A DNA stretch of 64,000 nt from contig CALXQH010000043.1 in assembly GCA_944390525.1 (NCBI GenBank), forward strand, positions 1,988 through 65,987, in the 5' to 3' direction. The notes beneath the pieces are model-generated. The model did no database searches and had not been told where the DNA came from. It was given only the letters and a program-made list of their open reading frames with translations. The stretch comes from an uncultured Clostridia bacterium (GTDB lineage Bacteria; Bacillota; Clostridia; TANB77; CAG-508). A program made the translations under genes and the position numbers. Positions within the stretch are counted from its first letter, which is position 1. Every line of letters starts with the position of its first letter. This document shows positions 1 to 64,000 of this stretch, piece after piece.

Positions 1-284
1 TTAAAGTTCCAAAAGGAATAGAAAATAAAGAAGTAATTATATTAGATCCAATGCTTGCAACAGGGGGGTCAGCAGTAGATGCAATAGAATTATTAAAAGA
101 AAAAGGAGTTACTAAAATAAAATTTTTAAGTATAATTGCTGCACCAGAAGGAATAAAAAGGGTACAAAAAGAACATCCTGATGTAAAAATTTATTGTGCA
201 CATATAGATGATCATTTAAATGAAAACAAATATATTGTTCCAGGCTTGGGAGATGCTGGGGATAGAATTTTTGGAACAAAATAA
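1..284 (+). CDS. upp: Uracil phosphoribosyltransferase, 3' end (the 5' end lies upstream of the window)
   Basis: The frame is open from position 3. The translation ...[12 protein letters not shown]...[15 protein letters not shown] matches the UPRTase C-terminal motifs. Confidence 0.8.
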
Positions 285-299
285 ACAAAAAGTTATAAA

Positions 300-329
300 C
301 TGGAGAATTAATATCTCCAGTTATTTTTA
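300..329 (+). terminator. Rho-independent terminator after upp
   Basis: Hairpin ctggagaattaatatctccag followed by a T-run. Confidence 0.6.
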
Positions 330-470
330 TTATAAAATATTACAATTTTATTACAAAACAGAAAAAACATTTACTTTTATTATTAACTATAGTAATATAA
401 ATTCAAGTAATGATTAGTTTAATAAGAAATAAAAAATTAATAAAATAATAATTTTGGAGGGAGATATATA

Positions 471-1307
471 ATGAAAATTACTAAAATTGAAGCTTTAGCC
501 AACATTGCAAATGACATTAGAATAGGTATAATAGAACAAGTGTATAATGCTAATTCTGGACATCCTGGAGGTTCACTTTCGTGTGCGGATATATTATCAG
601 TTTTATATTTTAATCAAATGAATATAGATCCTAAAAATCCAAATGCAAGAGAAAGAGATAGATTTGTACTATCAAAAGGACATTGCTCGCCAGCTTTATA
701 TGCAACACTTGCAAGAAAAGGGTATTTTAATAAAGAACTTTTAAAAGGATTTAGAAAAATAGAAAGCAATTTACAAGGACATCCAGATATGAAAAAAGTA
801 CCTGGAGTAGATATGACCACAGGTTCCTTAGGGCAAGGATTATCAGTAGCTGTAGGTATGGCTATTTCTTCTAAAATTAATCATGATGGATACAGAGTAT
901 ATTGCCTATTAGGAGATGGAGAAATACAAGAAGGACAAATATGGGAAGCTGCAATGTCTGCTAGTAAATATAAACTAGATAATTTATGTGCTATAGTTGA
1001 TTATAATCATTTACAAATAGATGGAAATATAGAAAATGTAGCTGGTTTAAAATACATAAGAGAAAAATTTGAAGCATTTGGCTTTAACATCATTGAAGTT
1101 GATGGCCATAATATACAAGAATTAATAGAAGCTTTTAATATTGCAAAACATAAAAAAGGGCTACCAAGTGTTGTAATAGCACATACTATAAAAGGAAAGG
1201 GAATATCTTTTATGGAAGAAAAAGCAGAATGGCATGGAAAAGCACCAAACAAAGAAGAATATGAACAAGCTATTAATGAACTTAAGTTACAACATATTAT
1301 AGGATAA
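471..1307 (+). CDS. Transketolase, N-terminal (thiamine-diphosphate-binding) subunit of a split transketolase
   Basis: 278 aa. Carries the GHPGG, GDGE and QEG motifs typical of the transketolase N-terminal section. It is followed 40 nt downstream by the C-terminal subunit. Confidence 0.85.
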   Translation: MKITKIEALANIANDIRIGIIEQVYNANSGHPGGSLSCADILSVLYFNQMNIDPKNPNARERDRFVLSKGHCSPALYATLARKGYFNKELLKGFRKIESNLQGHPDMKKVPGVDMTTGSLGQGLSVAVGMAISSKINHDGYRVYCLLGDGEIQEGQIWEAAMSASKYKLDNLCAIVDYNHLQIDGNIENVAGLKYIREKFEAFGFNIIEVDGHNIQELIEAFNIAKHKKGLPSVVIAHTIKGKGISFMEEKAEWHGKAPNKEEYEQAINELKLQHIIG

Positions 1308-1346
1308 AATAATTTTATAAAATTAAAGAAAGGAAACATAGGTATT

Positions 1347-2279
1347 ATGATTTTAGATAAAAAAATAGCAACACGTGAAAGCTTTGGAAAAGCTTTAGTG
1401 GAATTAGGAAAAAGAAATAAAGATGTTATTGTATTAACTGCAGATTTAGCAGGAGCAACTAAAACTAATCTTTTTGAAAAAGAGTTTCCAGAAAGATTTA
1501 TAGATGTAGGAATATCAGAACAAAATATGATGGGAATAGCATCAGGACTAGCAACTTGTGGTAAAATTCCATTTGCAAGTACTTTTGCAATGTTTGCTGC
1601 AGGAAGGGCTTACGACCAAATAAGAAACGGAATAGCCTATCCTAATCTTAATGTTAAAATCTGTGCAACTCATAGTGGAATTACTGTAGGAGAAGATGGT
1701 GCAACACATCAAATGTTAGAAGATTTAAGTTTAATGAGAACTATACCTAATATGATAGTTTTATGTCCATCAGATGACACACAAACAAAATGGATAGTAA
1801 ATGAAATTGCTAATATTAAAGGACCTGTATATTTAAGATTAGCTAGAGTTTCTACACCAGTTATATATGAACAAAATGAAATATTTGAAATAGGAAAAAT
1901 GAAGCAAATAGGAGAAGGAAAAGATGCTACGATTTTTGCAACAGGAGTTATGGTTTCAGAAGCTATAAAAGCACAAGAAGAATTAGCAAAAGAAAATATA
2001 AATATACGTGTAATAGATGTACATACAATAAAACCTATTGACAGAAATATGGTTATAAAATGTGCTAAAGAAACAAAAAAATTAATTACTATTGAAGATC
2101 ATAGTATAATTGGAGGTTTAGGATCTAGTATTTGTGAAATATTAACTGAAGAATATCCTTGTAAAGTAATAAGAATGGGAATACAAGATCAATTTGGAAA
2201 ATCAGGAAAAGCAGAGCAGTTAATAAAATACTTCAAAATTGGATACGAAGAAATTATGGAAAAAGTAAAAAATGGTTAG
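1347..2279 (+). CDS. Transketolase, C-terminal (pyrimidine-binding) subunit
   Basis: 310 aa. Motifs such as DVGISEQNMMG and GEDGATHQ mark the transketolase pyrimidine-binding and C-terminal domains. Confidence 0.85.
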   Translation: MILDKKIATRESFGKALVELGKRNKDVIVLTADLAGATKTNLFEKEFPERFIDVGISEQNMMGIASGLATCGKIPFASTFAMFAAGRAYDQIRNGIAYPNLNVKICATHSGITVGEDGATHQMLEDLSLMRTIPNMIVLCPSDDTQTKWIVNEIANIKGPVYLRLARVSTPVIYEQNEIFEIGKMKQIGEGKDATIFATGVMVSEAIKAQEELAKENINIRVIDVHTIKPIDRNMVIKCAKETKKLITIEDHSIIGGLGSSICEILTEEYPCKVIRMGIQDQFGKSGKAEQLIKYFKIGYEEIMEKVKNG

Positions 2280-2331
2280 TTATAAGAAAAACAATATATA
2301 TCAAACTTAAGAAAAATTAGAGGGAATTATT

Positions 2332-3453
2332 ATGAAAAATGAAAAAAAGAAAATGATGCAATATATCAATCAACTAGATGATAAAAAATTAAAAAAAGCA
2401 GAAAGAGCTTCAAAAACGATTACAATTACACTTAGCACTATTATATTTATTATTACTGCCATTATTATTTTTTTCTTTTCAATAATTGCTTCTTTTTTCT
2501 ATAATGAAATCTATTTAGTTTTTTCACTTGGCAAAGAGCAGTTTGTTAAAAAACTAGAAATAAAATATAATCAAAAAATTGAAATTCTAAATGCTAATTG
2601 TGATGAATATGGAAATGGAACGTATATCTTAAAAACTCAAAAAGAACCTAAAATAGAATTCTACGCTGTAAAGGGATTATATAACAATTTTGAAACTGAT
2701 TATGAAGATAGAATGTTAATTTATTATATAGAAAATGAGAAAAATCCACTTTTCAAAAATATAAAATTAACTAAACAAGAAGAAGCATCCAGTTATTATA
2801 AAAATTTTAAGCTCTTAAGATGTAAAACCTATTTTCCTATTGAAAAATACGAGCAAATAGATGAAGCAAGTAAAAATTTATATCAAATACAAGAGTTTAT
2901 GGAAAAAAATACAAATGAATTTAGTACATTAACATATTTAAAAATAGGGGAATATATAAGCCCAGTAAAGTACAATACTATTAATTCCCCAGAAAACGGA
3001 ATATACCAAGAAAAATATGAATATTACTGGTATCTTATAAATTCTAAAGGAGATACTAAAGCAATACCTAAAAATGATATAGAAAAGCTAAAATATCCAA
3101 GGCAATTAGATGTATATGCTAATGAAAATAGAGTAATAGATATGGATAATAGTGGTTATGGAATGATATTTTACTTAACAGCAAACTATAACTTAGAAAA
3201 ACAAACTTATGAAGTAGATGCTAGAAAAATGATTATTAATAATTTAAGCTATTTTAAAATGCTAAGTAATAACAATCACAAAGATTTTAAATTTACATAT
3301 AAAAACAAGAAATATGGTGTTTCTTTTAGAAATGATGATACAATTATAGGAAATAACTTACCGTGGATTTCAGAAATTTCATATTTTACAGAACTATTAG
3401 GAGTAGAAATAAAATATGATTTAGATGCTAAGATTGTAAATTTTATATTATAA
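2332..3453 (+). CDS. Hypothetical membrane-anchored protein
   Basis: 373 aa with one N-terminal TM helix and an SD-like agaggg upstream. No recognisable family motifs. Confidence 0.4.
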   Translation: MKNEKKKMMQYINQLDDKKLKKAERASKTITITLSTIIFIITAIIIFFFSIIASFFYNEIYLVFSLGKEQFVKKLEIKYNQKIEILNANCDEYGNGTYILKTQKEPKIEFYAVKGLYNNFETDYEDRMLIYYIENEKNPLFKNIKLTKQEEASSYYKNFKLLRCKTYFPIEKYEQIDEASKNLYQIQEFMEKNTNEFSTLTYLKIGEYISPVKYNTINSPENGIYQEKYEYYWYLINSKGDTKAIPKNDIEKLKYPRQLDVYANENRVIDMDNSGYGMIFYLTANYNLEKQTYEVDARKMIINNLSYFKMLSNNNHKDFKFTYKNKKYGVSFRNDDTIIGNNLPWISEISYFTELLGVEIKYDLDAKIVNFIL

Positions 3454-3574
3454 TTTATGAAAAAATATTTAAGAAAACTTTGAAAATTATACAAGAATTT
3501 AACAATTAATATATGATTTGAATTTTTAAAATGTAAATTTTTTGTGAATTTTTACAAAAAGAAAAAAACTCATA

Positions 3575-3620
3575 AAAGCAGAAATTTTGCTTATTTTCAG
3601 CAAAAATATTCTGCTTTTTC
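3575..3620 (+). terminator. Imperfect compound hairpin, putative terminator
   Basis: aaagcagaaattttgc...gcaaaaatattctgcttttt, followed by a short T-run. Confidence 0.4.
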
Positions 3621-3632
3621 CAAAAAAAACTA

Positions 3633-3661
3633 TTGCAAATAATATAATTTATTGATATGAT
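3633..3661 (+). promoter_or_regulatory. Putative sigma-A promoter for ftsEX
   Basis: TTGCAA, 17 nt spacer, TATGAT, located about 50 nt upstream of ftsE. Confidence 0.4.
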
Positions 3662-3711
3662 TAAAGAGTATAAAAAATGGACTAATAAAATTAAATGCAA
3701 GGAGCTATAAA

Positions 3712-4398
3712 ATGATTGAATTTAGAAATGTAAGTAAAACTTACAATACTGGAACAGAAGCTGTACACAATGCTAATTTTACTATAGAAAAAGGAGAATT
3801 TACATTTTTAGTAGGAAGTTCTGGTTCTGGGAAATCTACATTAATAAAACTAATATTAAAAGAAGAAGAACCAACTAAAGGAAACATTATTATAAACGGA
3901 AAAGACACTACATTTTTAAAACCTAAAAGGATACCTTTTTTAAGAAGAAGTATGGGCGTGGTTTTTCAAGATTTTAGATTATTACCAGACAGAACGGTTT
4001 ATGATAATGTTGCATATGCAATGTATATTGTAAGAGCTACACCAAGACATATAAGAAGACAAGTACCTATGGTTTTATCTTTAGTAGGATTAGGAAATAA
4101 AGCTAAAATGTATCCTAATGAATTATCTGGTGGAGAACAACAAAGAGTAGCATTAGCAAGAGCATTAGTAAACAATCCTTCTATGTTGATTGCAGACGAG
4201 CCTACTGGTAATTTAGACCCTGAAACAGCTAGAGATATTATGATGCTATTGGATGATATTAATAGAAGAGGAACAACTGTTGTAGTTGCAACACATGCAA
4301 GAGACATTGTAGATGAAATGAAAAAAAGGGTTATACAGATTGAAGAAGGCAATATTATAAGAGATGATAGAAGGAGTGGATATAGCGGTGAGATATAG
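3712..4398 (+). CDS. ftsE: Cell division ATP-binding protein FtsE
   Basis: 228 aa with Walker A GSSGSGKST, the ABC signature LSGGEQQR, and Walker B. The ftsX gene follows directly. Confidence 0.85.
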   Translation: MIEFRNVSKTYNTGTEAVHNANFTIEKGEFTFLVGSSGSGKSTLIKLILKEEEPTKGNIIINGKDTTFLKPKRIPFLRRSMGVVFQDFRLLPDRTVYDNVAYAMYIVRATPRHIRRQVPMVLSLVGLGNKAKMYPNELSGGEQQRVALARALVNNPSMLIADEPTGNLDPETARDIMMLLDDINRRGTTVVVATHARDIVDEMKKRVIQIEEGNIIRDDRRSGYSGEI

Positions 4399-5290
4399 TA
4401 TATTTGGTTATTTAATAGGAGAGGGCTTTAGAAATGTATTAAAAAACAAAAAGTCTACAATAGCATCGTTAATTATAATGTGTGCCACCATGTTTATATT
4501 TGGAATTTTCTTTGCAGCAGTTCAAAATATAAATCATATTACTCAAACTATTGAAGAACAACAGGGAATGGAAGTATTTATTTACGATGAAGCAACAGAA
4601 GAACAAAAAACAGAATTAAGAAATAAAATTAGAAGCATAGAGTATGTTAATACAATTACAGAAAAAACAAAAGAACAAGCATTAGAATCTATGCAAACAA
4701 TGTTTAAAGATAAAAAATTTTTATTATCTACATATGATGGTGAAAATCATCCATTTAAAGCATCTTTTGTAGTAACATTAACTGATTTAACAAAAGCTGA
4801 AGAGGTAAAAAATATAATTGAAACTTCAGAAATTGTATCAAATATTGAAATTAGATCAGATACTATAGAAGCATTAATAAAAATAGCAGATGGAATTAAA
4901 TTTGTTACAAGTATTATATTAGTTATTTTAATACTTATTTCAATATTTATTATAACAAATACTATAAAATTGACAGTACATGCTAGAAGGAAAGAAATTT
5001 CTATTATGAAATATGTAGGAGCAACTAATGGATTTATTAGATGGCCATTTATGGTAGAAGGTATGATAATTGGAATTATATCAGTATTACTTTCATTATT
5101 GATATTGGGAGGTTGCTATAACATAATAACAACTCAAATAGAACAAGCTATGATAAATATAACTTTAGATATACCATTATTAACTTTTCAAGAATTATTT
5201 AAGACTCTACTAACAGTATACTTAATATTAGGGCTAGGAATAGGAGCTTTAGGTAGTGCAATTTCAATGAAAAAATATCTAGAAGTATAA
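4364..5290 (+). CDS. ftsX: Cell division permease-like protein FtsX. An alternative GTG start at 4389 is possible.
   Basis: The N-terminal ...EGFRNVLKN matches FtsX. It has 4 TM helices with a large extracellular loop after TM1, and it overlaps the ftsE 3' end. Confidence 0.75.
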   Translation: MIEGVDIAVRYSIFGYLIGEGFRNVLKNKKSTIASLIIMCATMFIFGIFFAAVQNINHITQTIEEQQGMEVFIYDEATEEQKTELRNKIRSIEYVNTITEKTKEQALESMQTMFKDKKFLLSTYDGENHPFKASFVVTLTDLTKAEEVKNIIETSEIVSNIEIRSDTIEALIKIADGIKFVTSIILVILILISIFIITNTIKLTVHARRKEISIMKYVGATNGFIRWPFMVEGMIIGIISVLLSLLILGGCYNIITTQIEQAMINITLDIPLLTFQELFKTLLTVYLILGLGIGALGSAISMKKYLEV

Positions 5291-5302
5291 GGAGAAATAA
5301 AA

Positions 5303-6454
5303 ATGAAACGAAAAATTATATCTGTTTTTTTAATTATAGTTTTATTACAAATTATAGTATTAAACGTATTTGCAGCTACTCAATCGGATTTAGAAGATGC
5401 AAAAGATAAACTAAATGCAGCAAAAGATACTAACAAAGAACTTACTGCTGAAAAAGATACTGTACTCAATGAAATATCTGAACTTGAAAATACTATTGAA
5501 AAATATGAAGCAGAAATAGAAGAACTAAACAAAAATATTTCAAAAATGGAAGAAAATATTAAAGAAAAAAATAAAGAAATTGAAAAATTACAAAAAGACT
5601 TTGAAGAAAAGAAAAAATTGCTAGAAGACAGACTAGTAGCAATATATGAAGAAGGAAGAATAACTTTTTTAGATGTTTTATTGGCATCAGAAAATATTTG
5701 GGACTATATTTCAATGAGTTCAAAAGTTCAACAATTAACAGAATTTGACAATGAACAAATGGATATAGTAGAAAAACAAAAAGAAGAAGTAGAAAAAGCA
5801 AAAAAAGAATTAGAATCTCAACAAGAAGAATTAGCCAGTCAAAAGAAAGAAGTAGAAGAAAAACAAACTAAAATAAAAGTTGCAAAAGTTAGTAAAGAAG
5901 CAAAACTTTCTAGTTTAACAGCAGAGCAAAAGAAATTACAAGAAGAAATTGATAAATATAATAAAGAAGTTGAAAGAATAGAAGAAGAAATTGCAAAAGC
6001 AGCACAAAATGCAAGTGGAGAATATACAGGCAATTTTAATGGTACTTTAAGTTGGCCTTTATCTTCTTCTTGCAAATATTATAACAATATAACATCTTAC
6101 TTTGGGTATAGAGAACAACCTGTAGCAGGAGCAAGTACATATCATAGAGCTATAGATATAGGAGTACCAATAGGAACTGCTGTATATTCTGCAGGTGATG
6201 GATATGTTATGACAAAAGGTTATTCTAGTGTTAGAGGTTACTATGTAATGATAAAACATGCTGATAACTTATATACATTTTATCAACATCTAAGTAGTAT
6301 ACTAGTATCTCAAGGTCAAACTGTAAAAAGAGCTCAACAAATAGCAAAAAGCGGAAATACAGGAATTGGTTCTGGACCACATTTACATTTTGAAGTTCGT
6401 ACAAGCCCTTATTATGGTAGCGAAGTCAATCCATTAAATTACGTACATTGGTAA
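5303..6454 (+). CDS. Secreted coiled-coil M23 (LytM-domain) peptidoglycan endopeptidase, EnvC-like
   Basis: Signal peptide, a long heptad-rich coiled coil, and a C-terminal M23 domain with the HxxxD motif YHRAIDIG and HxH in GPHLHFEVR. Confidence 0.75.
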   Translation: MKRKIISVFLIIVLLQIIVLNVFAATQSDLEDAKDKLNAAKDTNKELTAEKDTVLNEISELENTIEKYEAEIEELNKNISKMEENIKEKNKEIEKLQKDFEEKKKLLEDRLVAIYEEGRITFLDVLLASENIWDYISMSSKVQQLTEFDNEQMDIVEKQKEEVEKAKKELESQQEELASQKKEVEEKQTKIKVAKVSKEAKLSSLTAEQKKLQEEIDKYNKEVERIEEEIAKAAQNASGEYTGNFNGTLSWPLSSSCKYYNNITSYFGYREQPVAGASTYHRAIDIGVPIGTAVYSAGDGYVMTKGYSSVRGYYVMIKHADNLYTFYQHLSSILVSQGQTVKRAQQIAKSGNTGIGSGPHLHFEVRTSPYYGSEVNPLNYVHW

Positions 6455-6489
6455 AATTTAAATTAAAAAAGAAAGGAGAATGCTAAAAT

Positions 6490-7692
6490 ATGAAAAAAAA
6501 TAAAATTATAAGTATTCTCCTTATTATTATATTTATAACTAATACACAAATAATTTCATTTGCTAATGAAATAAATAATGAAACTACAGCAAATGAAATT
6601 AATCTTGAAACTAATAATATTGAAGAATTAACAAGTCAAAAAGAACAAGTAGAAGAAAAAATAGATAAAGCAAATATTGAATTAGAATATGTTCAAACAG
6701 AGATGTCAGAAACTCTTATAAAAATACAAGAGTTAGATGATAAAATAAGAAATTATGAAAACGAAAATACAGAACTTGAAAAAAAAATAAAAAATTTAGA
6801 AGAATCTATAAAACAAACTACAGAACAGTTAAATATAGTAACAGAAGATTATAATAAAAAAGACTTACAGTTAAGAGAAAGGCTGGCAGCTTTATATGAG
6901 GCAGGACCTATTTCTTATTTAGATGTTTTACTATCTGCAAAAAGCTTATCTGAGTTCTTATCAATGTATTATAAAATGGTAGAAATAGCTGAGTATGATA
7001 ATAACTTAATGAATATAGTTTTAGCAGAAAAAGAAGAAATAGAACAAGCAAAACAAAAGTTAGAAAAAGAATCAGAAGAATTTAAAAATTTGAAAATTAA
7101 AGCAGAGCAAAATACTATAGTTTGTAAAAATACTAAAACGCTACAAGAAGGATATGTAAAACAACTATCTGATAATGAAAAACAATTAAATGAAAAAATT
7201 TCTGAATATAAAAATGAAACCGAACTAATAGAAGCTAAAATTAGAGAAATAAGCATAGTAAATGGTGAATTTAGCATACAAAATACAGGTGGAATAATGA
7301 TTTGGCCTATAGCAATGCAGGGAACAGCAATAACATCATATTATGGAACAAGAGAACATCCTATTGCAGGAGTTGTAAGATTTCACCAAGGTATAGACAT
7401 AGGAAATGTTGGATTTGGAGCTCCAGTAGTATCAGTTCTAGATGGAGTAGTTACATATGCAGGAGAGCTAGGATCTTATGGAGAATGTGTAATAGTTTAT
7501 CATGGTGAAGGAATTACAACATTATATGCACATGGTCAAAAAGTACTAACTCAAATAGGTGCTCAAGTAAAACAAGGAGATGCTATAATGCAAACAGGTT
7601 CTACAGGAAATTCAACAGGACCTCACTTACATTTTGAAGTTAGAGTTAATGGTAGTACAACTAATCCACTAAACTATGTAAAAGAGCCATAA
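6490..7692 (+). CDS. Second secreted coiled-coil M23 peptidase, a paralog of the preceding gene
   Basis: Same architecture: signal peptide, coiled coil, then M23 with FHQGIDIG and GPHLHFEVR. Confidence 0.75.
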   Translation: MKKNKIISILLIIIFITNTQIISFANEINNETTANEINLETNNIEELTSQKEQVEEKIDKANIELEYVQTEMSETLIKIQELDDKIRNYENENTELEKKIKNLEESIKQTTEQLNIVTEDYNKKDLQLRERLAALYEAGPISYLDVLLSAKSLSEFLSMYYKMVEIAEYDNNLMNIVLAEKEEIEQAKQKLEKESEEFKNLKIKAEQNTIVCKNTKTLQEGYVKQLSDNEKQLNEKISEYKNETELIEAKIREISIVNGEFSIQNTGGIMIWPIAMQGTAITSYYGTREHPIAGVVRFHQGIDIGNVGFGAPVVSVLDGVVTYAGELGSYGECVIVYHGEGITTLYAHGQKVLTQIGAQVKQGDAIMQTGSTGNSTGPHLHFEVRVNGSTTNPLNYVKEP

Positions 7693-7755
7693 AATAAACA
7701 TATTTATAATTTATTTAAATATAATATAAAAAAAAGAAAAGAGGAAATTAATAGT

Positions 7756-8973
7756 ATGGAAAATAACAATGGACAAAAAATTTATAAGCTAACTATGCTT
7801 ATATTAATAATTATAATAATAACATCTTTAATAACAGCGTTTACTACATACCAGTATTTAAGTAAAAACAATAATTTAATTACAATAAAAGCTGATACAG
7901 GATCATTAGAAGGTTTAGAATATACTTTGGCTAACTTTAGAAGTGAATTAGATAAAAAATATATGGGAGAAATTAATGATGAAGAACTAATAGAAGGTGC
8001 TATTAAGGGTTATGTAGATGCACTAGGAGATCCTTATACAACATATTATACTAAAGAAGAAATGAAAGAAATTATGGAAGAAACAAATGGTAATTATGTT
8101 GGAATTGGTATATACATGACAATGGAACCAGAAAATGACGTTATTTTAATAATAAAACCAATAGAAAATTCTCCAGCAGAAAAAGCTGGTTTACAAGCAG
8201 GAGATATAATAACAAAAATAAATGATGTAGAATATAAAGGATCACAATTAGAAGAGGCTTCTAATAAAATTAAAGGAGAAGAAGGAACAGAAGTAAAATT
8301 AGAAATTTATAGAAATGGAGAATTAAAAACATTTAATGTAAAAAGGGAAAATGTATTAATTAGTCATATTACAGCTAAAGCAATAACAAATGATATTGGA
8401 TATATTGTAATTTCTGATTTTGAAGGTGGATGTGCTGAAGAATTTGAAAGAAAATATAAAGAATTAGAAAATAAAGGAATAAAAAAATTAATTATAGACA
8501 TTAGAAATAATGGCGGTGGAATAGTAGATGAAAGCCTAGAAATTGCTGATATGATTGTTGAAAAAGGAGCTAATTTACTAATAACTAAAGACAAAAATGG
8601 AAAAGAAGAGATAACTAAAGCAGAAAAAAATCCTATTATAAATATGCCAATAGTAGTCCTTATAAATGAATATTCAGCAAGTGCTTCTGAAATATTAGCT
8701 GCTGCTTTAAGCGAAAATGGTAAAGCTACTTTAGTAGGAACTAAAACTTATGGTAAAGGAATAATACAAGAATTACATCAATTATCAGATGGTAGTGGAC
8801 TAAAAATAACTACTAATGAATATTTTACACCAAAATATAATGCAATACATAAAATAGGAATATATCCAGATATAGAATTAGAATTATCAGAAGAAATAAA
8901 GAATCAAGTGGTATTAGAAGAAAAAGATGATAATCAACTTCAAAAAGCTATAGAAGTATTAAATCAAAATTAA
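7756..8973 (+). CDS. ctpA: Carboxy-terminal processing protease (S41, PDZ-containing)
   Basis: 405 aa with an N-terminal TM helix, a PDZ region (GLQAGDII), and an S41 catalytic Ser in the ...SASASE context. Confidence 0.8.
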   Translation: MENNNGQKIYKLTMLILIIIIITSLITAFTTYQYLSKNNNLITIKADTGSLEGLEYTLANFRSELDKKYMGEINDEELIEGAIKGYVDALGDPYTTYYTKEEMKEIMEETNGNYVGIGIYMTMEPENDVILIIKPIENSPAEKAGLQAGDIITKINDVEYKGSQLEEASNKIKGEEGTEVKLEIYRNGELKTFNVKRENVLISHITAKAITNDIGYIVISDFEGGCAEEFERKYKELENKGIKKLIIDIRNNGGGIVDESLEIADMIVEKGANLLITKDKNGKEEITKAEKNPIINMPIVVLINEYSASASEILAAALSENGKATLVGTKTYGKGIIQELHQLSDGSGLKITTNEYFTPKYNAIHKIGIYPDIELELSEEIKNQVVLEEKDDNQLQKAIEVLNQN

Positions 8974-8996
8974 AAAAGTGGATTTCCACTTTTTTA
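8972..8996 (+). terminator. Rho-independent terminator after ctpA
   Basis: aaaaaagtgg-attt-ccactttttt. Confidence 0.6.
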
Positions 8997-9024
8997 ATTT
9001 TTTATATTTTTTTAAAAAATTGTA

Positions 9025-9053
9025 TTGACAATTATAATTAAATTTAGTATACT
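9025..9053 (+). promoter_or_regulatory. Sigma-A promoter for the tRNA cluster
   Basis: TTGACA, 17 nt spacer, TATACT, located about 20 nt upstream of tRNA-Val. Confidence 0.5.
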
Positions 9054-9071
9054 AAATAAGTCAGCAGAAAT

Positions 9072-9147
9072 GGGCGCATAGCTCAGCTGGGAGAGCATCT
9101 GCCTTACAAGCAGGAGGTCATAGGTTCGATCCCTATTGCGCCCACCA
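9072..9147 (+). tRNA. tRNA-Val (anticodon TAC)
   Basis: 76 nt cloverleaf with acceptor gggcgca/tgcgccc, anticodon loop cttacaa, T-loop ggttcgatc, and an encoded CCA. Confidence 0.85.
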
Positions 9148-9199
9148 TTTCAAAAAAATGTTTAGTAAAGCTAAATATTTTTTTATTTACAAACATTAT

Positions 9200-9276
9200 G
9201 GCCTAATAGTTAAGATGGTTAGAAAGCTAGCCTGTCACGCTAGAGGTCGACGGTTCGAGCCCGTTCCAGGTCGCCA
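9200..9276 (+). tRNA. tRNA-Asp (anticodon GTC), with an imperfect acceptor stem
   Basis: Anticodon stem ctagc/gctag and loop ctgtcac. T-arm gacgg-ttcgagc-ccgtt and 3' GCCA. The base of the acceptor stem shows two A:C mismatches. Confidence 0.65.
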
Positions 9277-9284
9277 TTATTTAT

Positions 9285-9360
9285 GCCTTGATAGCTCAGT
9301 CGGTAGAGCAAGGGACTGAAAATCCCTGTGTCAGTGGTTCGATTCCACTTCAAGGCACCA
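9285..9360 (+). tRNA. tRNA-Phe (anticodon GAA)
   Basis: Acceptor gccttga/tcaaggc, anticodon stem aggga/tccct with loop ctgaaaa, T-loop ggttcgattcc, and an encoded CCA. Confidence 0.85.
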
Positions 9361-9392
9361 AAGAATATAATATGATATATAGACGATAAACT

Positions 9393-9426
9393 AAAAAAAT
9401 TGACTGTAATAGGTCAATTTTTTTTA
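9393..9426 (+). terminator. Rho-independent terminator after the tRNA cluster
   Basis: aaaaaaattgac-tgtaatag-gtcaa followed by T9. Confidence 0.65.
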
Positions 9427-9495
9427 GTTTATTTAAAAAATTATTAAAATTAATTTATAAATGTAATATTTTTCCATAAAAACATTCTTTTTATA

Positions 9496-9524
9496 TTGTA
9501 AAAAAATGTAAATAGTGTTATAAT
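9496..9524 (+). promoter_or_regulatory. Putative promoter (extended -10) for the 9620 ORF
   Basis: TTGTAA, 17 nt spacer, tgtTATAAT. A 5-bp-arm palindrome ttcaa-cata-ttgaa lies downstream at about 9551-9564. Confidence 0.4.
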
Positions 9525-9619
9525 TTTAAATAGAATTTTTTTATAAAACTTTCAACATATTGAAAAGTAACGTTCTCAAAATAAGAATTTATAATTAAAC
9601 TAATTTTAGGAGGATTGTT

Positions 9620-9994
9620 ATGGATAGATTATTAAATGCTATAGCAAGTGGTTTAAATATTAGGTCACATAATCGGTCTGAAGAAGTAATACAAAAAGCT
9701 AGAAAAAAGTTTATAAGTGAATTAGAAAAACACTTGTTTTCTAAACTTGAAAATCTTGAAGTTGGGCAATGTATAACTTATAGTTTTAACTATGAAAACA
9801 TATCAGAAACAATTATAGAAAAAGTTAATAATAACATGAAAGAAGTGTTGCTAAAACTTCCAGCCTTAGAAAAAGGAGAAAGATATATATTTCCACAAGA
9901 TACATACTTTAGTTTTAAATTAACTGACAGAATTGAAAGTGGAGGAACAGTAGTAATTAATGGTATAAGTTCTTGGATTATAGAAAATATATAG
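9620..9994 (+). CDS. Hypothetical protein (124 aa)
   Basis: RBS aggagg 8 nt upstream. No recognisable motifs. Confidence 0.4.
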   Translation: MDRLLNAIASGLNIRSHNRSEEVIQKARKKFISELEKHLFSKLENLEVGQCITYSFNYENISETIIEKVNNNMKEVLLKLPALEKGERYIFPQDTYFSFKLTDRIESGGTVVINGISSWIIENI

Positions 9995-10013
9995 TATATA
10001 TAAAATATTCATA

Positions 10014-10042
10014 AAAAAAGACGATTATTTATCGTCTTTTTC
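10014..10042. terminator. Bidirectional terminator hairpin between convergent genes
   Basis: aaaaagacgat-tattt-atcgtcttttt. The stop codon of the minus-strand ligase lies within the hairpin. Confidence 0.6.
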
Positions 10043-11749
10043 TATATTTATATTATCTCCATAACGTTTAAGTTTTTGAGTAGTTGTTTTTTCAAAATCC
10101 TTATCACGAATCACAAAATCTTTTATATGTTTATAATTAGGAAGTTTTTTATTAACTTTAGCAACAATTTCAGCAATTATTTTTTTAATTTGATCTTTAG
10201 TAGGAATAGTACCCTTTAAATATTCTGTAATAGCTTCAATATTTGGATAAATTTGAGTATTAATATAAGTTTCATCATCATTTTCTTTTTTTAATCCAAA
10301 GACTAAAGATTCAGAAATTAGCGGACTCTCGTTTAAGTAATATTCTATTTCTTCAGGGTAAATATTTTTACCATTTTTAGTAATAATAACATTTTTACAT
10401 CTTCCTGTAATATATAAATAACCATTTTCATCAATTTTACCTAAATCCCCTGTGTGAAACCAACCATTTACAATAGTTTCTTTAGTTTTCTCTTCATCTT
10501 TGTAATAACCAAGCATAACATTAGGACCCCTAACAATAATTTCTCCAATACCTTCATCATTAGGTTTATCAATTTTATATTCTACATTTGGTATAGGAAG
10601 TCCAACAGAGTCATCTTTTTGAAAAAAGTCTGTATTACCTGCAACTAAAGGAGAACATTCTGTCAAACCATAACCTTGTAAAGTATTTAAATTTAAGTCT
10701 CTAAAGTCTGATATAATGTTAGGATTTGCAGCAGCAGCGCCAACTATAAATACACGAAGCCTGCCTCCTAAAGTATTTTTTACTTTTTTTCTAACAATAC
10801 TTTTCATAAAAAAAGGTAGACCAGAAAAAGGATTTGAGTCTTCTTTTTTATATTTTGTAGGTAAAGAACTGTTCATATTTTTAACAATATTTTTATGCAA
10901 TTTTTCTAATAGAAGAGGAACGCATAAAATAACAGAAGGATGAAATTCTTTCATATTTTTTGCAATGTATCGTAAACCTTCACAATGTGCAATACTAGCT
11001 CCACTATATATTGGAAGCAGAAAGCCTAAAGTACATTCATAAGTATGGTGTAATGGTAAAATAGAAAAAAACAAATCATTTTTTCTTACTTTTACAATTC
11101 CATAAGTAGATAATATGTTAGAACATAGATTATTTTGAGATAAACAAACTCCTTTAGCATTACCTGTAGTTCCAGAAGTAAATAACAATACACGTAATTC
11201 GTTTGAGTCTACTTTTATTTGGTCAAAGTTATGAAATCCATTAGAGTAAAGAATTTTTCCTTCTTCTAAAAATCTTGAAAAAGATTCTTCATTATTACTG
11301 TCAAATTTAATAAATTTAGTATTAGAATTTAAAAGTTTAGAAGCACTTAGCAATATTGGATCTAAATTTTGGCTGTTTCCTAAAATACAAGACGTTTCTG
11401 ATATATTCATAAAATTTATAACATCATCTGTATGAAGCTCTTTGTCAATAGGAACAACAACACCTACTATAGAAGCTGCTAAATAAGATACACACCATTC
11501 ATAGCTATTTTTACCTATAACAGCTATTTTTTTATTTAAAAAGCCATTTTTTAACAAACTAGATCCAAGAAAAACAACATCATTTTTAAATTCTTTATAA
11601 GTTATTGATATTATTTTTCCATTAGGTTTTTTTACTTTAAAAGCAGTTTTAGAACTATATAAATTGCTAGAACGATATAACATATCTTTAAAATTAGTAA
11701 CCTCAGGGGTCTTATGATATTTATTTTTTAACTGTTCAGCTATTGTCAT
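10025..11749 (-). CDS. Long-chain fatty acid--CoA ligase (AMP-forming acyl-CoA synthetase)
   Basis: 574 aa with AMP-binding motifs TSGTTGNAKGV, GYGLTE and the C-terminal domain. It is the only long minus-strand gene in this region. Confidence 0.8.
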   Translation of the reverse strand: MTIAEQLKNKYHKTPEVTNFKDMLYRSSNLYSSKTAFKVKKPNGKIISITYKEFKNDVVFLGSSLLKNGFLNKKIAVIGKNSYEWCVSYLAASIVGVVVPIDKELHTDDVINFMNISETSCILGNSQNLDPILLSASKLLNSNTKFIKFDSNNEESFSRFLEEGKILYSNGFHNFDQIKVDSNELRVLLFTSGTTGNAKGVCLSQNNLCSNILSTYGIVKVRKNDLFFSILPLHHTYECTLGFLLPIYSGASIAHCEGLRYIAKNMKEFHPSVILCVPLLLEKLHKNIVKNMNSSLPTKYKKEDSNPFSGLPFFMKSIVRKKVKNTLGGRLRVFIVGAAAANPNIISDFRDLNLNTLQGYGLTECSPLVAGNTDFFQKDDSVGLPIPNVEYKIDKPNDEGIGEIIVRGPNVMLGYYKDEEKTKETIVNGWFHTGDLGKIDENGYLYITGRCKNVIITKNGKNIYPEEIEYYLNESPLISESLVFGLKKENDDETYINTQIYPNIEAITEYLKGTIPTKDQIKKIIAEIVAKVNKKLPNYKHIKDFVIRDKDFEKTTTQKLKRYGDNINIEKDDK

Positions 11750-11897
11750 AATATTTACTTTACCTCCAAATTATTTTCTTATGTAATAATAAATAATTTA
11801 ATTACACAGACATCATAATATCATAAAATATTTGCAAAGGCAATAAGTAATAGTAAAAGTTTAAAAAGTAAATTTTGTAATTATAAAGACTAAAAAG

Positions 11898-11926
11898 TTG
11901 ATTTTTTGCAAATATATTGTTATACT
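11898..11926 (+). promoter_or_regulatory. Putative sigma-A promoter for ftsY
   Basis: TTGATT, 17 nt spacer, tgtTATACT (extended -10). Confidence 0.45.
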
Positions 11927-11957
11927 AATTGTAGACTTTTAAAGGTAGGTAGATTTT

Positions 11958-12863
11958 ATGGGATTTTTTGATAAATTAAAACAAGGATTAAGCAAAACTA
12001 AAAATTCATTTGATGAAAAAATAAATAATGTGTTTAGTAATTTTAGAAAAGTAGATGAAGAATTATTACAAGAACTAGAAGAAGCTCTTATTATGTCAGA
12101 TGTAGGAGTAGAAACTTCTATAAAAATAATTTCTAATTTAAGAGAAAAAATAAAAAAAGAAAAAATAGAAACTGAGGAAGATGTAAGAGAAGCTTTAAGA
12201 AAAGAAATAATAGAAATTTTAGACAAAGTAGACAATAATTTAAAATTAAGTACAATTCCTTCTGTTATATTAGTAGTAGGAGTCAATGGAGTTGGAAAAA
12301 CTACATCTATAGGTAAAATTGCTAATAAACTAAGAAAAAGTGGAAAAAAAGTAGTAATTGCGGCAGCAGATACATTCAGAGCCGCTGCGGTGGAACAATT
12401 AGAAATATGGGCTAAAAGGGCAGACTGCAATATTGTAAAAAAAGAAGAAGGATCAGATCCTGCATCAGTTATTTTTGAAGCAATTCAAATTACAAAACAA
12501 ACAAAAGCAGATGTTTTAATTTGTGATACAGCAGGAAGACTTCACAATAAAAAATATTTAATGGATGAATTAATAAAAATAAAGAAAGTAATTGATAAAG
12601 AATTACCAGAAGCTTCAAAAGAAGTATTAATGGTATTAGATGCTACAACAGGTCAAAATGCTATTTCACAAGTAAAAGCATTTAAAGAAACAGTAGATAT
12701 AAATGGTCTAATATTAACCAAATTAGATGGAACGGCGAAAGGTGGAGTTGTAATTGGAATTGTAGCTGAAAATAATATGCCAGTAAAATTTATTGGCGTA
12801 GGAGAAAAAATTGATGATATGGAAATATTTAATAGTAGTGATTTTGTAAAAGCGTTAATATAA
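11958..12863 (+). CDS. ftsY: Signal recognition particle receptor FtsY
   Basis: 301 aa with an SRP GTPase NG domain. Motifs GVNGVGKTT and DTAGR, plus the TKLDGTAKGG segment. Confidence 0.85.
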   Translation: MGFFDKLKQGLSKTKNSFDEKINNVFSNFRKVDEELLQELEEALIMSDVGVETSIKIISNLREKIKKEKIETEEDVREALRKEIIEILDKVDNNLKLSTIPSVILVVGVNGVGKTTSIGKIANKLRKSGKKVVIAAADTFRAAAVEQLEIWAKRADCNIVKKEEGSDPASVIFEAIQITKQTKADVLICDTAGRLHNKKYLMDELIKIKKVIDKELPEASKEVLMVLDATTGQNAISQVKAFKETVDINGLILTKLDGTAKGGVVIGIVAENNMPVKFIGVGEKIDDMEIFNSSDFVKALI

Positions 12864-12882
12864 AGTTTAGAGAGGAAAATAT

Positions 12883-15681
12883 ATGGAAGCAAATAAAATA
12901 GAAAACAATACTAAAGATAAAATTAATAAGTTTACTATAAGTAAAATAAAAAAGTGGATTGTATTAGTATTTATATTATTAACAATTTTAATTACATATG
13001 TAAATTATAGAGGAGAATATTTAGAAACATTAGAATTAGGAGAAAAGTATTTAAGTGTGTTTTGGCAAAATATAATATACAATGCAGTAACATTTTTTGC
13101 TAATTTTTTATTGCTATTTATAATTATATATATAACAAATAGAAAAATAAAAAAAGGTTTAATTCCATTTTTTGAAGAAGAAAAAAAATCAATACCTAAA
13201 ATGCCAAATAAGTCCGTTAGCTTTATCATAGCGGTAATAATTAGCTTTATTACAAGTAAAATTATATTAGAAAAGTTCATGCTATGTTTTAATGCCACAG
13301 AGTTTGGAATAACAGATCCAGTTTTAGGGTATGATATAGGGTACTTTATTTTTATACAACCGTTTATACAATACATATTAAGTTATTTATTTATAATTGT
13401 TATAGGCTTAACTATTTATACATTTATATATTATATAATTGTATTTAACGTATGTTTAGATGGAATAAATAGAGAAACTTTAAAAAATAGTCGCTTGGTA
13501 AAACAAATATGCAATAATATTATATGTATAGCAATTATATTAGCAATATCAATCGTTATTGAAACATTAAATGTAGGTTTGCAAAAAATAGTAACTTTAC
13601 AAGATAGTGCTAGTACATCATATGTTTTATGGGGAGCGGGAATTTCAGAAGTAACTATAAAATTATGGGGATATCGTATTTTAGCAATTATAATAGCTGT
13701 TTCAGTAATTATTGCTGTGCATTATTTTAAAAAGAAAAATACTAAAAAAGTTATTGTTTCTTTATCGGCAGTTCCTATATATTTACTAGTTATGTTAATT
13801 GTTTTATTTGGATTTAATATTTTTGTTGTTAATCCCGATGAACTATATATACAACAAGAATACATACAAGCTAATATTAATTCCACTAAACAAGCCTTTG
13901 GAATTGACATTGAAGAAATAAATTTAACAGAAAATGAAACTATTACTACAAACTATATAGAACAAAATCAGAATGTAATAAATAATATTGCTTTAGTAGA
14001 TAAAGATGTTGTTTTAAATAATTTAAACTTACTACAAACAAGCAAAGGATATTATACTTATCAAACAGCACAAATAGCAAAATATAATATAGATGGAAAG
14101 CAAGGATTAGTATATGTTTCACCTAGAGAAATAAATAATTCTGTAGATACATATAATAATAAAACTTATGAATATACTCATGGATATGGAGTAATAATAA
14201 CAGATGCAACAAAAACTGATGAAGATGGAAATATTAGTTATTTGCAAAAAGATTTTGAAGAAAGTACAAATGATATAGTTTCAATTAAAGAACCAAGAAT
14301 TTATTTTGGACTAGAAACCAACGATACGGTAGTAACTAATAGCAAAAACAAAAAAGAATTTGATTATCCAATAGTAAATTCAACAAAAGCAGAAAATACT
14401 GAAAATATATATGATGGACAAGCAGGACTTAATTTAAACTTTATTGACAGACTAATATTAGCAATTAAAGAAAATGATTTAAAATTAGTATTTTCAGGAA
14501 GTGTTAATTCTCAAAGTAAAATACTTATTAATCGAAACATAATAGAAAGAGCAAAAACTCTAATGCCATATATTATATATGATGAAAATCCATATTTAGT
14601 GGTAACTGACGAAGGAAAATTAGTATGGGTATTAGATGGATATACTGTTTCAAATTACTACCCATATTCTCAAAAAATAACATTACAAGAATTGGATAAA
14701 ATGCAAATTAACTATATTAGAAATTCTGTAAAGGTATTAATAGATGCATATGATGGAACAATACAATATTATATTACAGATAGGAATGATCCAATAATTA
14801 TGGCTTATCAAAAAATATATAAAGATTTATTTATGGAAAAAGAAGAAATAATACCAGAAGACATTTCTAAACAATTTATTTATCCAGAATTTATATATAA
14901 TATACAGGCAGAAGTTATGGAAAGATATCATAATATACAAACTGATGTATTATATCGTGGAGATGATATTTGGCAGGTAGCAACACATAATACCACTAAA
15001 GTTTTAATAAAAACAGGAACACCAATATCACCATATTATACTATGGTAAAAACTATAGATCAAGAAGAATCTACAATAGGACTTGTATTACCTTATACAC
15101 CATATCAAAAGCAAAATTTAACAGCATATTTAGTTGGAACTTATCAAAATGCACAACCAAAACTAACTTTATATAAATATCCTTCAGACAGTAATATTAT
15201 AGGACCAATGCAACTAGATACACAGATAGAACAAGATGAAAACATATCAAAAGAAATAGAAAGTTTAAATGTAACAGGAACAAAAATCAAAAAAAATATG
15301 TTAATTATACCTATAAATAATTCATTATTATATGTAGAACCTATTTATCAGCAATATATTAATGAAGAAAATTCTACATTAATACTAAAAAAAGTTGTAG
15401 TAGCTTCAGGTAATAAAGTTGCAATAGGAAACAACTTAACACAAGCTTTAAAAAATCTTGTATCACAATATGCTGTTAATATTCAAGTAGAAAATAATGA
15501 AGATATAGAAGGATTGATAGATTCTATAATAAAAACTAACAATAATTTAAAACAATCAAGTAGCAATAATAATTGGGAAATGGTTGGAAAAGATATAACA
15601 AAGCTGCAAGAATTAATAACTAAATTAGAAAAGTTGCAAGAGGAACAAGAAGAAAAAGAAAATCTTATGAAAGAAGAATAA
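12883..15681 (+). CDS. Large multi-pass membrane protein with a big extracytoplasmic domain, UPF0182-like
   Basis: 932 aa with about 7 N-terminal TM helices and a soluble domain of roughly 600 aa. The size and topology resemble the UPF0182 family. The family assignment is from memory and not verified. Confidence 0.45.
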   Translation: MEANKIENNTKDKINKFTISKIKKWIVLVFILLTILITYVNYRGEYLETLELGEKYLSVFWQNIIYNAVTFFANFLLLFIIIYITNRKIKKGLIPFFEEEKKSIPKMPNKSVSFIIAVIISFITSKIILEKFMLCFNATEFGITDPVLGYDIGYFIFIQPFIQYILSYLFIIVIGLTIYTFIYYIIVFNVCLDGINRETLKNSRLVKQICNNIICIAIILAISIVIETLNVGLQKIVTLQDSASTSYVLWGAGISEVTIKLWGYRILAIIIAVSVIIAVHYFKKKNTKKVIVSLSAVPIYLLVMLIVLFGFNIFVVNPDELYIQQEYIQANINSTKQAFGIDIEEINLTENETITTNYIEQNQNVINNIALVDKDVVLNNLNLLQTSKGYYTYQTAQIAKYNIDGKQGLVYVSPREINNSVDTYNNKTYEYTHGYGVIITDATKTDEDGNISYLQKDFEESTNDIVSIKEPRIYFGLETNDTVVTNSKNKKEFDYPIVNSTKAENTENIYDGQAGLNLNFIDRLILAIKENDLKLVFSGSVNSQSKILINRNIIERAKTLMPYIIYDENPYLVVTDEGKLVWVLDGYTVSNYYPYSQKITLQELDKMQINYIRNSVKVLIDAYDGTIQYYITDRNDPIIMAYQKIYKDLFMEKEEIIPEDISKQFIYPEFIYNIQAEVMERYHNIQTDVLYRGDDIWQVATHNTTKVLIKTGTPISPYYTMVKTIDQEESTIGLVLPYTPYQKQNLTAYLVGTYQNAQPKLTLYKYPSDSNIIGPMQLDTQIEQDENISKEIESLNVTGTKIKKNMLIIPINNSLLYVEPIYQQYINEENSTLILKKVVVASGNKVAIGNNLTQALKNLVSQYAVNIQVENNEDIEGLIDSIIKTNNNLKQSSSNNNWEMVGKDITKLQELITKLEKLQEEQEEKENLMKEE

Positions 15682-15750
15682 TAAATTAAAAATTCAATAA
15701 AATGAATAAAAAAACAAAAAACTTCCATTTTAATTAATAATGGAGGTTTT

Positions 15751-16044
15751 ATGTTTAAAAGAAAGAAAAAAATAGAAAAAGAATTAAATAATAACTTAGA
15801 AAAATTAAATTTTGTATTGACTAAAAACAATATTTTAGAAATAGTAGAATTATTAGGAAATAAAAAACAATTAATAATAAGAAATTTGTTATCTGGGATA
15901 TCAAAGGGAATTGGTATAGGAATAGGATTTACTATTTTAACTGCTATTTTATTAATAGTTCTTCAAAAAATAGTTACACTAAACATACCTATAATAGGTA
16001 ACTATATAGCAGATATAGTAAAAATTGTAGAAAATAAATTATAA
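15751..16044 (+). CDS. Small membrane protein (97 aa)
   Basis: One TM helix (GIGIGIGFTILTAILLIVL) with RBS ggaggt upstream. Confidence 0.3.
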   Translation: MFKRKKKIEKELNNNLEKLNFVLTKNNILEIVELLGNKKQLIIRNLLSGISKGIGIGIGFTILTAILLIVLQKIVTLNIPIIGNYIADIVKIVENKL

Positions 16045-16152
16045 TGTAGAAAAATGAAATTAAAAAAACTTCATTTTTCTATTTTCTTTTTTATAATTAT
16101 TATATATAATATAACTAAACAAAATAAATATTTTAGAAAAGGTGATAAAATT

Positions 16153-16752
16153 ATGAATTTAGCAAACAAATTAACTATTTTAAGAATTTTTCTAGTACCA
16201 ATAATGGTAGTTATTCCATTTTTAAATATAAAAGGAGAACTTTGGGGAATTTCTATTACATATTTAATAATAGATGTAATATTTATAATTGCAGCAATAA
16301 CAGATAAGTTAGATGGATATATAGCAAGAACAAGAAATCAAATGACTACTTTTGGAAAATTTTTAGATCCTATAGCTGATAAAATAGTAGTAATAACTGC
16401 AATGATAATGCTAGTAGAGTTAGGACATTTACCTGCTTATATACCAATTATAGTAATTTTTAGAGAATTTATAGTTTCAGGTTATAGATTAGTAGCAGTA
16501 CAAAGTAAAGGAACTGTAATAGCTGCAAGCTTTTGGGGAAAATTAAAAACAGTAACACAAATGATAGCTGTTATTTTAGCTTTTATAGATCCAAATCCTT
16601 TTGCTACAATATTTAATGGAGAATTAACCGGATATGAATTTATTATAAACTTAGCCGTTACATTAATGATGAGCATATGTGTTGTTGCAACAATATTTTC
16701 TGGATGGGATTACGTAAAAAATGGCAAAGAATTATTCAAAGATTCTATGTAA
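16153..16752 (+). CDS. pgsA: CDP-diacylglycerol--glycerol-3-phosphate 3-phosphatidyltransferase
   Basis: CDP-alcohol phosphatidyltransferase motif DGYIARTRNQMTTFGKFLDPIADK. The start was chosen at the ATG with RBS aaaggtga, because the longer ORF from 16054 has no SD. Confidence 0.8.
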   Translation: MNLANKLTILRIFLVPIMVVIPFLNIKGELWGISITYLIIDVIFIIAAITDKLDGYIARTRNQMTTFGKFLDPIADKIVVITAMIMLVELGHLPAYIPIIVIFREFIVSGYRLVAVQSKGTVIAASFWGKLKTVTQMIAVILAFIDPNPFATIFNGELTGYEFIINLAVTLMMSICVVATIFSGWDYVKNGKELFKDSM

Positions 16753-16770
16753 AATAAAATGATTAATTAA

Positions 16771-18777
<2,007 letters not shown>

Positions 18778-18789
18778 AGGAGAAGTAAA

Positions 18790-19038
18790 ATGGACGGAAA
18801 ATATAGTTTTGAAGAATTTTACCAAAATTTAGAAGATGGTTATCAAATTTATTTTACATATGTACGCAATAGATATTTATTATTTAAAACGTCAGAAAAT
18901 TGTTATACACAGAAGTTATTAACAATATACGAAAAAAATCCGCAGCCGAGACATAGTATGATTACTTTTAAAAGAATAAAAGAGATGTTTCCACATATGG
19001 AAAATATTGAATATAAAACTGGAATAAATGAAGAATAA
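18790..19038 (+). CDS. Hypothetical protein (82 aa)
   Basis: ORF with RBS aaggag upstream. No recognisable motifs. Confidence 0.3.
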   Translation: MDGKYSFEEFYQNLEDGYQIYFTYVRNRYLLFKTSENCYTQKLLTIYEKNPQPRHSMITFKRIKEMFPHMENIEYKTGINEE

Positions 19039-19051
19039 GAGGAGATTTTAA

Positions 19052-19765
19052 ATGCTAATATCTGAAATAAAACCAATAGATGAAAGAGGAATTAACTTAT
19101 TAAGTAGAGAGGATGCTAAAAATGTTATAAATAGAATTATTGAACCGCCTTTAAGAAAAGCATGTACTATATTTATGAAAAAAGGTATAAGAACAGTAAT
19201 GAGTAGTGCAAACAGAAATAATGTATTAAAAGAAGGTGAAAAAGCTATAGAAAAAGAAGATTTATATGAAAATAGAACTATAGCTGATCAAATACCTGTT
19301 TTTGATAATGTAGGAAAAGGATATGCATGGATAATGCTTGATTTCAATTCTCTTTCTGATGAAAATAAAGATTGGTTATTTTCTTTAGAAGAAAGAACTG
19401 ATGAAAACAATAAAAAAATAGGAGAAAGAGGAATTTGGTTTGTGCAACCGAGTGAAATAAGAACTATTGAATATGGTTTAAAAACAGGACAATTTGATTA
19501 TAAAGAATTACATGAAGCAGGTTGCTTTACTAAAGAAGAAATCCCTAAAAACATACAACTAGATAGAAGATTAGCAGAATTTTATAAAAGACATGTATTA
19601 TTAGGATATAATTGGCCTATGTATCCGTTACAATCAGTAATTTTACGAATGCCAGTAAATGAACAAACAACTTTAGAAGAAGTAGAAGAATATTTTGCTA
19701 AATTTGCAGAAGGATTTAGAGACCAAGTCAAAGAAAATAAAAAAGAAGAACAAGAGGGAAGATAA
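19052..19765 (+). CDS. Hypothetical protein (237 aa)
   Basis: ORF with RBS agaggag upstream. No recognisable motifs. Confidence 0.35.
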   Translation: MLISEIKPIDERGINLLSREDAKNVINRIIEPPLRKACTIFMKKGIRTVMSSANRNNVLKEGEKAIEKEDLYENRTIADQIPVFDNVGKGYAWIMLDFNSLSDENKDWLFSLEERTDENNKKIGERGIWFVQPSEIRTIEYGLKTGQFDYKELHEAGCFTKEEIPKNIQLDRRLAEFYKRHVLLGYNWPMYPLQSVILRMPVNEQTTLEEVEEYFAKFAEGFRDQVKENKKEEQEGR

Positions 19766-19800
19766 TTTATAAAAAAATTTAATAAGAAAGGAAAAACGAA

Positions 19801-20694
19801 ATGAGCTTAGTATTAAAAAATGTATCTAAAACATTTTCTGGAAAAAAAGTAGTAGACAATATTTCATTTAGTTTAGATAAGCCAGGGGTATATGGTTTGC
19901 TTGGAACTAACGGAGCAGGAAAAACTACAACTATAAGAATGCTATTAGGAATTATAAAAAAAGACAATGGAGAAATTACTTGGAAAGGAAAATCTGTAGA
20001 TAGAAAAAATGTGAATTTTGGATATTTACCAGAAGAAAGAGGAATTTATCCAAAAACAAAAGTATTTGACCAATTAATGTATTTTGCAGAACTCAAAGGA
20101 ATAAAGAAAGAAGAAGCGATAATATCAATTAATAAATGGGCAAAGGAATTAAAAGTAGAAGAATATCTACAAATGCCAGCTGAAAAACTATCTAAAGGAA
20201 ATCAACAAAAAATACAATTTATGACGGCGATAATACATAATCCAGAATTATTGGTCTTAGATGAGCCTTTTAGTGGGTTAGATCCAATAAATACAGAAAT
20301 ATTGAAAAATATAATAATAAATTTAGTAAAAAACAAAAAACATATAATAATGTCTGCTCACCAAATGGCAACAATAGAAGAATTTTGTAGTGATATTTTA
20401 ATTCTAAATAAAGGAAAAACAGTATTACAAGGAAATTTAAAAGACATAAAAGAAACTTATCCGGCTAACAGAATAATAATAGAAGTAAATAAAGATATAA
20501 GAGAATACATTAAAGAATTTAATTTAGAAATAGAAAATGAAACAAATAATAATTATAGTATAAAAATATCTGATGAAGGAAAAGCACATAAACTTTTAAA
20601 TAGACTAGTTAATGCAGGAATAGAAATAGATAAATTTGAAATTAAAAAACCTACGCTTAACGATATTTTTATAGAAAAGGTAGGTGAACAATAA
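19801..20694 (+). CDS. ABC transporter ATP-binding protein (NatA-like, ABC-2 exporter type)
   Basis: Walker A GTNGAGKTT, signature LSKGNQQK, and Walker B LLVLDEP. Confidence 0.8.
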   Translation: MSLVLKNVSKTFSGKKVVDNISFSLDKPGVYGLLGTNGAGKTTTIRMLLGIIKKDNGEITWKGKSVDRKNVNFGYLPEERGIYPKTKVFDQLMYFAELKGIKKEEAIISINKWAKELKVEEYLQMPAEKLSKGNQQKIQFMTAIIHNPELLVLDEPFSGLDPINTEILKNIIINLVKNKKHIIMSAHQMATIEEFCSDILILNKGKTVLQGNLKDIKETYPANRIIIEVNKDIREYIKEFNLEIENETNNNYSIKISDEGKAHKLLNRLVNAGIEIDKFEIKKPTLNDIFIEKVGEQ

Positions 20695-21914
20695 TGAAAA
20701 GTACATTAACTGTAATTAAATTTACAATAAAAGAAATGGTAAAAAGAAAATCTTTTTTAATATCAACATTAATTATTTTACTTTTGATTATAATAGGATT
20801 TAATGTACCAAATATATTAAAAACTATACAAGGAGAAAATAACATGGAAAAACTCCTTATAGTTGATAATGATAATATCTTTGAAGGAAACTTAGAAATA
20901 TTAAAGCAAATGAACTTAGAATATGAAATACAAATAGGTAAAGCTACATTTGATGAAATTAAAATAAAAATAGAAAACGAAGAAATAACTAATGCTATAA
21001 TAATAGATAGACAAGAAAATAATATAAAAATAAGATATATTGTAAAAAATATGACCATGATGAGCGGCGTACCAGAAAATATAATAAATGCTATAAATAC
21101 AGTATATTCTAATATGCAAATAAGTAAACTAGGACTAACGCAACAACAATTACAATCAATTACACCTAATTTTGAATTTACATTAGAACAAACAGAAGAA
21201 GAAAAAGCTGAGGGAAATATATTAGCAATGATGATAATGTCAATAGTGCTATTTTATGCAATATATTTTTGTGCATATCAAGTATCAAGTTCAATAACAA
21301 CAGAAAAAACTTCTAAAATAATGGAAACTTTAGTAACATCAACTACTCCAAAAACAATTGTATTAGGAAAAACAATAGGAATAGGAATTGTAGGTCTATT
21401 GCAAATGGTCTTAATAGTTGGAACAGCACTGATAAGTGCAAAAGTATTTTTAGAAGAAGAGCTGTTACAATCAGTATTAGATATGTCTAATGTTACACCA
21501 TATTTAGCAATAATTAGTATAATATATTTTATACTAGGATATTTTACATATGCATTACTCTATGCATTAACAGGTTCAACTGTTAGTAAACCAGAAGATA
21601 TACAGTCTGCAAATGGACCAGTAGCAATTGTTGCAGTAATAGGATTTTATTTATCATATTTTACAATGATGAACCCAACAAGCAAAATAAACTTGTTTGC
21701 TTCATTGTTTCCTATATCGTCTCCATTTTGTATGCCTTTTAGAATTATGATGGGATTAGCAAGTGAAATAGATGTAGCAATATCTATAGCCATTTTAATA
21801 GTAACAATATTAGTTATTGCAAAAATAGCTATAAAAATATATTCAAATGCAATATTAAATTATGGAACAAAAATGAGTATAAAAGATATTATAAAAATTT
21901 ATAAGGATAAGTAA
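20694..21914 (+). CDS. ABC-2 family transporter permease (NatB-like)
   Basis: 406 aa with one N-terminal TM helix, an extracellular loop, and 5 C-terminal TM helices. Its start ATGA overlaps the ATPase stop. Confidence 0.6.
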   Translation: MKSTLTVIKFTIKEMVKRKSFLISTLIILLLIIIGFNVPNILKTIQGENNMEKLLIVDNDNIFEGNLEILKQMNLEYEIQIGKATFDEIKIKIENEEITNAIIIDRQENNIKIRYIVKNMTMMSGVPENIINAINTVYSNMQISKLGLTQQQLQSITPNFEFTLEQTEEEKAEGNILAMMIMSIVLFYAIYFCAYQVSSSITTEKTSKIMETLVTSTTPKTIVLGKTIGIGIVGLLQMVLIVGTALISAKVFLEEELLQSVLDMSNVTPYLAIISIIYFILGYFTYALLYALTGSTVSKPEDIQSANGPVAIVAVIGFYLSYFTMMNPTSKINLFASLFPISSPFCMPFRIMMGLASEIDVAISIAILIVTILVIAKIAIKIYSNAILNYGTKMSIKDIIKIYKDK

Positions 21915-21986
21915 GAACAAAATTATAAAAAAGATATATAATTATTAAGCATTTATAAATTTTAATATCTATAAAGACAAGAACAA

Positions 21987-22015
21987 TTGACATAAAAATA
22001 AAAAAATGATAAACT
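21987..22015 (+). promoter_or_regulatory. Putative sigma-A promoter
   Basis: TTGACA, 17 nt spacer, TAAACT, upstream of the MBL nuclease gene. Confidence 0.4.
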
Positions 22016-22079
22016 TTAAATACAATGTATTGTATTTAAACAAACATTGAATTTATTAATTTAATGGAGGGAATTATTT

Positions 22080-23495
22080 GTGGGCGCAAATGAACTTTTT
22101 TACGCAGATATAATGGCAGTAAGTCCAGAAGTAACAGGCTCATGTAATTTGGTAATTGTAAAATTACCAAACAAAGAAACCATACGGTTTGTAGTGGATT
22201 GCGGCTTGTTTCAGGAAAGAGAATATGATAAATATAATTATACATTACCATTTAAAACTGAAGACATAGATTTTTGTTTGGTTACGCATAATCACATTGA
22301 CCATACAGGAAGATTGCCTTTTATGGTAAAAAAAGGATTCTTAGGAAGCATTTACGCAACTAATACAACTTGTAAGCTATTGCCATTAGCTCTAGAAGAT
22401 AGCTCTAGAGTCTTAAAGGATGTATCAAAACGAAAAAATGAACCCATTTTGTATGGAGAAAACGATGTAGAAAGAACATTAGAACTTTTAAAGCCATGTC
22501 ATTATAATGAGACAATTAATGTCAATGATAATGTAAAAGTTACTTTTTTAACTAATGGACATCTCATCGGAGCTGCACTAATATTAGTGCAAATACATTA
22601 TCCAAGGTATGACGACATTAATATTCTATTTACAGGAGATTACAATGACAAAAATTTATTTTTTGATGTTCATCATATTCCAAAATGGATTTTAAAATTG
22701 CCAATAACGGTAATACAGGAATCCACTTATGGCAATATGGATTCAACTGAAATAGAAAGGTGTTTTCAAAAAAACATTCTTGAATATGTTGAAAGAAATG
22801 GCACTATTGTTGTTCCAGTTTTTTCACTAGGTAGAGCACAAGAAATTCTGTATCAGCTAAAATGCATGCAAGATGAAGGAAATTTAAGTAAGAGCGTACC
22901 AATCTATTTAGATGGAAAATTAGCTATTAAATATACTATTTTGTACATTAATGATGGATTGGATATAAAAGAAGAGATGAGGGATTTTCTCCCAGAAAAT
23001 TTAACTTTTGTAAGTAAAACAGACAGGAATTCTATTTTAAAAGATTTAGAAGGAAAGATTATTCTTACTACATCAGGAATGGGCTCTTATGGACCTGCTC
23101 AAGTATATATACCAGAGTATATTACAAAAACAACATCTTTAATTCATTTCACAGGCTATACAGCAGAAGAAACACTTGGAAGACGATTGAAAGATACTGA
23201 AATTGGCGAAATTGTTGAAGTTGGAGGAGTGATTACTAAAAAGAGAGCAAGGGTAGAATATACAACAGAATATTCTGCTCATGCAAAAGCTGATGAGATG
23301 ATTAAGTTTTTAAAGCAGTTTAAAGACCTAAAATTAGTTTTAGTAAATCACGGAAAATTAGAAGCAAAAAATATTTTTGCACAACGGATTGTAGAAGAAG
23401 TTGAACCAAAAAAGGTAGGAGTGCTTGGAAGAGATTACTTTTTCAGAATAAATGCCTATGGCTTAATTAAAACATTGTCCACAAAATTTAAGTGA
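22080..23495 (+). CDS. MBL-fold beta-CASP family hydrolase (RNA-metabolising metallo-beta-lactamase type). Uses a GTG start.
   Basis: HxHxDH motif in VTHNHIDHTGR and a beta-CASP-like central region. The GTG start is preceded by RBS ggaggg. Confidence 0.65.
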   Translation: MGANELFYADIMAVSPEVTGSCNLVIVKLPNKETIRFVVDCGLFQEREYDKYNYTLPFKTEDIDFCLVTHNHIDHTGRLPFMVKKGFLGSIYATNTTCKLLPLALEDSSRVLKDVSKRKNEPILYGENDVERTLELLKPCHYNETINVNDNVKVTFLTNGHLIGAALILVQIHYPRYDDINILFTGDYNDKNLFFDVHHIPKWILKLPITVIQESTYGNMDSTEIERCFQKNILEYVERNGTIVVPVFSLGRAQEILYQLKCMQDEGNLSKSVPIYLDGKLAIKYTILYINDGLDIKEEMRDFLPENLTFVSKTDRNSILKDLEGKIILTTSGMGSYGPAQVYIPEYITKTTSLIHFTGYTAEETLGRRLKDTEIGEIVEVGGVITKKRARVEYTTEYSAHAKADEMIKFLKQFKDLKLVLVNHGKLEAKNIFAQRIVEEVEPKKVGVLGRDYFFRINAYGLIKTLSTKFK

Positions 23496-23502
23496 TTCTC
23501 AC

Positions 23503-23537
23503 GAGAGCATTCTAAGATAGAATGCTCTCATTCTATT
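23503..23537 (+). terminator. Terminator hairpin
   Basis: gagagcattct-aagat-agaatgctctc followed by tt-rich sequence. Confidence 0.55.
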
Positions 23538-23572
23538 TAAAAATAAAAAATTATAAAAAAGGAATGAGTTTA

Positions 23573-24457
23573 ATGGAAAAATCAAAAGTTTATTTTACAA
23601 AGGAGATAACTCCTGAAAGTGTAGTAAAAGTATTTGAAAAATTAGAAAAAAAGCTACCTGGAAAAGTAGCTGTAAAAGTTCATTCAGGAGAAGAAGGAAA
23701 TCAAAATTATCTTCAACCTGAATTTATGAAAAATATAATAGAAAAAGTAAATGGAACTGTAGTAGAATGCAATACAGCTTATGAAGGACAAAGAAATAAT
23801 ACGGAAAAACATAAAAAATTAATGAAAGATCATGGGTGGACTAAGTATTTTGATGTAGATATTATGGACGCTGAAAAAAACGATTTAGTTTTTGCAATTC
23901 CAAATGGAAAAATAATAAAAGAAAATTATGTTGGAAAAAATATTGTAAATTATGATTCGATGCTAGTATTATCACATTTTAAAGGACATCCTATGGGAGG
24001 TTATGGAGGAGCATTAAAACAATTATCAATTGGTTGTAGCTCATCTAGAGGAAAAGCTTGGATACATTCAGCAGGAAAAGAAAAAGATCAAACAAAAATA
24101 TGGGATAATTTACCTGAACAAAACAAATTTTTAGAAGCAATGGCAGAAAGTGCTTCTTCTATTGTTGATTATTTTAAGGGAAATATAGCTTTTATAAATA
24201 TTATGTGTAATATGTCTGTTGATTGTGACTGCTGTGCTATAGCAGAAGATCCTTGTATAAAAGATATTGGGATATTAGCTTCTTTAGATCCTGTTGCTAT
24301 AGATCAAGCTTGCATTGACCTAGTAAAAAATTCAAATGACAAAGGAAAAGCACATTTTTTAGAAAGAGTTGAATCAAGAAACGGTATGCACACAATAGAT
24401 GTAGCAGCAGATTTAAAAATTGGTTCAAAAGAGTATGAGCTAATAAATATTGATTAA
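23573..24457 (+). CDS. DUF362-like iron-sulfur-binding protein
   Basis: Cys cluster CNMSVDCDCCAIAEDPC. The start was chosen at the ATG with proper SD spacing. Confidence 0.55.
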   Translation: MEKSKVYFTKEITPESVVKVFEKLEKKLPGKVAVKVHSGEEGNQNYLQPEFMKNIIEKVNGTVVECNTAYEGQRNNTEKHKKLMKDHGWTKYFDVDIMDAEKNDLVFAIPNGKIIKENYVGKNIVNYDSMLVLSHFKGHPMGGYGGALKQLSIGCSSSRGKAWIHSAGKEKDQTKIWDNLPEQNKFLEAMAESASSIVDYFKGNIAFINIMCNMSVDCDCCAIAEDPCIKDIGILASLDPVAIDQACIDLVKNSNDKGKAHFLERVESRNGMHTIDVAADLKIGSKEYELINID

Positions 24458-24581
24458 ATTTTAATTTAAAATGAATATTAAAAAAAAAATATAGAAATAT
24501 ATAAAGAGAGTAATAATTTAATTTTACTTTCTTTTATTTTAATCAAAGATAAAAAAATAAATTTAAAAGGAGAAATGTGAT

Positions 24582-25556
24582 ATGTGTACAGCTATAACTT
24601 ATAAAACTAATGATTTTTATTTTGGACGTACATTAGATAATGAGATTTCTTATGGAGAGGAGATTGTTATAACACCACGAAACTATACATTCAATTTTAA
24701 AAAAGAAAAAAGTATAAAAGAACATTATGCTATAATAGGGATAGCATATGTACAAGACAATTATCCATTATATTATGATGCAGTAAATGAAAAAGGTTTA
24801 AGTATTGCAGGACTAAATTTTGTAGGAAATGCGGATTATAAAGAAGAAGTAAACAATAAAGATAATATAACTCAATTTGAATTTATACCTTGGATTCTTA
24901 GTAAATGTGAAACTGTAAAACAAGCAAAAGATTTAATAAAAAAAATAAACTTATTAAATATTTCATTTAATGAAAAATTGCCATTAGCACAATTACATTG
25001 GATTATTGCAGACAAAAAAGAAACTATAACTGTAGAGGCTGTAAAAGATGGAATTAAAATATATGAAAATGAAGTAGGAGTTTTAACCAATAATCCAACT
25101 TTTGATAAGCAAATATTTACTTTAAATAATTATATGTATTTATCAGCAAAAGAGCCAGAAAATAAATTTGCAAAAGGATTAAGTTTAGAACAATACAGTC
25201 GTGGAATGGGAGCAATTGGACTTCCAGGAGATTTATCATCTCAATCTAGATTTATAAGAGCAGCATTTATAAAAATGAACTCTATTTCTTGTAAAGAGGA
25301 AAAAGAAAGTGTTAGTCAATTTTTTCACATTCTTAATTCTGTTGATCAACAAAGAGGATGTTGCGATTTAGGAAATGGTAAATATGAAATAACAATTTAT
25401 TCTTCATGTTGTAATACTAATAAAGGAATTTATTATTATACAACTTATGATAACCATCAAATAAGTGCAATAGACATGAATAAAGAAAATTTAGTTGAAA
25501 ATATACTTATAAGATATCCATTAATAAAAGAAGAGCAAATAAAAATGCAAAATTAA
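24582..25556 (+). CDS. Choloylglycine hydrolase family Ntn-hydrolase (bile salt hydrolase / penicillin V acylase family)
   Basis: N-terminal MCTAITY, with the Cys2 nucleophile directly after Met. 324 aa, typical of the CGH/PVA family. Confidence 0.75.
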   Translation: MCTAITYKTNDFYFGRTLDNEISYGEEIVITPRNYTFNFKKEKSIKEHYAIIGIAYVQDNYPLYYDAVNEKGLSIAGLNFVGNADYKEEVNNKDNITQFEFIPWILSKCETVKQAKDLIKKINLLNISFNEKLPLAQLHWIIADKKETITVEAVKDGIKIYENEVGVLTNNPTFDKQIFTLNNYMYLSAKEPENKFAKGLSLEQYSRGMGAIGLPGDLSSQSRFIRAAFIKMNSISCKEEKESVSQFFHILNSVDQQRGCCDLGNGKYEITIYSSCCNTNKGIYYYTTYDNHQISAIDMNKENLVENILIRYPLIKEEQIKMQN

Positions 25557-25678
25557 ACAATGATGTTTTTACTTATTTGCTAATAAAAAATAAAAAACTA
25601 TACAAAAAAGCTACACAAAGAACAAAAAATATGGTAATATATACAAAAGTAAAATAAAAATAAAAGGAGGAATTAACT

Positions 25679-26404
25679 ATGTCAGGACATAGCAAATGGC
25701 ACAACATTCAAGCAAAAAAAGGAAAAGCAGATGCTGCTAGAGGAAAAATATTTACAAAATTAGGAAGAGAATTATTAATTGCAGTAAAAGCAGGTGGACC
25801 TGACCCGGCTAGTAATTCCAAACTAAAAGATGTAATAGCAAAATGTAAAGCAAATAACATGCCAAATGATACAATAAATAATGCAATTAAAAAAGCTTCA
25901 GGAGCTGGAAACAGTGAAAATTATGAAGAAATTATATATGAAGGTTATGGAACAAATGGAGTAGCTGTTATTGTAGAAGCAAGTACAGACAATAAAAATA
26001 GAACAGCAGCAGACGTACGTCATGCCTTTGATAAAGCAGGAGGAAATTTAGGTACTACTGGTTGTGTGTCATATCTATTTACCAAAAAAGGTGTAATTAT
26101 AATAGATAAAACAACAACAAAATTATCTGAAGATGATATGATGATGCTTGCATTAGACAATGGAGCAGAAGATTTTGAAGCAACAGATGAATGTTATGAA
26201 ATTACTACTTCACCAGAAGAGTTTTCAAAAGTAAGAGAAGCCTTAGAAGCACAAGGATTAGAATTTCTAGAAGCAGAAGTACAAATGGTACCATCTACAT
26301 ACATTCAATTAAGCGAAGCAGATGCACCAAAAATGCAAAGATTATTAGATATGTTAGAAGATTTAGATGATGTTATGAATGTATATCATAACTGGGAAGA
26401 ATAA
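25679..26404 (+). CDS. yebC: YebC/PmpR family transcriptional regulator
   Basis: N-terminal [31 protein letters not shown] is diagnostic of the family. Confidence 0.85.
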
Positions 26405-26424
26405 TCAAAAATGGTTCTAAAATA

Positions 26425-26468
26425 AAAAACATAGCATATATATATTTATATATGCTATGTTTTTTATT
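26425..26468 (+). terminator. Terminator hairpin after yebC
   Basis: aaaaacatagcatata...tatatgctatgttttt. Confidence 0.55.
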
Positions 26469-26490
26469 TGTTTAAGAAAGGGTACAAGCT

Positions 26491-27384
26491 ATGGAAGAAA
26501 TATTAAAGTTTTTACCACAAATATTAAGAGAAAAAATAAAGCAAATTGATATGGCTAATATAGAAGAAATTAGAATTAGAATAGCAAAACCAGTTATATT
26601 AAAAAATAATATAGAAGAAAAATTAGTAGACTATATTACTTCTTCAGAAACTATATTGCAAATATTACAAAAAATATGTGACAATTCTTTATACTCATAT
26701 CAAAATCAAATTTGCGAAGGATTTATAACAATAAAGAATGGTCATCGTGTTGGAATTACGGGTAATGCAGTGGTAAGAGAAGGAAAAGTAATTACGTTAA
26801 ACTATATTAGTAGTTTAAATTTTAGAATAGCGAGACAAATATTAGACTGTGGCTATAAAGCACTTACATATATATTAAACAACAATAAAGTGTGGAATAC
26901 TTTAATAGTTTCTCCACCAGGAATTGGAAAAACCACTTTATTAAAAGATATAATTAAAAAAATTAGTAATGGAATTCCAGAAATGAATTTTAAAGGAATT
27001 ACTTGTGGAGTAGTAGATGAAAGAGGAGAAATTTCTGCTACATATAAAGGAATAACACAAAATGATTTAGGAATTAGAACAGATGTAATTGATAACATTC
27101 CAAAAGCTCTTGGAATGAAGATGTTAGTTAGATCTATGAGTCCAAAAGTAATAATAGCCGATGAAATTGGAAATAAAGAAGATATAGAAGCTATTGAATA
27201 TGCAGTGAGTTCAGGTGTTAATGGAATATTTACTGCTCATGGAGAAAATTTGGAGCAAATAAAAGACAATCCAATATTAAATCAATTAATTTTAAAAAAT
27301 TATATAGATAGAATACTTATTTTAGACAGTCAAAGAAGTGTACATTTAGTATATGACAAATATAACCAAAAAAAAGCTATTTAG
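26491..27384 (+). CDS. spoIIIAA: Stage III sporulation protein AA (ATPase)
   Basis: Walker A SPPGIGKTT. First gene of an 8-gene spoIIIA-like operon. Confidence 0.8.
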   Translation: MEEILKFLPQILREKIKQIDMANIEEIRIRIAKPVILKNNIEEKLVDYITSSETILQILQKICDNSLYSYQNQICEGFITIKNGHRVGITGNAVVREGKVITLNYISSLNFRIARQILDCGYKALTYILNNNKVWNTLIVSPPGIGKTTLLKDIIKKISNGIPEMNFKGITCGVVDERGEISATYKGITQNDLGIRTDVIDNIPKALGMKMLVRSMSPKVIIADEIGNKEDIEAIEYAVSSGVNGIFTAHGENLEQIKDNPILNQLILKNYIDRILILDSQRSVHLVYDKYNQKKAI

Positions 27385-27396
27385 GAGGAAGATAAA

Positions 27397-27906
27397 ATGA
27401 TAATTTTAAAATTACTTATATTGTCAATAATTATAGGATTAAGTAGTGCAATAGGAATACTTTTTTCTAAAAAATATGTTAATAGAGAAAAAGAACTTAA
27501 GGAAATGAAAAATTCTCTTAATATATTTGCTACAAAAATTAAATTTACATATGAAACAGTACCAAATGTATTTATGGAAATATCAAACAAAATAGAAGGA
27601 AATATAGGAAATATATTTGCTAGAGCTGTAAATAGAATGAAAGAAATACCAGCAGGAGAAGCATGGATACAAGCATTAGAAGAAACAAAGTATAATCTAA
27701 ACAAGGAAGATATTAGTGTAATAAAAAATTTAGGAAGAATGCTAGGACAAACTGATTTAGAAGGACAAATTAGTGAAATAGAAACAGTAAATGAATTTTT
27801 AACTTCACAATTAGAAAATGCTAGAGAAGAAAGAAAAAAAAATGAAAAAATGTATAGAACTTTAGGTTTAGTTTGTGGATTAACTATAGCTATTATATTA
27901 ATTTAA
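27397..27906 (+). CDS. spoIIIAB: Stage III sporulation protein AB
   Basis: 169 aa with N- and C-terminal TM helices. Size and position match SpoIIIAB. Confidence 0.7.
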   Translation: MIILKLLILSIIIGLSSAIGILFSKKYVNREKELKEMKNSLNIFATKIKFTYETVPNVFMEISNKIEGNIGNIFARAVNRMKEIPAGEAWIQALEETKYNLNKEDISVIKNLGRMLGQTDLEGQISEIETVNEFLTSQLENAREERKKNEKMYRTLGLVCGLTIAIILI

Positions 27907-27923
27907 AAAGAGGAAGGTTTATT

Positions 27924-28118
27924 ATGGATATTAGTTTACTATTTAAAATTGCAGCAATAGGAATTTTAGTAGCGGTATTATATCAAGTATTAGTAAGAGC
28001 AGGGAGAGAAGATCAAGCAATGATGACTACATTAGCAGGTTTGGTAATTGTTTTAACATTAGTAATCAAAGAAATTAGTACACTTTTTACTAGTGTTAGG
28101 ACAATGTTTGGATTATAA
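27924..28118 (+). CDS. spoIIIAC: Stage III sporulation protein AC
   Basis: 64 aa, two TM helices, RBS agaggaagg. The start was trimmed from the longer ORF beginning at 27873. Confidence 0.7.
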   Translation: MDISLLFKIAAIGILVAVLYQVLVRAGREDQAMMTTLAGLVIVLTLVIKEISTLFTSVRTMFGL

Positions 28119-28135
28119 AAATAAAGAGGTATAAA

Positions 28136-28522
28136 ATGGATATTATTAAAATAATTGGAGTTGGATTGATTGCTTTAATTATTATTATGATAGTAAAACA
28201 ATATAGACCAGAATTTGTATTATATGTTACTTTACTAGCTGGAGTATTAATTTTAATGATGATTATGGACAAAATAGGTACAATAATTAATTTATTAACA
28301 GCTTTATCTAACAAAACAGCAATAAATAACGAATTCTTAATATTATTAATAAAAATCACAGGAATAGCATTTTTAACTGAATTTACTGTAAGTATTTGTA
28401 AAGACACAGGAGAAACAGCCATTGCAAATAGAGTAGATTTAGGAGGCAAAGTTATAATTATTTCTATGTCAATACCTATTATAGCTAGTCTGCTGGAGAC
28501 AATTTTAAAACTATTGCCATAA
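28136..28522 (+). CDS. spoIIIAD: Stage III sporulation protein AD
   Basis: 128 aa polytopic membrane protein. Confidence 0.7.
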   Translation: MDIIKIIGVGLIALIIIMIVKQYRPEFVLYVTLLAGVLILMMIMDKIGTIINLLTALSNKTAINNEFLILLIKITGIAFLTEFTVSICKDTGETAIANRVDLGGKVIIISMSIPIIASLLETILKLLP

Positions 28523-28548
28523 AGGAGGCAAATATTATATTAAAACAA

Positions 28549-29700
28549 ATGAAAAAAATATTTATTTTTGTTATTGTATTTTTAGCCATTTTAACAACCT
28601 GTAGTTTTGCAACAGAAACAACAAGTGAGGATATTTTAAATTCTCAGCAAGAAGAATTAAATATTTCTAGTTTTATTAAGGAAGCCCAAAAGTATACAGA
28701 AAATAACTTTGAAGAGATAAAAATAAATGAATTATTTACATCAGCCATTACAGGAAAAATAGATAACAGTACTATTATAAAAAGTATTATTAGCATAATA
28801 GGAAAAGAAATATTAAACTGCATCACTGTTTTAGGAAGCATAATTATAATTATTGTTATACATAGTATTTTAAAAAGTATAAGCGAAGGACTAGAAAACA
28901 AAAGTGTAGCACAAATTACATACTATGTACAATATATTTTAATTGTTACTCTAATAATGACTAATTTTGCTGAAGTTTTACAAATGGTAAAAACAAGTAT
29001 TCAAAACTTAGTAGGTTTTATGAACAGTTTAGTACCATTATTAATAACTTTAATGCTAACAACAGGAAACATTGCTTCAGCAAGTTTATTAGAACCAATA
29101 ATACTATTTATAATATCTTTTATTGGTAATTTTATAACAACAATAATACTTCCATTTGTGCTAGTTTCTATAGCTTTAAGTATAGTTTCAAAAGTATCTA
29201 ATAGAATACAAGTAGATAAACTTTCAAAATTTTTTAATTCTACAGTGATATGGATATTAGGAATTGTACTTACTTTATTTGTAGGATTAATTTCAGTTGA
29301 AGGAAGCCTAAGTAGTACAGTAGATGGAATTACAGCAAAAACTACTAAAGCAGCAGTTTCTAATTTTATACCTGTGGTAGGCAAAATTTTGGGAGATGCT
29401 GTAGACACTGTAATGGGATGTAGCAATATTTTAAAAAATGCAGTTGGTATTGTAGGTGTAGTCATTATAATTACAATATGCGTTGAGCCTGTAATAAAAT
29501 TGGCAATATTAATGGGTTTGTATTATTTAGTAGGAGCTATATGCCAACCAATAGCAGATGAAAAAATTGTTAAATTATTAGAAGAGATAGGAAATACTTT
29601 TAAAATATTACTTGCAATTATGTGTAGCATATCTGTAATGCTAATAATAGGAACAACATTAGTTATTAAAGTTACTAACAGTAGTTTAATGTATAGATAA
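28549..29700 (+). CDS. spoIIIAE: Stage III sporulation protein AE
   Basis: 383 aa with a signal peptide and multiple TM helices. Confidence 0.75.
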   Translation: MKKIFIFVIVFLAILTTCSFATETTSEDILNSQQEELNISSFIKEAQKYTENNFEEIKINELFTSAITGKIDNSTIIKSIISIIGKEILNCITVLGSIIIIIVIHSILKSISEGLENKSVAQITYYVQYILIVTLIMTNFAEVLQMVKTSIQNLVGFMNSLVPLLITLMLTTGNIASASLLEPIILFIISFIGNFITTIILPFVLVSIALSIVSKVSNRIQVDKLSKFFNSTVIWILGIVLTLFVGLISVEGSLSSTVDGITAKTTKAAVSNFIPVVGKILGDAVDTVMGCSNILKNAVGIVGVVIIITICVEPVIKLAILMGLYYLVGAICQPIADEKIVKLLEEIGNTFKILLAIMCSISVMLIIGTTLVIKVTNSSLMYR

Positions 29701-29725
29701 ATTTATTTTATAAAGGAAATTAAAT

Positions 29726-30328
29726 ATGGATTGGATAAGTAGCTGGATACAAGGAATAATAATTGCAGTTATAATAAGTACTATTATTGAAATGATATTA
29801 CCAGAAGGAAATTGCAAAAAATATATTAAAGTTGTAATAGGAGTGTATATACTGTTTTCTATAATTTCACCAATAATTACAAAAGTTACAGGAAATGAGT
29901 TTAGAGTATCAGATATATTTGATTTAGGAAGATATATAGAAGTATCAACTGAAGATACACAAACAAATATAGAAAATAATCAATTAAATCAAATAAAACA
30001 AGTATACATATCTAATTTAAAAAATGATATAAAACAAAAAGTAGAGCAAAAAGGATATAAAATAAAAAATATTAATATAGAAGTTGAAAATAACAATGAA
30101 TATACCCTAAAAAATATAACATTACAGATATATAAAAGTGAAGAGGAAAATACAACAAATCAGATAGAAACAGTTGATAAAATTGAAATTCAAATTACAA
30201 ATAATGAAAATAATACAATAGATAGCAATAAAGAAACTATAAATATTTCTTCTAAAGAAAAAGAAGAATTAAAAGAATATTTAAGTAATACATATAGCTT
30301 AAACGAAGAAAAAATAAACATAAATTAA
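29726..30328 (+). CDS. spoIIIAF: Stage III sporulation protein AF
   Basis: 200 aa with 2 N-terminal TM helices and a soluble domain. Confidence 0.65.
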   Translation: MDWISSWIQGIIIAVIISTIIEMILPEGNCKKYIKVVIGVYILFSIISPIITKVTGNEFRVSDIFDLGRYIEVSTEDTQTNIENNQLNQIKQVYISNLKNDIKQKVEQKGYKIKNINIEVENNNEYTLKNITLQIYKSEEENTTNQIETVDKIEIQITNNENNTIDSNKETINISSKEKEELKEYLSNTYSLNEEKININ

Positions 30329-30341
30329 AAGGAGGAGATAT

Positions 30342-30953
30342 ATGATTAAAGAAAAATTAAAAAAATTAATTTCTAAAATAGAAGGAGAAGATAATAAGAA
30401 AAAAATTGAAAGTTTAGTATTTCTTTTAATTATATTAATTGTAGTTTTAGTTGCAATAAATTTAATATGGAATGATAATAAACAAAAAGAAACTGATAGT
30501 AGTAGTAAAGAACTAGCTATAGAAGATGATACAATAAATACAAAAAGCATAAATGCTACTAAAGATACACTTACAAGTGAACTAGAAGATATACTACAAA
30601 AAATAAACGGTGTAGGAAAAGTAAAGGTTTTAATTACATACTCGCAAACAAGTCAAACCATACCATTATATAATGAAGATACTACACAAAAAGATACAGA
30701 AGAACAAGACACTAATGGAGGTACTAGAAAGATAACTGAAACAGATGTAAAAAAAGATATTATTTACCAAGAGTCAAATGGAGAAAAAGTGCCTATAACA
30801 CAAAGCGTTATTAGCCCAAAAATTGAAGGAGCTATTATAACTGCCCAAGGGGCTTCTAATACAAATATAAAAGCTAATATTATTCAAGCAGTAGAAGCTG
30901 TTACTGGGCTAGCATCTCATAAAATTCAAGTTTTTACTATGAGTACGGAATAA
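30342..30953 (+). CDS. spoIIIAG: Stage III sporulation protein AG
   Basis: 203 aa with one TM helix, an acidic linker, and a C-terminal ring-building-motif-like domain. Confidence 0.7.
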   Translation: MIKEKLKKLISKIEGEDNKKKIESLVFLLIILIVVLVAINLIWNDNKQKETDSSSKELAIEDDTINTKSINATKDTLTSELEDILQKINGVGKVKVLITYSQTSQTIPLYNEDTTQKDTEEQDTNGGTRKITETDVKKDIIYQESNGEKVPITQSVISPKIEGAIITAQGASNTNIKANIIQAVEAVTGLASHKIQVFTMSTE

Positions 30954-31021
30954 TTCTTTTGAGTTTTTACATTAACTTACTTAGAAATAATATAATAAAA
31001 GAAAAAGGATGGTAAATTTTT

Positions 31022-31651
31022 ATGAAAATTTTTAAAAAAAACCAAGTAGTTATTTTTGTAATTGCACTAATGTTTATTACAGCAGGATATTTAAATTTTA
31101 CAAATCAAAAAAGAGAAGAAGATAATTTGATACCTACAAGTAGTTTGGCAGATTCTGAGCAAATGGCAGCAATTGGAGATGCCAAGTTAGTAAGTGCTGA
31201 AGAAACAACACAAAACCAAGAAAACAACATAATTGTAAATGAAGAATCAAACAATTTACAAAATGAACAAATTAGTACAGTTGACAAAGAGCCTACACTG
31301 GAAGATAGCTATTTTACACAATCAAAATTAGATAGAGATAATATGTATTCACAAATGCTAGAAAATTATCAAAAAATATTAGAAACTAGCAATTTAACTT
31401 CAGAAGAAAAGACGAATACTCAAAATGAAATAAAAAGAATAAACAACGAAAAAAATGCTATTATGATAGCAGAAAATTTAATAAAAACAAAAGGTTTTTC
31501 AGATGTAGTTATTTTTGTTAACAATACAAATGTAACAGCAGTTATAAAAACGGAAAGCTTAAATGAGCAATCAATAGCGCAAATTCAAAATATTATTACT
31601 AGAGAATTAGATGTAAAAACTAATAAAATTAATATTAGTAATAAAAAATAA
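31022..31651 (+). CDS. spoIIIAH: Stage III sporulation protein AH
   Basis: 209 aa with one TM helix and a C-terminal YscJ/FliF-like domain. Last gene of the operon. Confidence 0.7.
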   Translation: MKIFKKNQVVIFVIALMFITAGYLNFTNQKREEDNLIPTSSLADSEQMAAIGDAKLVSAEETTQNQENNIIVNEESNNLQNEQISTVDKEPTLEDSYFTQSKLDRDNMYSQMLENYQKILETSNLTSEEKTNTQNEIKRINNEKNAIMIAENLIKTKGFSDVVIFVNNTNVTAVIKTESLNEQSIAQIQNIITRELDVKTNKINISNKK

Positions 31652-31805
31652 TAAAATTTAATAAATATGATATTTTTTTAATTTGATAATTATAAATCAA
31701 ATAATAAAATTTATCATATTTTTATTGTATTTTTTTTATTTATTGATATAATAAATAAAAAAACAACAAACTGGGTTTGTAAAATTTGAAAGGATGAAAT
31801 TAATT

Positions 31806-32948
31806 ATGGTAAAAAAAGTAGCTATTTTAGCTAATGGCGGAGATGTTTCAGGATTTAATGCGGTAATACGTGCTATTATAAAAACTGCAGAAAACAATAA
31901 TGTAGAATGTTATGGATTTATAGACGGATATAGAGGATTATTAGAAAATAATTATGTTCAACTATGTACTAATGCTACAGGAAATGCTATAGGAATATTG
32001 CCAAAAGGAGGTTCTATAATAGGATCTTCTACAAATGCAAATGTATTTTGTTATCCAGTAGAGGAGAATGGAGAAATAGTATACAAAGATTTATCAGATA
32101 GATGTGTGGAAAACATAAAAAAAGATGGTATTGATTGTTTATTTACTTTAGGGGGAGACGGAACTCAAAAATCAGCTAGAGATTTATCTTTAAAAGGAAT
32201 AAATATAATAGGAGTCCCAAAAACAATAGATAATGATGTTGCTTGTACAGAAATTACATTTGGATACAATACTGCTGTATCTGTTGCTGCAGAAGCTCTA
32301 GATAGACTTCATACAACAGGAGCAACACATCATAGAATTATGGTTCTAGAAGTTATGGGAAGATATGCTGGCTGGATAGCCTTAGAGTCAGCTATTGCTG
32401 GTGGAGCAGATGTTGCATTAATTCCAGAAATTCCATATGATATAAATAGTGCAGCTAGAAAAGTTCTAAATCGCAAAAAAAGAGGAAAAGAGTTTAGTAT
32501 TGTAGTAGTTGCAGAAGGGGCAAAGCCAAAAGATGGAGACATTAGTGTAAGATCAGTAAGAAACAAAGGAAAAGGAGTAGACAACAACAAATTAGGAGGA
32601 GCTGGTGAAAAGGTAGCAGAACAATTACAACAATTAACTGGATTAGAAGCAAGATGTACAGTATTAGGATATATGCAAAGAGGAGGAAGCCCAACATCAT
32701 TTGATAGAGTGCTTTCTACTAAGTATGGTGCAAAAGCTATGGAACTTGCACTAGAAGGAAAGTTTAATACTTTAACAGTAATTAAAGATGGAAAACTAGA
32801 TAGCGTTCCTTTGGAATTAGTTGTAGGAGAAAATAAAGAAATAGGAGCAGTTTCAGGAAATACACCAACAAGTAATATTAGAAAAGTAAATTTAGACCAC
32901 GATTTAGTAAAAACAGCAAGACATATTGGGATAAATTTGGGAGATTAA
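31806..32948 (+). CDS. pfkA: 6-phosphofructokinase
   Basis: MVKKVAILANGGDVSGFNAV, GGDGTQKSA and MGRYAGWIAL are PFK family motifs. The start was chosen at the ATG with aaagga spacing. Confidence 0.8.
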   Translation: MVKKVAILANGGDVSGFNAVIRAIIKTAENNNVECYGFIDGYRGLLENNYVQLCTNATGNAIGILPKGGSIIGSSTNANVFCYPVEENGEIVYKDLSDRCVENIKKDGIDCLFTLGGDGTQKSARDLSLKGINIIGVPKTIDNDVACTEITFGYNTAVSVAAEALDRLHTTGATHHRIMVLEVMGRYAGWIALESAIAGGADVALIPEIPYDINSAARKVLNRKKRGKEFSIVVVAEGAKPKDGDISVRSVRNKGKGVDNNKLGGAGEKVAEQLQQLTGLEARCTVLGYMQRGGSPTSFDRVLSTKYGAKAMELALEGKFNTLTVIKDGKLDSVPLELVVGENKEIGAVSGNTPTSNIRKVNLDHDLVKTARHIGINLGD

Positions 32949-32963
32949 AATAAAACACTCTGC

Positions 32964-32996
32964 AAAAAATACAACAATATTGTTGTATTTTTTATA
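32964..32996 (+). terminator. Rho-independent terminator after pfk
   Basis: aaaaaatacaacaa-tat-ttgttgtatttttt. Confidence 0.65.
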
Positions 32997-33063
32997 TTTA
33001 CTGGTATAATATAAGCAGAAAGCAAAAAATATACATAAAAAATAAGAAAGGGCGTAACAATAA

Positions 33064-34773
33064 ATGATAGATTTTAAACAAAAAATAGCTGAGCAAATAA
33101 GTAAAATAACAAATATATTACTAGAAGAAATTATACAATATATAGAAATACCAAGCAATGAGGAAATGGGAGACTTTTCTTTTCCTTGTTTTAAATTAGC
33201 AAAAGAATTAAAAAAAGCCCCACAAATTATAGCACAAGAAATAAAAGAAAACATTAAACTTGAAAAAGATTTTATACAAAAGATAGAAGTAGTAAATGGC
33301 TATTTAAATTTTTATATTATGCCACAAAAATATATATCAAATGTACTGACTGAAGTTTCAAACAAACAAGAAGACTATGGGAAAAGTACTATTGGTAATG
33401 GAAAGAATATTGTAATAGACTACTCTTCGCCTAATATAGCCAAACCATTTCATATTGGTCATTTACGTTCAACTGTAATAGGAAGTGCCATATATAAAAC
33501 ATATAAGTATTTAGGTTACAATTGTATTGGAGTTAATCATTTAGGAGACTATGGGACTCAATTTGGAAAGTTAATTGAAGGATATAAAAGATGGGGGCAA
33601 GAATACAATATTGAAGAAAATACAATTGATGAACTTACTAAAATTTATATTAGAATAAATGAACTTTGCAAAGAAAATGAAAATATTTTAGAAGAATGTA
33701 GAAATAATTTTAAAAAGCTAGAAGATGGAGACCCTTATTGTGTAGAATTATGGACTAAATTTAGAGACCTTAGCTTAAAAGAATTTCAAAAAGTTTATGA
33801 TTTATTACAGGTACAATTTGATTCTTGGAATGGAGAAGCCTTCTACTCTGACAAAATGCAAGAAATAGTAGATATATTAAATAAAAAACAATTATTAAAA
33901 TTATCTGAAGGAGCAATGATAGTTGATTTAGAAGATAAAGAAATGCCACCTTGTATTATTGAAAAAACAAATGGCTCTACTACATATGCTACTAGAGATT
34001 TAGCGGCAATAGTATACAGAGCTAGAACATATAATTTTGAAAAAAACATATATGTAACTTCTTATGAGCAAATATTACACTTTAAGCAAATATTTGAAGT
34101 TGCAAAATATTTAGATCTAAATAAAAAATATACTGATGGATTAATACATATTCCATTTGGTATGGTTCAACTAAAGTCTGGCAAAATGTCAACAAGAGAA
34201 GGCAATATTATAAAGCTTGAGGATTTATTAAAAGAAGCAATTAGCAGAGCAGAAAAAATTATAGATGAGAAAAATCCAAAATTAGAAAACAAACAAGAAA
34301 TTGCTAAAAAAATTGGTATTGGAGCTGTTATATTTAATGATTTATATAATAGCAGAATTAAAGATGAAATATTTGACTGGGATACTATGCTTAATTTCAA
34401 TGGAGAAACAGGACCATATATACAATATATTTATGTAAGAACTAAAAGTTTAATAGAAAAAGCTGGATATATGCCAAATATATCAGAAATTGATTTTTCT
34501 AAATTAGAAGATACTTTTTCTTTAAGAATAATTAAATTAATATATTCTTTTGAAGATATTTTAAAACAGTCTGCAGAAAAATATGAACCATATATTATAG
34601 CAAGATATTTAATAAAACTAGCGCAAACGTTTAGTAGCTTTTATAATGAAAACAAAATAATAGGAGAATCAAAAGCTATTCAAGATGCCAGATTATATTT
34701 GACTTATTCTACTGGATTGGTATTAAAAATAGGTGCAAAATTATTAGGAATTGATATGCCAGACAGAATGTAA
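33064..34773 (+). CDS. argS: Arginine--tRNA ligase
   Basis: 569 aa with the HIGH motif PFHIGHLRS, class I ArgRS architecture, and a DALR-like C-terminal domain. Confidence 0.9.
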   Translation: MIDFKQKIAEQISKITNILLEEIIQYIEIPSNEEMGDFSFPCFKLAKELKKAPQIIAQEIKENIKLEKDFIQKIEVVNGYLNFYIMPQKYISNVLTEVSNKQEDYGKSTIGNGKNIVIDYSSPNIAKPFHIGHLRSTVIGSAIYKTYKYLGYNCIGVNHLGDYGTQFGKLIEGYKRWGQEYNIEENTIDELTKIYIRINELCKENENILEECRNNFKKLEDGDPYCVELWTKFRDLSLKEFQKVYDLLQVQFDSWNGEAFYSDKMQEIVDILNKKQLLKLSEGAMIVDLEDKEMPPCIIEKTNGSTTYATRDLAAIVYRARTYNFEKNIYVTSYEQILHFKQIFEVAKYLDLNKKYTDGLIHIPFGMVQLKSGKMSTREGNIIKLEDLLKEAISRAEKIIDEKNPKLENKQEIAKKIGIGAVIFNDLYNSRIKDEIFDWDTMLNFNGETGPYIQYIYVRTKSLIEKAGYMPNISEIDFSKLEDTFSLRIIKLIYSFEDILKQSAEKYEPYIIARYLIKLAQTFSSFYNENKIIGESKAIQDARLYLTYSTGLVLKIGAKLLGIDMPDRM

Positions 34774-34795
34774 AAGTTTAAAGAAAAGAGGTAAG

Positions 34796-35680
34796 ATGAA
34801 AGAGCTAAAAGAAACAATAAAAGAAGCAAAAGACTTAGAATTAAAAAATCAAACAAAAAAATATGATACAGAAATATTGAATAAAAAAACTTCATTTACT
34901 ATATTTGGATTTACTATTACAAAACTATTAGCTTATTTTGTTATTTATAGTATTATAGGATTTATTATAGAAACAGTTTTTGGATTAATTACAAAAGGTG
35001 TTTTAGAAAGCAGAAAGAGTTTCCTTTATGGCCCCTTTTGTGCTATTTATGGTGTTGGGGCTGTTATAATGATAATAGGACTACAAAGATTTAAAAAAAA
35101 TAATTATACATTATTTTTTGGAGGATTTTTAATTGGTTCTATTGTGGAATATATTATTAGTTGGATAGGAGAAATGATTTTTGACATTAAATGGTGGGAC
35201 TATTCTTCTATGCCATTTAACATTAATGGAAGAATTTGTGTATGGTTTTCAATATTTTGGGGAGTATTAGCAATTTATTTAATGAGTCATATTCATCTTA
35301 AAGTAGATAAATTATTAGATAAATTTTCTCCAAAAATATTAAAAATTATTACTATAATATTAATAATTTTTATGTTTTTAGATGCTTGTATTACAGGATT
35401 TGCTCTTAGGATGTTTTTTACAAGATTAGAAAATGAAAATAATTTAGAATTGCAAGGTGTAAACCTATATTTAAAAGAATATACACAATTATATCAAAAT
35501 CCAGATGTAAAAAAGGTAGTTGATACCTTTTTTACAGATAAAATAATGCTAAAAACATTTCCAAATATTAAAGTAACAGGAAAAGATGGAGAGATAATTT
35601 GGGTAAGAGATATTTTAAAAGATATACAACCATATTATATTAGAATATTTACACCAAAAGTGTCTAGACAAGTTGTATAA
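34796..35680 (+). CDS. Polytopic membrane protein (possibly of the putative ABC-transporter type IV / CmpB-like family)
   Basis: 6-7 TM helices and the YGPFCAIYG motif. The family assignment is from memory and carries low certainty. Confidence 0.4.
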   Translation: MKELKETIKEAKDLELKNQTKKYDTEILNKKTSFTIFGFTITKLLAYFVIYSIIGFIIETVFGLITKGVLESRKSFLYGPFCAIYGVGAVIMIIGLQRFKKNNYTLFFGGFLIGSIVEYIISWIGEMIFDIKWWDYSSMPFNINGRICVWFSIFWGVLAIYLMSHIHLKVDKLLDKFSPKILKIITIILIIFMFLDACITGFALRMFFTRLENENNLELQGVNLYLKEYTQLYQNPDVKKVVDTFFTDKIMLKTFPNIKVTGKDGEIIWVRDILKDIQPYYIRIFTPKVSRQVV

Positions 35681-35780
35681 ATAAAAAATATTAAAATTCA
35701 TACTATAAAAATATTCACCAAGAAATAAAAATAGTATATAATGTAGTAAAAGTATAACTTTATAATAAAGAAAGGGGGAT

Positions 35781-35810
35781 ATGTTAGCGATTAAGCCTAA
35801 CATAAACTAA
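35781..35810 (+). other. 9-codon upstream ORF (MLAIKPNIN) with a strong SD, abutting the glmM start
   Basis: aaggggga SD, then 5 nt, then ATG. The sequence runs stop TAA, then TAA, then the glmM ATG. glmM itself has no SD. Confidence 0.35.
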
Positions 35811-35813
35811 TAA

Positions 35814-37178
35814 ATGAGAAAATATTTTGGAACAGATGGAATTAGAAGAATTGCTAATACTGAACTATCACCAAGTTTAGTATATCGTGTAGCTAAAGCA
35901 GGAGCATATGCTTTAGCAAAACATACAAATCATATACCAACAATATTAATAGGTAGAGATACAAGAATTTCTGGTACTTTAATAGAAAGTGCTATGACAG
36001 CAGGATTTTTAAGCTATGGAGCAAATGTTAAAAGCTTAGGAGTTATACCAACACCAGCAGTAGCATATTTAACCAAAAAATTAAAAGCAGATGCAAGTGT
36101 TGTTATTTCAGCATCACACAATACATATGAATTTAATGGAGTAAAATATTTTAGTAACAAAGGAATGAAAATTCCAGATGAAATAGAAGAAGAAATTGAA
36201 GAAATGATGGATTCTGAAAAATTAAATGATTTCACAGCAGTTAATGATAAAATAGGAACAGCGGAAGTAAGAACAGATCTTTTAGATGAGTATGTATATT
36301 TCTTTAGAAAAAATTTTGAAGAAGAATTTGAAAACTATAATACTAGTGATTTTGTAGTTGCAATAGATACTGCAAATGGAGCTACATCAGTAGTAGCTGA
36401 AAAAGTATTTACAGCTTTGGGTATAAAACATTATATAATGAACAATACACCAAATGGATTAAATATTAATGAAAATTGTGGTTCTACACATTTAGATATG
36501 TTAAAAAAATATGTAGTAGAAAACAACTGTAATTTAGGAATAGCTTATGACGGAGATGGAGATAGATGTTTAGCTGTTGATGAAAATGGAAATGAAATTG
36601 ATGGAGACAGATTATTAGCTATTATTTCAAACTATATGAAAGAAAAAGGTACATTAAAAAATAACACAGTAGTTGCAACAGTAATGAGTAATCTAGGACT
36701 AAAAAAATATGCTCAAAAGAATAATCTAAATTTTGTTGAAACTAAAGTTGGAGATAGATATGTTTTAGAAGAAATGTTAAAAAATAATTACAATATAGGT
36801 GGAGAGCAATCTGGACATATTATTTTCCTAGACTATAATCCTACAGGTGATGGAATTTTAACATCTTTAATGCTTATAAGAGTAATGCTTGAGAAACAAA
36901 AAAAAGCATCTGAATTATGTAAAATAATAAATATATATCCACAAGTACTTATTAATGCTAAAGTATGTAATGATAAAAAAGAAAAATATAAAGAAGATAA
37001 AGAAATACAAACTGAAATAAAAAAACTAGAAGAAGAGTTTTCAGAAAATGGTAGAGTTTTAATAAGACCATCAGGAACTGAACCATTGATAAGAGTCATG
37101 ATAGAAGGAGAAAATCAAGAATATATAAAAACTAAAGCAGAAAAATTATCAAAAATTATTGAAAAAAAGTTGAGTTAA
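35814..37178 (+). CDS. glmM: Phosphoglucosamine mutase
   Basis: N-terminal MRKYFGTDGIRR. Contains the active-site serine motif SASHNTYEFNGVK and the phosphohexomutase domains. Confidence 0.85.
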   Translation: MRKYFGTDGIRRIANTELSPSLVYRVAKAGAYALAKHTNHIPTILIGRDTRISGTLIESAMTAGFLSYGANVKSLGVIPTPAVAYLTKKLKADASVVISASHNTYEFNGVKYFSNKGMKIPDEIEEEIEEMMDSEKLNDFTAVNDKIGTAEVRTDLLDEYVYFFRKNFEEEFENYNTSDFVVAIDTANGATSVVAEKVFTALGIKHYIMNNTPNGLNINENCGSTHLDMLKKYVVENNCNLGIAYDGDGDRCLAVDENGNEIDGDRLLAIISNYMKEKGTLKNNTVVATVMSNLGLKKYAQKNNLNFVETKVGDRYVLEEMLKNNYNIGGEQSGHIIFLDYNPTGDGILTSLMLIRVMLEKQKKASELCKIINIYPQVLINAKVCNDKKEKYKEDKEIQTEIKKLEEEFSENGRVLIRPSGTEPLIRVMIEGENQEYIKTKAEKLSKIIEKKLS

Positions 37179-37233
37179 TTTATAAATATATGTTATAATT
37201 CATATATAAAAAATAAACAAAGGAGGAGATATA

Positions 37234-37572
37234 ATGCCAATTATTAATTTTACAAATCCAGTATCTATTCTTATAGGAGTAATATTATTTGTGTTAGTTT
37301 TATATTTAGCCAAAGAAACAAAAAAAGCCTGGATTGCAGGTGCAATGCTATTTGGATATTTAGCAGTTTTAGTAGGACACACTATAGAATTTGTGGTTTT
37401 AGGATCTCAAAATCAAGAAATTTATAATGCAATAGTTACTTCAGCTACAATGGATTTAATATTTGTTTTTCTATCTTTTATTTCATATTTATGGATTGAT
37501 GATATACAAGCTAAAGAAGGAAAGAGAAAGAGTATTGATAATAGTTTAGACTGGTTTTGGAACAAGATTTAG
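37234..37572 (+). CDS. Small membrane protein (112 aa, 3 TM)
   Basis: RBS aaggagg upstream and a hydrophobic profile. Confidence 0.3.
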   Translation: MPIINFTNPVSILIGVILFVLVLYLAKETKKAWIAGAMLFGYLAVLVGHTIEFVVLGSQNQEIYNAIVTSATMDLIFVFLSFISYLWIDDIQAKEGKRKSIDNSLDWFWNKI

Positions 37573-37590
37573 GTTTAAAATTTATAAAAT

Positions 37591-37651
37591 TAGAATTCAT
37601 TTAAAATATTATTACATAGGAATATGTAACTTTATATTTTAATGAATTCTA
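37591..37651 (+). promoter_or_regulatory. Long near-perfect hairpin with a GGAA (GNRA) tetraloop in the metG leader. No T-run follows it.
   Basis: tagaattcatttaaaata..ttacata-ggaa-tatgtaa..tatattttaatgaattcta. Confidence 0.4.
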
Positions 37652-37699
37652 AATACTTAAATAAAGAACTAATTATTTCTTTAAGAAGGGGATTAAAAC

Positions 37700-39265
37700 A
37701 TGCAAAAATTTTATTTAACAACGCCTATTTATTATCCAAGTGGAAAATTTCATATAGGAACAGCATATACTACAGCTCTTGCTAACACAATAAAAAAATA
37801 TAAGCAAGAACGTGGATTTGAAGCATATTTGCTTACTGGAATGGACGAGCACGGACAAAAAATACAAAAAGTAGCTGAAGCTAATGGAAAAACTCCACAA
37901 GAACATGTTGACAAAATGGCAGAAGAAGCAAAAAAATTATGGTCTTTAATGGAAATAGAATATGATGATTTTATTCGTACTACTGAAGAAAGACATACAA
38001 AAGTAGTAGAAAAAATTTTTGACAGATTAATGGAACAAGGAGATATATATAAATCAGAATATGAGGGATGGTATTGTATGCCTTGTGAAACATACTTTAC
38101 CGAAACACAATTAATTGATGGTAAATGTCCAGATTGTGGTAGAGAAGTTAAAAAAATGAAGGAAGAATCATACTTCTTTAATATGAAAAAATATGCAGAC
38201 AGACTTATTAAATTTTATTATGAAAATCCTAACTTTATACTACCAGAGTCTAGAAAAAATGAATTATTTAATAATTTTTTAAAACCAGGTTTAGAAGATT
38301 TATGTGTAAGCCGAACAAGTTTTGACTGGGGAGTAAAAGTAAAAAAAGATCCAAAACATGTAGTATATGTATGGTTAGATGCATTAACAAACTATATTAC
38401 TGCTCTTGGTTATTTATCAGAAAATGATAGCTTAATGGAAAAGTATTGGCCAGCTGATTTGCACCTTGTTGGAAAGGATATTATTCGCTTTCATGGATTA
38501 TATTGGCCTATTTTCTTAATGGCTTTAGATTTACCATTACCAAAGCAAATTTATGCACATGGATTTATAATGATGAAAGATGGCAAAATGTCTAAATCTA
38601 AAGGAAATGTTATTTATCCAGAACCTTTAATTGAAAGATATGGTTTAGATACTTTCAAATATTTTATTTTAAGAGAGATGTCATATGGACAGGATGGCAC
38701 ATTTACACCAGAAGGATTTGTTGAAAGATATAATTTTGATTTATGCAACGACTTAGGAAATCTTTTAAATAGAACTATTGGAATGATTAATAAATACTTT
38801 AATGGAGATATAACTTCATATCCAAACATTATATCAGATTTAGATAAAGAAATAGAAAAATTTTCAGATGTTTCAATACATGAAATAGAAGAATATTTTG
38901 ATACTTATCATATTAGCAATGCTATAGCAGAAACTTGGAATTTAGTATCTAGAACTAATAAATATATTGATGAAACAGCGCCTTGGATATTATTTAAAGA
39001 AGAAAAATATGAAGCTTTAAAATCTGTTATGTATCATTTAGTAGAAAGTTTGCGTAGAATAGCTATTTTAATTAAACCATATATGAAACATACTTCTAAA
39101 AAAATATTACAACAACTTAACATTCCAGAAGAATTACAAACTTGGAACAGTTTAACTGATTACAACAAATTAAAAAATATAAAAGTAACAGATAAACCAG
39201 AAGTCTTATTTGCTAGATTAGAAACAGAAACTGAAGTTGAAGAAATAAAAAATATGATGAAATAA
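37700..39265 (+). CDS. metG: Methionine--tRNA ligase (short form, no C-terminal tRNA-binding extension)
   Basis: The HIGH-region variant GKFHIGTAYT, the KMSKS motif, and a CxxC...CxxC zinc knuckle. Confidence 0.9.
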   Translation: MQKFYLTTPIYYPSGKFHIGTAYTTALANTIKKYKQERGFEAYLLTGMDEHGQKIQKVAEANGKTPQEHVDKMAEEAKKLWSLMEIEYDDFIRTTEERHTKVVEKIFDRLMEQGDIYKSEYEGWYCMPCETYFTETQLIDGKCPDCGREVKKMKEESYFFNMKKYADRLIKFYYENPNFILPESRKNELFNNFLKPGLEDLCVSRTSFDWGVKVKKDPKHVVYVWLDALTNYITALGYLSENDSLMEKYWPADLHLVGKDIIRFHGLYWPIFLMALDLPLPKQIYAHGFIMMKDGKMSKSKGNVIYPEPLIERYGLDTFKYFILREMSYGQDGTFTPEGFVERYNFDLCNDLGNLLNRTIGMINKYFNGDITSYPNIISDLDKEIEKFSDVSIHEIEEYFDTYHISNAIAETWNLVSRTNKYIDETAPWILFKEEKYEALKSVMYHLVESLRRIAILIKPYMKHTSKKILQQLNIPEELQTWNSLTDYNKLKNIKVTDKPEVLFARLETETEVEEIKNMMK

Positions 39266-39295
39266 ATTTTATATAGTTATAGAGGAATTATAGAA

Positions 39296-39787
39296 ATGAA
39301 AGAAATAATTATTATAAATGGAAATGGTGGAGTAGGCAAAGATTCATTTATAGAATTTTGCAAAGAATATGCTCCAACTAAGAATATATCTTCTGTAGAT
39401 AAAGTAAAAGAAGCAGCAAAAATACTTGCAGGTTGGAATGGAGAAAAAGATGAAAAATCAAGAAAATTTTTATCTGATTTAAAAATTTTAAGCATAGAGT
39501 ATAATAATGCCCCTTTAAAATATATAAAAGATATGGCAGAAAAATTTAAAAAATCAAGTGATCAAATAATGTTTATTCATATTAGAGAAAAGGAAGAAAT
39601 AAAAAAATGTAAAGATTTATTAAATGCAAAAACTTTATTAATTACTAATAAAAAAGTAAAAGCTATAACAACTAATATATCAGACAGAGATATTGAAAAA
39701 TTTAATTATGATTATTATATTAATAATGATGGAACTTTAGAAGAATTGAGAGAAAAGGCGAGGAAATTTGTTAAAAAATTAAACTAG
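39296..39787 (+). CDS. Small P-loop NTPase / nucleotide kinase-like protein
   Basis: Walker A-like GNGGVGKDS. 163 aa. Follows metG by 30 nt with no terminator between them. Confidence 0.4.
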   Translation: MKEIIIINGNGGVGKDSFIEFCKEYAPTKNISSVDKVKEAAKILAGWNGEKDEKSRKFLSDLKILSIEYNNAPLKYIKDMAEKFKKSSDQIMFIHIREKEEIKKCKDLLNAKTLLITNKKVKAITTNISDRDIEKFNYDYYINNDGTLEELREKARKFVKKLN

Positions 39788-39788
39788 A

Positions 39789-39823
39789 AAAATACTAACT
39801 ACAAAAAGTAGTTAGTATTTTTT
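39789..39823 (+). terminator. Rho-independent terminator
   Basis: aaatactaactac-aaaaa-gtagttagtattt followed by T-run. Confidence 0.65.
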
Positions 39824-39898
39824 TAGTTTAATAAATTAAAAGAACAACAAATGTATTACTTACATATTATATAGCAAAAACTTTTTACGAGGTGTAAT

Positions 39899-40183
39899 AT
39901 GAAAAAAAGCAAAATAAAAATAAATATTGCTGAAAAAGAATTATATTACAAAGGAGAAGTAATAGTAAAATATGTAATAAAATATCCTGAAATAATATTA
40001 TGTGAATCTGAAGAAAAGAAAATCAAATTTAATTATGCAAATAGACAAAAAGCTTTAATGTTAAAAAAATTTGCAGAAGGAGAGTTCTATAATGAAGCAA
40101 AAGAAATGTATGATTTTAATAAATTAAATGGACACTCTACAATGATATATGAATTAATAAAAGACATAGAAATTAAAAAGTAA
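39899..40183 (+). CDS. Hypothetical protein (94 aa)
   Basis: ORF only, with a weak SD. Confidence 0.3.
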   Translation: MKKSKIKINIAEKELYYKGEVIVKYVIKYPEIILCESEEKKIKFNYANRQKALMLKKFAEGEFYNEAKEMYDFNKLNGHSTMIYELIKDIEIKK

Positions 40184-40305
40184 GATATACATATCTAGAT
40201 AAGCATTCAAAACAAAGAAAAAATCAAAAGAAAAGGAATAAAAAATTAAAATGATGAATGTAAATTTAGAACAGCATATCTTACCATACAAGAAATTAAA
40301 AGAAA

Positions 40306-40413
40306 TTATTTGCAACTATTATTTTTTTCGTTGTTATTATTTCTTTCATTTTTATTTTTATTATTGTTTTTACTATTATTTTTGTTGTTTTGTTTGTTTT
40401 GATTTTCTGACAT
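40306..40413 (-). CDS. Unannotated micro-ORF of 35 aa, Asn/Lys-rich (MSENQNKQNNKNNSKNNNKNKNERNNNNEKNNSCK)
   Basis: Strong SD ggagg 8-9 nt upstream of the ATG on the minus strand. It is divergent from cmk. The plus strand here is an extreme T/G-rich tract. Confidence 0.3.
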   Translation of the reverse strand: MSENQNKQNNKNNSKNNNKNKNERNNNNEKNNSCK

Positions 40414-40531
40414 AAAAAGCACCTCCATTTCCTTATTTACACTATTATTGTAAACACAATTTTAAAAAAATATTCAAAAAAACAAAAAAGTATAGTATAA
40501 TAAATGTGAAAATTAATTGAAAGGAAAAAGT

Positions 40532-41221
40532 ATGAATAATATAGTAATTGGAATTGAAGGATATGTAGGAGCAGGAAAAAGTGCAATTTGTAAAGAATTA
40601 TTAAATCACATACCAAATAGTATAATTTTAGAAGGGGGAAATTTATATAGAGCAATAGTATATAGTTTGTTGAAATCTGGAATTGATTTATCCGAATTAA
40701 AGAAAAATATGTTACAAACAGATATAAAAGCTATAATGGATAATTTAAAGATTCAAATAGTAATAGAAAATAGACAAACTGCAATTTATGTAGATGATAA
40801 AAAAATAGAAGAAGAAGATTTGCAATCAGCAAATTCTTCTATAGCTGTTTCGGAAATAGGAACTATAGCAAATAACCAAAGACTATATACTTTTGGAAGA
40901 AACTTAATAAATAACTTTAGTCAAAAATATAACATAATAGTTTCAGGAAGAGCCTTAATGGAAATATATCCTAATTTAGACTATCACTTTATGATTACAG
41001 CTTCTTTAGATGAACGTATTAGAAGAAAAAGCATCCAATATAAAAATAAAATAAATTTAGAAGAACTAAAATTAAATATACAAAAGAGAGATGAGTTACA
41101 AGAAAAGGCCGGTTATTATAAAATATATGATAAAACTATTTTAATTGATATAACCGACTGTAAAACTGTTAAGGATTCTGCTAATAAAGTTTTACAATTT
41201 ATTAAATTTATTAAAAATTAA
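40532..41221 (+). CDS. cmk: Cytidylate kinase family protein
   Basis: P-loop GYVGAGKS, GGNLYRA, and SGRALMEIYPNLDYHFMITASLDERIRRK resembling Cmk motifs. The start was chosen at the ATG with RBS aaagga. Confidence 0.65.
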   Translation: MNNIVIGIEGYVGAGKSAICKELLNHIPNSIILEGGNLYRAIVYSLLKSGIDLSELKKNMLQTDIKAIMDNLKIQIVIENRQTAIYVDDKKIEEEDLQSANSSIAVSEIGTIANNQRLYTFGRNLINNFSQKYNIIVSGRALMEIYPNLDYHFMITASLDERIRRKSIQYKNKINLEELKLNIQKRDELQEKAGYYKIYDKTILIDITDCKTVKDSANKVLQFIKFIKN

Positions 41222-41235
41222 AGGGGAAATCAATA

Positions 41236-42636
41236 ATGCCATATATAAATAAAAAATTAAATGAATTTGAAAATTATATAAGAGGAAAGAAAGTAGCAGT
41301 AATAGGATTAGGAATAAGTAATATACCTTTAATAGACTATTTTTATAAATTAGGTGCAAAAGCAGCGTTTTTTGATAAACACTCTATTGATAAAATAGAC
41401 AAAAATATAATAGAAAAAATACATAAATATAATTTTGATTTATTTTTAGGAGAAAATAGTTTAAAAAATTTGAAGGGGTTTTCTATTATTTTTCGTTCTC
41501 CAAGCTGCAGACCAGACACTCCAGAAATTATAGCAGAAGTACAAAAAGGTGCTGTACTTACATCTGAAATAGAAATGCTAATGCAAACTTGTCCAGGAAC
41601 AATTATTGGAATTACAGGTAGTGATGGTAAAACTACTACAACAAATTTAATATACAACATAATAAAAGAAAGTGGCAGAAATTGTTATTTGGGAGGAAAT
41701 ATAGGATTTCCGTTATTTACTAAAGTAAATCAAATGACACCAGAAGATATTATTGTACTAGAACTTAGTAGTTTTCAACTGATGGATATGCAGGTTAGCC
41801 CACATATAGCTGTTATTACTAATATATCTCCAAATCATTTAGATATTCATAAATCTTATGAAGAATACATAGATTCAAAGAAAAATATTTTTAAAAATCA
41901 AAATAGAAATGATATTTTAATATTAAATTATGATAATGATATTACAAGACAATTTAAAAAAGAGGCAAAAGGTCAAGTTATATATTTTAGCAGAAAAGAA
42001 AAATTGGACGATGGCATAATTTATGACTGTGAAAAAATTAAAGAATGTAAAAATAAGGTTAGAAGACATATTTTAAATGTAAAGAATATTCAGCTAAGAG
42101 GGGTTCATAATTATGAAAATGTGTGTGCTGCAATAGCTGCAACGTCTAGTTTAGTAGAACCTGAAATACAAGTTAGAGCTATAAAAAGTTTTAAAGGTGT
42201 AGAGCATCGTTTGGAATTTGTAAGAGAAATTAATGGAGTAAAATGGTATAATGATTCTATAGGAACATCTCCAACAAGAACTATAGCTGGTCTTAATTCA
42301 TTTAATGAAAAAATTGTTTTAATAGCAGGAGGATATGATAAACATTTAGACTATACACCTATAGCGAAGCCTATTGTAGACAATGTAAGTAAGCTTATTT
42401 TAACGGGAGCAACTGCACAAAAAATAGAAAAAGCAGTTAAAACAAATTTAGAATTACAAAATAAAACAATTCCAATATATCATTGCAATACTTTAAAAGA
42501 AACTGTACAAAAAGCATATGAAATAGCTAATTCAAATGAAATTGTATTATTTTCACCAGCTAGCGCAAGTTTTGACTTATTTAAAAATTTTGAAGATAGA
42601 GGAAATCAATTTAAAAACTTAGTAAATGAGTTATAA
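41236..42636 (+). CDS. murD: UDP-N-acetylmuramoylalanine--D-glutamate ligase
   Basis: GITGSDGKTTTT ATP-binding loop and Mur ligase architecture. 466 aa. Confidence 0.9.
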   Translation: MPYINKKLNEFENYIRGKKVAVIGLGISNIPLIDYFYKLGAKAAFFDKHSIDKIDKNIIEKIHKYNFDLFLGENSLKNLKGFSIIFRSPSCRPDTPEIIAEVQKGAVLTSEIEMLMQTCPGTIIGITGSDGKTTTTNLIYNIIKESGRNCYLGGNIGFPLFTKVNQMTPEDIIVLELSSFQLMDMQVSPHIAVITNISPNHLDIHKSYEEYIDSKKNIFKNQNRNDILILNYDNDITRQFKKEAKGQVIYFSRKEKLDDGIIYDCEKIKECKNKVRRHILNVKNIQLRGVHNYENVCAAIAATSSLVEPEIQVRAIKSFKGVEHRLEFVREINGVKWYNDSIGTSPTRTIAGLNSFNEKIVLIAGGYDKHLDYTPIAKPIVDNVSKLILTGATAQKIEKAVKTNLELQNKTIPIYHCNTLKETVQKAYEIANSNEIVLFSPASASFDLFKNFEDRGNQFKNLVNEL

Positions 42637-42708
42637 TTACTTTTGATATTAGTAACAATTTTTAAGATAAGTACATATGATACACTAAATTTAAAAGGGA
42701 GGTATTAT

Positions 42709-43344
42709 ATGTATTACCAAAATTATGAAGACTATATGCGCCAAATATTAGGATATTCATCTAGTTTTTCTAATATTTATGAAATATATGATTATAAAAA
42801 CAGAGCATCTGAAAATACATACTATTCAAATAAATTATCCACAAATTTAACAGAAAATGAAATGCTAGATTTGTACCCTGATATTTACAATAAAATATAT
42901 CCTATAGTTTGCAAATTATGTGATAAAAATAAAGAGCCTATTACTAAAGAATATGTTGAACAACTTACTGATGAAGTATATAACTTAGTTAAAAACGATG
43001 AAACTGTTATAAATATAAGAGTGGAAGCTTCAAAATTTCAAGACAAAGAAAATAGTAATATTCCAAAATTTAAAAATGAAATAAGAACAGATAATAAAAT
43101 CTCAAAAAGAACATCTATAAAAAGTGAAAATTTATCTCAATTTCAAGAAACAAGAAAGTCAAATTTGCTATTAAGAGATTTAATCAAAATTATAATATTA
43201 CAAAGATTATTTCAAAATATACATAAACCTTCTTATTTAAAGCAATCACGCTTACCATTTCAAGGTGAATTGGAAAGTACGCCATTTCATAAAACTAAAC
43301 CATTAATTGATCAAAAATCAGATATGAAATATTTCAATTATTAA
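42709..43344 (+). CDS. Hypothetical protein with a Tyr-rich N-terminus (MYYQNYEDYMRQILGY). Possibly spore-associated.
   Basis: RBS gggagg at ideal spacing. The longer ORF from 42643 lacks an SD. Confidence 0.35.
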   Translation: MYYQNYEDYMRQILGYSSSFSNIYEIYDYKNRASENTYYSNKLSTNLTENEMLDLYPDIYNKIYPIVCKLCDKNKEPITKEYVEQLTDEVYNLVKNDETVINIRVEASKFQDKENSNIPKFKNEIRTDNKISKRTSIKSENLSQFQETRKSNLLLRDLIKIIILQRLFQNIHKPSYLKQSRLPFQGELESTPFHKTKPLIDQKSDMKYFNY

Positions 43345-43465
43345 AAAATTTTTAAAAGATATGCAAAAATATACTGTATATCTTTTTTATTTTTGTTTAG
43401 AATAATATTGAAAGTTTGAAATTTTTTCAAATAAAAAAATAAAATAGAAAGGACTAAATTTAAAT

Positions 43466-43903
43466 ATGAAAGTTAAAGATTGTATGTGTAACAATGTTAT
43501 ATATGTGGAACCATCTAATACAGTACATGATTGTGCTTATATGATGAGCAATAAGCATATAGGATGTATACCTGTATGTGATAATTCACAAAATGTAGTT
43601 GGATTAGTTACAGATCGTGATATTATATTAAGATGTATTGCATGTAATAAAGATCCAAAAACTACACCAGTTAGTGAAATTATGACCTGTAAAGTATGTT
43701 GCTGTAATTCAGAAGCAGATATACAAGAAGCTGAACGTTTAATGAGTGAAAATCAAGTAAAAAGAATTCCAATTGTAGAAAATAATAAACTTGTTGGAAT
43801 TTTAACTTTAGGTGATTTATCTACAAATGAACAAGTAAGTGATAGTACCGTAACAAATGCTTTGAATAATATTTGCAAGTGTGATAAAAATAATGCTCAA
43901 TAA
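43466..43903 (+). CDS. CBS-domain pair protein
   Basis: 145 aa with two CBS-like repeats (GLVTDRDI..., GILTLGDL) and a C-terminal Cys-rich tail. Confidence 0.65.
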   Translation: MKVKDCMCNNVIYVEPSNTVHDCAYMMSNKHIGCIPVCDNSQNVVGLVTDRDIILRCIACNKDPKTTPVSEIMTCKVCCCNSEADIQEAERLMSENQVKRIPIVENNKLVGILTLGDLSTNEQVSDSTVTNALNNICKCDKNNAQ

Positions 43904-43908
43904 GCTTA

Positions 43909-43926
43909 GCCCCGTAAAAACGGGGC
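43909..43926 (+). terminator. GC-rich hairpin with no clear T-run, a possible terminator
   Basis: gccccg-taaaaa-cggggc. Confidence 0.4.
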
Positions 43927-43987
43927 AAGAGCACATAAAATTACCATTTTAAACATAATATAGAAAAAGAAGGGAAGGTATATACAT

Positions 43988-45088
43988 ATGATTATAGATA
44001 TGAACTATTGGGGAAAAGTGGTAAAAAATATAATTATATTAGCTTTATCTATTTTGGGATTTTATTTAGGATTTAGACTAGCTATATTTTACATACCTTT
44101 TTTAATAGCTTTTATAATATCTCTTATATTAGAACCTTGTATTAGATTTATTATGAGAAAAACTAAACTAAAACGAAGAACTAGTTCAATAATTATATTT
44201 GTAATAGCTATACTAATTATTGTAGGGATTTTAATATGGACATCTATAACACTTGTGTCAGAAGCATACAATTTACTTACTAATTTAAATGATTATATTG
44301 AACAGATATATAGATTAATACAAAACATTATCTCAAAAATTGACTTTAATAAATTACAAATACCAGATAATATTATGAGTACAATACAAAGTTCTGCTAT
44401 GGAATTTTTAGGGAATTTGACTAATTGGGCTAAAGATGCACTAACAAATGCTGTCAATTTTCTTACTTCTGTACCAACAATAGGTGTATATACTGTTGTT
44501 ACTATATTATCATTATATTTTATATGTGTAGATAAAGTATATATGATAGATCAATTAGAGCATCATATGCCACAAACGTGGGTAAAAAAAATAGGAATAC
44601 ATTTAAAAGAACTTACACAATCTTTAGGAGCATATTTAAAAGCAGAACTTATTTTAGTTTTTATATCATTTATCATTACATTAGTTGGATTATACATTTT
44701 ACATTTTGCAGGATTAAATATACAATATCCTTTAATAATGGCTTTAATTATTGGATTTATTGACTTATTACCAATTTTTGGTTCTGGAACTTTTATGATT
44801 CCATGGGCTGTAATAACAGCATGTACAGGAGATTACACCTTAGCTATAAGCATTCTAATACTATGGGCTATTATGTCTGTAGTTAGACAGTTAATAGAAC
44901 CTAAAATTGTTAGTGGTAAAATAGGAATACATCCAATATTTACTTTAATTGCAATGTACACAGGATTTAAATTTTTAGGTGTAACAGGAATGATTATAGG
45001 ACCAATTTTATTAATTATTTTAAAAAATGTATTTTCTACTTTTATTGATAAAGGTTTGTTTAAATCTATATTTGAAAGACAAATATAA
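43988..45088 (+). CDS. ytvI: AI-2E family transporter (sporulation membrane protein YtvI-like)
   Basis: 366 aa with 8 TM helices. The N-terminal pattern is like YtvI, and an AI-2E/PerM-type C-terminal region is present. Confidence 0.6.
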   Translation: MIIDMNYWGKVVKNIIILALSILGFYLGFRLAIFYIPFLIAFIISLILEPCIRFIMRKTKLKRRTSSIIIFVIAILIIVGILIWTSITLVSEAYNLLTNLNDYIEQIYRLIQNIISKIDFNKLQIPDNIMSTIQSSAMEFLGNLTNWAKDALTNAVNFLTSVPTIGVYTVVTILSLYFICVDKVYMIDQLEHHMPQTWVKKIGIHLKELTQSLGAYLKAELILVFISFIITLVGLYILHFAGLNIQYPLIMALIIGFIDLLPIFGSGTFMIPWAVITACTGDYTLAISILILWAIMSVVRQLIEPKIVSGKIGIHPIFTLIAMYTGFKFLGVTGMIIGPILLIILKNVFSTFIDKGLFKSIFERQI

Positions 45089-45127
45089 AAAAATGAATTT
45101 TCAGTTTTAAATTGAAAATTCATTTTT
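45088..45127. terminator. Bidirectional terminator between convergent genes
   Basis: aaaaatgaattttca...ttgaaaattcattttt. Confidence 0.6.
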
Positions 45128-45133
45128 CTAATA

Positions 45134-45676
45134 CTAAAAAATATTTATTGTTGGTACAAAAGATTCGTCCGGAGGATAAACATATTCATCAGAAGGTTTA
45201 TCAATTTCTTGTATCTTCTCAATTTTAATAATAGGCATATCTCCATGATAATTACCTTTAGTAATTTTACCTTCAATCTCAATCCAAGTACAATCTTCAT
45301 ATTTTTTTATGTCTTCATATTCACACAAAAATCCTACCACAACTGTTTGAAAATCAGAAGAAATAACCATATCCCTAGCTAATACAAATTGATTTTGATT
45401 AAAATCTGTCATTCTATATACATATCCTGAAAATTTTATTTGTTGACCTACATATTCGTCTATATTATTATGAACAGTTTGTAAAACATTAGTATAATTA
45501 ATAACAGTTAGTTCTTGAACTTTTGAAAAATTTATATCATCATTTGTTTTAAAAAAATTATTTCCTAAAATACGATAAATAACAATAATTGTTATTATTA
45601 TTATTATTGCAAATAAAATACCTAAAAATATTTTTCCTAATTTATTTCCATTTACTTTTAAATTACAAATAAACAT
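45134..45676 (-). CDS. Hypothetical N-terminally membrane-anchored protein (180 aa)
   Basis: One TM helix, then a soluble domain. No motifs I can assign. Confidence 0.4.
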   Translation of the reverse strand: MFICNLKVNGNKLGKIFLGILFAIIIIITIIVIYRILGNNFFKTNDDINFSKVQELTVINYTNVLQTVHNNIDEYVGQQIKFSGYVYRMTDFNQNQFVLARDMVISSDFQTVVVGFLCEYEDIKKYEDCTWIEIEGKITKGNYHGDMPIIKIEKIQEIDKPSDEYVYPPDESFVPTINIF

Positions 45677-45841
45677 TTTTTAACCATCCTTTATATATCT
45701 AATTATTAAAATGTATGAAGAAAAAAGAAAAGATATTCTATTTCAAGTACAAATTTTTTATTAATCCTATATTTTTCTTGCGATTTTACTGCAAAAGTGA
45801 TATAGTATGATAGAATAATATTTTGGAAAGGAAAATAACAA

Positions 45842-48580
45842 ATGGGATTATTTAAAACATATAGTCAAAAAGAAGTTAGAAGAGTAAAGCCAATAGTAGA
45901 AAAAATAAATAATTTAGAATCTGAAATTGAAAAGTTAACAGATGAAGATTTAAGAAATAAAACTCTAGAGTTTAAAAAAAGAATACAACAAGGAGAAACC
46001 CTAGATAGCATTCTACCAGAAGCTTTTGCTGTTGTAAGAGAAGCATCAAAAAGAGTATTAGGAATGAGACATTTTGACGTTCAATTAATAGGAGGAATAA
46101 TATTGCACCAAGGAAGAATAGCAGAAATGAAAACAGGTGAAGGAAAAACTCTTGTTGCAACATTGCCTGTATATTTAAATGCTTTAACAGGAAAAGGAGT
46201 CCATGTTGTTACAGTTAATGATTACTTAGCTAAAAGAGATAGCGAATGGATGGGAAAAGTATATAAATTTTTAGGATTAACAGTTGGGTTAGTTATTAGT
46301 GGAATGAATCCAGAATTAAAAAGAGCAGCATATAATGCAGATGTAACATATGGTACTAACAATGAATTTGGCTTTGATTATTTAAGAGATAATATGGTTA
46401 TATATAAAGAACAATTAGTACAAAGAGAATTAAATTATGCTATAGTTGATGAAATTGATAGTATTTTGATAGATGAAGCACGTACTCCTCTAATTATATC
46501 AGGAAGAGGAGCTCAATCATCAGATTTATATAAAAGGGCTAATAACTTTGTATCAAAATTATCTCCTAAAATTTTAGTAGAAGAAGATATAAAAAATGAA
46601 GAACAAGCTGAAGATAATGAGAACTATGATTATATAGTTGATTTAAAAGCAAAATCTGCTTCATTAACTCAGAAAGGTATTCAAAAAGCAGAAAGAGAAT
46701 TTAATTTAGAGAATTTTAATGATATTGAAAATTCTGAGTTAGTACATAATATTAACCAAGCTCTAAGAGCACATGGGATTATGAAAAAAGATATAGATTA
46801 CATAGTTAAAGATGGAGAAGTCCTTATAGTAGATGAGTTTACTGGAAGAATTATGTATGGAAGAAGATATAATAATGGACTTCATCAAGCTATTGAAGCT
46901 AAGGAACATGTAAAAATTGCGGATGAATCTAAAACTTTAGCAACAATTACTTTTCAAAATTATTTTAGAATGTATAATAAACTTGCAGGAATGACTGGTA
47001 CTGCTATGACAGAAGAAGCAGAATTTGAAGAAATATATAAATTAGACGTAATAGAAATTCCAACTAATAGAGAAATGATACGTAAAGATCATCCAGACAT
47101 TATTTATAAAAATGAAAATGCAAAATTTAAAGCGGTTATAGAAGATATTAAAAGAAGCTATGAAAAAGGGCAACCTGTATTAGTAGGTACTGTTTCCATA
47201 GAAAAATCTGAAAAATTGAGTAATATGCTAAAAAAAGAAGGAATTAAACATCAAGTTTTAAATGCTAAATTTCATGAAAAAGAAGCTGAAATTATAGCAC
47301 AAGCAGGAAAATTTGGAACTGTTACAATAGCTACAAATATGGCAGGACGTGGTACTGATATTATGCTTGGTGGTAACGGTGAATATTTGGCAAAACAAGA
47401 AATGAGAAAATTTGGCTATACAGAAGAACAAATTGAACAAGCAACAGCTTTTAACGAAACATCAGATGAAACAGTATTAACTTCAAGAAATAAATTTAAA
47501 GAATTAAAAAATAAATTTGAAAATGAAATTAAAGATGAAAAACAAAAAGTAATAAATGCTGGAGGCTTAAAGATTATTGGTACAGAAAGACACGAATCTA
47601 GAAGAATTGATAACCAGCTTCGTGGACGTAGCGGACGTCAAGGAGATATTGGAGAATCAAGATTTTATATAGGATTAGATGATGACTTAATGAAAATTTT
47701 TGGTGGAGATATAATTACTAAAGTTTATGATACTCTTGGAGCAGATGAAAACATGCCTATTGAATCAAAAATAATATCTAATGCAGTAGAAAATGCTCAA
47801 AAGAAAGTAGAAGGTAGAAATTTTAGTATTCGTAAAAATGTTCTTTCTTATGATGATGTTATGAATGTACAAAGAGGAATTATATATGATGAAAGAAGAA
47901 AGGTACTAAATGGAGAAAACTTAAAAGAACATATTAATAAAATGATGTGTTCTTTAGCAGAACAAACTATAAATGAATATTTATCAGATGCTGATAACAT
48001 GAACATTGAAGGATTTATACAAGATATTAAAGAAATATATGGTATTTCAGATTTAGACTCTCTTCATAAAGATAAAATTAAAATAAATGAAATAACTGAA
48101 GAATTAGAAAATAAAATTAATAATATTTATGAAGAGAAAGAAAAGATTATTGGTGAAAACAACATGAGAGAACTTGAAAGAGTTATTATGTTGAAAATAG
48201 TTGATGAAAGATGGATGGACCATATAGATGCAATGGATGAATTAAAAGATGGAATAGGGCTTCAAGCATATGGACAAAAAGATCCTGTCGTTCAATATAG
48301 AATTGAAGGTTTTGATATGTTTGAGCAAATGAACTTAGACATTCAAACTGATGTTGTAAAATTTTTAATGAATGCTCGAAAAAGAGAAGGAGAAGTTCAA
48401 AGGACATCTTCAGTAAAAATCACGGGAGAAGGATTAGATGATACTGTTTCAAAAGAATTAGGTGTAAATTCTCAAAAAACATCAAATACAACAGTAGTAA
48501 AAGAAGAACCAAAAGTTGGCAGAAACGATCCTTGTCCATGTGGAAGTGGTAAGAAATATAAACAATGTTGTGGAAAATAG
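45842..48580 (+). CDS. secA: Preprotein translocase ATPase SecA
   Basis: 912 aa with DEAD-like motor motifs ([19 protein letters not shown]) and a C-terminal zinc-binding [14 protein letters not shown]. Confidence 0.95.
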
Positions 48581-48662
48581 TATAAAATGAAGAATATAAA
48601 GATGTATATAGAAAAGTAAATAATAATTTTATAAAATTAAGTAAAAAAGGAGCTTTATAAAT

Positions 48663-49082
48663 ATGCAAGACTTAATGAAAACAAATTGTTTGGAAGTAAA
48701 TGATACAATAATTATCGTTGGAAGTTGTATAGAAAGAATGCAACCAGAAGCATATAAAGAACTAGAAAAAATATCAAATAATATATATGAAGTTTGTTTA
48801 GAAAAAGAACATTTAAATATGGTTATTACAAAATTAATAGGAATGGTTTCAAGAGCAAAACTTAATAAAATAATATTTGCTACAGTTGACAAATCTCCTC
48901 ATTGTATACAACTTCATTACATAATAAAAGAAATAAAAAAAGCTATAGATTTAAATAGTATAAAAGTTTTGAATTATGTAGCAGTTGATAATAAATTAAT
49001 TGAAATTCCTAATGAAATTATTAGTTTATCAAAGAATTTCTCTAAGTTATTAGAATTTAGAGAATTATTATACAATAAATAA
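48663..49082 (+). CDS. Hypothetical protein (139 aa)
   Basis: RBS aaaggag. First gene of the insertion between secA and prfB. Confidence 0.35.
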   Translation: MQDLMKTNCLEVNDTIIIVGSCIERMQPEAYKELEKISNNIYEVCLEKEHLNMVITKLIGMVSRAKLNKIIFATVDKSPHCIQLHYIIKEIKKAIDLNSIKVLNYVAVDNKLIEIPNEIISLSKNFSKLLEFRELLYNK

Positions 49083-49137
49083 GGGTATTTTAATTAATAC
49101 ATATATTTGAGAGCAAAATAAATTATAAAGTGAAATA

Positions 49138-49161
49138 ATGACAAAGTCTTCTATTTGTCAT
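49138..49161 (+). promoter_or_regulatory. Perfect 8-bp-arm palindrome (ATGACAAA-N8-TTTGTCAT), a candidate operator upstream of the first NDT-like gene
   Basis: Seen directly in the sequence. Located 30 nt upstream of the ATG. Confidence 0.3.
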
Positions 49162-49190
49162 CAAAAAATAAAAAGGAGGAATTTAAAACT

Positions 49191-49604
49191 ATGAACAAAA
49201 TTTTTATAATATGTAGTAAAGCTTTTTATAAGGATATAGCACCAATTAAAGAAAAATTAAAAGAAAATGGTTGGGAAGTATTTTTACCACATACATATGA
49301 AAATCCTAATGCTGAAAAAGAATGGTATACTAAAGGAAAAGAAGAACATGCAAAAATGAAAGGCGAAATGTTTAGAAAAAGTAGAGATAGAATAAAATCA
49401 ATGGATGCAGTATTAACTTTAAATTTTGATAAAAACGGAAAAAAGAATTATATTGGTGGTTCAACATTTCTTGAACTATATGAAGCTTTTATGGAAAATA
49501 AAAAGATATATTTATGGAATGAAATACCAGAGGGAATTTTATTTGACGAGATAAGTGGATTCGCACCTGAAATTATTAATGGAAATTTAGATTTAATAAA
49601 ATAG
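49191..49604 (+). CDS. Small protein resembling nucleoside 2-deoxyribosyltransferase (NDT fold), copy 1
   Basis: Conserved blocks IICSKAFY, MDAVLTLNF and GGSTFLELYEAF, with a Glu in the position of the NDT catalytic Glu. Paralog of 57589..58011. Confidence 0.45.
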   Translation: MNKIFIICSKAFYKDIAPIKEKLKENGWEVFLPHTYENPNAEKEWYTKGKEEHAKMKGEMFRKSRDRIKSMDAVLTLNFDKNGKKNYIGGSTFLELYEAFMENKKIYLWNEIPEGILFDEISGFAPEIINGNLDLIK

Positions 49605-49632
49605 AGATAAATTAAAAAATAGGTAACTTCCC

Positions 49633-49674
49633 AAAATACTAAGAAATGTAATATTACATTTCTTAGTATTTTTC
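49633..49674 (+). terminator. Strong rho-independent terminator
   Basis: aatactaagaaatgtaat/attacatttcttagtatt followed by a T-run. Confidence 0.7.
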
Positions 49675-49878
49675 GAAGATAGTGCAATTTTAGAAATACT
49701 CAAGTTAAAAAAGGTCTGCAAACTTTAGTAACAAACACTATATAAAAGTAATTTAATTAAAAATTTAAAAAACAGTTTGGATAAATCTTATACAAATTAA
49801 AATATTTTAAGCGGTAAGTATATGAAATTTTCTTCTTTTAGTATATAATAATATAAAAGAAAAATATAAAGGAGATGA

Positions 49879-50652
49879 ATTAAAATTAAAGAATTTGAAG
49901 CAAAAAAAGAAACTGAAAAAGTTATTGAATTTATACGAGAATATTATAAGAAAAATAATTTAGGAGGAGCCATAATTGGAATCTCTGGAGGAAAAGACAG
50001 TGCAGTTGTTTCAGCCTTATTTACAAAAGCACTGGGAAGCGAAAATATAATTGGAGTAACAATGCCTTGTTATTCAAATATAGAAGATAAAATTGATGCT
50101 AAGCTTATTAGTGATTATTATGGATTTAAAATGATTAATTTTGATATTACAGGAATTTTTGATACTTTTAAAAATGAATTAAATAGTTTAGGAAATTTTT
50201 CTAAAGAAGATGTAAAAAACAGTGATATTAATCTAAAACCAAGACTTAGAATGACAACTCTTTATTATTTAGCTGCATTATATAGTACTATTAAGAAAAA
50301 AACTTATTTAGTAGTTGGTACATCTAATAAATGTGAATTATATGTAGGTTATTTTACTAAGGGAGGAGATTCTGTTCACGATATATCTCCAATAGCAGAT
50401 TTTACTGTTGAAGAGGTAATAAAAATTGGAGAATATTTAAAAGTTCCATCAAAAGTACTTTATAAAACTCCAAATGATGGTTTATCTAATAAAAATGATG
50501 AAGATAAATTAGGAGTGAAATACAGTCAAATAGCATCTTATATAAAAGATAAAAATAGTGTTGATGAGAAAACAAAGAAAAAGATAGAGCAACTACATAA
50601 CAATAGCAAACATAAATTTGAAATTCCAATTTATAGAAAAGGTGGACAATAA
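49879..50652 (+). CDS. nadE: NH3-dependent NAD+ synthetase. The start codon is uncertain: there is no in-frame ATG/GTG/TTG, and an ATT start or a 1-nt indel is possible.
   Basis: Open frame IKIKEFEAKKETEKVIEFIREYYKK...GISGGKDSAVV (PP-loop SGGxDS) continuing into the tracked ORF 50062..50652. The ATG at 49875 is out of frame by +1. Confidence 0.6.
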   Translation: MKIKEFEAKKETEKVIEFIREYYKKNNLGGAIIGISGGKDSAVVSALFTKALGSENIIGVTMPCYSNIEDKIDAKLISDYYGFKMINFDITGIFDTFKNELNSLGNFSKEDVKNSDINLKPRLRMTTLYYLAALYSTIKKKTYLVVGTSNKCELYVGYFTKGGDSVHDISPIADFTVEEVIKIGEYLKVPSKVLYKTPNDGLSNKNDEDKLGVKYSQIASYIKDKNSVDEKTKKKIEQLHNNSKHKFEIPIYRKGGQ

Positions 50653-50653
50653 G

Positions 50654-51193
50654 ATGAAAATAGGAGTATTTGTAGGAACTTTTGATCCAATACATAAAGG
50701 ACATACAGATATAATTAACTATTTAATAAAAGAAAAAATAGTTGATAAAGTATTGGTTATTGCAACTGGTAATTATTGGGACAAACAAAATATAACAGAC
50801 TTAAAAATAAGATTAGATATGTTAAACTTAATAAAGAATAATGACATAATAATTGATAAAAAACATAATAAATTAAAATATACTTATCAAATATTAGATA
50901 ATTTAAAAAAAGAAAACAAAGAGCATGAATTCTATCTGATAATAGGAGCTGATAATGCCAAGCTACTTTATAAATGGGAACATTTTAATGAATTAATAGA
51001 AAATAATATAATAGTTATAGCAAGAAATAATGAAAAAATAAATTTAAAAACAGAAAAAATGATAATTATAGATAAAAATTTTGGAAATATATCATCTACC
51101 AAAATAAGAAATGATATTGAAAAATATAAAGAATATATAAACAAAAATGTTTATTATTATATAAAAAAGAATAATATATATAATTCAAATTAA
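50654..51193 (+). CDS. nadD: Nicotinate-nucleotide adenylyltransferase
   Basis: GTFDPIHKGH (HxGH) motif and ISSTKIR. RBS aaggtgg. Sits 1 nt after the nadE stop. Confidence 0.75.
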   Translation: MKIGVFVGTFDPIHKGHTDIINYLIKEKIVDKVLVIATGNYWDKQNITDLKIRLDMLNLIKNNDIIIDKKHNKLKYTYQILDNLKKENKEHEFYLIIGADNAKLLYKWEHFNELIENNIIVIARNNEKINLKTEKMIIIDKNFGNISSTKIRNDIEKYKEYINKNVYYYIKKNNIYNSN

Positions 51194-51222
51194 TTAAACA
51201 TTTATGAAAGGAAAAATGAAAT

Positions 51223-51589
51223 ATGAGTTTTATAGGAAATATTTTATGGTTTATTTTTGGAGGTATTTTTAGTGGATTATCTTGGATTTTATCAGGAATA
51301 ATTTGGTGTGTAACTATTGTTGGAATTCCTTATGGATTACAATGCTTTAAATTTGCATCACTTTCATTTGCTCCATTTGGAAAAGAGGTAGAATATGGTG
51401 GAGGAGTAACATCGTTATTTGCAAATATAATATGGATTATATTTTTTGGTATTCCAATGGCTTTAGAAAATATAATTTTAGGTTGCATATGGTGTATAAC
51501 AATAGTAGGAATACCTTTTCGGGTTACAGTTTTTTAAAATTGCAAAATTGTCTTTAGCACCTTTTGGAGCAAAAATAGTATATAACTAA
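51223..51589 (+). pseudogene. YccF-like (DUF307) inner membrane protein, disrupted by a +1 frameshift near 51520
   Basis: Repeat 1 reads GIPYGLQCFKFASLSFAPFG. Repeat 2 continues only in the +1 frame as ...PFGLQFFKIAKLSLAPFGAKIVYN*. Removing c51520 restores a full-length protein. Confidence 0.5.
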
Positions 51590-51612
51590 AGAGTTTAAAG
51601 GAGTGAAATTTT

Positions 51613-52512
51613 GTGAAAACAGAAAAAAGTATTTTAATAGCTTTTATCTTAAATTTATTATTTTCATTACTTGAATTAATAGGCGGAATATTTACCAATA
51701 GTATATCAATAATATCTGATGCAATCCATGATTTTGGAGATGCATTAAGTATAGGAATATCATTAGTATTAGAAAAAATAAGCAAAAAGAAACCAGATAA
51801 AAAATATACTTATGGATATGCTAGATATTCAGTGCTTGGAGCATTAATAACAACTATTATATTAACAATAGGTTCTATATTTGTAATACTAGGTGGAATA
51901 AACAGAATTTTAAAACCTGAAATAATTAACTATAATGGAATGATTATTTTTGCTATATTTGGAGTAATAATTAATTTTCTTGCCACTTATTTTACAAGAA
52001 AAGGGGATTCAATAAATCAAAAAGCAGTAAATTTACATATGCTTGAAGATGTATTAGGTTGGATAGTAGTATTAATAGGTTCTATACTCATGAAGTTTAC
52101 AAACATTTTAGTAATAGATTCTATTATGTCCATAGGTATAGCAATATTTATATTTATTAGTGCTTACAAAAATTTAAAAGATATTTTAGATTTATTTTTA
52201 GAAAAAACACCTAAAAATATATCTGTAGAAGAAATTAAAAAATCTTTATTAAATATAAAAGATATAATAGATGTTCATCACATTCATATATGGAGCATAG
52301 ATGGTTTTACTAATTATTCAACAATGCATATTGTTACTGAAAATAAAAACGTAAAAGAATTAAAAAGTCAAATAAGAAATGAAATGTGTAAACAAGGCAT
52401 TTCTCATACAACAATAGAAATAGAAGATAAAAATGATAATTGTGATGAAAAAGAATGTGAAATTAAGATTAATAATAAAGAAAATCATCAGCATCAGCAT
52501 CATCACCATTAG
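51613..52512 (+). CDS. czcD: Cation diffusion facilitator family transporter (Zn/Co/Cd efflux, CzcD-like). Uses a GTG start.
   Basis: 6 TM helices with the HD...D metal site, and a C-terminal His-rich tail NHQHQHHHH. Confidence 0.8.
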   Translation: MKTEKSILIAFILNLLFSLLELIGGIFTNSISIISDAIHDFGDALSIGISLVLEKISKKKPDKKYTYGYARYSVLGALITTIILTIGSIFVILGGINRILKPEIINYNGMIIFAIFGVIINFLATYFTRKGDSINQKAVNLHMLEDVLGWIVVLIGSILMKFTNILVIDSIMSIGIAIFIFISAYKNLKDILDLFLEKTPKNISVEEIKKSLLNIKDIIDVHHIHIWSIDGFTNYSTMHIVTENKNVKELKSQIRNEMCKQGISHTTIEIEDKNDNCDEKECEIKINNKENHQHQHHHH

Positions 52513-52563
52513 AAATATAAAAGGTGAAAATACGATTAAAATAAGAAAGGAATTAAAGCAATT

Positions 52564-52773
52564 ATGAAAGAAATAAATTTAAAAGTAAATGGAATGCACT
52601 GTAAAGGATGTGAAAATAGAATTAAAAATTTATTAAGTACAATAGATGGAGTTGATGAAGTTATTGCAAATCACATTAATGGTACAGTTGTAATTAAAGC
52701 AAATAAAGAAATTGATTTAAAAAAAATAAGAGAAATAATAGATGATTTAGGATTTGAAGTTGAGGAAAATTAA
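52564..52773 (+). CDS. copZ: Heavy-metal-associated copper chaperone
   Basis: 69 aa with the HMA motif GMHCKGC. Confidence 0.75.
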   Translation: MKEINLKVNGMHCKGCENRIKNLLSTIDGVDEVIANHINGTVVIKANKEIDLKKIREIIDDLGFEVEEN

Positions 52774-52775
52774 AT

Positions 52776-54983
52776 ATGAAAAATATTATATTAGTAATAG
52801 AAGGAATGACTTGTAGTGCTTGCTCTAATGGATTAGAGAAATATTTAAATAAACAAAATGGAGTAATAAATGCAAATGTAAATCTTGTAATGGCAAATGC
52901 AAATATTGATTATGATGAAAATATCTTAGACCAAGAAAAAATTGAAAAATATGTAAAACAAGCAGGATTTAAAAGTGGAGGAATTTTTAAAGAATTTAAA
53001 ATTGAAAAAGAAAATAAAACTGAAAAAATAAAATTTATAGTATTTTCAATATTAGCAATAATTCTAATGTATATATCAATGGGACACATGATAAATTTGC
53101 CGCTTCTTGCAGTATTTAATTCACGTACAAACCCTATTATTTATACAAGTTCATTATTTATATTAACAGTTCCATTTTTAATTTACGGATATGATATTTT
53201 AAAAAATGGATATAAAAATTTAATACACAAAATTCCAAATATGGATACATTAGTATCAATAGGGGTAATTAGTAGTTTTATATATAGCTTATATGGAATG
53301 TTTAAAATAATAAAAGGTGATTATAGCTATATAATGAGTTTATATTTTGAATCATCAGCTATAATAATTTATTTTGTGAAACTTGGAAGATATCTAGATG
53401 GCGTTAATAAAGATAAAACCAAAGAAGCAATAAAAAAATTAGTGGAGATAACGCCAAGTAAAGCTACTATTGAAATAAATGGAAAAGAAAAAGAAATAAC
53501 TTTAGATGAAATAAAGAAAGATAATATATTAATAAGTAAACCAGGAGAAAAAATAGCGGTTGATGGTGAAATAATAGAGGGTAAAGCACATCTAGACGAA
53601 TCTTTTATTACAGGAGAAAGCAAACCGATAATGAAAAAAGATGGAGAAAAAGTTATTGCAGGGAGCCTTAATTATGACGGATTCATAAAATATAAAGCAG
53701 AAAAGATAGGCAAAGAGTCAACTATATCAGAAATAATCAGATTAGTTATAGAAGCAAGCAATACCAAATCACCAATAGCAAAAATTGCAGATAAAATTTC
53801 AGGATATTTTGTACCAACTGTATTAGCTATATCAATAGTAACATTAGTTGTATATTTATTGTTAGGTTTTAATTTATCTACTGCTATTTCAACATTTGTT
53901 ACAATACTCGTAGTAGCTTGTCCATGCAGTTTAGGATTAGCTACACCACTTGCTATAGTTGTAAGTGAGGGTATATGTCTTAGCAATGGAATATTAGTGA
54001 AGAAAAGTGAAATATTAGAAACGGCCTCAAAAATAAATACTATAGTTTTTGACAAAACAGGAACATTAACTTATGGAAAACTTAAAATTTTCAAGATATA
54101 TAATTATAGTAATCTTAAAAATAAAGAACTTTTGCAGATAGTAGGAAGTATAGAAGTAAAGTCAACGCATCCAATTGGAAAAGCTTTTTCAGACTATATT
54201 AATGAAAATAAACAAGTTAAATTAGTGGTAAATAACTTTGAAAATATGACAGGATATGGTATTATAGGAGAAATTCAAAATCAAAAGTATATATTAGGTA
54301 ATAGAAAAATAGTAGAAAAATTTTCCATTGCAAATACTCATATAGAAGATGAGAAAGAATTAACGGCAAAAGGAAATAGTATTATTTATGTTATTAAAAA
54401 TGAAGAAATAATAGCTTTAATTGGAGTAAATGATATTGTAAGAAAAAATGCTAAGGAAACTATAAAAAAATTAAATCAAAAGAATATTAAAACTATTATG
54501 CTCACAGGAGATAATAAAGAAACAGCTGAAAATATAGGAAAAGAAATAGGAATTTCAGAAATTATTTCTAATGTATTACCATCAAAAAAAGCAGAAATAA
54601 TAAAGAAGTTAAGAAAAGAAAATAAAAAAGTAATGATGTGCGGAGATGGAATAAATGATAGCCCAGCTTTAGCAAATAGTGATATTGGAGTAAGTGTAAA
54701 GAGTGGAACAGATATAGCAATAGATTCTGCTGATGTAATACTAATTAAAAATGACTTAAATTCTATTTTAAAATTGATAAATATAAGTGAAAATACAGTA
54801 AGAAATATAAAACAAAATTTATTTTGGGCATTTTTCTATAATGTATTAATGATACCTATAGGAATGGGAATATTAAGGCCAATAGGAATTTCAATAAATC
54901 CGATGATTGCTAGCCTAGCGATGATATTTAGTAGCCTTACTGTTATTACAAATGCTCTAAGTTTAAAAAAGTTAAATCTATAG
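52776..54983 (+). CDS. copA: Cu+-exporting P1B-type ATPase
   Basis: N-terminal HMA GMTCSACS, the CPC motif in TM6, DKTGT, YN and MxxSS in TM7/8, and GDGINDSPAL. Confidence 0.85.
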   Translation: MKNIILVIEGMTCSACSNGLEKYLNKQNGVINANVNLVMANANIDYDENILDQEKIEKYVKQAGFKSGGIFKEFKIEKENKTEKIKFIVFSILAIILMYISMGHMINLPLLAVFNSRTNPIIYTSSLFILTVPFLIYGYDILKNGYKNLIHKIPNMDTLVSIGVISSFIYSLYGMFKIIKGDYSYIMSLYFESSAIIIYFVKLGRYLDGVNKDKTKEAIKKLVEITPSKATIEINGKEKEITLDEIKKDNILISKPGEKIAVDGEIIEGKAHLDESFITGESKPIMKKDGEKVIAGSLNYDGFIKYKAEKIGKESTISEIIRLVIEASNTKSPIAKIADKISGYFVPTVLAISIVTLVVYLLLGFNLSTAISTFVTILVVACPCSLGLATPLAIVVSEGICLSNGILVKKSEILETASKINTIVFDKTGTLTYGKLKIFKIYNYSNLKNKELLQIVGSIEVKSTHPIGKAFSDYINENKQVKLVVNNFENMTGYGIIGEIQNQKYILGNRKIVEKFSIANTHIEDEKELTAKGNSIIYVIKNEEIIALIGVNDIVRKNAKETIKKLNQKNIKTIMLTGDNKETAENIGKEIGISEIISNVLPSKKAEIIKKLRKENKKVMMCGDGINDSPALANSDIGVSVKSGTDIAIDSADVILIKNDLNSILKLINISENTVRNIKQNLFWAFFYNVLMIPIGMGILRPIGISINPMIASLAMIFSSLTVITNALSLKKLNL

Positions 54984-55010
54984 AATTTAAAAATAGAAAT
55001 AAATTAAATT

Positions 55011-55517
55011 ATGAATTTTATTAAAATATTTGACTTAAAGTATACTTTTATTAAAGCCACAGTTACATCTACAATGTACGATATGACAAGAGTAAATGCT
55101 AATGGATATTTTGATAAAGGCGATAACGAAGAAACGCGATATCAAATGAAAAAAGCATTAAATGAGGAAAGAATAAGAGATTATAAAAATAATTCTTATG
55201 AAAGAGCTGATGGTTGCTTAGAATTACCTGTTCCAGATAATGTACCATTTTTCGTTAAAGATTATAGTGAGTATTATAAAGGTAGATGTTATCATAAGAG
55301 AAGTTTAAATTCTAATGAAGGGTGGAACAAAACTGGATATATGTCTTTTATAAATCAACCAATACTAAAATATAGTAATGAAATTAGAAGTGCTGTTTTA
55401 ATGATTCATGGAGAAAAAGCGCACTTTTGCTATTTTAGTAAAGATGCGTATAGAAATATGATAAAAGGTAGTAAATATACACATAATAAAGAATTATTGA
55501 ATAAGGAAAAAAATTAG
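55011..55517 (+). CDS. Hypothetical protein, possibly a gene remnant
   Basis: It has no SD. The C-terminal LMIHGEKAHF resembles the catalytic-His region of an alpha/beta hydrolase. Confidence 0.3.
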   Translation: MNFIKIFDLKYTFIKATVTSTMYDMTRVNANGYFDKGDNEETRYQMKKALNEERIRDYKNNSYERADGCLELPVPDNVPFFVKDYSEYYKGRCYHKRSLNSNEGWNKTGYMSFINQPILKYSNEIRSAVLMIHGEKAHFCYFSKDAYRNMIKGSKYTHNKELLNKEKN

Positions 55518-55531
55518 GAGAAAAAGCTTAA

Positions 55532-56071
55532 ATGAGAAAAAAGATAATTATAATAACTATAATATCAAGTATTATTATTATGGTAGGAATATCTGTGAAG
55601 AATTTGATGGATAATAAAAAAGATAAAGAAAATATTCTTATAGAAGATACATATTCTAATAATAGTAATGATGAAAATGAAGAAATAATAAATGATGAGG
55701 AGAAAAATAAAATTATGCAATTGTATTTAAAAATTAATAATAGAACTTTAACAGTATTATTAGAAAATAATTCATCAGTAGATGCATTAATAGATAAATT
55801 AAAACAAAATGATATTACAATAAATATGAGAGATTATGCTAATTTTGAAAAAGTAGGAGAGCTAGAATTTGAATTACCACGAAATGATAAACAGATTACA
55901 ACACAAGCAGGAGATATAATTTTATACCAAGGAAATTCAATAACTATTTATTATGACGTTAATAGTTGGAGTTTTACAAAGTTAGGGAAAATACAAAAAA
56001 TTACTCAAGATGAATTAAAAGATATATTAGGTACAGGGAACGTAATAGTTACATTTTCTTTAAAAAAATAA
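55532..56071 (+). CDS. Hypothetical N-terminally anchored extracytoplasmic protein (179 aa)
   Basis: Signal/TM segment with RBS ggag. No assignable motifs. Confidence 0.35.
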   Translation: MRKKIIIITIISSIIIMVGISVKNLMDNKKDKENILIEDTYSNNSNDENEEIINDEEKNKIMQLYLKINNRTLTVLLENNSSVDALIDKLKQNDITINMRDYANFEKVGELEFELPRNDKQITTQAGDIILYQGNSITIYYDVNSWSFTKLGKIQKITQDELKDILGTGNVIVTFSLKK

Positions 56072-56164
56072 ATTATTTAACACTCTCTTTTAAGAAAGAA
56101 CTTTACAAAATGATTATGGAATAATATAATACAGTTGTAAATATCTTTATGGAGGAATTTAAAA

Positions 56165-56731
56165 ATGAGAAAAAACATTAAAACATCTGAAGCAATATTT
56201 CCTATGCCTGTATTAATGATAGCAACATATAATGAAGATGGAAGTATTGATGTAATGAATGCAGCCTGGGGAACAATGTTAAGTAAAAATCAAGTAATAT
56301 TAAATTTAACAGAAACACATAAGACTGTTAAAAATATTAAAACAAGAAAAGCATTTACTGTTAGTATTGCTGATAGTAAACATGTTGTAGAAGCAGATTA
56401 TTTTGGAATAGTGTCGGCCAATAATACTCATAATAAATTTGAAAATAGTGGATTAACAGCAACAAAATCAGAAAATGTAGACGCACCGATTATAAACGAA
56501 TTTCCTATTTGTCTTGAGTGTGAATTTATAGAATACCAAGCTGATGAATATGGATGTGGAGTAATAGGAAAAGTAGTAAATGTAACTGCAGATGAAAATG
56601 TAATGAATGGAGAAAATGTTGATATTGAATTAGTTAATGCTATTACATTTGATCCATATACTCATGGATATTATAAAGTTACTGAAAGAGTTGGAAATGC
56701 CTTTAAAGACGGGCTACAACTAAAAAAATAG
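56165..56731 (+). CDS. Flavin reductase-like FMN-binding protein
   Basis: N-terminal MPVLMIATYNEDGSIDVMNAAWG is typical of the flavin reductase-like domain. Confidence 0.65.
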   Translation: MRKNIKTSEAIFPMPVLMIATYNEDGSIDVMNAAWGTMLSKNQVILNLTETHKTVKNIKTRKAFTVSIADSKHVVEADYFGIVSANNTHNKFENSGLTATKSENVDAPIINEFPICLECEFIEYQADEYGCGVIGKVVNVTADENVMNGENVDIELVNAITFDPYTHGYYKVTERVGNAFKDGLQLKK

Positions 56732-56741
56732 TAATGAAATT

Positions 56742-56778
56742 AAAAGACAGATAGTTTATTGAAAATTATCTGTCTTTT
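56742..56778 (+). terminator. Rho-independent terminator
   Basis: aaaagacagata...tatctgtctttt. Confidence 0.7.
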
Positions 56779-56917
56779 AATATATAATCAAAACAATAAT
56801 TAGTGCAATATATTAAAAAATACAAATGATGATAAGAAATATAACAACATAACTATTTAGAGATAATTAATATCAATTAGTATTAAAAATGCATATTATA
56901 ATTTAGGAGGGATAAAA

Positions 56918-57427
56918 ATGTATTCAGATTATTATAATATGTATAATCAATATTATGGCTTTAATGACCAAAATTATAGAAGTAATGAGAATCAAACGAG
57001 TAATGAAGAAATAATTACTTTAAATCAAGCTATAGACTTAATTAGACAATCTGTAGAAAATGAAAAAGAAGATGAGATGTTTTATGATACTATAATAAAA
57101 CAAGCACCAACAGAAAAAGAAAAAGACATAATAAGAAGTATTAGAGATGATGAAAAAAAACATAATCAAATTTTAAGAAAATTATATTATGAATTTACAG
57201 GACAGATACTACCAGTAGATACTTTAGCAAACGAATTAAATAATATTATGGACTACAAATTGAATTTAGAAAAAGCTTTATTTGGTGAATTAGATGCAGT
57301 AGTAAAATATAGAAAAATAATGGGAACAATGCCAAGTGGTAGTAGTTATACATTACTTATGTCTATTATGACAGATGAGCTAAGACATGCAAATAAATAT
57401 AATTTTTTAATACACAATGCAAAATAG
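56918..57427 (+). CDS. Ferritin-like / rubrerythrin-type four-helix-bundle protein with a Tyr-rich N-terminus. Possibly a spore coat protein.
   Basis: ExxH-like pairs (EKEDEMFYD...EKKHNQ, ELDAVVKY...DELRHA) and the N-terminal YSDYYNMYNQYYG. Confidence 0.45.
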   Translation: MYSDYYNMYNQYYGFNDQNYRSNENQTSNEEIITLNQAIDLIRQSVENEKEDEMFYDTIIKQAPTEKEKDIIRSIRDDEKKHNQILRKLYYEFTGQILPVDTLANELNNIMDYKLNLEKALFGELDAVVKYRKIMGTMPSGSSYTLLMSIMTDELRHANKYNFLIHNAK

Positions 57428-57464
57428 AAACTTAAATAGAATATAAAAATGCATTGTAGCATTA

Positions 57465-57494
57465 CCCAGTGTCTAAAAACACTGGTTTTTCTTT
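57465..57494 (+). terminator. Rho-independent terminator
   Basis: ccagtgt-ctaaaa-acactgg followed by tttttctttt. Confidence 0.7.
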
Positions 57495-57528
57495 TGATTA
57501 AAACAAGATATATTATATCACTTTATAT

Positions 57529-57557
57529 TTGCATTTTTTTCATTATTCTATTATAAT
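57529..57557 (+). promoter_or_regulatory. Sigma-A promoter for the NDT-like/MTase/nuclease operon
   Basis: TTGCAT, 17 nt spacer, TATAAT, located 31 nt upstream of the ATG. Confidence 0.45.
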
Positions 57558-57588
57558 ATAAACATATATTAATTGGGAGAAATTAAAA

Positions 57589-58011
57589 ATGAAAATATTA
57601 ATTATTTGTAGTAAAAAATTTTATTCAAAAATAGAAGAAATTAAATATAAATTAGAGAAAGCAGGCCACATTATATATTTACCAAACTGTTATGATGATC
57701 CGTCAACTGAAGAAAAAATGAAAAGTTTGGGAAAAAAGGAACACCAATTATTTAAGGCAAAAATGTTTAAACAAAGTGAAAATACCATAAAAGAAATGGA
57801 CGCTGTATTAGTTTTAAACTTTAACAAAGAAAAAAATGGTATAATTTATGAAAATTATATAGGTGGAGCAACATTTTTAGAAATGTATGATGCTTTTAAA
57901 AATAATAAAAAAATATTTTTATATAATGATATTCCTGAAGGAATGTTGTTTGATGAAATAGAAGGTTTTGCACCTATAATAATAAATGGTAATTTAAACA
58001 ATGTTAAATAA
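57589..58011 (+). CDS. Small protein resembling nucleoside 2-deoxyribosyltransferase, copy 2. First gene of the operon with the MTase.
   Basis: About 55% aa identity to copy 1. Blocks ILIICSKKFY, MDAVLVLNF and GGATFLEMYDAF. Confidence 0.45.
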   Translation: MKILIICSKKFYSKIEEIKYKLEKAGHIIYLPNCYDDPSTEEKMKSLGKKEHQLFKAKMFKQSENTIKEMDAVLVLNFNKEKNGIIYENYIGGATFLEMYDAFKNNKKIFLYNDIPEGMLFDEIEGFAPIIINGNLNNVK

Positions 58012-58035
58012 TAAACATAATTCAAAGGAGAAACT

Positions 58036-59250
58036 ATGAACAACGAAATTTACATAGGAGACAATTATGACGTTTTATCTAATAAGAAATTTAGAGATAA
58101 ATATATAAATAAATTAAAATTGATTTATATAGATCCTCCATACAATACCTTAAATCAAAAGTCTTATAAAGATAAAACAGATAGTAACTATTGGGCTGAA
58201 TTTATTGAATGTAGATTGCAGCTTTCTAAAGATTTACTAAAAGAAGATGGAGTAATTTTTATTAGTATTGATGATAATGAGTTTGCTTCTTTAAGAATTA
58301 TTTGTGATAAAATTTTTGGTAAAGAAAATTTTGTGGGAACGTTTATAACCCAACAAGCACAAAGAAGTAATGCAAAATACATTAATACGGTACATGAATA
58401 TATAATTTGTTTTGCTAAAAACAAAAAAAAGCTTCAAAAGTTTCAAGTAAATAGAATGGAAATACCAGAAGACAATAAAATGATTACAAAACTTAAGACA
58501 GAAATAAAAGAAATATATAATACCGAAGGATATAAAGAGGCCAATAAAAAAATTAAAGATATTATAAAAAATTATTGTGAAGAATATGGTATTTCATGGT
58601 TACGAAATTATTCAAATGTAGACGAAAATGGAAGAATATATTTTGCTGTTGATTTATCTACACCTAGTAATCCACGAGAAGTAAATATTCCTGAAATAGG
58701 TTTAAAACTAGATCCTTTACAAACAAGAGGTTGGATAAGTGATAAAAGATTTATAGAATTATTCAATAAAAAAAGGTTATGTTTTAAGGGAAATAGACCA
58801 TATTCAAAATTATACATAGAAGAAGCAATGGATAATGCTCCATCTATACTAAAATTTTACTCACGTCATGGAACAAATGATTTAAAAAAGTTAGGATTAG
58901 ATGATTTATTTGATACACCTAAACCTGTAGAACTAATAAAATTTCTAATTAGAATTTCTACAAAACCGGAAGACATTGTTTTAGATTTTTTTGCTGGTTC
59001 TGGAACAACTGCACAAGCTGTTTACGAATTAAATTCAGAAGAAAACAGAAATAATAGTTATATTTTAGTACAAATAGACGAAAAAATAGATTCTAAAACC
59101 TCAGTCTACAAAAAATGTAAAGAATTAAAAATAACCCCAAGCATGAAAAATATATTAACATACAGAATAGATACTTTTTTAAAAAAACAAAATATAAAAA
59201 AAGATTATACTTTATATGAAGAAATGGAAGAGAAAATAAATGAACAATGA
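58036..59250 (+). CDS. Beta-class DNA methyltransferase (N6-adenine or N4-cytosine, PF01555-like)
   Basis: Motif IV IDPPYNT lies upstream of motif I FFAGSGTTAQA, the circular permutation typical of the beta class. An insert of about 250 aa between them is a likely TRD. Confidence 0.8.
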   Translation: MNNEIYIGDNYDVLSNKKFRDKYINKLKLIYIDPPYNTLNQKSYKDKTDSNYWAEFIECRLQLSKDLLKEDGVIFISIDDNEFASLRIICDKIFGKENFVGTFITQQAQRSNAKYINTVHEYIICFAKNKKKLQKFQVNRMEIPEDNKMITKLKTEIKEIYNTEGYKEANKKIKDIIKNYCEEYGISWLRNYSNVDENGRIYFAVDLSTPSNPREVNIPEIGLKLDPLQTRGWISDKRFIELFNKKRLCFKGNRPYSKLYIEEAMDNAPSILKFYSRHGTNDLKKLGLDDLFDTPKPVELIKFLIRISTKPEDIVLDFFAGSGTTAQAVYELNSEENRNNSYILVQIDEKIDSKTSVYKKCKELKITPSMKNILTYRIDTFLKKQNIKKDYTLYEEMEEKINEQ

Positions 59251-59899
59251 AGATTTAAAATTATTTGAAAAAGGAAATTATCAAAATATTAATCAAAATT
59301 TTATAGAAGAAGGAAAAACAGTTTTACAAGAATTGCAAAAAGTACAAGAAAAATATGATAAACTTGATACAGATACTTTTATAAATGAACTTAGAGATTC
59401 AATAGCAGGTTATACTTTAGGTTTTAACCTAGTTAATGTAGAAAAACATGGTTTTGACTGTAAGAGTAATAATTTATATTTAGAAGTTAAATCTGCAAGC
59501 TTTTCTTCAGAATCTTGGCAAGCAACATTTAATGATACAACATTAGAAAAAGCAGAAGCGTTTAAAGATAAGAAAGTATTTTTAGCTTTAGCAGTTTGGA
59601 AAGGTGCAAGTGATCTACTATTTATTTGTTATGGTCAAAATGAAAAAATAGGAAAATTTTTAGAAAAAAAAGTAAAATGGTTTAAAGATGGAAATACTGT
59701 TAGAAGTACTCAATCTATACCTTTAACAAAATTAGTATTTGATTATGGCTTTAATATATTAGCTGTTAATAGATCAAAAAAAGAAATACTTTCTATGCTT
59801 AAAAATAAAAATACAAAATTTAAAAAATTACAAGAAGATGACATTATAAGTATTGAAGAATTTAATGTATTTAAGATAAAGGATGTGGTACAATGTTAG
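59240..59899 (+). CDS. Candidate PD-(D/E)xK nuclease (putative restriction endonuclease partner)
   Basis: GFD-x10-EVK arrangement (D...E-x-K). It overlaps the MTase by 11 nt. Its stop overlaps the prfB start (ATGTTAG). Confidence 0.4.
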   Translation: MNNEDLKLFEKGNYQNINQNFIEEGKTVLQELQKVQEKYDKLDTDTFINELRDSIAGYTLGFNLVNVEKHGFDCKSNNLYLEVKSASFSSESWQATFNDTTLEKAEAFKDKKVFLALAVWKGASDLLFICYGQNEKIGKFLEKKVKWFKDGNTVRSTQSIPLTKLVFDYGFNILAVNRSKKEILSMLKNKNTKFKKLQEDDIISIEEFNVFKIKDVVQC

Positions 59900-61003
59900 A
59901 ATTAGAAGAAAATTTGAAGAGCCTACAGGAATTTAAAAAGCGTTTAGAACAAATAGGTGATTCACTTTGATGTAAATTATAAGGAACAAGAATTAAAAAA
60001 ATTAGAACAATTAACAACACAAAATAATTTTTGGAATGATATTAATAATAGTTCTAAAATTTTAAAACAAATAAATAGCTTAAAATCTAAATTAGAAGAA
60101 TATAGAAAGTTAAATGTACAACTTAATAATTTAATTGATATTAATAATCTTTTACAAATGGAATTAGATGTAGATTTATTTAAAGAGTTATTAAAATCTA
60201 CAACTATTTTAGAAAAAGATATAGAAAAATTAGAAATAACAACATTATTACATGGTAAATATGATTATAATAATGCCATTATAACAATTCATCCGGGTGC
60301 AGGAGGAACAGAAGCTCAAGATTGGGCAGAGATGCTTTATAGAATGTATTCAAGATGGGCAAACAATAATGGCTATCAAATAAAAGAACTAGACTATCTT
60401 GAAGGAGATGAAGCTGGCCTTAAAAGTGTTACTTTTAGTATTAATGGAGCATATGCATATGGCTATCTTAAGGGAGAAATGGGAGTTCATCGTTTAGTTA
60501 GAATTTCTCCTTTTGATGCTGGAGGGAGAAGACATACATCATTTGCTTCTATAGAGGTTCTACCAGAAATAACAGAAGATATTGAAATAGAAATTAATCC
60601 AGATGATTTAAGAATTGATACATACCGTGCTTCAGGTGCAGGAGGGCAACATATAAATAAAACATCTTCTGCTATTAGAATTACACATATACCTACAAAT
60701 ATAGTAGTTTCCTGTCAATCAGAACGTTCTCAAATACAAAACCGAGAAACTGCAATGAAAATGCTTAAATCAAAATTATTAAATTTAAAAGAGCAAGAAC
60801 AAAAAAATACTATTGATGAACTAAAAGGAATTCAAATGGATATTGCTTGGGGAAGTCAAATTCGTTCGTATATATTCTGCCCATATACCTTAGTAAAAGA
60901 TCATAGAACGAACTATGAAGTAGGAAATGTACAGGCGGTAATGGATGGAGAAATAAATGGATTTATTGATAGTTATTTAAAACATAATTTAGAAAAATCT
61001 TAG
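59893..61003 (+). CDS. prfB: Peptide chain release factor 2, with the programmed +1 frameshift at codon 26
   Basis: Frame 0 reads MLELEENLKSLQEFKKRLEQIGDSL then UGA. The +1 frame continues DVNYKEQELKKLEQ... The GGQ motif SGAGGQHINKT and SPF-like region are present. Confidence 0.85.
59951..59972 (+). promoter_or_regulatory. prfB autoregulatory +1 frameshift site
   Basis: SD-like AGGUGA lies 3 nt upstream of the CUU UGA U slippery/stop context, as in E. coli prfB (AGGGGG..CUU UGA C). Confidence 0.8.
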
Positions 61004-61034
61004 AAGAGTATTGTTAATATAATACTCTTTTTTA
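61004..61034 (+). terminator. Rho-independent terminator after prfB
   Basis: aagagtatt...aatactctt followed by T6. Confidence 0.6.
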
Positions 61035-61095
61035 TGTTCTAAATAAGACAAGGCTTGAATATATATTATATATACTAATTTTAAGGAGTGATTTT

Positions 61096-61398
61096 ATGCC
61101 TATAGATGATAGAAAAAATATGTCTACAATGGCAAATGTAATTCAAAATATTATTTTAGAAAACAGAGAAAAACTTAATATAACTGGTGTATTAGATGTA
61201 CTTAGTTTTGATGACCAGATTGTTATTTTAGAAACAGAACTTGGACTTCTTACTGTTAAAGGGGAAAATTTAAGAATAAATAAATTAAGTTTAGATACTT
61301 CTGAAGTTACAATAGATGGAGAAATATATCAATTAGCATACAGTGAAAAAAATAGTATAGAAAAAGGTGGAGGATTACTAAATAAAATTTTCAAATAA
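61096..61398 (+). CDS. yabP: Sporulation protein YabP
   Basis: 100 aa with the characteristic LNITGVLDVLSFDDQIVILETELGLLTVKGENLRI. Confidence 0.75.
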   Translation: MPIDDRKNMSTMANVIQNIILENREKLNITGVLDVLSFDDQIVILETELGLLTVKGENLRINKLSLDTSEVTIDGEIYQLAYSEKNSIEKGGGLLNKIFK

Positions 61399-61464
61399 TA
61401 GTAATATTCAACAAATTATGCTTCTTTAAAGCAAAATTCGCTAATTGAAAGGAAGGAGACAAAT

Positions 61465-61884
61465 TTGGAAGAAGTATATAATCAGCTGTTTTGTTTACTG
61501 GTATTTTTTATTACAGGAATTACAATTGGAGTTTTATTTGATATCTTTAGAATTCTAAGAAAAAGCTTTAAAACATTAGATTTTATAACATATATAGAAG
61601 ATATTTTATTTTGGGTTTTAAGTGGTAGCATAATATTATTTTCTATTTTTAAATTTAATGATGGACAAATTAGAAGTTATGTTATAATAGGAATATTTTT
61701 TGGAATTTTTATATACATAATTACAATTAGTAAAATTATTATAAAGTATAGTGTTATGATAATAAAATGGTTTAAAGAAATCATTTCTTATCCAATACAT
61801 ATAGTTACAAATATTATAAAAAATATAATTGTTAAACCAATACAATTAATATTAAAAAACTTAAAAATACAAAAAAACAAATAA
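61465..61884 (+). CDS. yabQ: Spore cortex biosynthesis membrane protein YabQ
   Basis: 139 aa with 3-4 TM helices. Its position after yabP matches the conserved yabP-yabQ-divIC synteny. Confidence 0.6.
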   Translation: MEEVYNQLFCLLVFFITGITIGVLFDIFRILRKSFKTLDFITYIEDILFWVLSGSIILFSIFKFNDGQIRSYVIIGIFFGIFIYIITISKIIIKYSVMIIKWFKEIISYPIHIVTNIIKNIIVKPIQLILKNLKIQKNK

Positions 61885-62002
61885 AAATACAAAAAAGTCA
61901 AAGAAAATTAGAAAGAAAAGAAGGAATTTTGTAAAAAATGTAGAAAAAATAAATATAATATGCTATAATTTATAAGAATTTAATAAGGAAAGAAAAATAC
62001 AT

Positions 62003-62284
62003 ATGAAAAATAAAAACTTTAAAATAACATTAAAACGTTTATTATTTATTGCTATAGCTTTTTATGTTGTATATACCTTTTTAATACAGCAAAAACAGTT
62101 AAATGCATATAAATCAGATGCAGATAGATACTCAGAACAAATTGCTATTGAACAAGAAAAAAAAGCAGAATTAACTCAAACTAAAGAAAATATAAATTCA
62201 AAAGAGTACATTGAAGAAATAGCACGAGAAAAATTGGATATGTATCTACCAAATGAAAAAGTATATATAGATATCAGCAAATAA
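62003..62284 (+). CDS. divIC: Septum formation initiator (FtsB/DivIC family)
   Basis: N-terminal TM helix, a coiled coil, and the C-terminal EEIAREKLDMY motif. Confidence 0.7.
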   Translation: MKNKNFKITLKRLLFIAIAFYVVYTFLIQQKQLNAYKSDADRYSEQIAIEQEKKAELTQTKENINSKEYIEEIAREKLDMYLPNEKVYIDISK

Positions 62285-62442
62285 TTTTAATATTAAATAA
62301 TGGGGGATTATCTCTCATTATTTATAAATTATTTATAATAAAAAATATATTTATTCAAAATTAATTTAATCTAAAGAATTTTATCTTTTAAAATCCAAAA
62401 TAACTAAAATCAATTAAATAATTAAAAATATGGGGGATCTTT

Positions 62443-63774
62443 ATGGACTTAGAAAATTATACTATAGTTGAATTACGACAAATATTAAAAGAAAAAGGAA
62501 TAAAAAATGTTTCAAAATTAAAAAAAGAAGAAATTATAGAATTACTTTCAAACGAAGAAAAAGAAGATAGTTTGTTAGAAAATTATAATGTTAATGTAAT
62601 TGAAAATACTATTAATGAGCCAATAGATGGAACTTATAAATTAACAAATGCAGACGATGAAATTGTTGAAGGAATATTAGAAGTTTTACCAGATGGATAT
62701 GGCTTTTTAAGAGGAGAAAATTATTTATCTACACCAAAAGATGTATATATTTCTCCTGTTCAAATTAGAAGATTTAAATTAGACAAAGGAGATAAAATAA
62801 AAGGTATAGCAAGGTTGCCTAAAGAAGGAGAGAAATTTCCTGCTTTAATTTATGTTGGAGAAGTAAATGGAGATGCACCAGAAAAAGCATATAGAAGGCA
62901 AAAATTTGATGATTTAACGCCAATATATCCAGAAGAAAGAATAAGATTAGAAACGATACCAACAGAATATTCTATGAGAATAATAGACTTAATATCTCCA
63001 ATAGGAAAAGGTCAAAGAGGTATGATAGTTGCACAACCTAAAGTTGGAAAAACTACTTTATTAAAGAAAATAGCTAATAGTATAGCTATAAATAATCCTG
63101 AAATAGAATTAATAGTTCTTTTAATTGATGAACGCCCTGAAGAAGTTACAGATATGAAAAGAAGCATTAAAGGAGATGTAATTTATTCTACTTTTGATGA
63201 ACTACCAGAACACCATGTAAAAGTGGCAGAAATGGTGTTGGAAAGAGCCAAGAGACTAACAGAGCAAAAAAAGGATGTTGTTATTCTATTAGATAGTATT
63301 ACTCGTTTAGCAAGAGCATATAACTTGTCTATACCTTCTTCGGGAAGAACATTATCAGGTGGTTTAGATCCCAGTGCTTTACATAAACCTAAAAAATTTT
63401 TTGGAGCAGCAAGAAATATAGAAAATGGAGGAAGCTTAACTATTTTAGCCACTGCTTTAATAGAAACAGGTAGTAGAATGGATGATGTTATTTTTGAAGA
63501 ATTTAAAGGAACTGGAAATATGGAAGTTCATTTAGATAGAAAATTATCAGAAAAAAGGATTTTTCCTGCGATTGATATAAATAAATCAGGAACTAGAAGA
63601 GAAGAACTATTATTAGATGAAAAAGAACTAGAAACAGTATTTGCATTAAGGAAAGCAATGTCAACAATGTCTGTAGCAGATGTTACAGAAGAATTAATTA
63701 AACAAATAGTTTCTACTAAGAATAATTTAGAGTTTTTAGATAAAATGTCTTATTTCTTAAAAAATGCAAAATAG
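62443..63774 (+). CDS. rho: Transcription termination factor Rho
   Basis: 443 aa with an OB-fold N-terminal domain and a RecA-like ATPase carrying GKTTLL and the Q/R-loops. Confidence 0.9.
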
Positions 63775-63814
63775 ATATAAAAATAAATATACAGAAGAGA
63801 AAAGGATGTAAGTT

Positions 63815-64000
63815 ATGGGAATTTTTTTAATAATTTTTATAATTCTAAGTGTTTTATTAATATTAAAATTAAATACAAATGATTTTAAAGGTAAAAGTGG
63901 AGAAAAGCTTGTTGCAGAAAGATTAGATATTATAGATGGTTATAAATATATTTTAAATAATATTATGTTTAATGATAATGGAAAAAGTAGACAAATTGAT
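63815..64000 (+). CDS. NERD-domain-like protein, 5' part (continues beyond the window)
   Basis: N-terminal TM helix then GKSGEKLVAERL, which resembles the start of the NERD domain. RBS aaagga. Confidence 0.35.
   Translation, partial: MGIFLIIFIILSVLLILKLNTNDFKGKSGEKLVAERLDIIDGYKYILNNIMFNDNGKSRQID

Follow-up and report, generated by a model that had tools for sequence, protein, structure and literature searches.

The 64,000-nucleotide stretch of DNA analysed here (the window) raises the question of why 11.3 kb containing 15 open reading frames lies between secA and prfB, two genes that several related species keep adjacent and that are also adjacent in B. subtilis. The left core anchor, secA (45842..48580, + strand), is a 912-aa ORF with 73–94% identity to its counterparts in 80 related genomes. 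The right core anchor, prfB (RF2; 59893..61003, + strand; Pfam PCRF and RF-1), has an ATG at 59893, 25 codons, and CTT TGA at 59965–59970, with the +1 frame running to 61003; an SD-like AGGTGAT precedes CTT TGA, the usual programmed +1 frameshift of this gene. The coordinates of both genes and the content of 48581–59892 are as in the original prediction, and the identities hold on a Pfam and ORF check. All 15 ORFs between the secA end at 48580 and the prfB start at 59893 are on the + strand; this co-orientation is true but not special, since 63 of the 65 ORFs of the window are on that strand. The interval is probably a layered, partly decaying mosaic at a gene-exchange hotspot.

The comparison set consists of 80 related species of uncultured low-GC gut Clostridia, with one genome each, across which the secA–prfB gap can be as short as about 45 bp or exceed 10 kb, with hardly any content in common. 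For the 36 species with both flanks the tblastn gap lies between 117 bp and 9.6 kb; in at least 13 more it is greater than 10 kb, and L029 has a true intergenic spacer of 44 bp. The yabP, yabQ, divIC and rho spacing remains tight where the secA–prfB gap varies. The original prediction had named a gene order shared by all relatives as the mark of an ancestral arrangement; the secA–prfB order is not common to them. The 325 cargo ORFs at the site form 221 families, of which 176 are singletons (drawn from about 64 species). The sister species L094, whose secA is 94% identical, carries ~13.6 kb of cargo different from that of the window, and the common content is only a remnant of the second NDT-like gene (NDT2), a methyltransferase gene and a nuclease gene adjoining prfB.

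A tyrosine integrase gene, often broken, is located just 3′ of secA in 17 related species, in most of these loci 110–420 bp past secA and co-oriented with it. The integrases contain Phage_integrase and SAM_3 domains and are intact at eight loci and fragmented at seven, a number to which assembly errors in MAGs could partly contribute. They are accompanied by ParA, ParB, HTH_36, Xis, IS110 and adhesin genes and preceded by iterated arm-like repeats, and some relatives retain broken integrases or merely the arm repeats; no attL/attR pair is definable even in the integrase-bearing relatives. The recurrence of integrases at this position suggests site-specific targeting of the secA flank, and a limited literature search found no published report of secA as an integration target. 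The integrases in 17 species and the variable gap make the site an insertion hotspot of the whole clade.

In the window, similarity to relatives ends ~6–20 nt past the secA stop codon. The left junction or spacer (48581..48662, + strand) has no terminator hairpin that we could find, its sole match to L003 and L027 is TATAAA after the secA stop, and it has no integrase arm-type repeats, whereas many relatives have them. Backbone similarity picks up again at 59877–59892, at prfB. No tRNA or Rfam match is present at the island borders. Inspection by eye had suggested that integrase, transposase and flanking repeats are lacking, and this holds: tblastn finds no integrase or transposase remnant in 48581–59892, and the longest word shared by the flanks is 8 nt, at chance level (shuffle mean 8.4). 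Windowed GC content and codon usage had been proposed as a check on the island; GC3 and codon usage are backbone-like and give no island signature. The entry of any piece has left no trace within the window in the form of an integrase remnant, an att-like repeat or a compositional anomaly.

The leftmost cargo gene encodes a hypothetical 139-aa protein of AF_0155 type (48663..49082, + strand; precomputed match PF27217 AF_0155), with no match in local Pfam or NCBIfam copies, and none of the 80 related loci has the gene. NDT-like copy 1 (NDT1; 49191..49604, + strand) appears to be a single gene exchanged between species, having 91% nucleotide identity to L008 and L014 that is limited to 49167–49609. 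Its dS is 0.33–0.39, against 0.95–1.04 when secA is compared between the same genomes, and that of yccF is 0.73 versus 1.17 for secA, values that are near saturation and derive from genes as short as 137 and 99 codons. A long AT-rich hairpin following NDT1 (49627..49678, + strand; predicted dG -22.7 kcal/mol), with 29-nt arms that are 90% complementary, is a likely terminator.

The start of nadE (NAD synthetase; 49885..50652, + strand; Pfam NAD_synthase) had been described as frame-disrupted, but the frame is open throughout, including the SGGKDS loop, and the lesion is a start codon change from ATG to a non-canonical ATT at 49885, which aligns with the ATG of the intact L102 NadE (69% full-length identity). 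An SD (AAAGGAG) is situated 10 nt upstream of the ATT, whose frame the ATG at 49875 does not share, and the sequence is identical across three independent assemblies. In independent contigs the adjoining nadD (nicotinate-nucleotide adenylyltransferase; 50654..51193, + strand; Pfam CTP_transf_like) is called with a length of 179 aa, and L102 also has the nadE–nadD pair, in another context; judged from the 64 kb of the window, these and similar genes may be accessory. A yccF pseudogene or truncated gene (51223..51589, + strand; Pfam YccF) with 81.6% nucleotide identity to an intact 119-aa gene of L045 does contain the disruption suspected of it, a real +1 frameshift caused by an extra C at 51520 that is identical in five independent assemblies; the ORF stops at 51537 and the last 23 codons continue in the next frame to 51589.

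Further to the right are genes for a czcD-type cation diffusion facilitator (51613..52512, + strand; Pfam Cation_efflux and ZT_dimer) and for the copper chaperone and P-type ATPase copZ–copA (52564..54983, + strand; Pfam HMA). The copA gene is 56% identical to the copies of L002, L005 and L007, where at least about 90% is expected; those copies are 96–97% identical to one another, and the secA identities in the same comparisons are 88% versus 92–99%. The copZA pair is, from these identities, apparently a foreign xenologue of the copZA sitting here in relatives. A 5′-truncated alpha/beta-hydrolase remnant (55011..55517, + strand) aligns to residues 195–328 of the 367-aa PA2218 (2HDW; E = 3.5e-23), and the gene has lost its 5′ half; a polymorphic 96-bp deletion (55421–55516) between 11-bp repeats GGAGAAAAAGC is present in three strains. 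The following gene encodes a membrane-anchored cyclophilin-like protein (55532..56071, + strand; Pfam Cyclophil_like2), where one strain has a 291-bp deletion (55814–56104) between 10-bp repeats. A flavin reductase-like protein gene (56165..56731, + strand; Pfam Flavin_Reduct) with a promoter-like site at 56102–56130 and a ferritin/rubrerythrin-like protein gene (56918..57427, + strand; Pfam Rubrerythrin and Ferritin_2) with a promoter-like site at 56759–56788 complete the cargo, and an intrinsic terminator (57466..57485, + strand), with a G+C-rich stem followed by TTTTTCTTTT, is the end of its species-specific part. Several strong terminators had been proposed; this one and the hairpin at 49627–49678 are the only two that are convincing. 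The description of the interval as partly decayed is borne out by the yccF frameshift, the nadE ATG to ATT change, the hydrolase 5′ loss and the strain deletions.

A conserved promoter-like site (57528..57557, + strand; TTTGCA-18-TATAAT) starts an older module next to prfB and is where similarity to L094 begins; L094 shares only 57520–59892, at a uniform 84–91% identity. NDT2 (57589..58011, + strand) is shared with L094 and is cut there to a 49-aa ORF through an internal deletion of ~217 bp. The top PDB matches of its AF2 model (pLDDT 90.7) are nucleoside 2′-deoxyribosyltransferase, DNPH1 and BcmB, and its family, for which Pfam has no model, numbers at least 2685 proteins. Both NDT-like proteins are predicted to have an NDT/DNPH1-type fold and they are 57% identical (dS about 1.07). 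They had been thought to bracket the island; as genes 2 and 13 of 15 they are no true boundaries, and a structural meaning for their placement is not supported.

The Type II DNA methyltransferase gene (beta-class N6/N4; 58036..59250, + strand; Pfam N6_N4_Mtase, E = 1e-46) matches PADLOC MTase_II over its full length (E = 3e-104) and is always paired with the endonuclease gene, including in unrelated contexts. Its partner is a candidate PvuII-fold restriction endonuclease gene (59240..59899, + strand). Its final 7 nt run into the start of prfB, an overlap kept in L094 and L186. The D73...E82-x-K84 residues of the product are invariant in 22 homologues and its AF2 model (pLDDT 88) has R.PvuII as best PDB match (E = 9e-5). 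The third species, L186, also carries methyltransferase–nuclease–prfB, such that the pair is present in three species and NDT2 in two. The dS of the RM genes versus backbone is 0.43–0.75 versus 0.40–0.51, and 0.76 versus 0.71–0.86 in another comparison, and the old module appears to be vertically inherited.

We infer the following course of events. In the ancestral state, still seen in some relatives, secA and prfB would have been adjacent and co-transcribed, and in this clade foreign genes would have been repeatedly inserted, swapped and lost at the junction. The oldest layer would be the type II RM pair, wedged onto prfB and passed vertically through at least three species; the second would be NDT2 with the conserved promoter upstream of the RM pair, found elsewhere in the sister species alone. 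The third part, ~8.9 kb of species-specific cargo (48.6–57.5 kb) with genes for NAD synthesis, metal efflux and redox functions, would have been assembled from separate acquisitions, with NDT1 and yccF as single-gene exchanges and copZA as a xenologue. Entry would have been by tyrosine-integrase elements inserting just 3′ of secA, their mobility genes being lost later, and recombination anchored in conserved flanking genes may have added to it; decay has proceeded by deletions between 10–11 bp repeats, a frameshift, start-codon loss and 5′ truncation. A likely consequence is that prfB would be transcribed with the NDT2–methyltransferase–endonuclease unit instead of with secA. Of the two readings originally offered, one old island or a cargo hotspot, the hotspot is by far the better fit, since age and origin differ from part to part.

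It is extremely unlikely that assembly or binning produced a chimeric contig in which secA and prfB are joined to unrelated DNA, even though the genome is evidently of metagenome type, a break directly after secA is seen in many related contigs, and the related contig L081 ends in 55 nt of chimeric sequence at the conserved DKTGT motif. The same lesions are present in thirteen contigs, 99.2–100% identical, that come from several independent metagenome assemblies; they tile 44987–54070, 54074–58477 and 57349–60511, both junctions included, and the intact 735-aa copA ORF runs unbroken over 54070–54074, across the sole tiling break (54071–54073). It is improbable that one integrative element, be it an ICE, an IME or a prophage remnant, came in at the secA flank in a single event and afterwards lost its ends along with its integrase. 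The right 2.4 kb is colinear with two other species at backbone-like divergence whereas the left 8.9 kb is not, the histories of NDT1, yccF and copZA all differ from one another, direct repeats are lacking, and Pfam profiles detect no phage genes and no genes for conjugation, mobilisation or replication in the secA–prfB interval; gene decay in the window, and integrase elements at exactly the secA flank in relatives, several of them broken or reduced to arm repeats, would fit such an element, but it is already disfavoured by the layering.

Rather less probable still is a large ancestral secA–prfB region whittled down lineage by lineage with no horizontal transfer. Deletion is clearly active at the locus, the RM module appears vertically inherited and the composition is native-like, yet the ancestor would need hundreds of genes to supply the singleton families, and integrases, Xis, IS110 and ParAB are present at the site, while several species, and B. 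subtilis, have the two genes side by side. The copA and NDT1 divergences conflict with the backbone in opposite directions, and the discordant copA, NDT1 and yccF identities already point to gains rather than losses.

The layered mosaic can be compared with known systems at the level of its proteins, its modules and the site. The predicted folds of the NDT-like proteins match the NDT/DNPH1/BcmB superfamily, and the motifs ICSK (beta1), DAVLVLN and GGxTFLE and the invariant Glu98 are in register with the NDT family, with Glu98 at the position expected of the nucleophile Glu. They differ in that C-S-K replaces the glycine-rich motif of the first strand and in having no sequence-level match to PF05014 or any other profile, and in structure searches the scores of TIR and SLOG domains come close to those of NDT-type folds. 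The two-gene RM module resembles PvuII-type IIP systems in combining a PF01555 methyltransferase with a small D...ExK partner, whose predicted fold best matches R.PvuII, and in staying together across unrelated genomic contexts. However, identity to R.PvuII is just 17–20% with a TM-score of 0.4–0.6, the candidate is 219 aa rather than 157 aa with an extra N-terminal helical part, none of the REase models of PADLOC, Pfam and NCBIfam matches it, and a C-protein gene is absent at the window locus.

Integrative elements whose tyrosine recombinases direct them to the 3′ side of conserved housekeeping genes are known, for example, from streptococcal ICE and IME families. The 17 relatives with an integrase downstream of secA, arm-like repeats before it and ParA, ParB, HTH_36, Xis or adhesin genes after it are similarly organized, although neither an attB core nor a far end is definable for their elements; the window differs in that it contains neither an integrase nor arm or att repeats. 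The site itself is an ordinary gene-exchange hotspot, not a new kind of element. Like the HGT hotspots described by Oliveira, Touchon, Cury & Rocha (2017, PMC5635113), it has one pair of core genes as its borders in many genomes, shows very high gene-family diversity with fast turnover even between sister species, and contains mobile elements in some genomes, with many occupied sites having no recognisable mobility gene. It differs from them in being defined across species with one genome each, not within a species pangenome, and in having its insertion point within an ancestral operon of two essential genes.

The interval between secA (45842–48580, + strand) and prfB (ATG at 59893, body to 61003, + strand) is 11,312 bp long and contains 15 ORFs, all of them transcribed rightwards. 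The prfB product, release factor 2 (RF2), has Pfam PCRF and RF-1 domains, and direct reading of the sequence reveals an autoregulatory +1 frameshift architecture: 25 frame-0 codons from the ATG are followed by CTT TGA (59965–59970) with an SD-like AGGTGAT just before, and the RF2 body lies in the +1 frame. Pfam supports assignments of island genes to an NAD synthase, a nadD-type cytidylyltransferase, YccF, a cation diffusion facilitator, HMA/copZ, the copA ATPase, an N-terminally anchored cyclophilin-like protein, a flavin reductase, a rubrerythrin/ferritin-like protein and an N6_N4 DNA methyltransferase; five ORFs have no profile match in Pfam or NCBIfam. The products of a hypothetical 139-codon ORF (48663–49082), two nucleoside deoxyribosyltransferase (NDT)-like genes (NDT1, 49191–49604; NDT2, 57589–58011) and a 219-aa candidate nuclease (59240–59899) have no match in Pfam, NCBIfam, PADLOC or PDB sequence searches, and identities for NDT2 and the candidate nuclease were obtained via structure prediction. 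The original prediction is borne out in its coordinates and general observations with minor corrections. It counted co-orientation among the features of the island; all 15 genes do point the same way, but this is a trait of the genome and not of the island, since 63 of the 65 window ORFs are on the + strand (G+C ~25%, GC skew positive over the whole window). One of the two leftwards-transcribed window genes encodes a 574-aa AMP-binding enzyme (10025–11749, with local GC skew reversed) and follows a tRNA-Val/Asp/Phe cluster at 9072–9360.

The island is a genuine, stable feature of the species. Several independent metagenome assemblies (the BRZ_ series, ONAT22 and others) supply thirteen contigs that are 99.2–100% identical to the window, and independent contigs tile 44987–60511 except for 54071–54073, covering both island junctions. 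Contigs end at 54070 and 54074 because these points coincide with the DKTGT motif of copA, universally conserved in P-type ATPases. At this motif, copA in a same-species metagenome contig (L081) is fused to an unrelated GC-rich stretch of 55 nt (positions 1–55), and contig L087 stops at the same point; these ends are an assembly chimera or a break at a conserved motif. Homology of the backbone to relatives ends 6–20 nt past the secA stop and restarts at 59877–59892, which is the prfB ribosome-binding site.

A secA search using one genome per species yielded 80 loci with secA 73–94% identical, from uncultured gut Clostridia of the CAG:508, CAG:567, CAG:273 and CAG:452 types. The gene order AI-2E transporter–DUF1980–secA...prfB–yabP–yabQ–divIC–rho is kept in related loci. 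The secA-to-prfB gap measured by tblastn spans 117 bp to 9.6 kb across 36 loci and is larger than the 10-kb flank in at least 13 further loci, and the real spacer in one relative (L029) is 44 nt. The prfB/yabP junction is a second variable site (115–6275 bp, median 1.4 kb, >1 kb in 22 of 31 loci, L002–L079), which in the window is 'empty' (61004–61095, 92 bp, of which a terminator hairpin occupies 61005–61028). The AI-2E transporter/DUF1980 and DUF1980/secA gaps vary too (up to 6.8 kb and 2.2 kb, respectively), and no yabP/yabQ, yabQ/divIC or divIC/rho gap in the relatives exceeds 0.5 kb. The 325 interval ORFs found across relatives fall into 221 families, 176 of which are singletons. Synteny comparison thus gives a clear answer to the original prediction, under which an identical gene order in all relatives would have made the interval ancestral: the order is not shared. 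The same core genes flank a diverse cargo with fast turnover, which supports the island as an instance of a core-gene-flanked hotspot of horizontal transfer, and it is in this 'hotspot' form that the earlier interpretation holds. The site is inside an essential-gene operon, the ancestral secA–prfB.

Comparison with a sister species, represented by a single 27-kb contig (L001/L094; secA 94% identical), resolves the island into layers. Its secA–prfB interval is ~13.6 kb, and the cargo upstream of an NDT2 remnant (transglycosylase, polysaccharide deacetylase, VTC, DUF4956, Cthe_2159, ABC/FtsX and a two-component system) is entirely different from that of the window. Following this cargo are a 49-aa ORF, a methyltransferase of 403 aa and, abutting prfB, a homologue of the candidate nuclease that is 221 aa long. 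The 49-aa ORF is NDT2 shortened by the loss of ~217 bp from its interior. Homology between the two species begins at ~57520, at a promoter-like TTTGCA—18 bp—TATAAT just 3′ of a terminator (57466–57485), and sliding-window identity is a uniform 84–91% from there through prfB and beyond. Only the final 2.4 kb of the island, including NDT2 and its promoter, is thus common to the sister species, and ~8.9 kb (~48.6–57.5 kb) is specific to the species of the window. A third species (L186) carries cargo different again (two metallo-beta-lactamase-fold proteins, ABC, LysE, an unrelated CDF and NUDIX) and then methyltransferase, nuclease and prfB as in the window, with the identical 7-nt stop/start overlap. 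Synonymous divergence (dS) of the methyltransferase and nuclease genes is 0.43–0.75 against the sister species, compared with 0.40–0.51 for secA, yabP and rho, and 0.76 against the third species, compared with 0.71–0.86 for yabP and rho. Because these values are close to those of the backbone and the arrangement is the same in the relatives, the sequences indicate that the pair abutting prfB is old and has descended vertically in three species.

The methyltransferase (58036–59250) matches PF01555 (E = 1e-46) and, over its full length, has a type II model (MTase_II, E = 3e-104) as its best PADLOC hit. Its neighbour has at least 410 homologues, 62–95% identical among the matches listed and all annotated 'hypothetical' (homologue rows P0121–P0240). 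Pfam, NCBIfam and PADLOC contain no model for this family, which is widespread among metagenome-assembled genomes of gut Clostridia and Bacilli. Residues D73, E82 and K84 are invariant in the homologues, forming a PD-(D/E)xK-type core, and the best PDB matches of an AF2 model (pLDDT 88) are all R.PvuII (E = 9e-5, probability 1.0, TM 0.43–0.61); the candidate endonuclease is PvuII-like at the level of predicted fold. It is paired with a 395–404-aa methyltransferase in all five further contexts examined, three of them away from prfB, and we read the two genes as a putative type IIP restriction-modification (RM) system. NDT2 was considered as a further member of this module and rejected: the RM pair occurs elsewhere without an NDT gene, and NDT homologues occur elsewhere without RM genes.

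NDT-like proteins form an unusually conserved family with at least 2685 members, 70–86% identical among the matches listed (P0001–P0120), for which Pfam has no model; the window's copies give no match to PF05014 or in Pfam, NCBIfam or PDB sequence searches. The best matches of an NDT2 model (pLDDT 90.7) are nucleoside 2′-deoxyribosyltransferase, DNPH1 and the CMP N-glycosidase BcmB (E ~5e-4, TM 0.5–0.6 in PDB), with TIR and SLOG close behind, and the predicted structure has an NDT-type Rossmann-like fold. Glu98, a candidate for the catalytic nucleophile, is invariant within a GGxTFLE motif, and C-S-K replaces the usual first-strand motif. Homologues are found in unrelated contexts with no constant partner. 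NDT1 and NDT2 share 57% identity, their dS is saturated, and they belong to different layers; their apparent bracketing of the island, noted in the original prediction, is a coincidence of placement.

Several lines of evidence show separate histories within the species-specific cargo. NDT1 is 91% identical in nucleotide sequence to genes of two relatives (L008 and L014), with homology limited to 49167–49609; its dS is 0.33–0.39 versus 0.95–1.04 for secA of the same genome pairs, and that of yccF against a further locus (L045) is 0.73 versus 1.17 for secA, although values for short, AT-rich genes near saturation are to be read qualitatively. In L008 and in L014 (16344–16649) the NDT1-like gene is followed by a 101-aa ORF beginning MEVKVITICGSMRYSKEMM, which has no profile match but looks like another small NDT/DNPH1-type protein. 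The copZ–copA pair is also present within the secA–prfB interval of L002, L005 and L007; these copies are mutually 96–97% identical and 56% identical to those of the window, compared with 92–99% and 88%, respectively, for secA. Given this discord, the window copy is a xenologue that came to the same site by a separate acquisition. The genes nadE and nadD occur as a unit in an unrelated context in L102 (about 69–70% and 65% identical). These patterns argue for repeated small-scale acquisition. An unrelated genome (GCA_016282375.1; L182, 5001–8467) has homologues of NDT2 (74%) and czcD (62%) 2 kb apart, and such accessory genes may keep similar travelling company.

Decay is evident in some of the cargo. 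In yccF the frame is shifted by one additional C at 51520, with the final 23 codons open in the next frame to 51589; this disruption, as first noticed, is real and identical across five assemblies. A similar disruption proposed for nadE is replaced by a change of start codon from ATG to ATT, since nothing interrupts the frame, the part for the SGGKDS ATP-binding loop included, and the product is 69% identical along its whole length to the intact protein of L102. In the alignment, the ATG of L102 falls opposite ATT at 49885 of the window, with AAAGGAG 10 nt before; an ATG at 49875 adjoins this SD but is out of the nadE frame, and the sequence of 49875–49887 is identical in three independent assemblies. 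AUU start codons are known (e.g. infC), and nadE may be weakly translated from AUU or may be newly dead. The suspected hydrolase remnant proves to be a 168-aa ORF at 55011, 27 nt past the copA stop, corresponding to residues 195–328 of a 367-aa alpha/beta hydrolase (2HDW, E = 3.5e-23) with the 5′ half gone. Two segments are deleted in some strains, 55421–55516 (96 bp) in three and 55814–56104 (291 bp) in one, with direct repeats of 11 bp (GGAGAAAAAGC) and 10 bp (ACAAAATGAT), respectively, at their edges.

How the cargo arrives is considered from signals in the window and in its relatives. A classical island carried by a mobile element predicts a mobility gene, an att or tRNA target and atypical composition as well as sporadic distribution, and it is the sporadic distribution that is seen here. 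In agreement with the original prediction, Pfam searches find no mobility domains in the island, and a tblastn search of the window with proteins of the relatives (integrase, ParAB, IS110 and RhuM) finds no remnants (best E = 0.03). The absence of flanking direct repeats also stands: comparison of 48561–48670 with 59821–59900 and with the internal junction at 57431–57590 gives nothing beyond chance, the longest common word being 8 nt, equal to chance, and a general repeat search returns only low-complexity AT-rich pairs. There is no tRNA or tmRNA target, riboswitch or Rfam match near the island borders, and the only window tRNAs are at 9.0–9.4 kb. Composition, suggested as a means of recognizing the island, is uninformative: G+C is 0.242 versus 0.260 (p = 0.047), and GC3 and codon-usage scores are indistinguishable from the rest. 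An integron cassette array is set aside, there being no integrase and no repeated element across the intergenic regions.

The relatives present candidates for a mechanism at this site. The largest family of interval ORFs (25 ORFs in 17 loci) encodes tyrosine recombinases with Phage_integrase and Phage_int_SAM_3 domains, starting 110–420 bp past the secA stop in most loci and in the same orientation as secA. These are intact (362–464 aa) in eight loci (L021, L048, L053, L054, L059, L062, L065 and L074), fragmented in continuous sequence in seven (L004, L005, L025, L027, L034, L057 and L071) and cut by contig ends in two. Nearby genes encode ParA, ParB, an HTH_36 protein, an HTH_17 excisionase, IS110 transposases, RhuM, a Phd/YefM antitoxin and a 1399-aa surface protein. 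L062 and L074 were considered as tandem elements, but each contains a single element (int ... xis-int). Between secA and the integrase are iterated short repeats, TTGTTTGCA, TTGTCCAC and TTGTTGCCA among others, that look like putative arm-type binding sites; in some loci the repeats occur without an integrase (L044, where the entire gap is 253 bp, and L063). As no attL/attR pair could be defined for these elements and no attL/attR repeat was found in L057, we infer site-specific targeting of the secA flank from recurrence at the site. Approximately 12 of the 80 related contigs stop within ~100 bp after secA, which fits population heterogeneity or repeats there, and the hotspot accounts for this practical nuisance.

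There is no hairpin after secA, and strong hairpins follow NDT1 (49627–49678, dG −22.7) and the ferritin-like gene (57466–57485). Downstream, the spacings between NDT2, methyltransferase, nuclease and prfB are 24 nt, −11 nt and −7 nt. Given this tight packing and the hairpins upstream, prfB is probably expressed from the conserved promoter-like site at 57528–57557 and not from secA. Since the RM stop overlaps the prfB start and the promoter would be shared, clean loss of the module would orphan RF2 expression, and the RM pair could be fixed to prfB for this reason. We regard such fixation as improbable. If true, it would account for survival of the RM genes through three speciation events (dS to ~0.8) despite turnover upstream. 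Capture of the signals for expression of an essential host gene would then give a selfish RM system a means of persistence beyond post-segregational killing.

Accessory genes for metal efflux, NAD synthesis, redox functions and restriction-modification thus cluster at a predictable site in the ancestral secA–prfB operon of poorly known, small-genome, uncultured gut Clostridia. The site is useful as a marker for typing species and strains and for mining adaptive and defence genes in metagenomes. Three protein families deserve attention: the large unannotated families of PvuII-fold endonucleases and NDT-like proteins, and the integrases recurring at the secA 3′ flank. A limited literature search gave nothing relevant on secA or prfB as an integration site. 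The findings are ordinary in kind and leave current concepts unchanged. The local traits of note are the position of the site within an operon of essential genes, the integrase family that recurs there in relatives, and translational overlap of an old RM module with prfB, at the endonuclease stop and prfB start. Core-gene-flanked transfer hotspots have been described by Oliveira et al. 2017 (PMC5635113), and we assign the secA–prfB site as an instance of the same kind.

What the first reader, a model, noticed from the sequence alone, without database searches (positions are those of the whole stretch)
57529..59899. NDT-like small enzyme, beta-class DNA methyltransferase and PD-(D/E)xK nuclease in one operon, welded onto prfB
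A promoter at 57529-57557 (TTGCAT-17-TATAAT) drives three tightly packed genes. The first is a 140-aa protein whose conserved blocks resemble the nucleoside 2-deoxyribosyltransferase (NDT/Rcl) fold, with a Glu where NDT has its catalytic Glu. The second is a methyltransferase with DPPY upstream of FxGSGTT, which is the beta-class permutation. The third is a 219-aa protein with a D-x10-E-V-K nuclease signature. The gap between the first two genes is 24 nt with its own RBS, the second and third overlap by 11 nt, and no terminator intervenes. A methyltransferase plus a PD-(D/E)xK protein already looks like a type II restriction-modification system. The N-glycosyl-transferase/hydrolase-fold protein co-transcribed ahead of the methyltransferase is not a standard RM component. 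Such a fold could, speculatively, exchange or excise bases on nucleotides or DNA, by loose analogy with DpdA-type base swapping, or act as a nucleotide-depleting effector. This could be an uncharacterised DNA-modification or defence module.
Basis: partly seen in the sequence, partly recalled or inferred. Interest (0 to 1): 0.75.

Follow-up and report, generated by a model that had tools for sequence, protein, structure and literature searches.

The report
Ordinary restriction-modification pair beside unrelated NDT-fold gene
The methyltransferase and the 219-aa protein form a normal two-gene restriction-modification cassette sitting just upstream of prfB, and the small NDT-fold gene ahead of them is an independent, widespread gene that neighbours the cassette only in this one lineage.

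Summary
The one correction is the nuclease motif, which is D73-x8-E82-V-K84, not D-x10.

The fold calls hold:
- The 404-aa protein (M) is a PF01555 beta-class methyltransferase with DPPY before FAGSGTT.
- The 219-aa protein (R) models at pLDDT 91.4 and matches the PvuII endonuclease fold.

The three-gene module does not hold:
- R homologues have an M homologue next to them in 28 of 30 metagenome loci and in every longer contig examined. None carries A.
- A homologues in 26 other contexts never have M or R nearby, and their neighbours are essentially all different.
- Only three sibling lineages share A-M-R-prfB. One has lost the catalytic core of A and kept M-R. Another has lost R and kept A-M.
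- In a more distant relative, similarity to the window starts at the first base after A's stop codon, and a NUDIX gene sits where A would be.

Verdict: this is a type II RM cassette with an unannotated PvuII-fold endonuclease, plus a bystander NDT-fold gene. Interest is low.

The parts
57466..57485 (+). Terminator-like hairpin followed by a T-run. It ends the upstream rubrerythrin gene and lies outside the block shared with relatives.
   Evidence: The blastn block shared with siblings begins only at 57522.
57529..57557 (+). Sigma-70-like promoter (TTGCAT-17-TATAAT, or TTTGCA-18-TATAAT). It is the likely start of a transcript running through A, M, R and prfB.
   Evidence: Both hexamers are conserved in sibling L010. 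Function was not tested.
57589..58011 (+). Gene A: a 140-aa stand-alone NDT-superfamily protein with conserved D71, N77, G92, E98 and K107. It is probably a nucleoside or nucleotide N-glycosidase/transferase and is not part of the RM cassette.
58036..59250 (+). Gene M: a 404-aa beta-class, Mod-like DNA methyltransferase, probably N6-adenine (DPPY 33-36, FAGSGTT 319-325).
   Evidence: PF01555 at 1.1e-46. PADLOC MTase_II at 3.3e-104. Closest solved relatives are type III Mod subunits 6k0w (1.2e-51) and 4zcf (7.6e-42).
59240..59899 (+). Gene R: a 219-aa PvuII-fold PD-(D/E)xK restriction endonuclease (D73, E82, K84). Its disordered C-terminal tail runs into the prfB start codon.
   Evidence: The catalytic triad is invariant in 40 homologues. 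The AF2 model has pLDDT 91.4, with residues 213-219 below 50. The top Foldseek hits are PvuII, 1f0o at E 2.4e-4 and TMt 0.63. An M homologue is adjacent in 28 of 30 loci.
59893..59970 (+). First reading frame of prfB (25 codons then TGA). It overlaps R by 7 nt and has the programmed +1 frameshift site CTT TGA at 59965-59970.
59969..61003 (+). Main reading frame of prfB (RF2, PCRF + RF-1 domains), read after the +1 frameshift.

Best explanation
M and R together are a conventional type II restriction-modification cassette. M is a beta-class, Mod-like methyltransferase, probably N6-adenine because of its DPPY motif. It marks a still unknown target sequence. R is a PvuII-fold PD-(D/E)xK endonuclease that would cut the unmarked target. 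An ancestor of this clostridial lineage acquired the cassette directly upstream of prfB, and R's stop codon now overlaps the prfB start codon. Gene A is a separate chromosomal gene from a large, highly conserved, uncharacterised branch of the NDT superfamily. From its fold and conserved Asp/Glu it most likely cleaves or transfers the N-glycosidic bond of free nucleosides or nucleotides, in salvage or pool cleaning. It is co-transcribed with M-R only because of where it sits. Shown here: the folds, the motifs, the M-R co-occurrence, the lack of A/M-R co-occurrence, the independent losses, and purifying selection on all three genes. Inferred: the enzymatic activities, the target sequence and the operon structure.
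For: M-R as a unit: an M homologue is directly adjacent to R in 28 of 30 metagenome loci. The two exceptions are contigs of about 1.1 kb with too little flank. Both gene orders occur. The pair also occurs in L010, L012, L013-15, L074 and L077 at unrelated chromosomal sites, next to genes such as dnaA, dnaN, mnmE, rpsJ and rpe. Even a 34%-identical R on a viral contig is followed by a weak PF01555 ORF. R has the PvuII fold with invariant D73/E82/K84. A is independent: 24 A loci have no M or R by tblastn. Of 88 genes within two positions of A, 82 are singletons, and the only shared ones are between two closely related genomes. No DNA methyltransferase Pfam family was listed among the 46 immediate neighbours. 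L041 and L043 also lack the pair. No A-family member was found in any M-R locus when 46 diverse A sequences were used as queries. A is absent from the phage collection, from IMG/VR viral contigs (close relatives only) and, bar one weak 29%-identity hit, from the plasmid collection. Within the lineage: L010 has a 215-nt frameshifting deletion in A that removes residues 47-118, including D71, N77, E98 and K107, while M-R-prfB are intact. L039 keeps A and M but has lost R except for its last ~60 nt, which carry the prfB start region. In L074 similarity to the window starts at 58012, the first base after A's stop, and a NUDIX gene lies upstream. dN/dS is 0.125 for A, 0.083 for M and 0.19 for R, with dS similar to flanking core genes. 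This indicates vertical co-divergence under constraint.
Against: A, M and R share one plausible promoter with no terminator between them. In three sibling lineages the shared block begins at the same point, window 57522, just before that promoter. A and M-R have therefore been transcriptionally linked for a substantial time (dS about 0.5-0.7). NDT-like domains are genuine defence effectors in retron Ec86 (bioRxiv 10.1101/2023.08.16.553469), so a defence role for this fold is not absurd. No activity, methylation motif or transcript was measured.
Confidence: 0.8

Rival explanations
1. A, M and R form a functional three-component module. The NDT-fold enzyme would contribute to defence or DNA modification, for example by base exchange or excision, nucleotide depletion on infection, or removing methylated nucleotides from the pool.
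For: The three genes are tightly packed behind one promoter-like site with no terminator between them. The block has the same left boundary in three sibling lineages. A is under purifying selection in two of them. NDT-like effectors exist in retron defence. In L074 a NUDIX hydrolase, another nucleotide-pool enzyme, occupies the same position upstream of M.
Against: There is no co-occurrence outside this lineage, tested from both directions. A has been pseudogenised while M-R stay intact in L010. The M-R-prfB block is older than its association with A. Among the families listed for the flanks of 21 other M-R cassettes there is no recurring nucleotide-hydrolase gene. A is not found on phages, viral contigs or (apart from one weak hit) plasmids.
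Confidence: 0.06
2. The RM cassette in this window is a decaying or already inactive remnant, or M now acts mainly as an orphan or epigenetic methyltransferase. It would be kept because prfB expression depends on transcription and translation through it.
For: A sibling lineage has lost R and kept M. It retains exactly the 3' stub of R that precedes the prfB start codon. R overlaps the prfB start. R has the highest dN/dS in the block, 0.19.
Against: R in the window is full length. All 54 family-invariant residues, including D73, E82 and K84, are by definition present in it. The model is confident. A dN/dS of 0.19 is still clear purifying selection.
Confidence: 0.12
3. M-R is a cut-down type III system rather than type II, because M is most similar to type III Mod subunits.
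For: The closest solved relatives of M are Mod subunits: 6k0w at 1.2e-51 and EcoP15I Mod 4zcf at 7.6e-42. Many PADLOC MTase_III models also hit M.
Against: The best PADLOC model is MTase_II, at 3.3e-104. M is 404 aa, against 618-644 aa for the Mod subunits. The partner is a 219-aa PvuII-fold nuclease with no helicase or ATPase (Res) domain. No Res-like gene is adjacent in the window or in the related loci whose gene tables were read.
Confidence: 0.02

Closest known systems
R.PvuII (type IIP restriction endonuclease; PDB 1f0o, 1pvu, 1pvi)
   Same: It is the best structural match to R (Foldseek E 2.4e-4, TMt 0.63, 18-20% identity). R has the same PD...(D/E)xK arrangement, with D73 just before one strand and E82/K84 in the next. 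Both are paired with a PF01555 beta-class methyltransferase. That M.PvuII is beta-class rests on its weak match to M (1boo) and on my own knowledge.
   Different: R has no sequence-level match to any Pfam, NCBIfam, PADLOC or PHROG model or to any PDB sequence. R is about 60 residues longer, with an extra N-terminal helical region and a C-terminal part. Its partner methyltransferase has DPPY and is Mod-like, which points to adenine rather than N4-cytosine methylation. The target sequence is unknown.
Type III Mod methyltransferases (EcoP15I Mod, PDB 4zcf; Mod, PDB 6k0w)
   Same: These are the closest solved relatives of M by sequence (1.2e-51 and 7.6e-42). They share the beta-class motif order and the conserved DPPYNT and FFAGSGTT blocks.
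   Different: M is 404 aa rather than 618-644 aa. It has no Res partner and is instead paired with a small PvuII-fold nuclease.
Nucleoside 2-deoxyribosyltransferase superfamily (NDT 7o62, 6evs, 1f8x; YtoQ 8of6; MilB 4ohr; BcmB 4jen; DNPH1/Rcl)
   Different: The window protein itself matches no Pfam or NCBIfam model meaningfully. Identity to solved members is 11-16%. The position of NDT's second Asp (Asp92 in L. leichmannii, from my own knowledge) is a Gly in A. Substrate and reaction, transferase or hydrolase, are unknown.
Retron Ec86 (Eco1) NDT-like effector
   Same: It is an NDT-like domain used as a defence effector that depletes adenine derivatives (bioRxiv 10.1101/2023.08.16.553469).
   Different: That effector is a two-domain protein (NDT-like plus winged HTH) bound to a reverse transcriptase and msDNA. 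A is a single domain with no retron and no conserved partner, and it is found next to housekeeping genes.

Membership tests
Type II restriction-modification system | A DNA methyltransferase with the SAM-binding motif (FxGxG) and the catalytic (D/N/S)PP(Y/F) motif | tested here: met
   PF01555 at 1.1e-46. DPPY at 33-36 and FAGSGTT at 319-325.
Type II restriction-modification system | A separate endonuclease gene with a recognised nuclease core | tested here: met
   The model (pLDDT 91.4) matches the PvuII fold. D73, E82 and K84 are invariant in 40 homologues.
Type II restriction-modification system | The methyltransferase and nuclease genes travel together across genomes | tested here: met
   Adjacent in 28 of 30 metagenome loci, plus L010, L012, L013, L074 and L077, at unrelated chromosomal sites and in both gene orders.
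Type II restriction-modification system | Sequence-specific cleavage that is blocked by the cognate methylation | not testable with these tools
   Palindrome depletion (CATG, GATC) is equally strong in loci without R, so it gives no target.
Beta-class N6/N4 methyltransferase (PF01555) | Catalytic motif IV lies N-terminal to SAM motif I, with the target-recognition region between them | tested here: met
   DPPY at 33-36, then about 280 residues, then FAGSGTT at 319-325. The PF01555 match spans residues 28-350.
Type III RM (Mod/Res) | A Res subunit with helicase/ATPase and nuclease domains next to Mod | tested here: not met
   The partner is a 219-aa single-domain PvuII-fold protein. No ATPase ORF is adjacent.
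PvuII endonuclease family (sequence family) | Significant sequence match to the family model or to PvuII itself | tested here: not met
   No Pfam hit above noise and no PDB sequence hit at E<=10. The similarity is at fold level only.
NDT superfamily | Flavodoxin-like three-layer fold that matches solved NDT/DNPH1/MilB structures best | tested here: met
NDT superfamily | A conserved catalytic Glu and a conserved Asp in the equivalent positions | tested here: inconclusive
   D71 and E98 are conserved in at least 90% of 46 homologues. PF05014 matches in relatives cover this region. No residue-level structural superposition was available, so equivalence to Glu98 of L. leichmannii NDT (named as catalytic in the paper read) is inferred from the motif.
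Pfam PF05014 Nuc_deoxyrib_tr (sequence family) | Score above the gathering threshold | tested here: not met
   The window protein has no Pfam hit at E<=1. Only some relatives reach the model: 14 of 46 at E<=0.1, and P0376 at 30.1 bits against a cutoff of 28.8.
Multi-gene defence/modification module that includes the NDT-like gene | The NDT-like gene co-occurs with the methyltransferase and nuclease across genomes | tested here: not met
   0 of 26 A contexts carry M or R. 0 of about 35 M-R loci carry A. A is pseudogenised in L010 while M-R are intact.

The most novel reading that the evidence does not exclude
In this one clostridial lineage the NDT-fold enzyme may have been recruited as an accessory to the methyltransferase. 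It could, for example, hydrolyse N6-methylated (deoxy)adenine nucleotides released by DNA turnover so that they are not re-incorporated, much as DNPH1 is described as cleaning modified dNMPs (my own knowledge). A NUDIX hydrolase sits at the same position upstream of M in a related genome (L074), which would then hint at a recurring 'pool-cleaning enzyme plus RM' arrangement.
Probability: 0.05. Interest if true: 0.6.

Novelty: new member of a known kind. Interest (0 to 1): 0.2.

Why it matters
The proposed new NDT-containing defence or modification module would have been notable, but comparative genomics does not support it. Three modest points remain.
1. A PvuII-fold restriction endonuclease family of at least 410 clusters is labelled 'hypothetical' wherever a name is given, and no Pfam, NCBIfam, PADLOC or PHROG model covers it. 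Defence-system annotation pipelines that rely on these libraries will therefore miss the R half of these systems.
2. A large NDT-fold family (over 2,600 clusters at 90% identity and 775 at 50%) from gut-type Firmicutes has an excellent predicted structure and no known substrate.
3. The locus is a clear small example of RM decay in sibling genomes. The stub of R that survives is exactly the part that precedes the start of the essential prfB gene.

Tried and rejected
1. Direct family scans of A and R against Pfam, NCBIfam, PADLOC, PHROGs and PDB sequences found nothing meaningful. Homologue profiles and structure prediction were needed.
2. Profile searches of PDB sequences with two A-family alignments gave only marginal NDT hits (6evs at E 0.27-0.78). 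The top hits were spurious N-terminal Rossmann-like or de novo proteins. So I could not obtain a residue-level alignment to a solved NDT.
3. The search for related loci with the diverse A alignment failed because it had no conserved 7-10 column stretch. The single-protein query reaches only fairly close relatives (the weakest found was 53% identical), so the genome and viral scans for A are biased to close relatives.
4. I tried to infer the RM target from palindrome avoidance. CATG (67 observed, 149 expected) and GATC are depleted in the window, but they are equally depleted in loci without R. TCGA is somewhat more depleted in R-carrying loci (ratio 0.56 vs 0.81), which is a weak and non-decisive lead.
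5. Composition gave no sign of recent acquisition. GC is 22-26% across the block, like its flanks.
6. The 'nucleotide-hydrolase gene upstream of M-R' theme was prompted by NUDIX in L074 and a pyrophosphatase in L013. Among the families listed for the flanks of 21 other cassettes none recurs apart from a histidine kinase in two, and the rest are mostly housekeeping genes. Only the 25 best of 42 families were listed.
7. R has no match in PLSDB plasmids. A has none in INPHARED phages and only one weak, partial match (29% identity, E 6e-3) in a Rhizobium plasmid.
8. Literature searches found no paper linking NDT-like genes to RM systems. They found only the retron NDT-like effector.
Full report
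OBSERVATION

The A-M gap is 24 nt and contains AAAGGAG. M and R overlap by 11 nt.

A perfect TATAAT lies at 57552-57557, with TTGCAT 17 nt upstream (the scanner reads TTTGCA-18). Promoter-like matches are not enriched in this DNA of about 24% GC: 61 were found against 70.7 expected. The site is therefore only a candidate, although both hexamers are conserved in a sibling genome.

On the + strand the only terminator-like sites are at 57466-57485, before the promoter, and at 62294-62324, after divIC. The transcript could therefore run through A, M, R, prfB, yabP, yabQ and divIC.

prfB starts at ATG 59893. This overlaps the end of R by 7 nt (ATGTTAG). Its first frame reads MLELEENLKSLQEFKKRLEQIGDSL and stops at the classical +1 frameshift site CTT TGA (59965-59970), after which the main RF2 frame continues. 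The GTG start at 59957 in the ORF list is an artefact of that frameshift.

The one factual correction concerns the nuclease motif, which is D73-x8-E82-V-K84, not D-x10-E-V-K.

WHAT EACH PROTEIN IS

M. M matches PF01555 at 1.1e-46 and PADLOC MTase_II at 3.3e-104. DPPY at residues 33-36 precedes FAGSGTT at 319-325, which is the beta-class order. Its closest solved relatives are type III Mod subunits (6k0w at 1.2e-51, EcoP15I Mod 4zcf at 7.6e-42), but it is about 220 residues shorter.

R. R has no hit in Pfam, NCBIfam, PADLOC, PHROGs or PDB sequences. It has 410 homologues, none given any name other than 'hypothetical protein'. An alignment of 40 of them has 54 invariant columns, including H70-G-F-D73-C-K and L81-E82-V-K84. 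The AlphaFold model has pLDDT 91.4. Only the last seven residues, the stretch that runs into the prfB start codon, fall below 50. The best PDB matches are all PvuII (1f0o at E 2.4e-4, TM to target 0.63, 18-20% identity), followed by DpnI, NhoI and HincII. D73 lies just before one strand, and E82 and K84 lie in the next strand, as in a canonical PD-(D/E)xK hairpin.

The block GGATFLE98MYDAFKNNK107KIFL resembles the NDT catalytic-Glu block, but I could not obtain a residue-level superposition, so the equivalence is an inference. Longer family members carry CobU, RNase T or MazG domains, which points to nucleotide chemistry in general.

IS IT ONE MODULE?

This was the decisive question, and it was tested from both sides.

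Starting from R:
- In 30 metagenome loci (44-69% identity), an M homologue is directly adjacent in 28. The other two are contigs of about 1.1 kb. Both gene orders occur.
- tblastn with 46 diverse A-family sequences finds no A in any of them.
- Longer contigs show the pair at unrelated sites: after DUF4097 (L012), between a pyrophosphatase and TMEM164 (L013-15), and after rsgA-rpe (L077).
- The flanks of 21 cassettes are genes such as dnaA, dnaN, mnmE, rpsJ, aroB and gpsA, with an occasional integrase or HEPN gene. No NDT-like family is among those listed.
- Even a 34%-identical R on a viral contig is followed by an overlapping ORF with a weak PF01555 match.

Starting from A:
- Twenty-two genome loci from Bacilli, Erysipelotrichaceae, Clostridia and others, plus L006 and L007, have no M or R within the fetched flanks of up to 6 kb.
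- Of 88 genes within two positions of A, 82 are singletons. The only shared ones are between two closely related genomes.
- The immediate neighbours are tRNA synthetases, SmpB, TilS, GNAT enzymes and the like. No DNA methyltransferase was listed among them.
- L041/L042 and L043 also lack the pair.
- A has no match in the phage collection, no close relative on IMG/VR viral contigs, and only one weak hit (29% identity) in the plasmid collection.

HISTORY OF THIS LOCUS

Three sibling lineages, at about 86% nucleotide identity, share a block that begins at window 57522, six bases before the -35 element. It runs through A, M, R, prfB, yabP, yabQ, divIC and rho. They differ as follows.
- The window lineage has all three genes intact. 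L001-L005 are near-identical copies of it (98-100% protein identity).
- L010/L011/L038 (a Clostridia MAG, GCA_051891195) have a clean 215-nt frameshifting deletion in A. It removes residues 47-118, which include D71, N77, E98 and K107. The promoter, M, R and prfB are intact.
- L039/L040 keep A (85% identity) and M but have lost R, apart from its last ~60 nt. That stub carries the approach to the prfB start codon.

A fourth, more distant relative (L074; R 76% identical) has NUDIX-M-R-prfB. Its similarity to the window begins at 58012, the first base after A's stop codon. The M-R-prfB junction is therefore older than the A-M junction.

The region between secA (window 45842-48580) and 57522 differs in every relative and contains an integrase in L039. 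It looks like a recombination hot spot.

Two other lineages have A near this neighbourhood without any RM. In L018, A is followed by an Ig-like ORF and then prfB. In L043, A follows yabP-divIC.

dN/dS is 0.125 for A, 0.083 for M and 0.19 for R. dS values (0.43-0.78) are like those of the flanking core genes. All three genes have therefore been maintained and inherited vertically within this small clade. There is no GC anomaly.

MECHANISM

Most likely (0.8), M methylates an unknown target, probably at adenine N6 given DPPY, and R cleaves the unmethylated target as a PvuII-like type IIP enzyme. A is a separate nucleoside or nucleotide N-glycosidase/transferase that is merely co-transcribed with them. 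Because R's stop overlaps the prfB start, with no recognisable terminator or strong promoter between them, expression of the essential prfB gene probably depends on reading through the cassette. That may explain why the lineage that lost R kept R's 3' stub. This last point is an inference.

The target sequence could not be inferred. CATG and GATC are depleted in the window, but they are equally depleted in loci that lack R.

COMPARISON WITH KNOWN SYSTEMS AND NOVELTY

This is a type II RM system of a known kind. The endonuclease family is unannotated and resembles PvuII only at fold level. The methyltransferase is a short Mod-like beta-class enzyme.

NDT-like domains are known defence effectors in retron Ec86 (bioRxiv 10.1101/2023.08.16.553469). 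A shares none of that architecture or context.

The reading 'NDT-like gene as a new RM or modification component' is not excluded for this single lineage. It has about a 5% chance given the independent loss of A and the absence of co-occurrence elsewhere.

Overall interest is 0.2, and the novelty class is a new member of a known kind.

Noticed in passing
window 59893-59970 and 59957-61003: prfB has the programmed +1 frameshift. A 25-codon first frame ends at CTT TGA (59965-59970), preceded by an SD-like AGGTGA. The mechanical ORF call with a GTG start at 59957 is an artefact of this.
   Followed up: yes
L010 3565-3769 (also L011 and L038), aligned to window 57589-58011: A sibling genome carries gene A with a clean 215-nt internal deletion (window about 57725-57941) that shifts the frame and removes the conserved core. 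The promoter, M, R and prfB are intact.
   Followed up: yes
L039 6600-6720 (also L040): Another sibling has lost R except for its last ~60 nt (EDDIISIEEYNGLKAKDVIQC). This leaves an orphan methyltransferase and preserves the sequence just before the prfB start codon.
   Followed up: yes
window 48581-57521: The roughly 9 kb between secA (45842-48580) and the conserved block differs in every relative. The window has a copper ATPase, a cyclophilin-like gene, a flavin reductase and a rubrerythrin. L039 has an S66 peptidase, an integrase and a histidine-kinase fragment. L010 has FtsX and a two-component system. This looks like an integration or recombination hot spot.
   Followed up: partly
L074 4294-4719: In a more distant relative a 141-aa NUDIX hydrolase (PF00293, 3.8e-20) occupies the position directly upstream of M, where the window has the NDT-fold gene. 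The flanks of 21 other cassettes show no such theme, so this is probably coincidence.
   Followed up: partly
whole window: CATG (67 observed, 149 expected, z -6.7), CTAG and GATC are strongly under-represented. The CATG and GATC depletion also appears in unrelated loci from similar gut Firmicutes, so it cannot be assigned to this RM system.
   Followed up: partly
P0244, P0306, P0338 (relatives of gene A): Some A-family members are predicted as fusions with CobU (cobinamide kinase), an RNase T-like exonuclease or MazG. I did not check whether these are real fusions or gene-calling artefacts.
   Followed up: no
L079 1683-4589 (IMG/VR viral contig): A 34%-identical relative of R lies on a viral contig. 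A SegE-like GIY-YIG ORF precedes it, and an overlapping ORF with a weak, sub-threshold PF01555 match follows it.
   Followed up: partly
L074 1321-1361 and 2405-2445, against window 48535-48588: Two 41-bp stretches in L074 match the 3' end of the window's secA at 88-90% identity. Their meaning is unknown. They could be secA remnants or a shared short motif.
   Followed up: no
L060, L066, L068, L070: In four of the more distant cassettes the gene order is R then M, rather than M then R.
   Followed up: no
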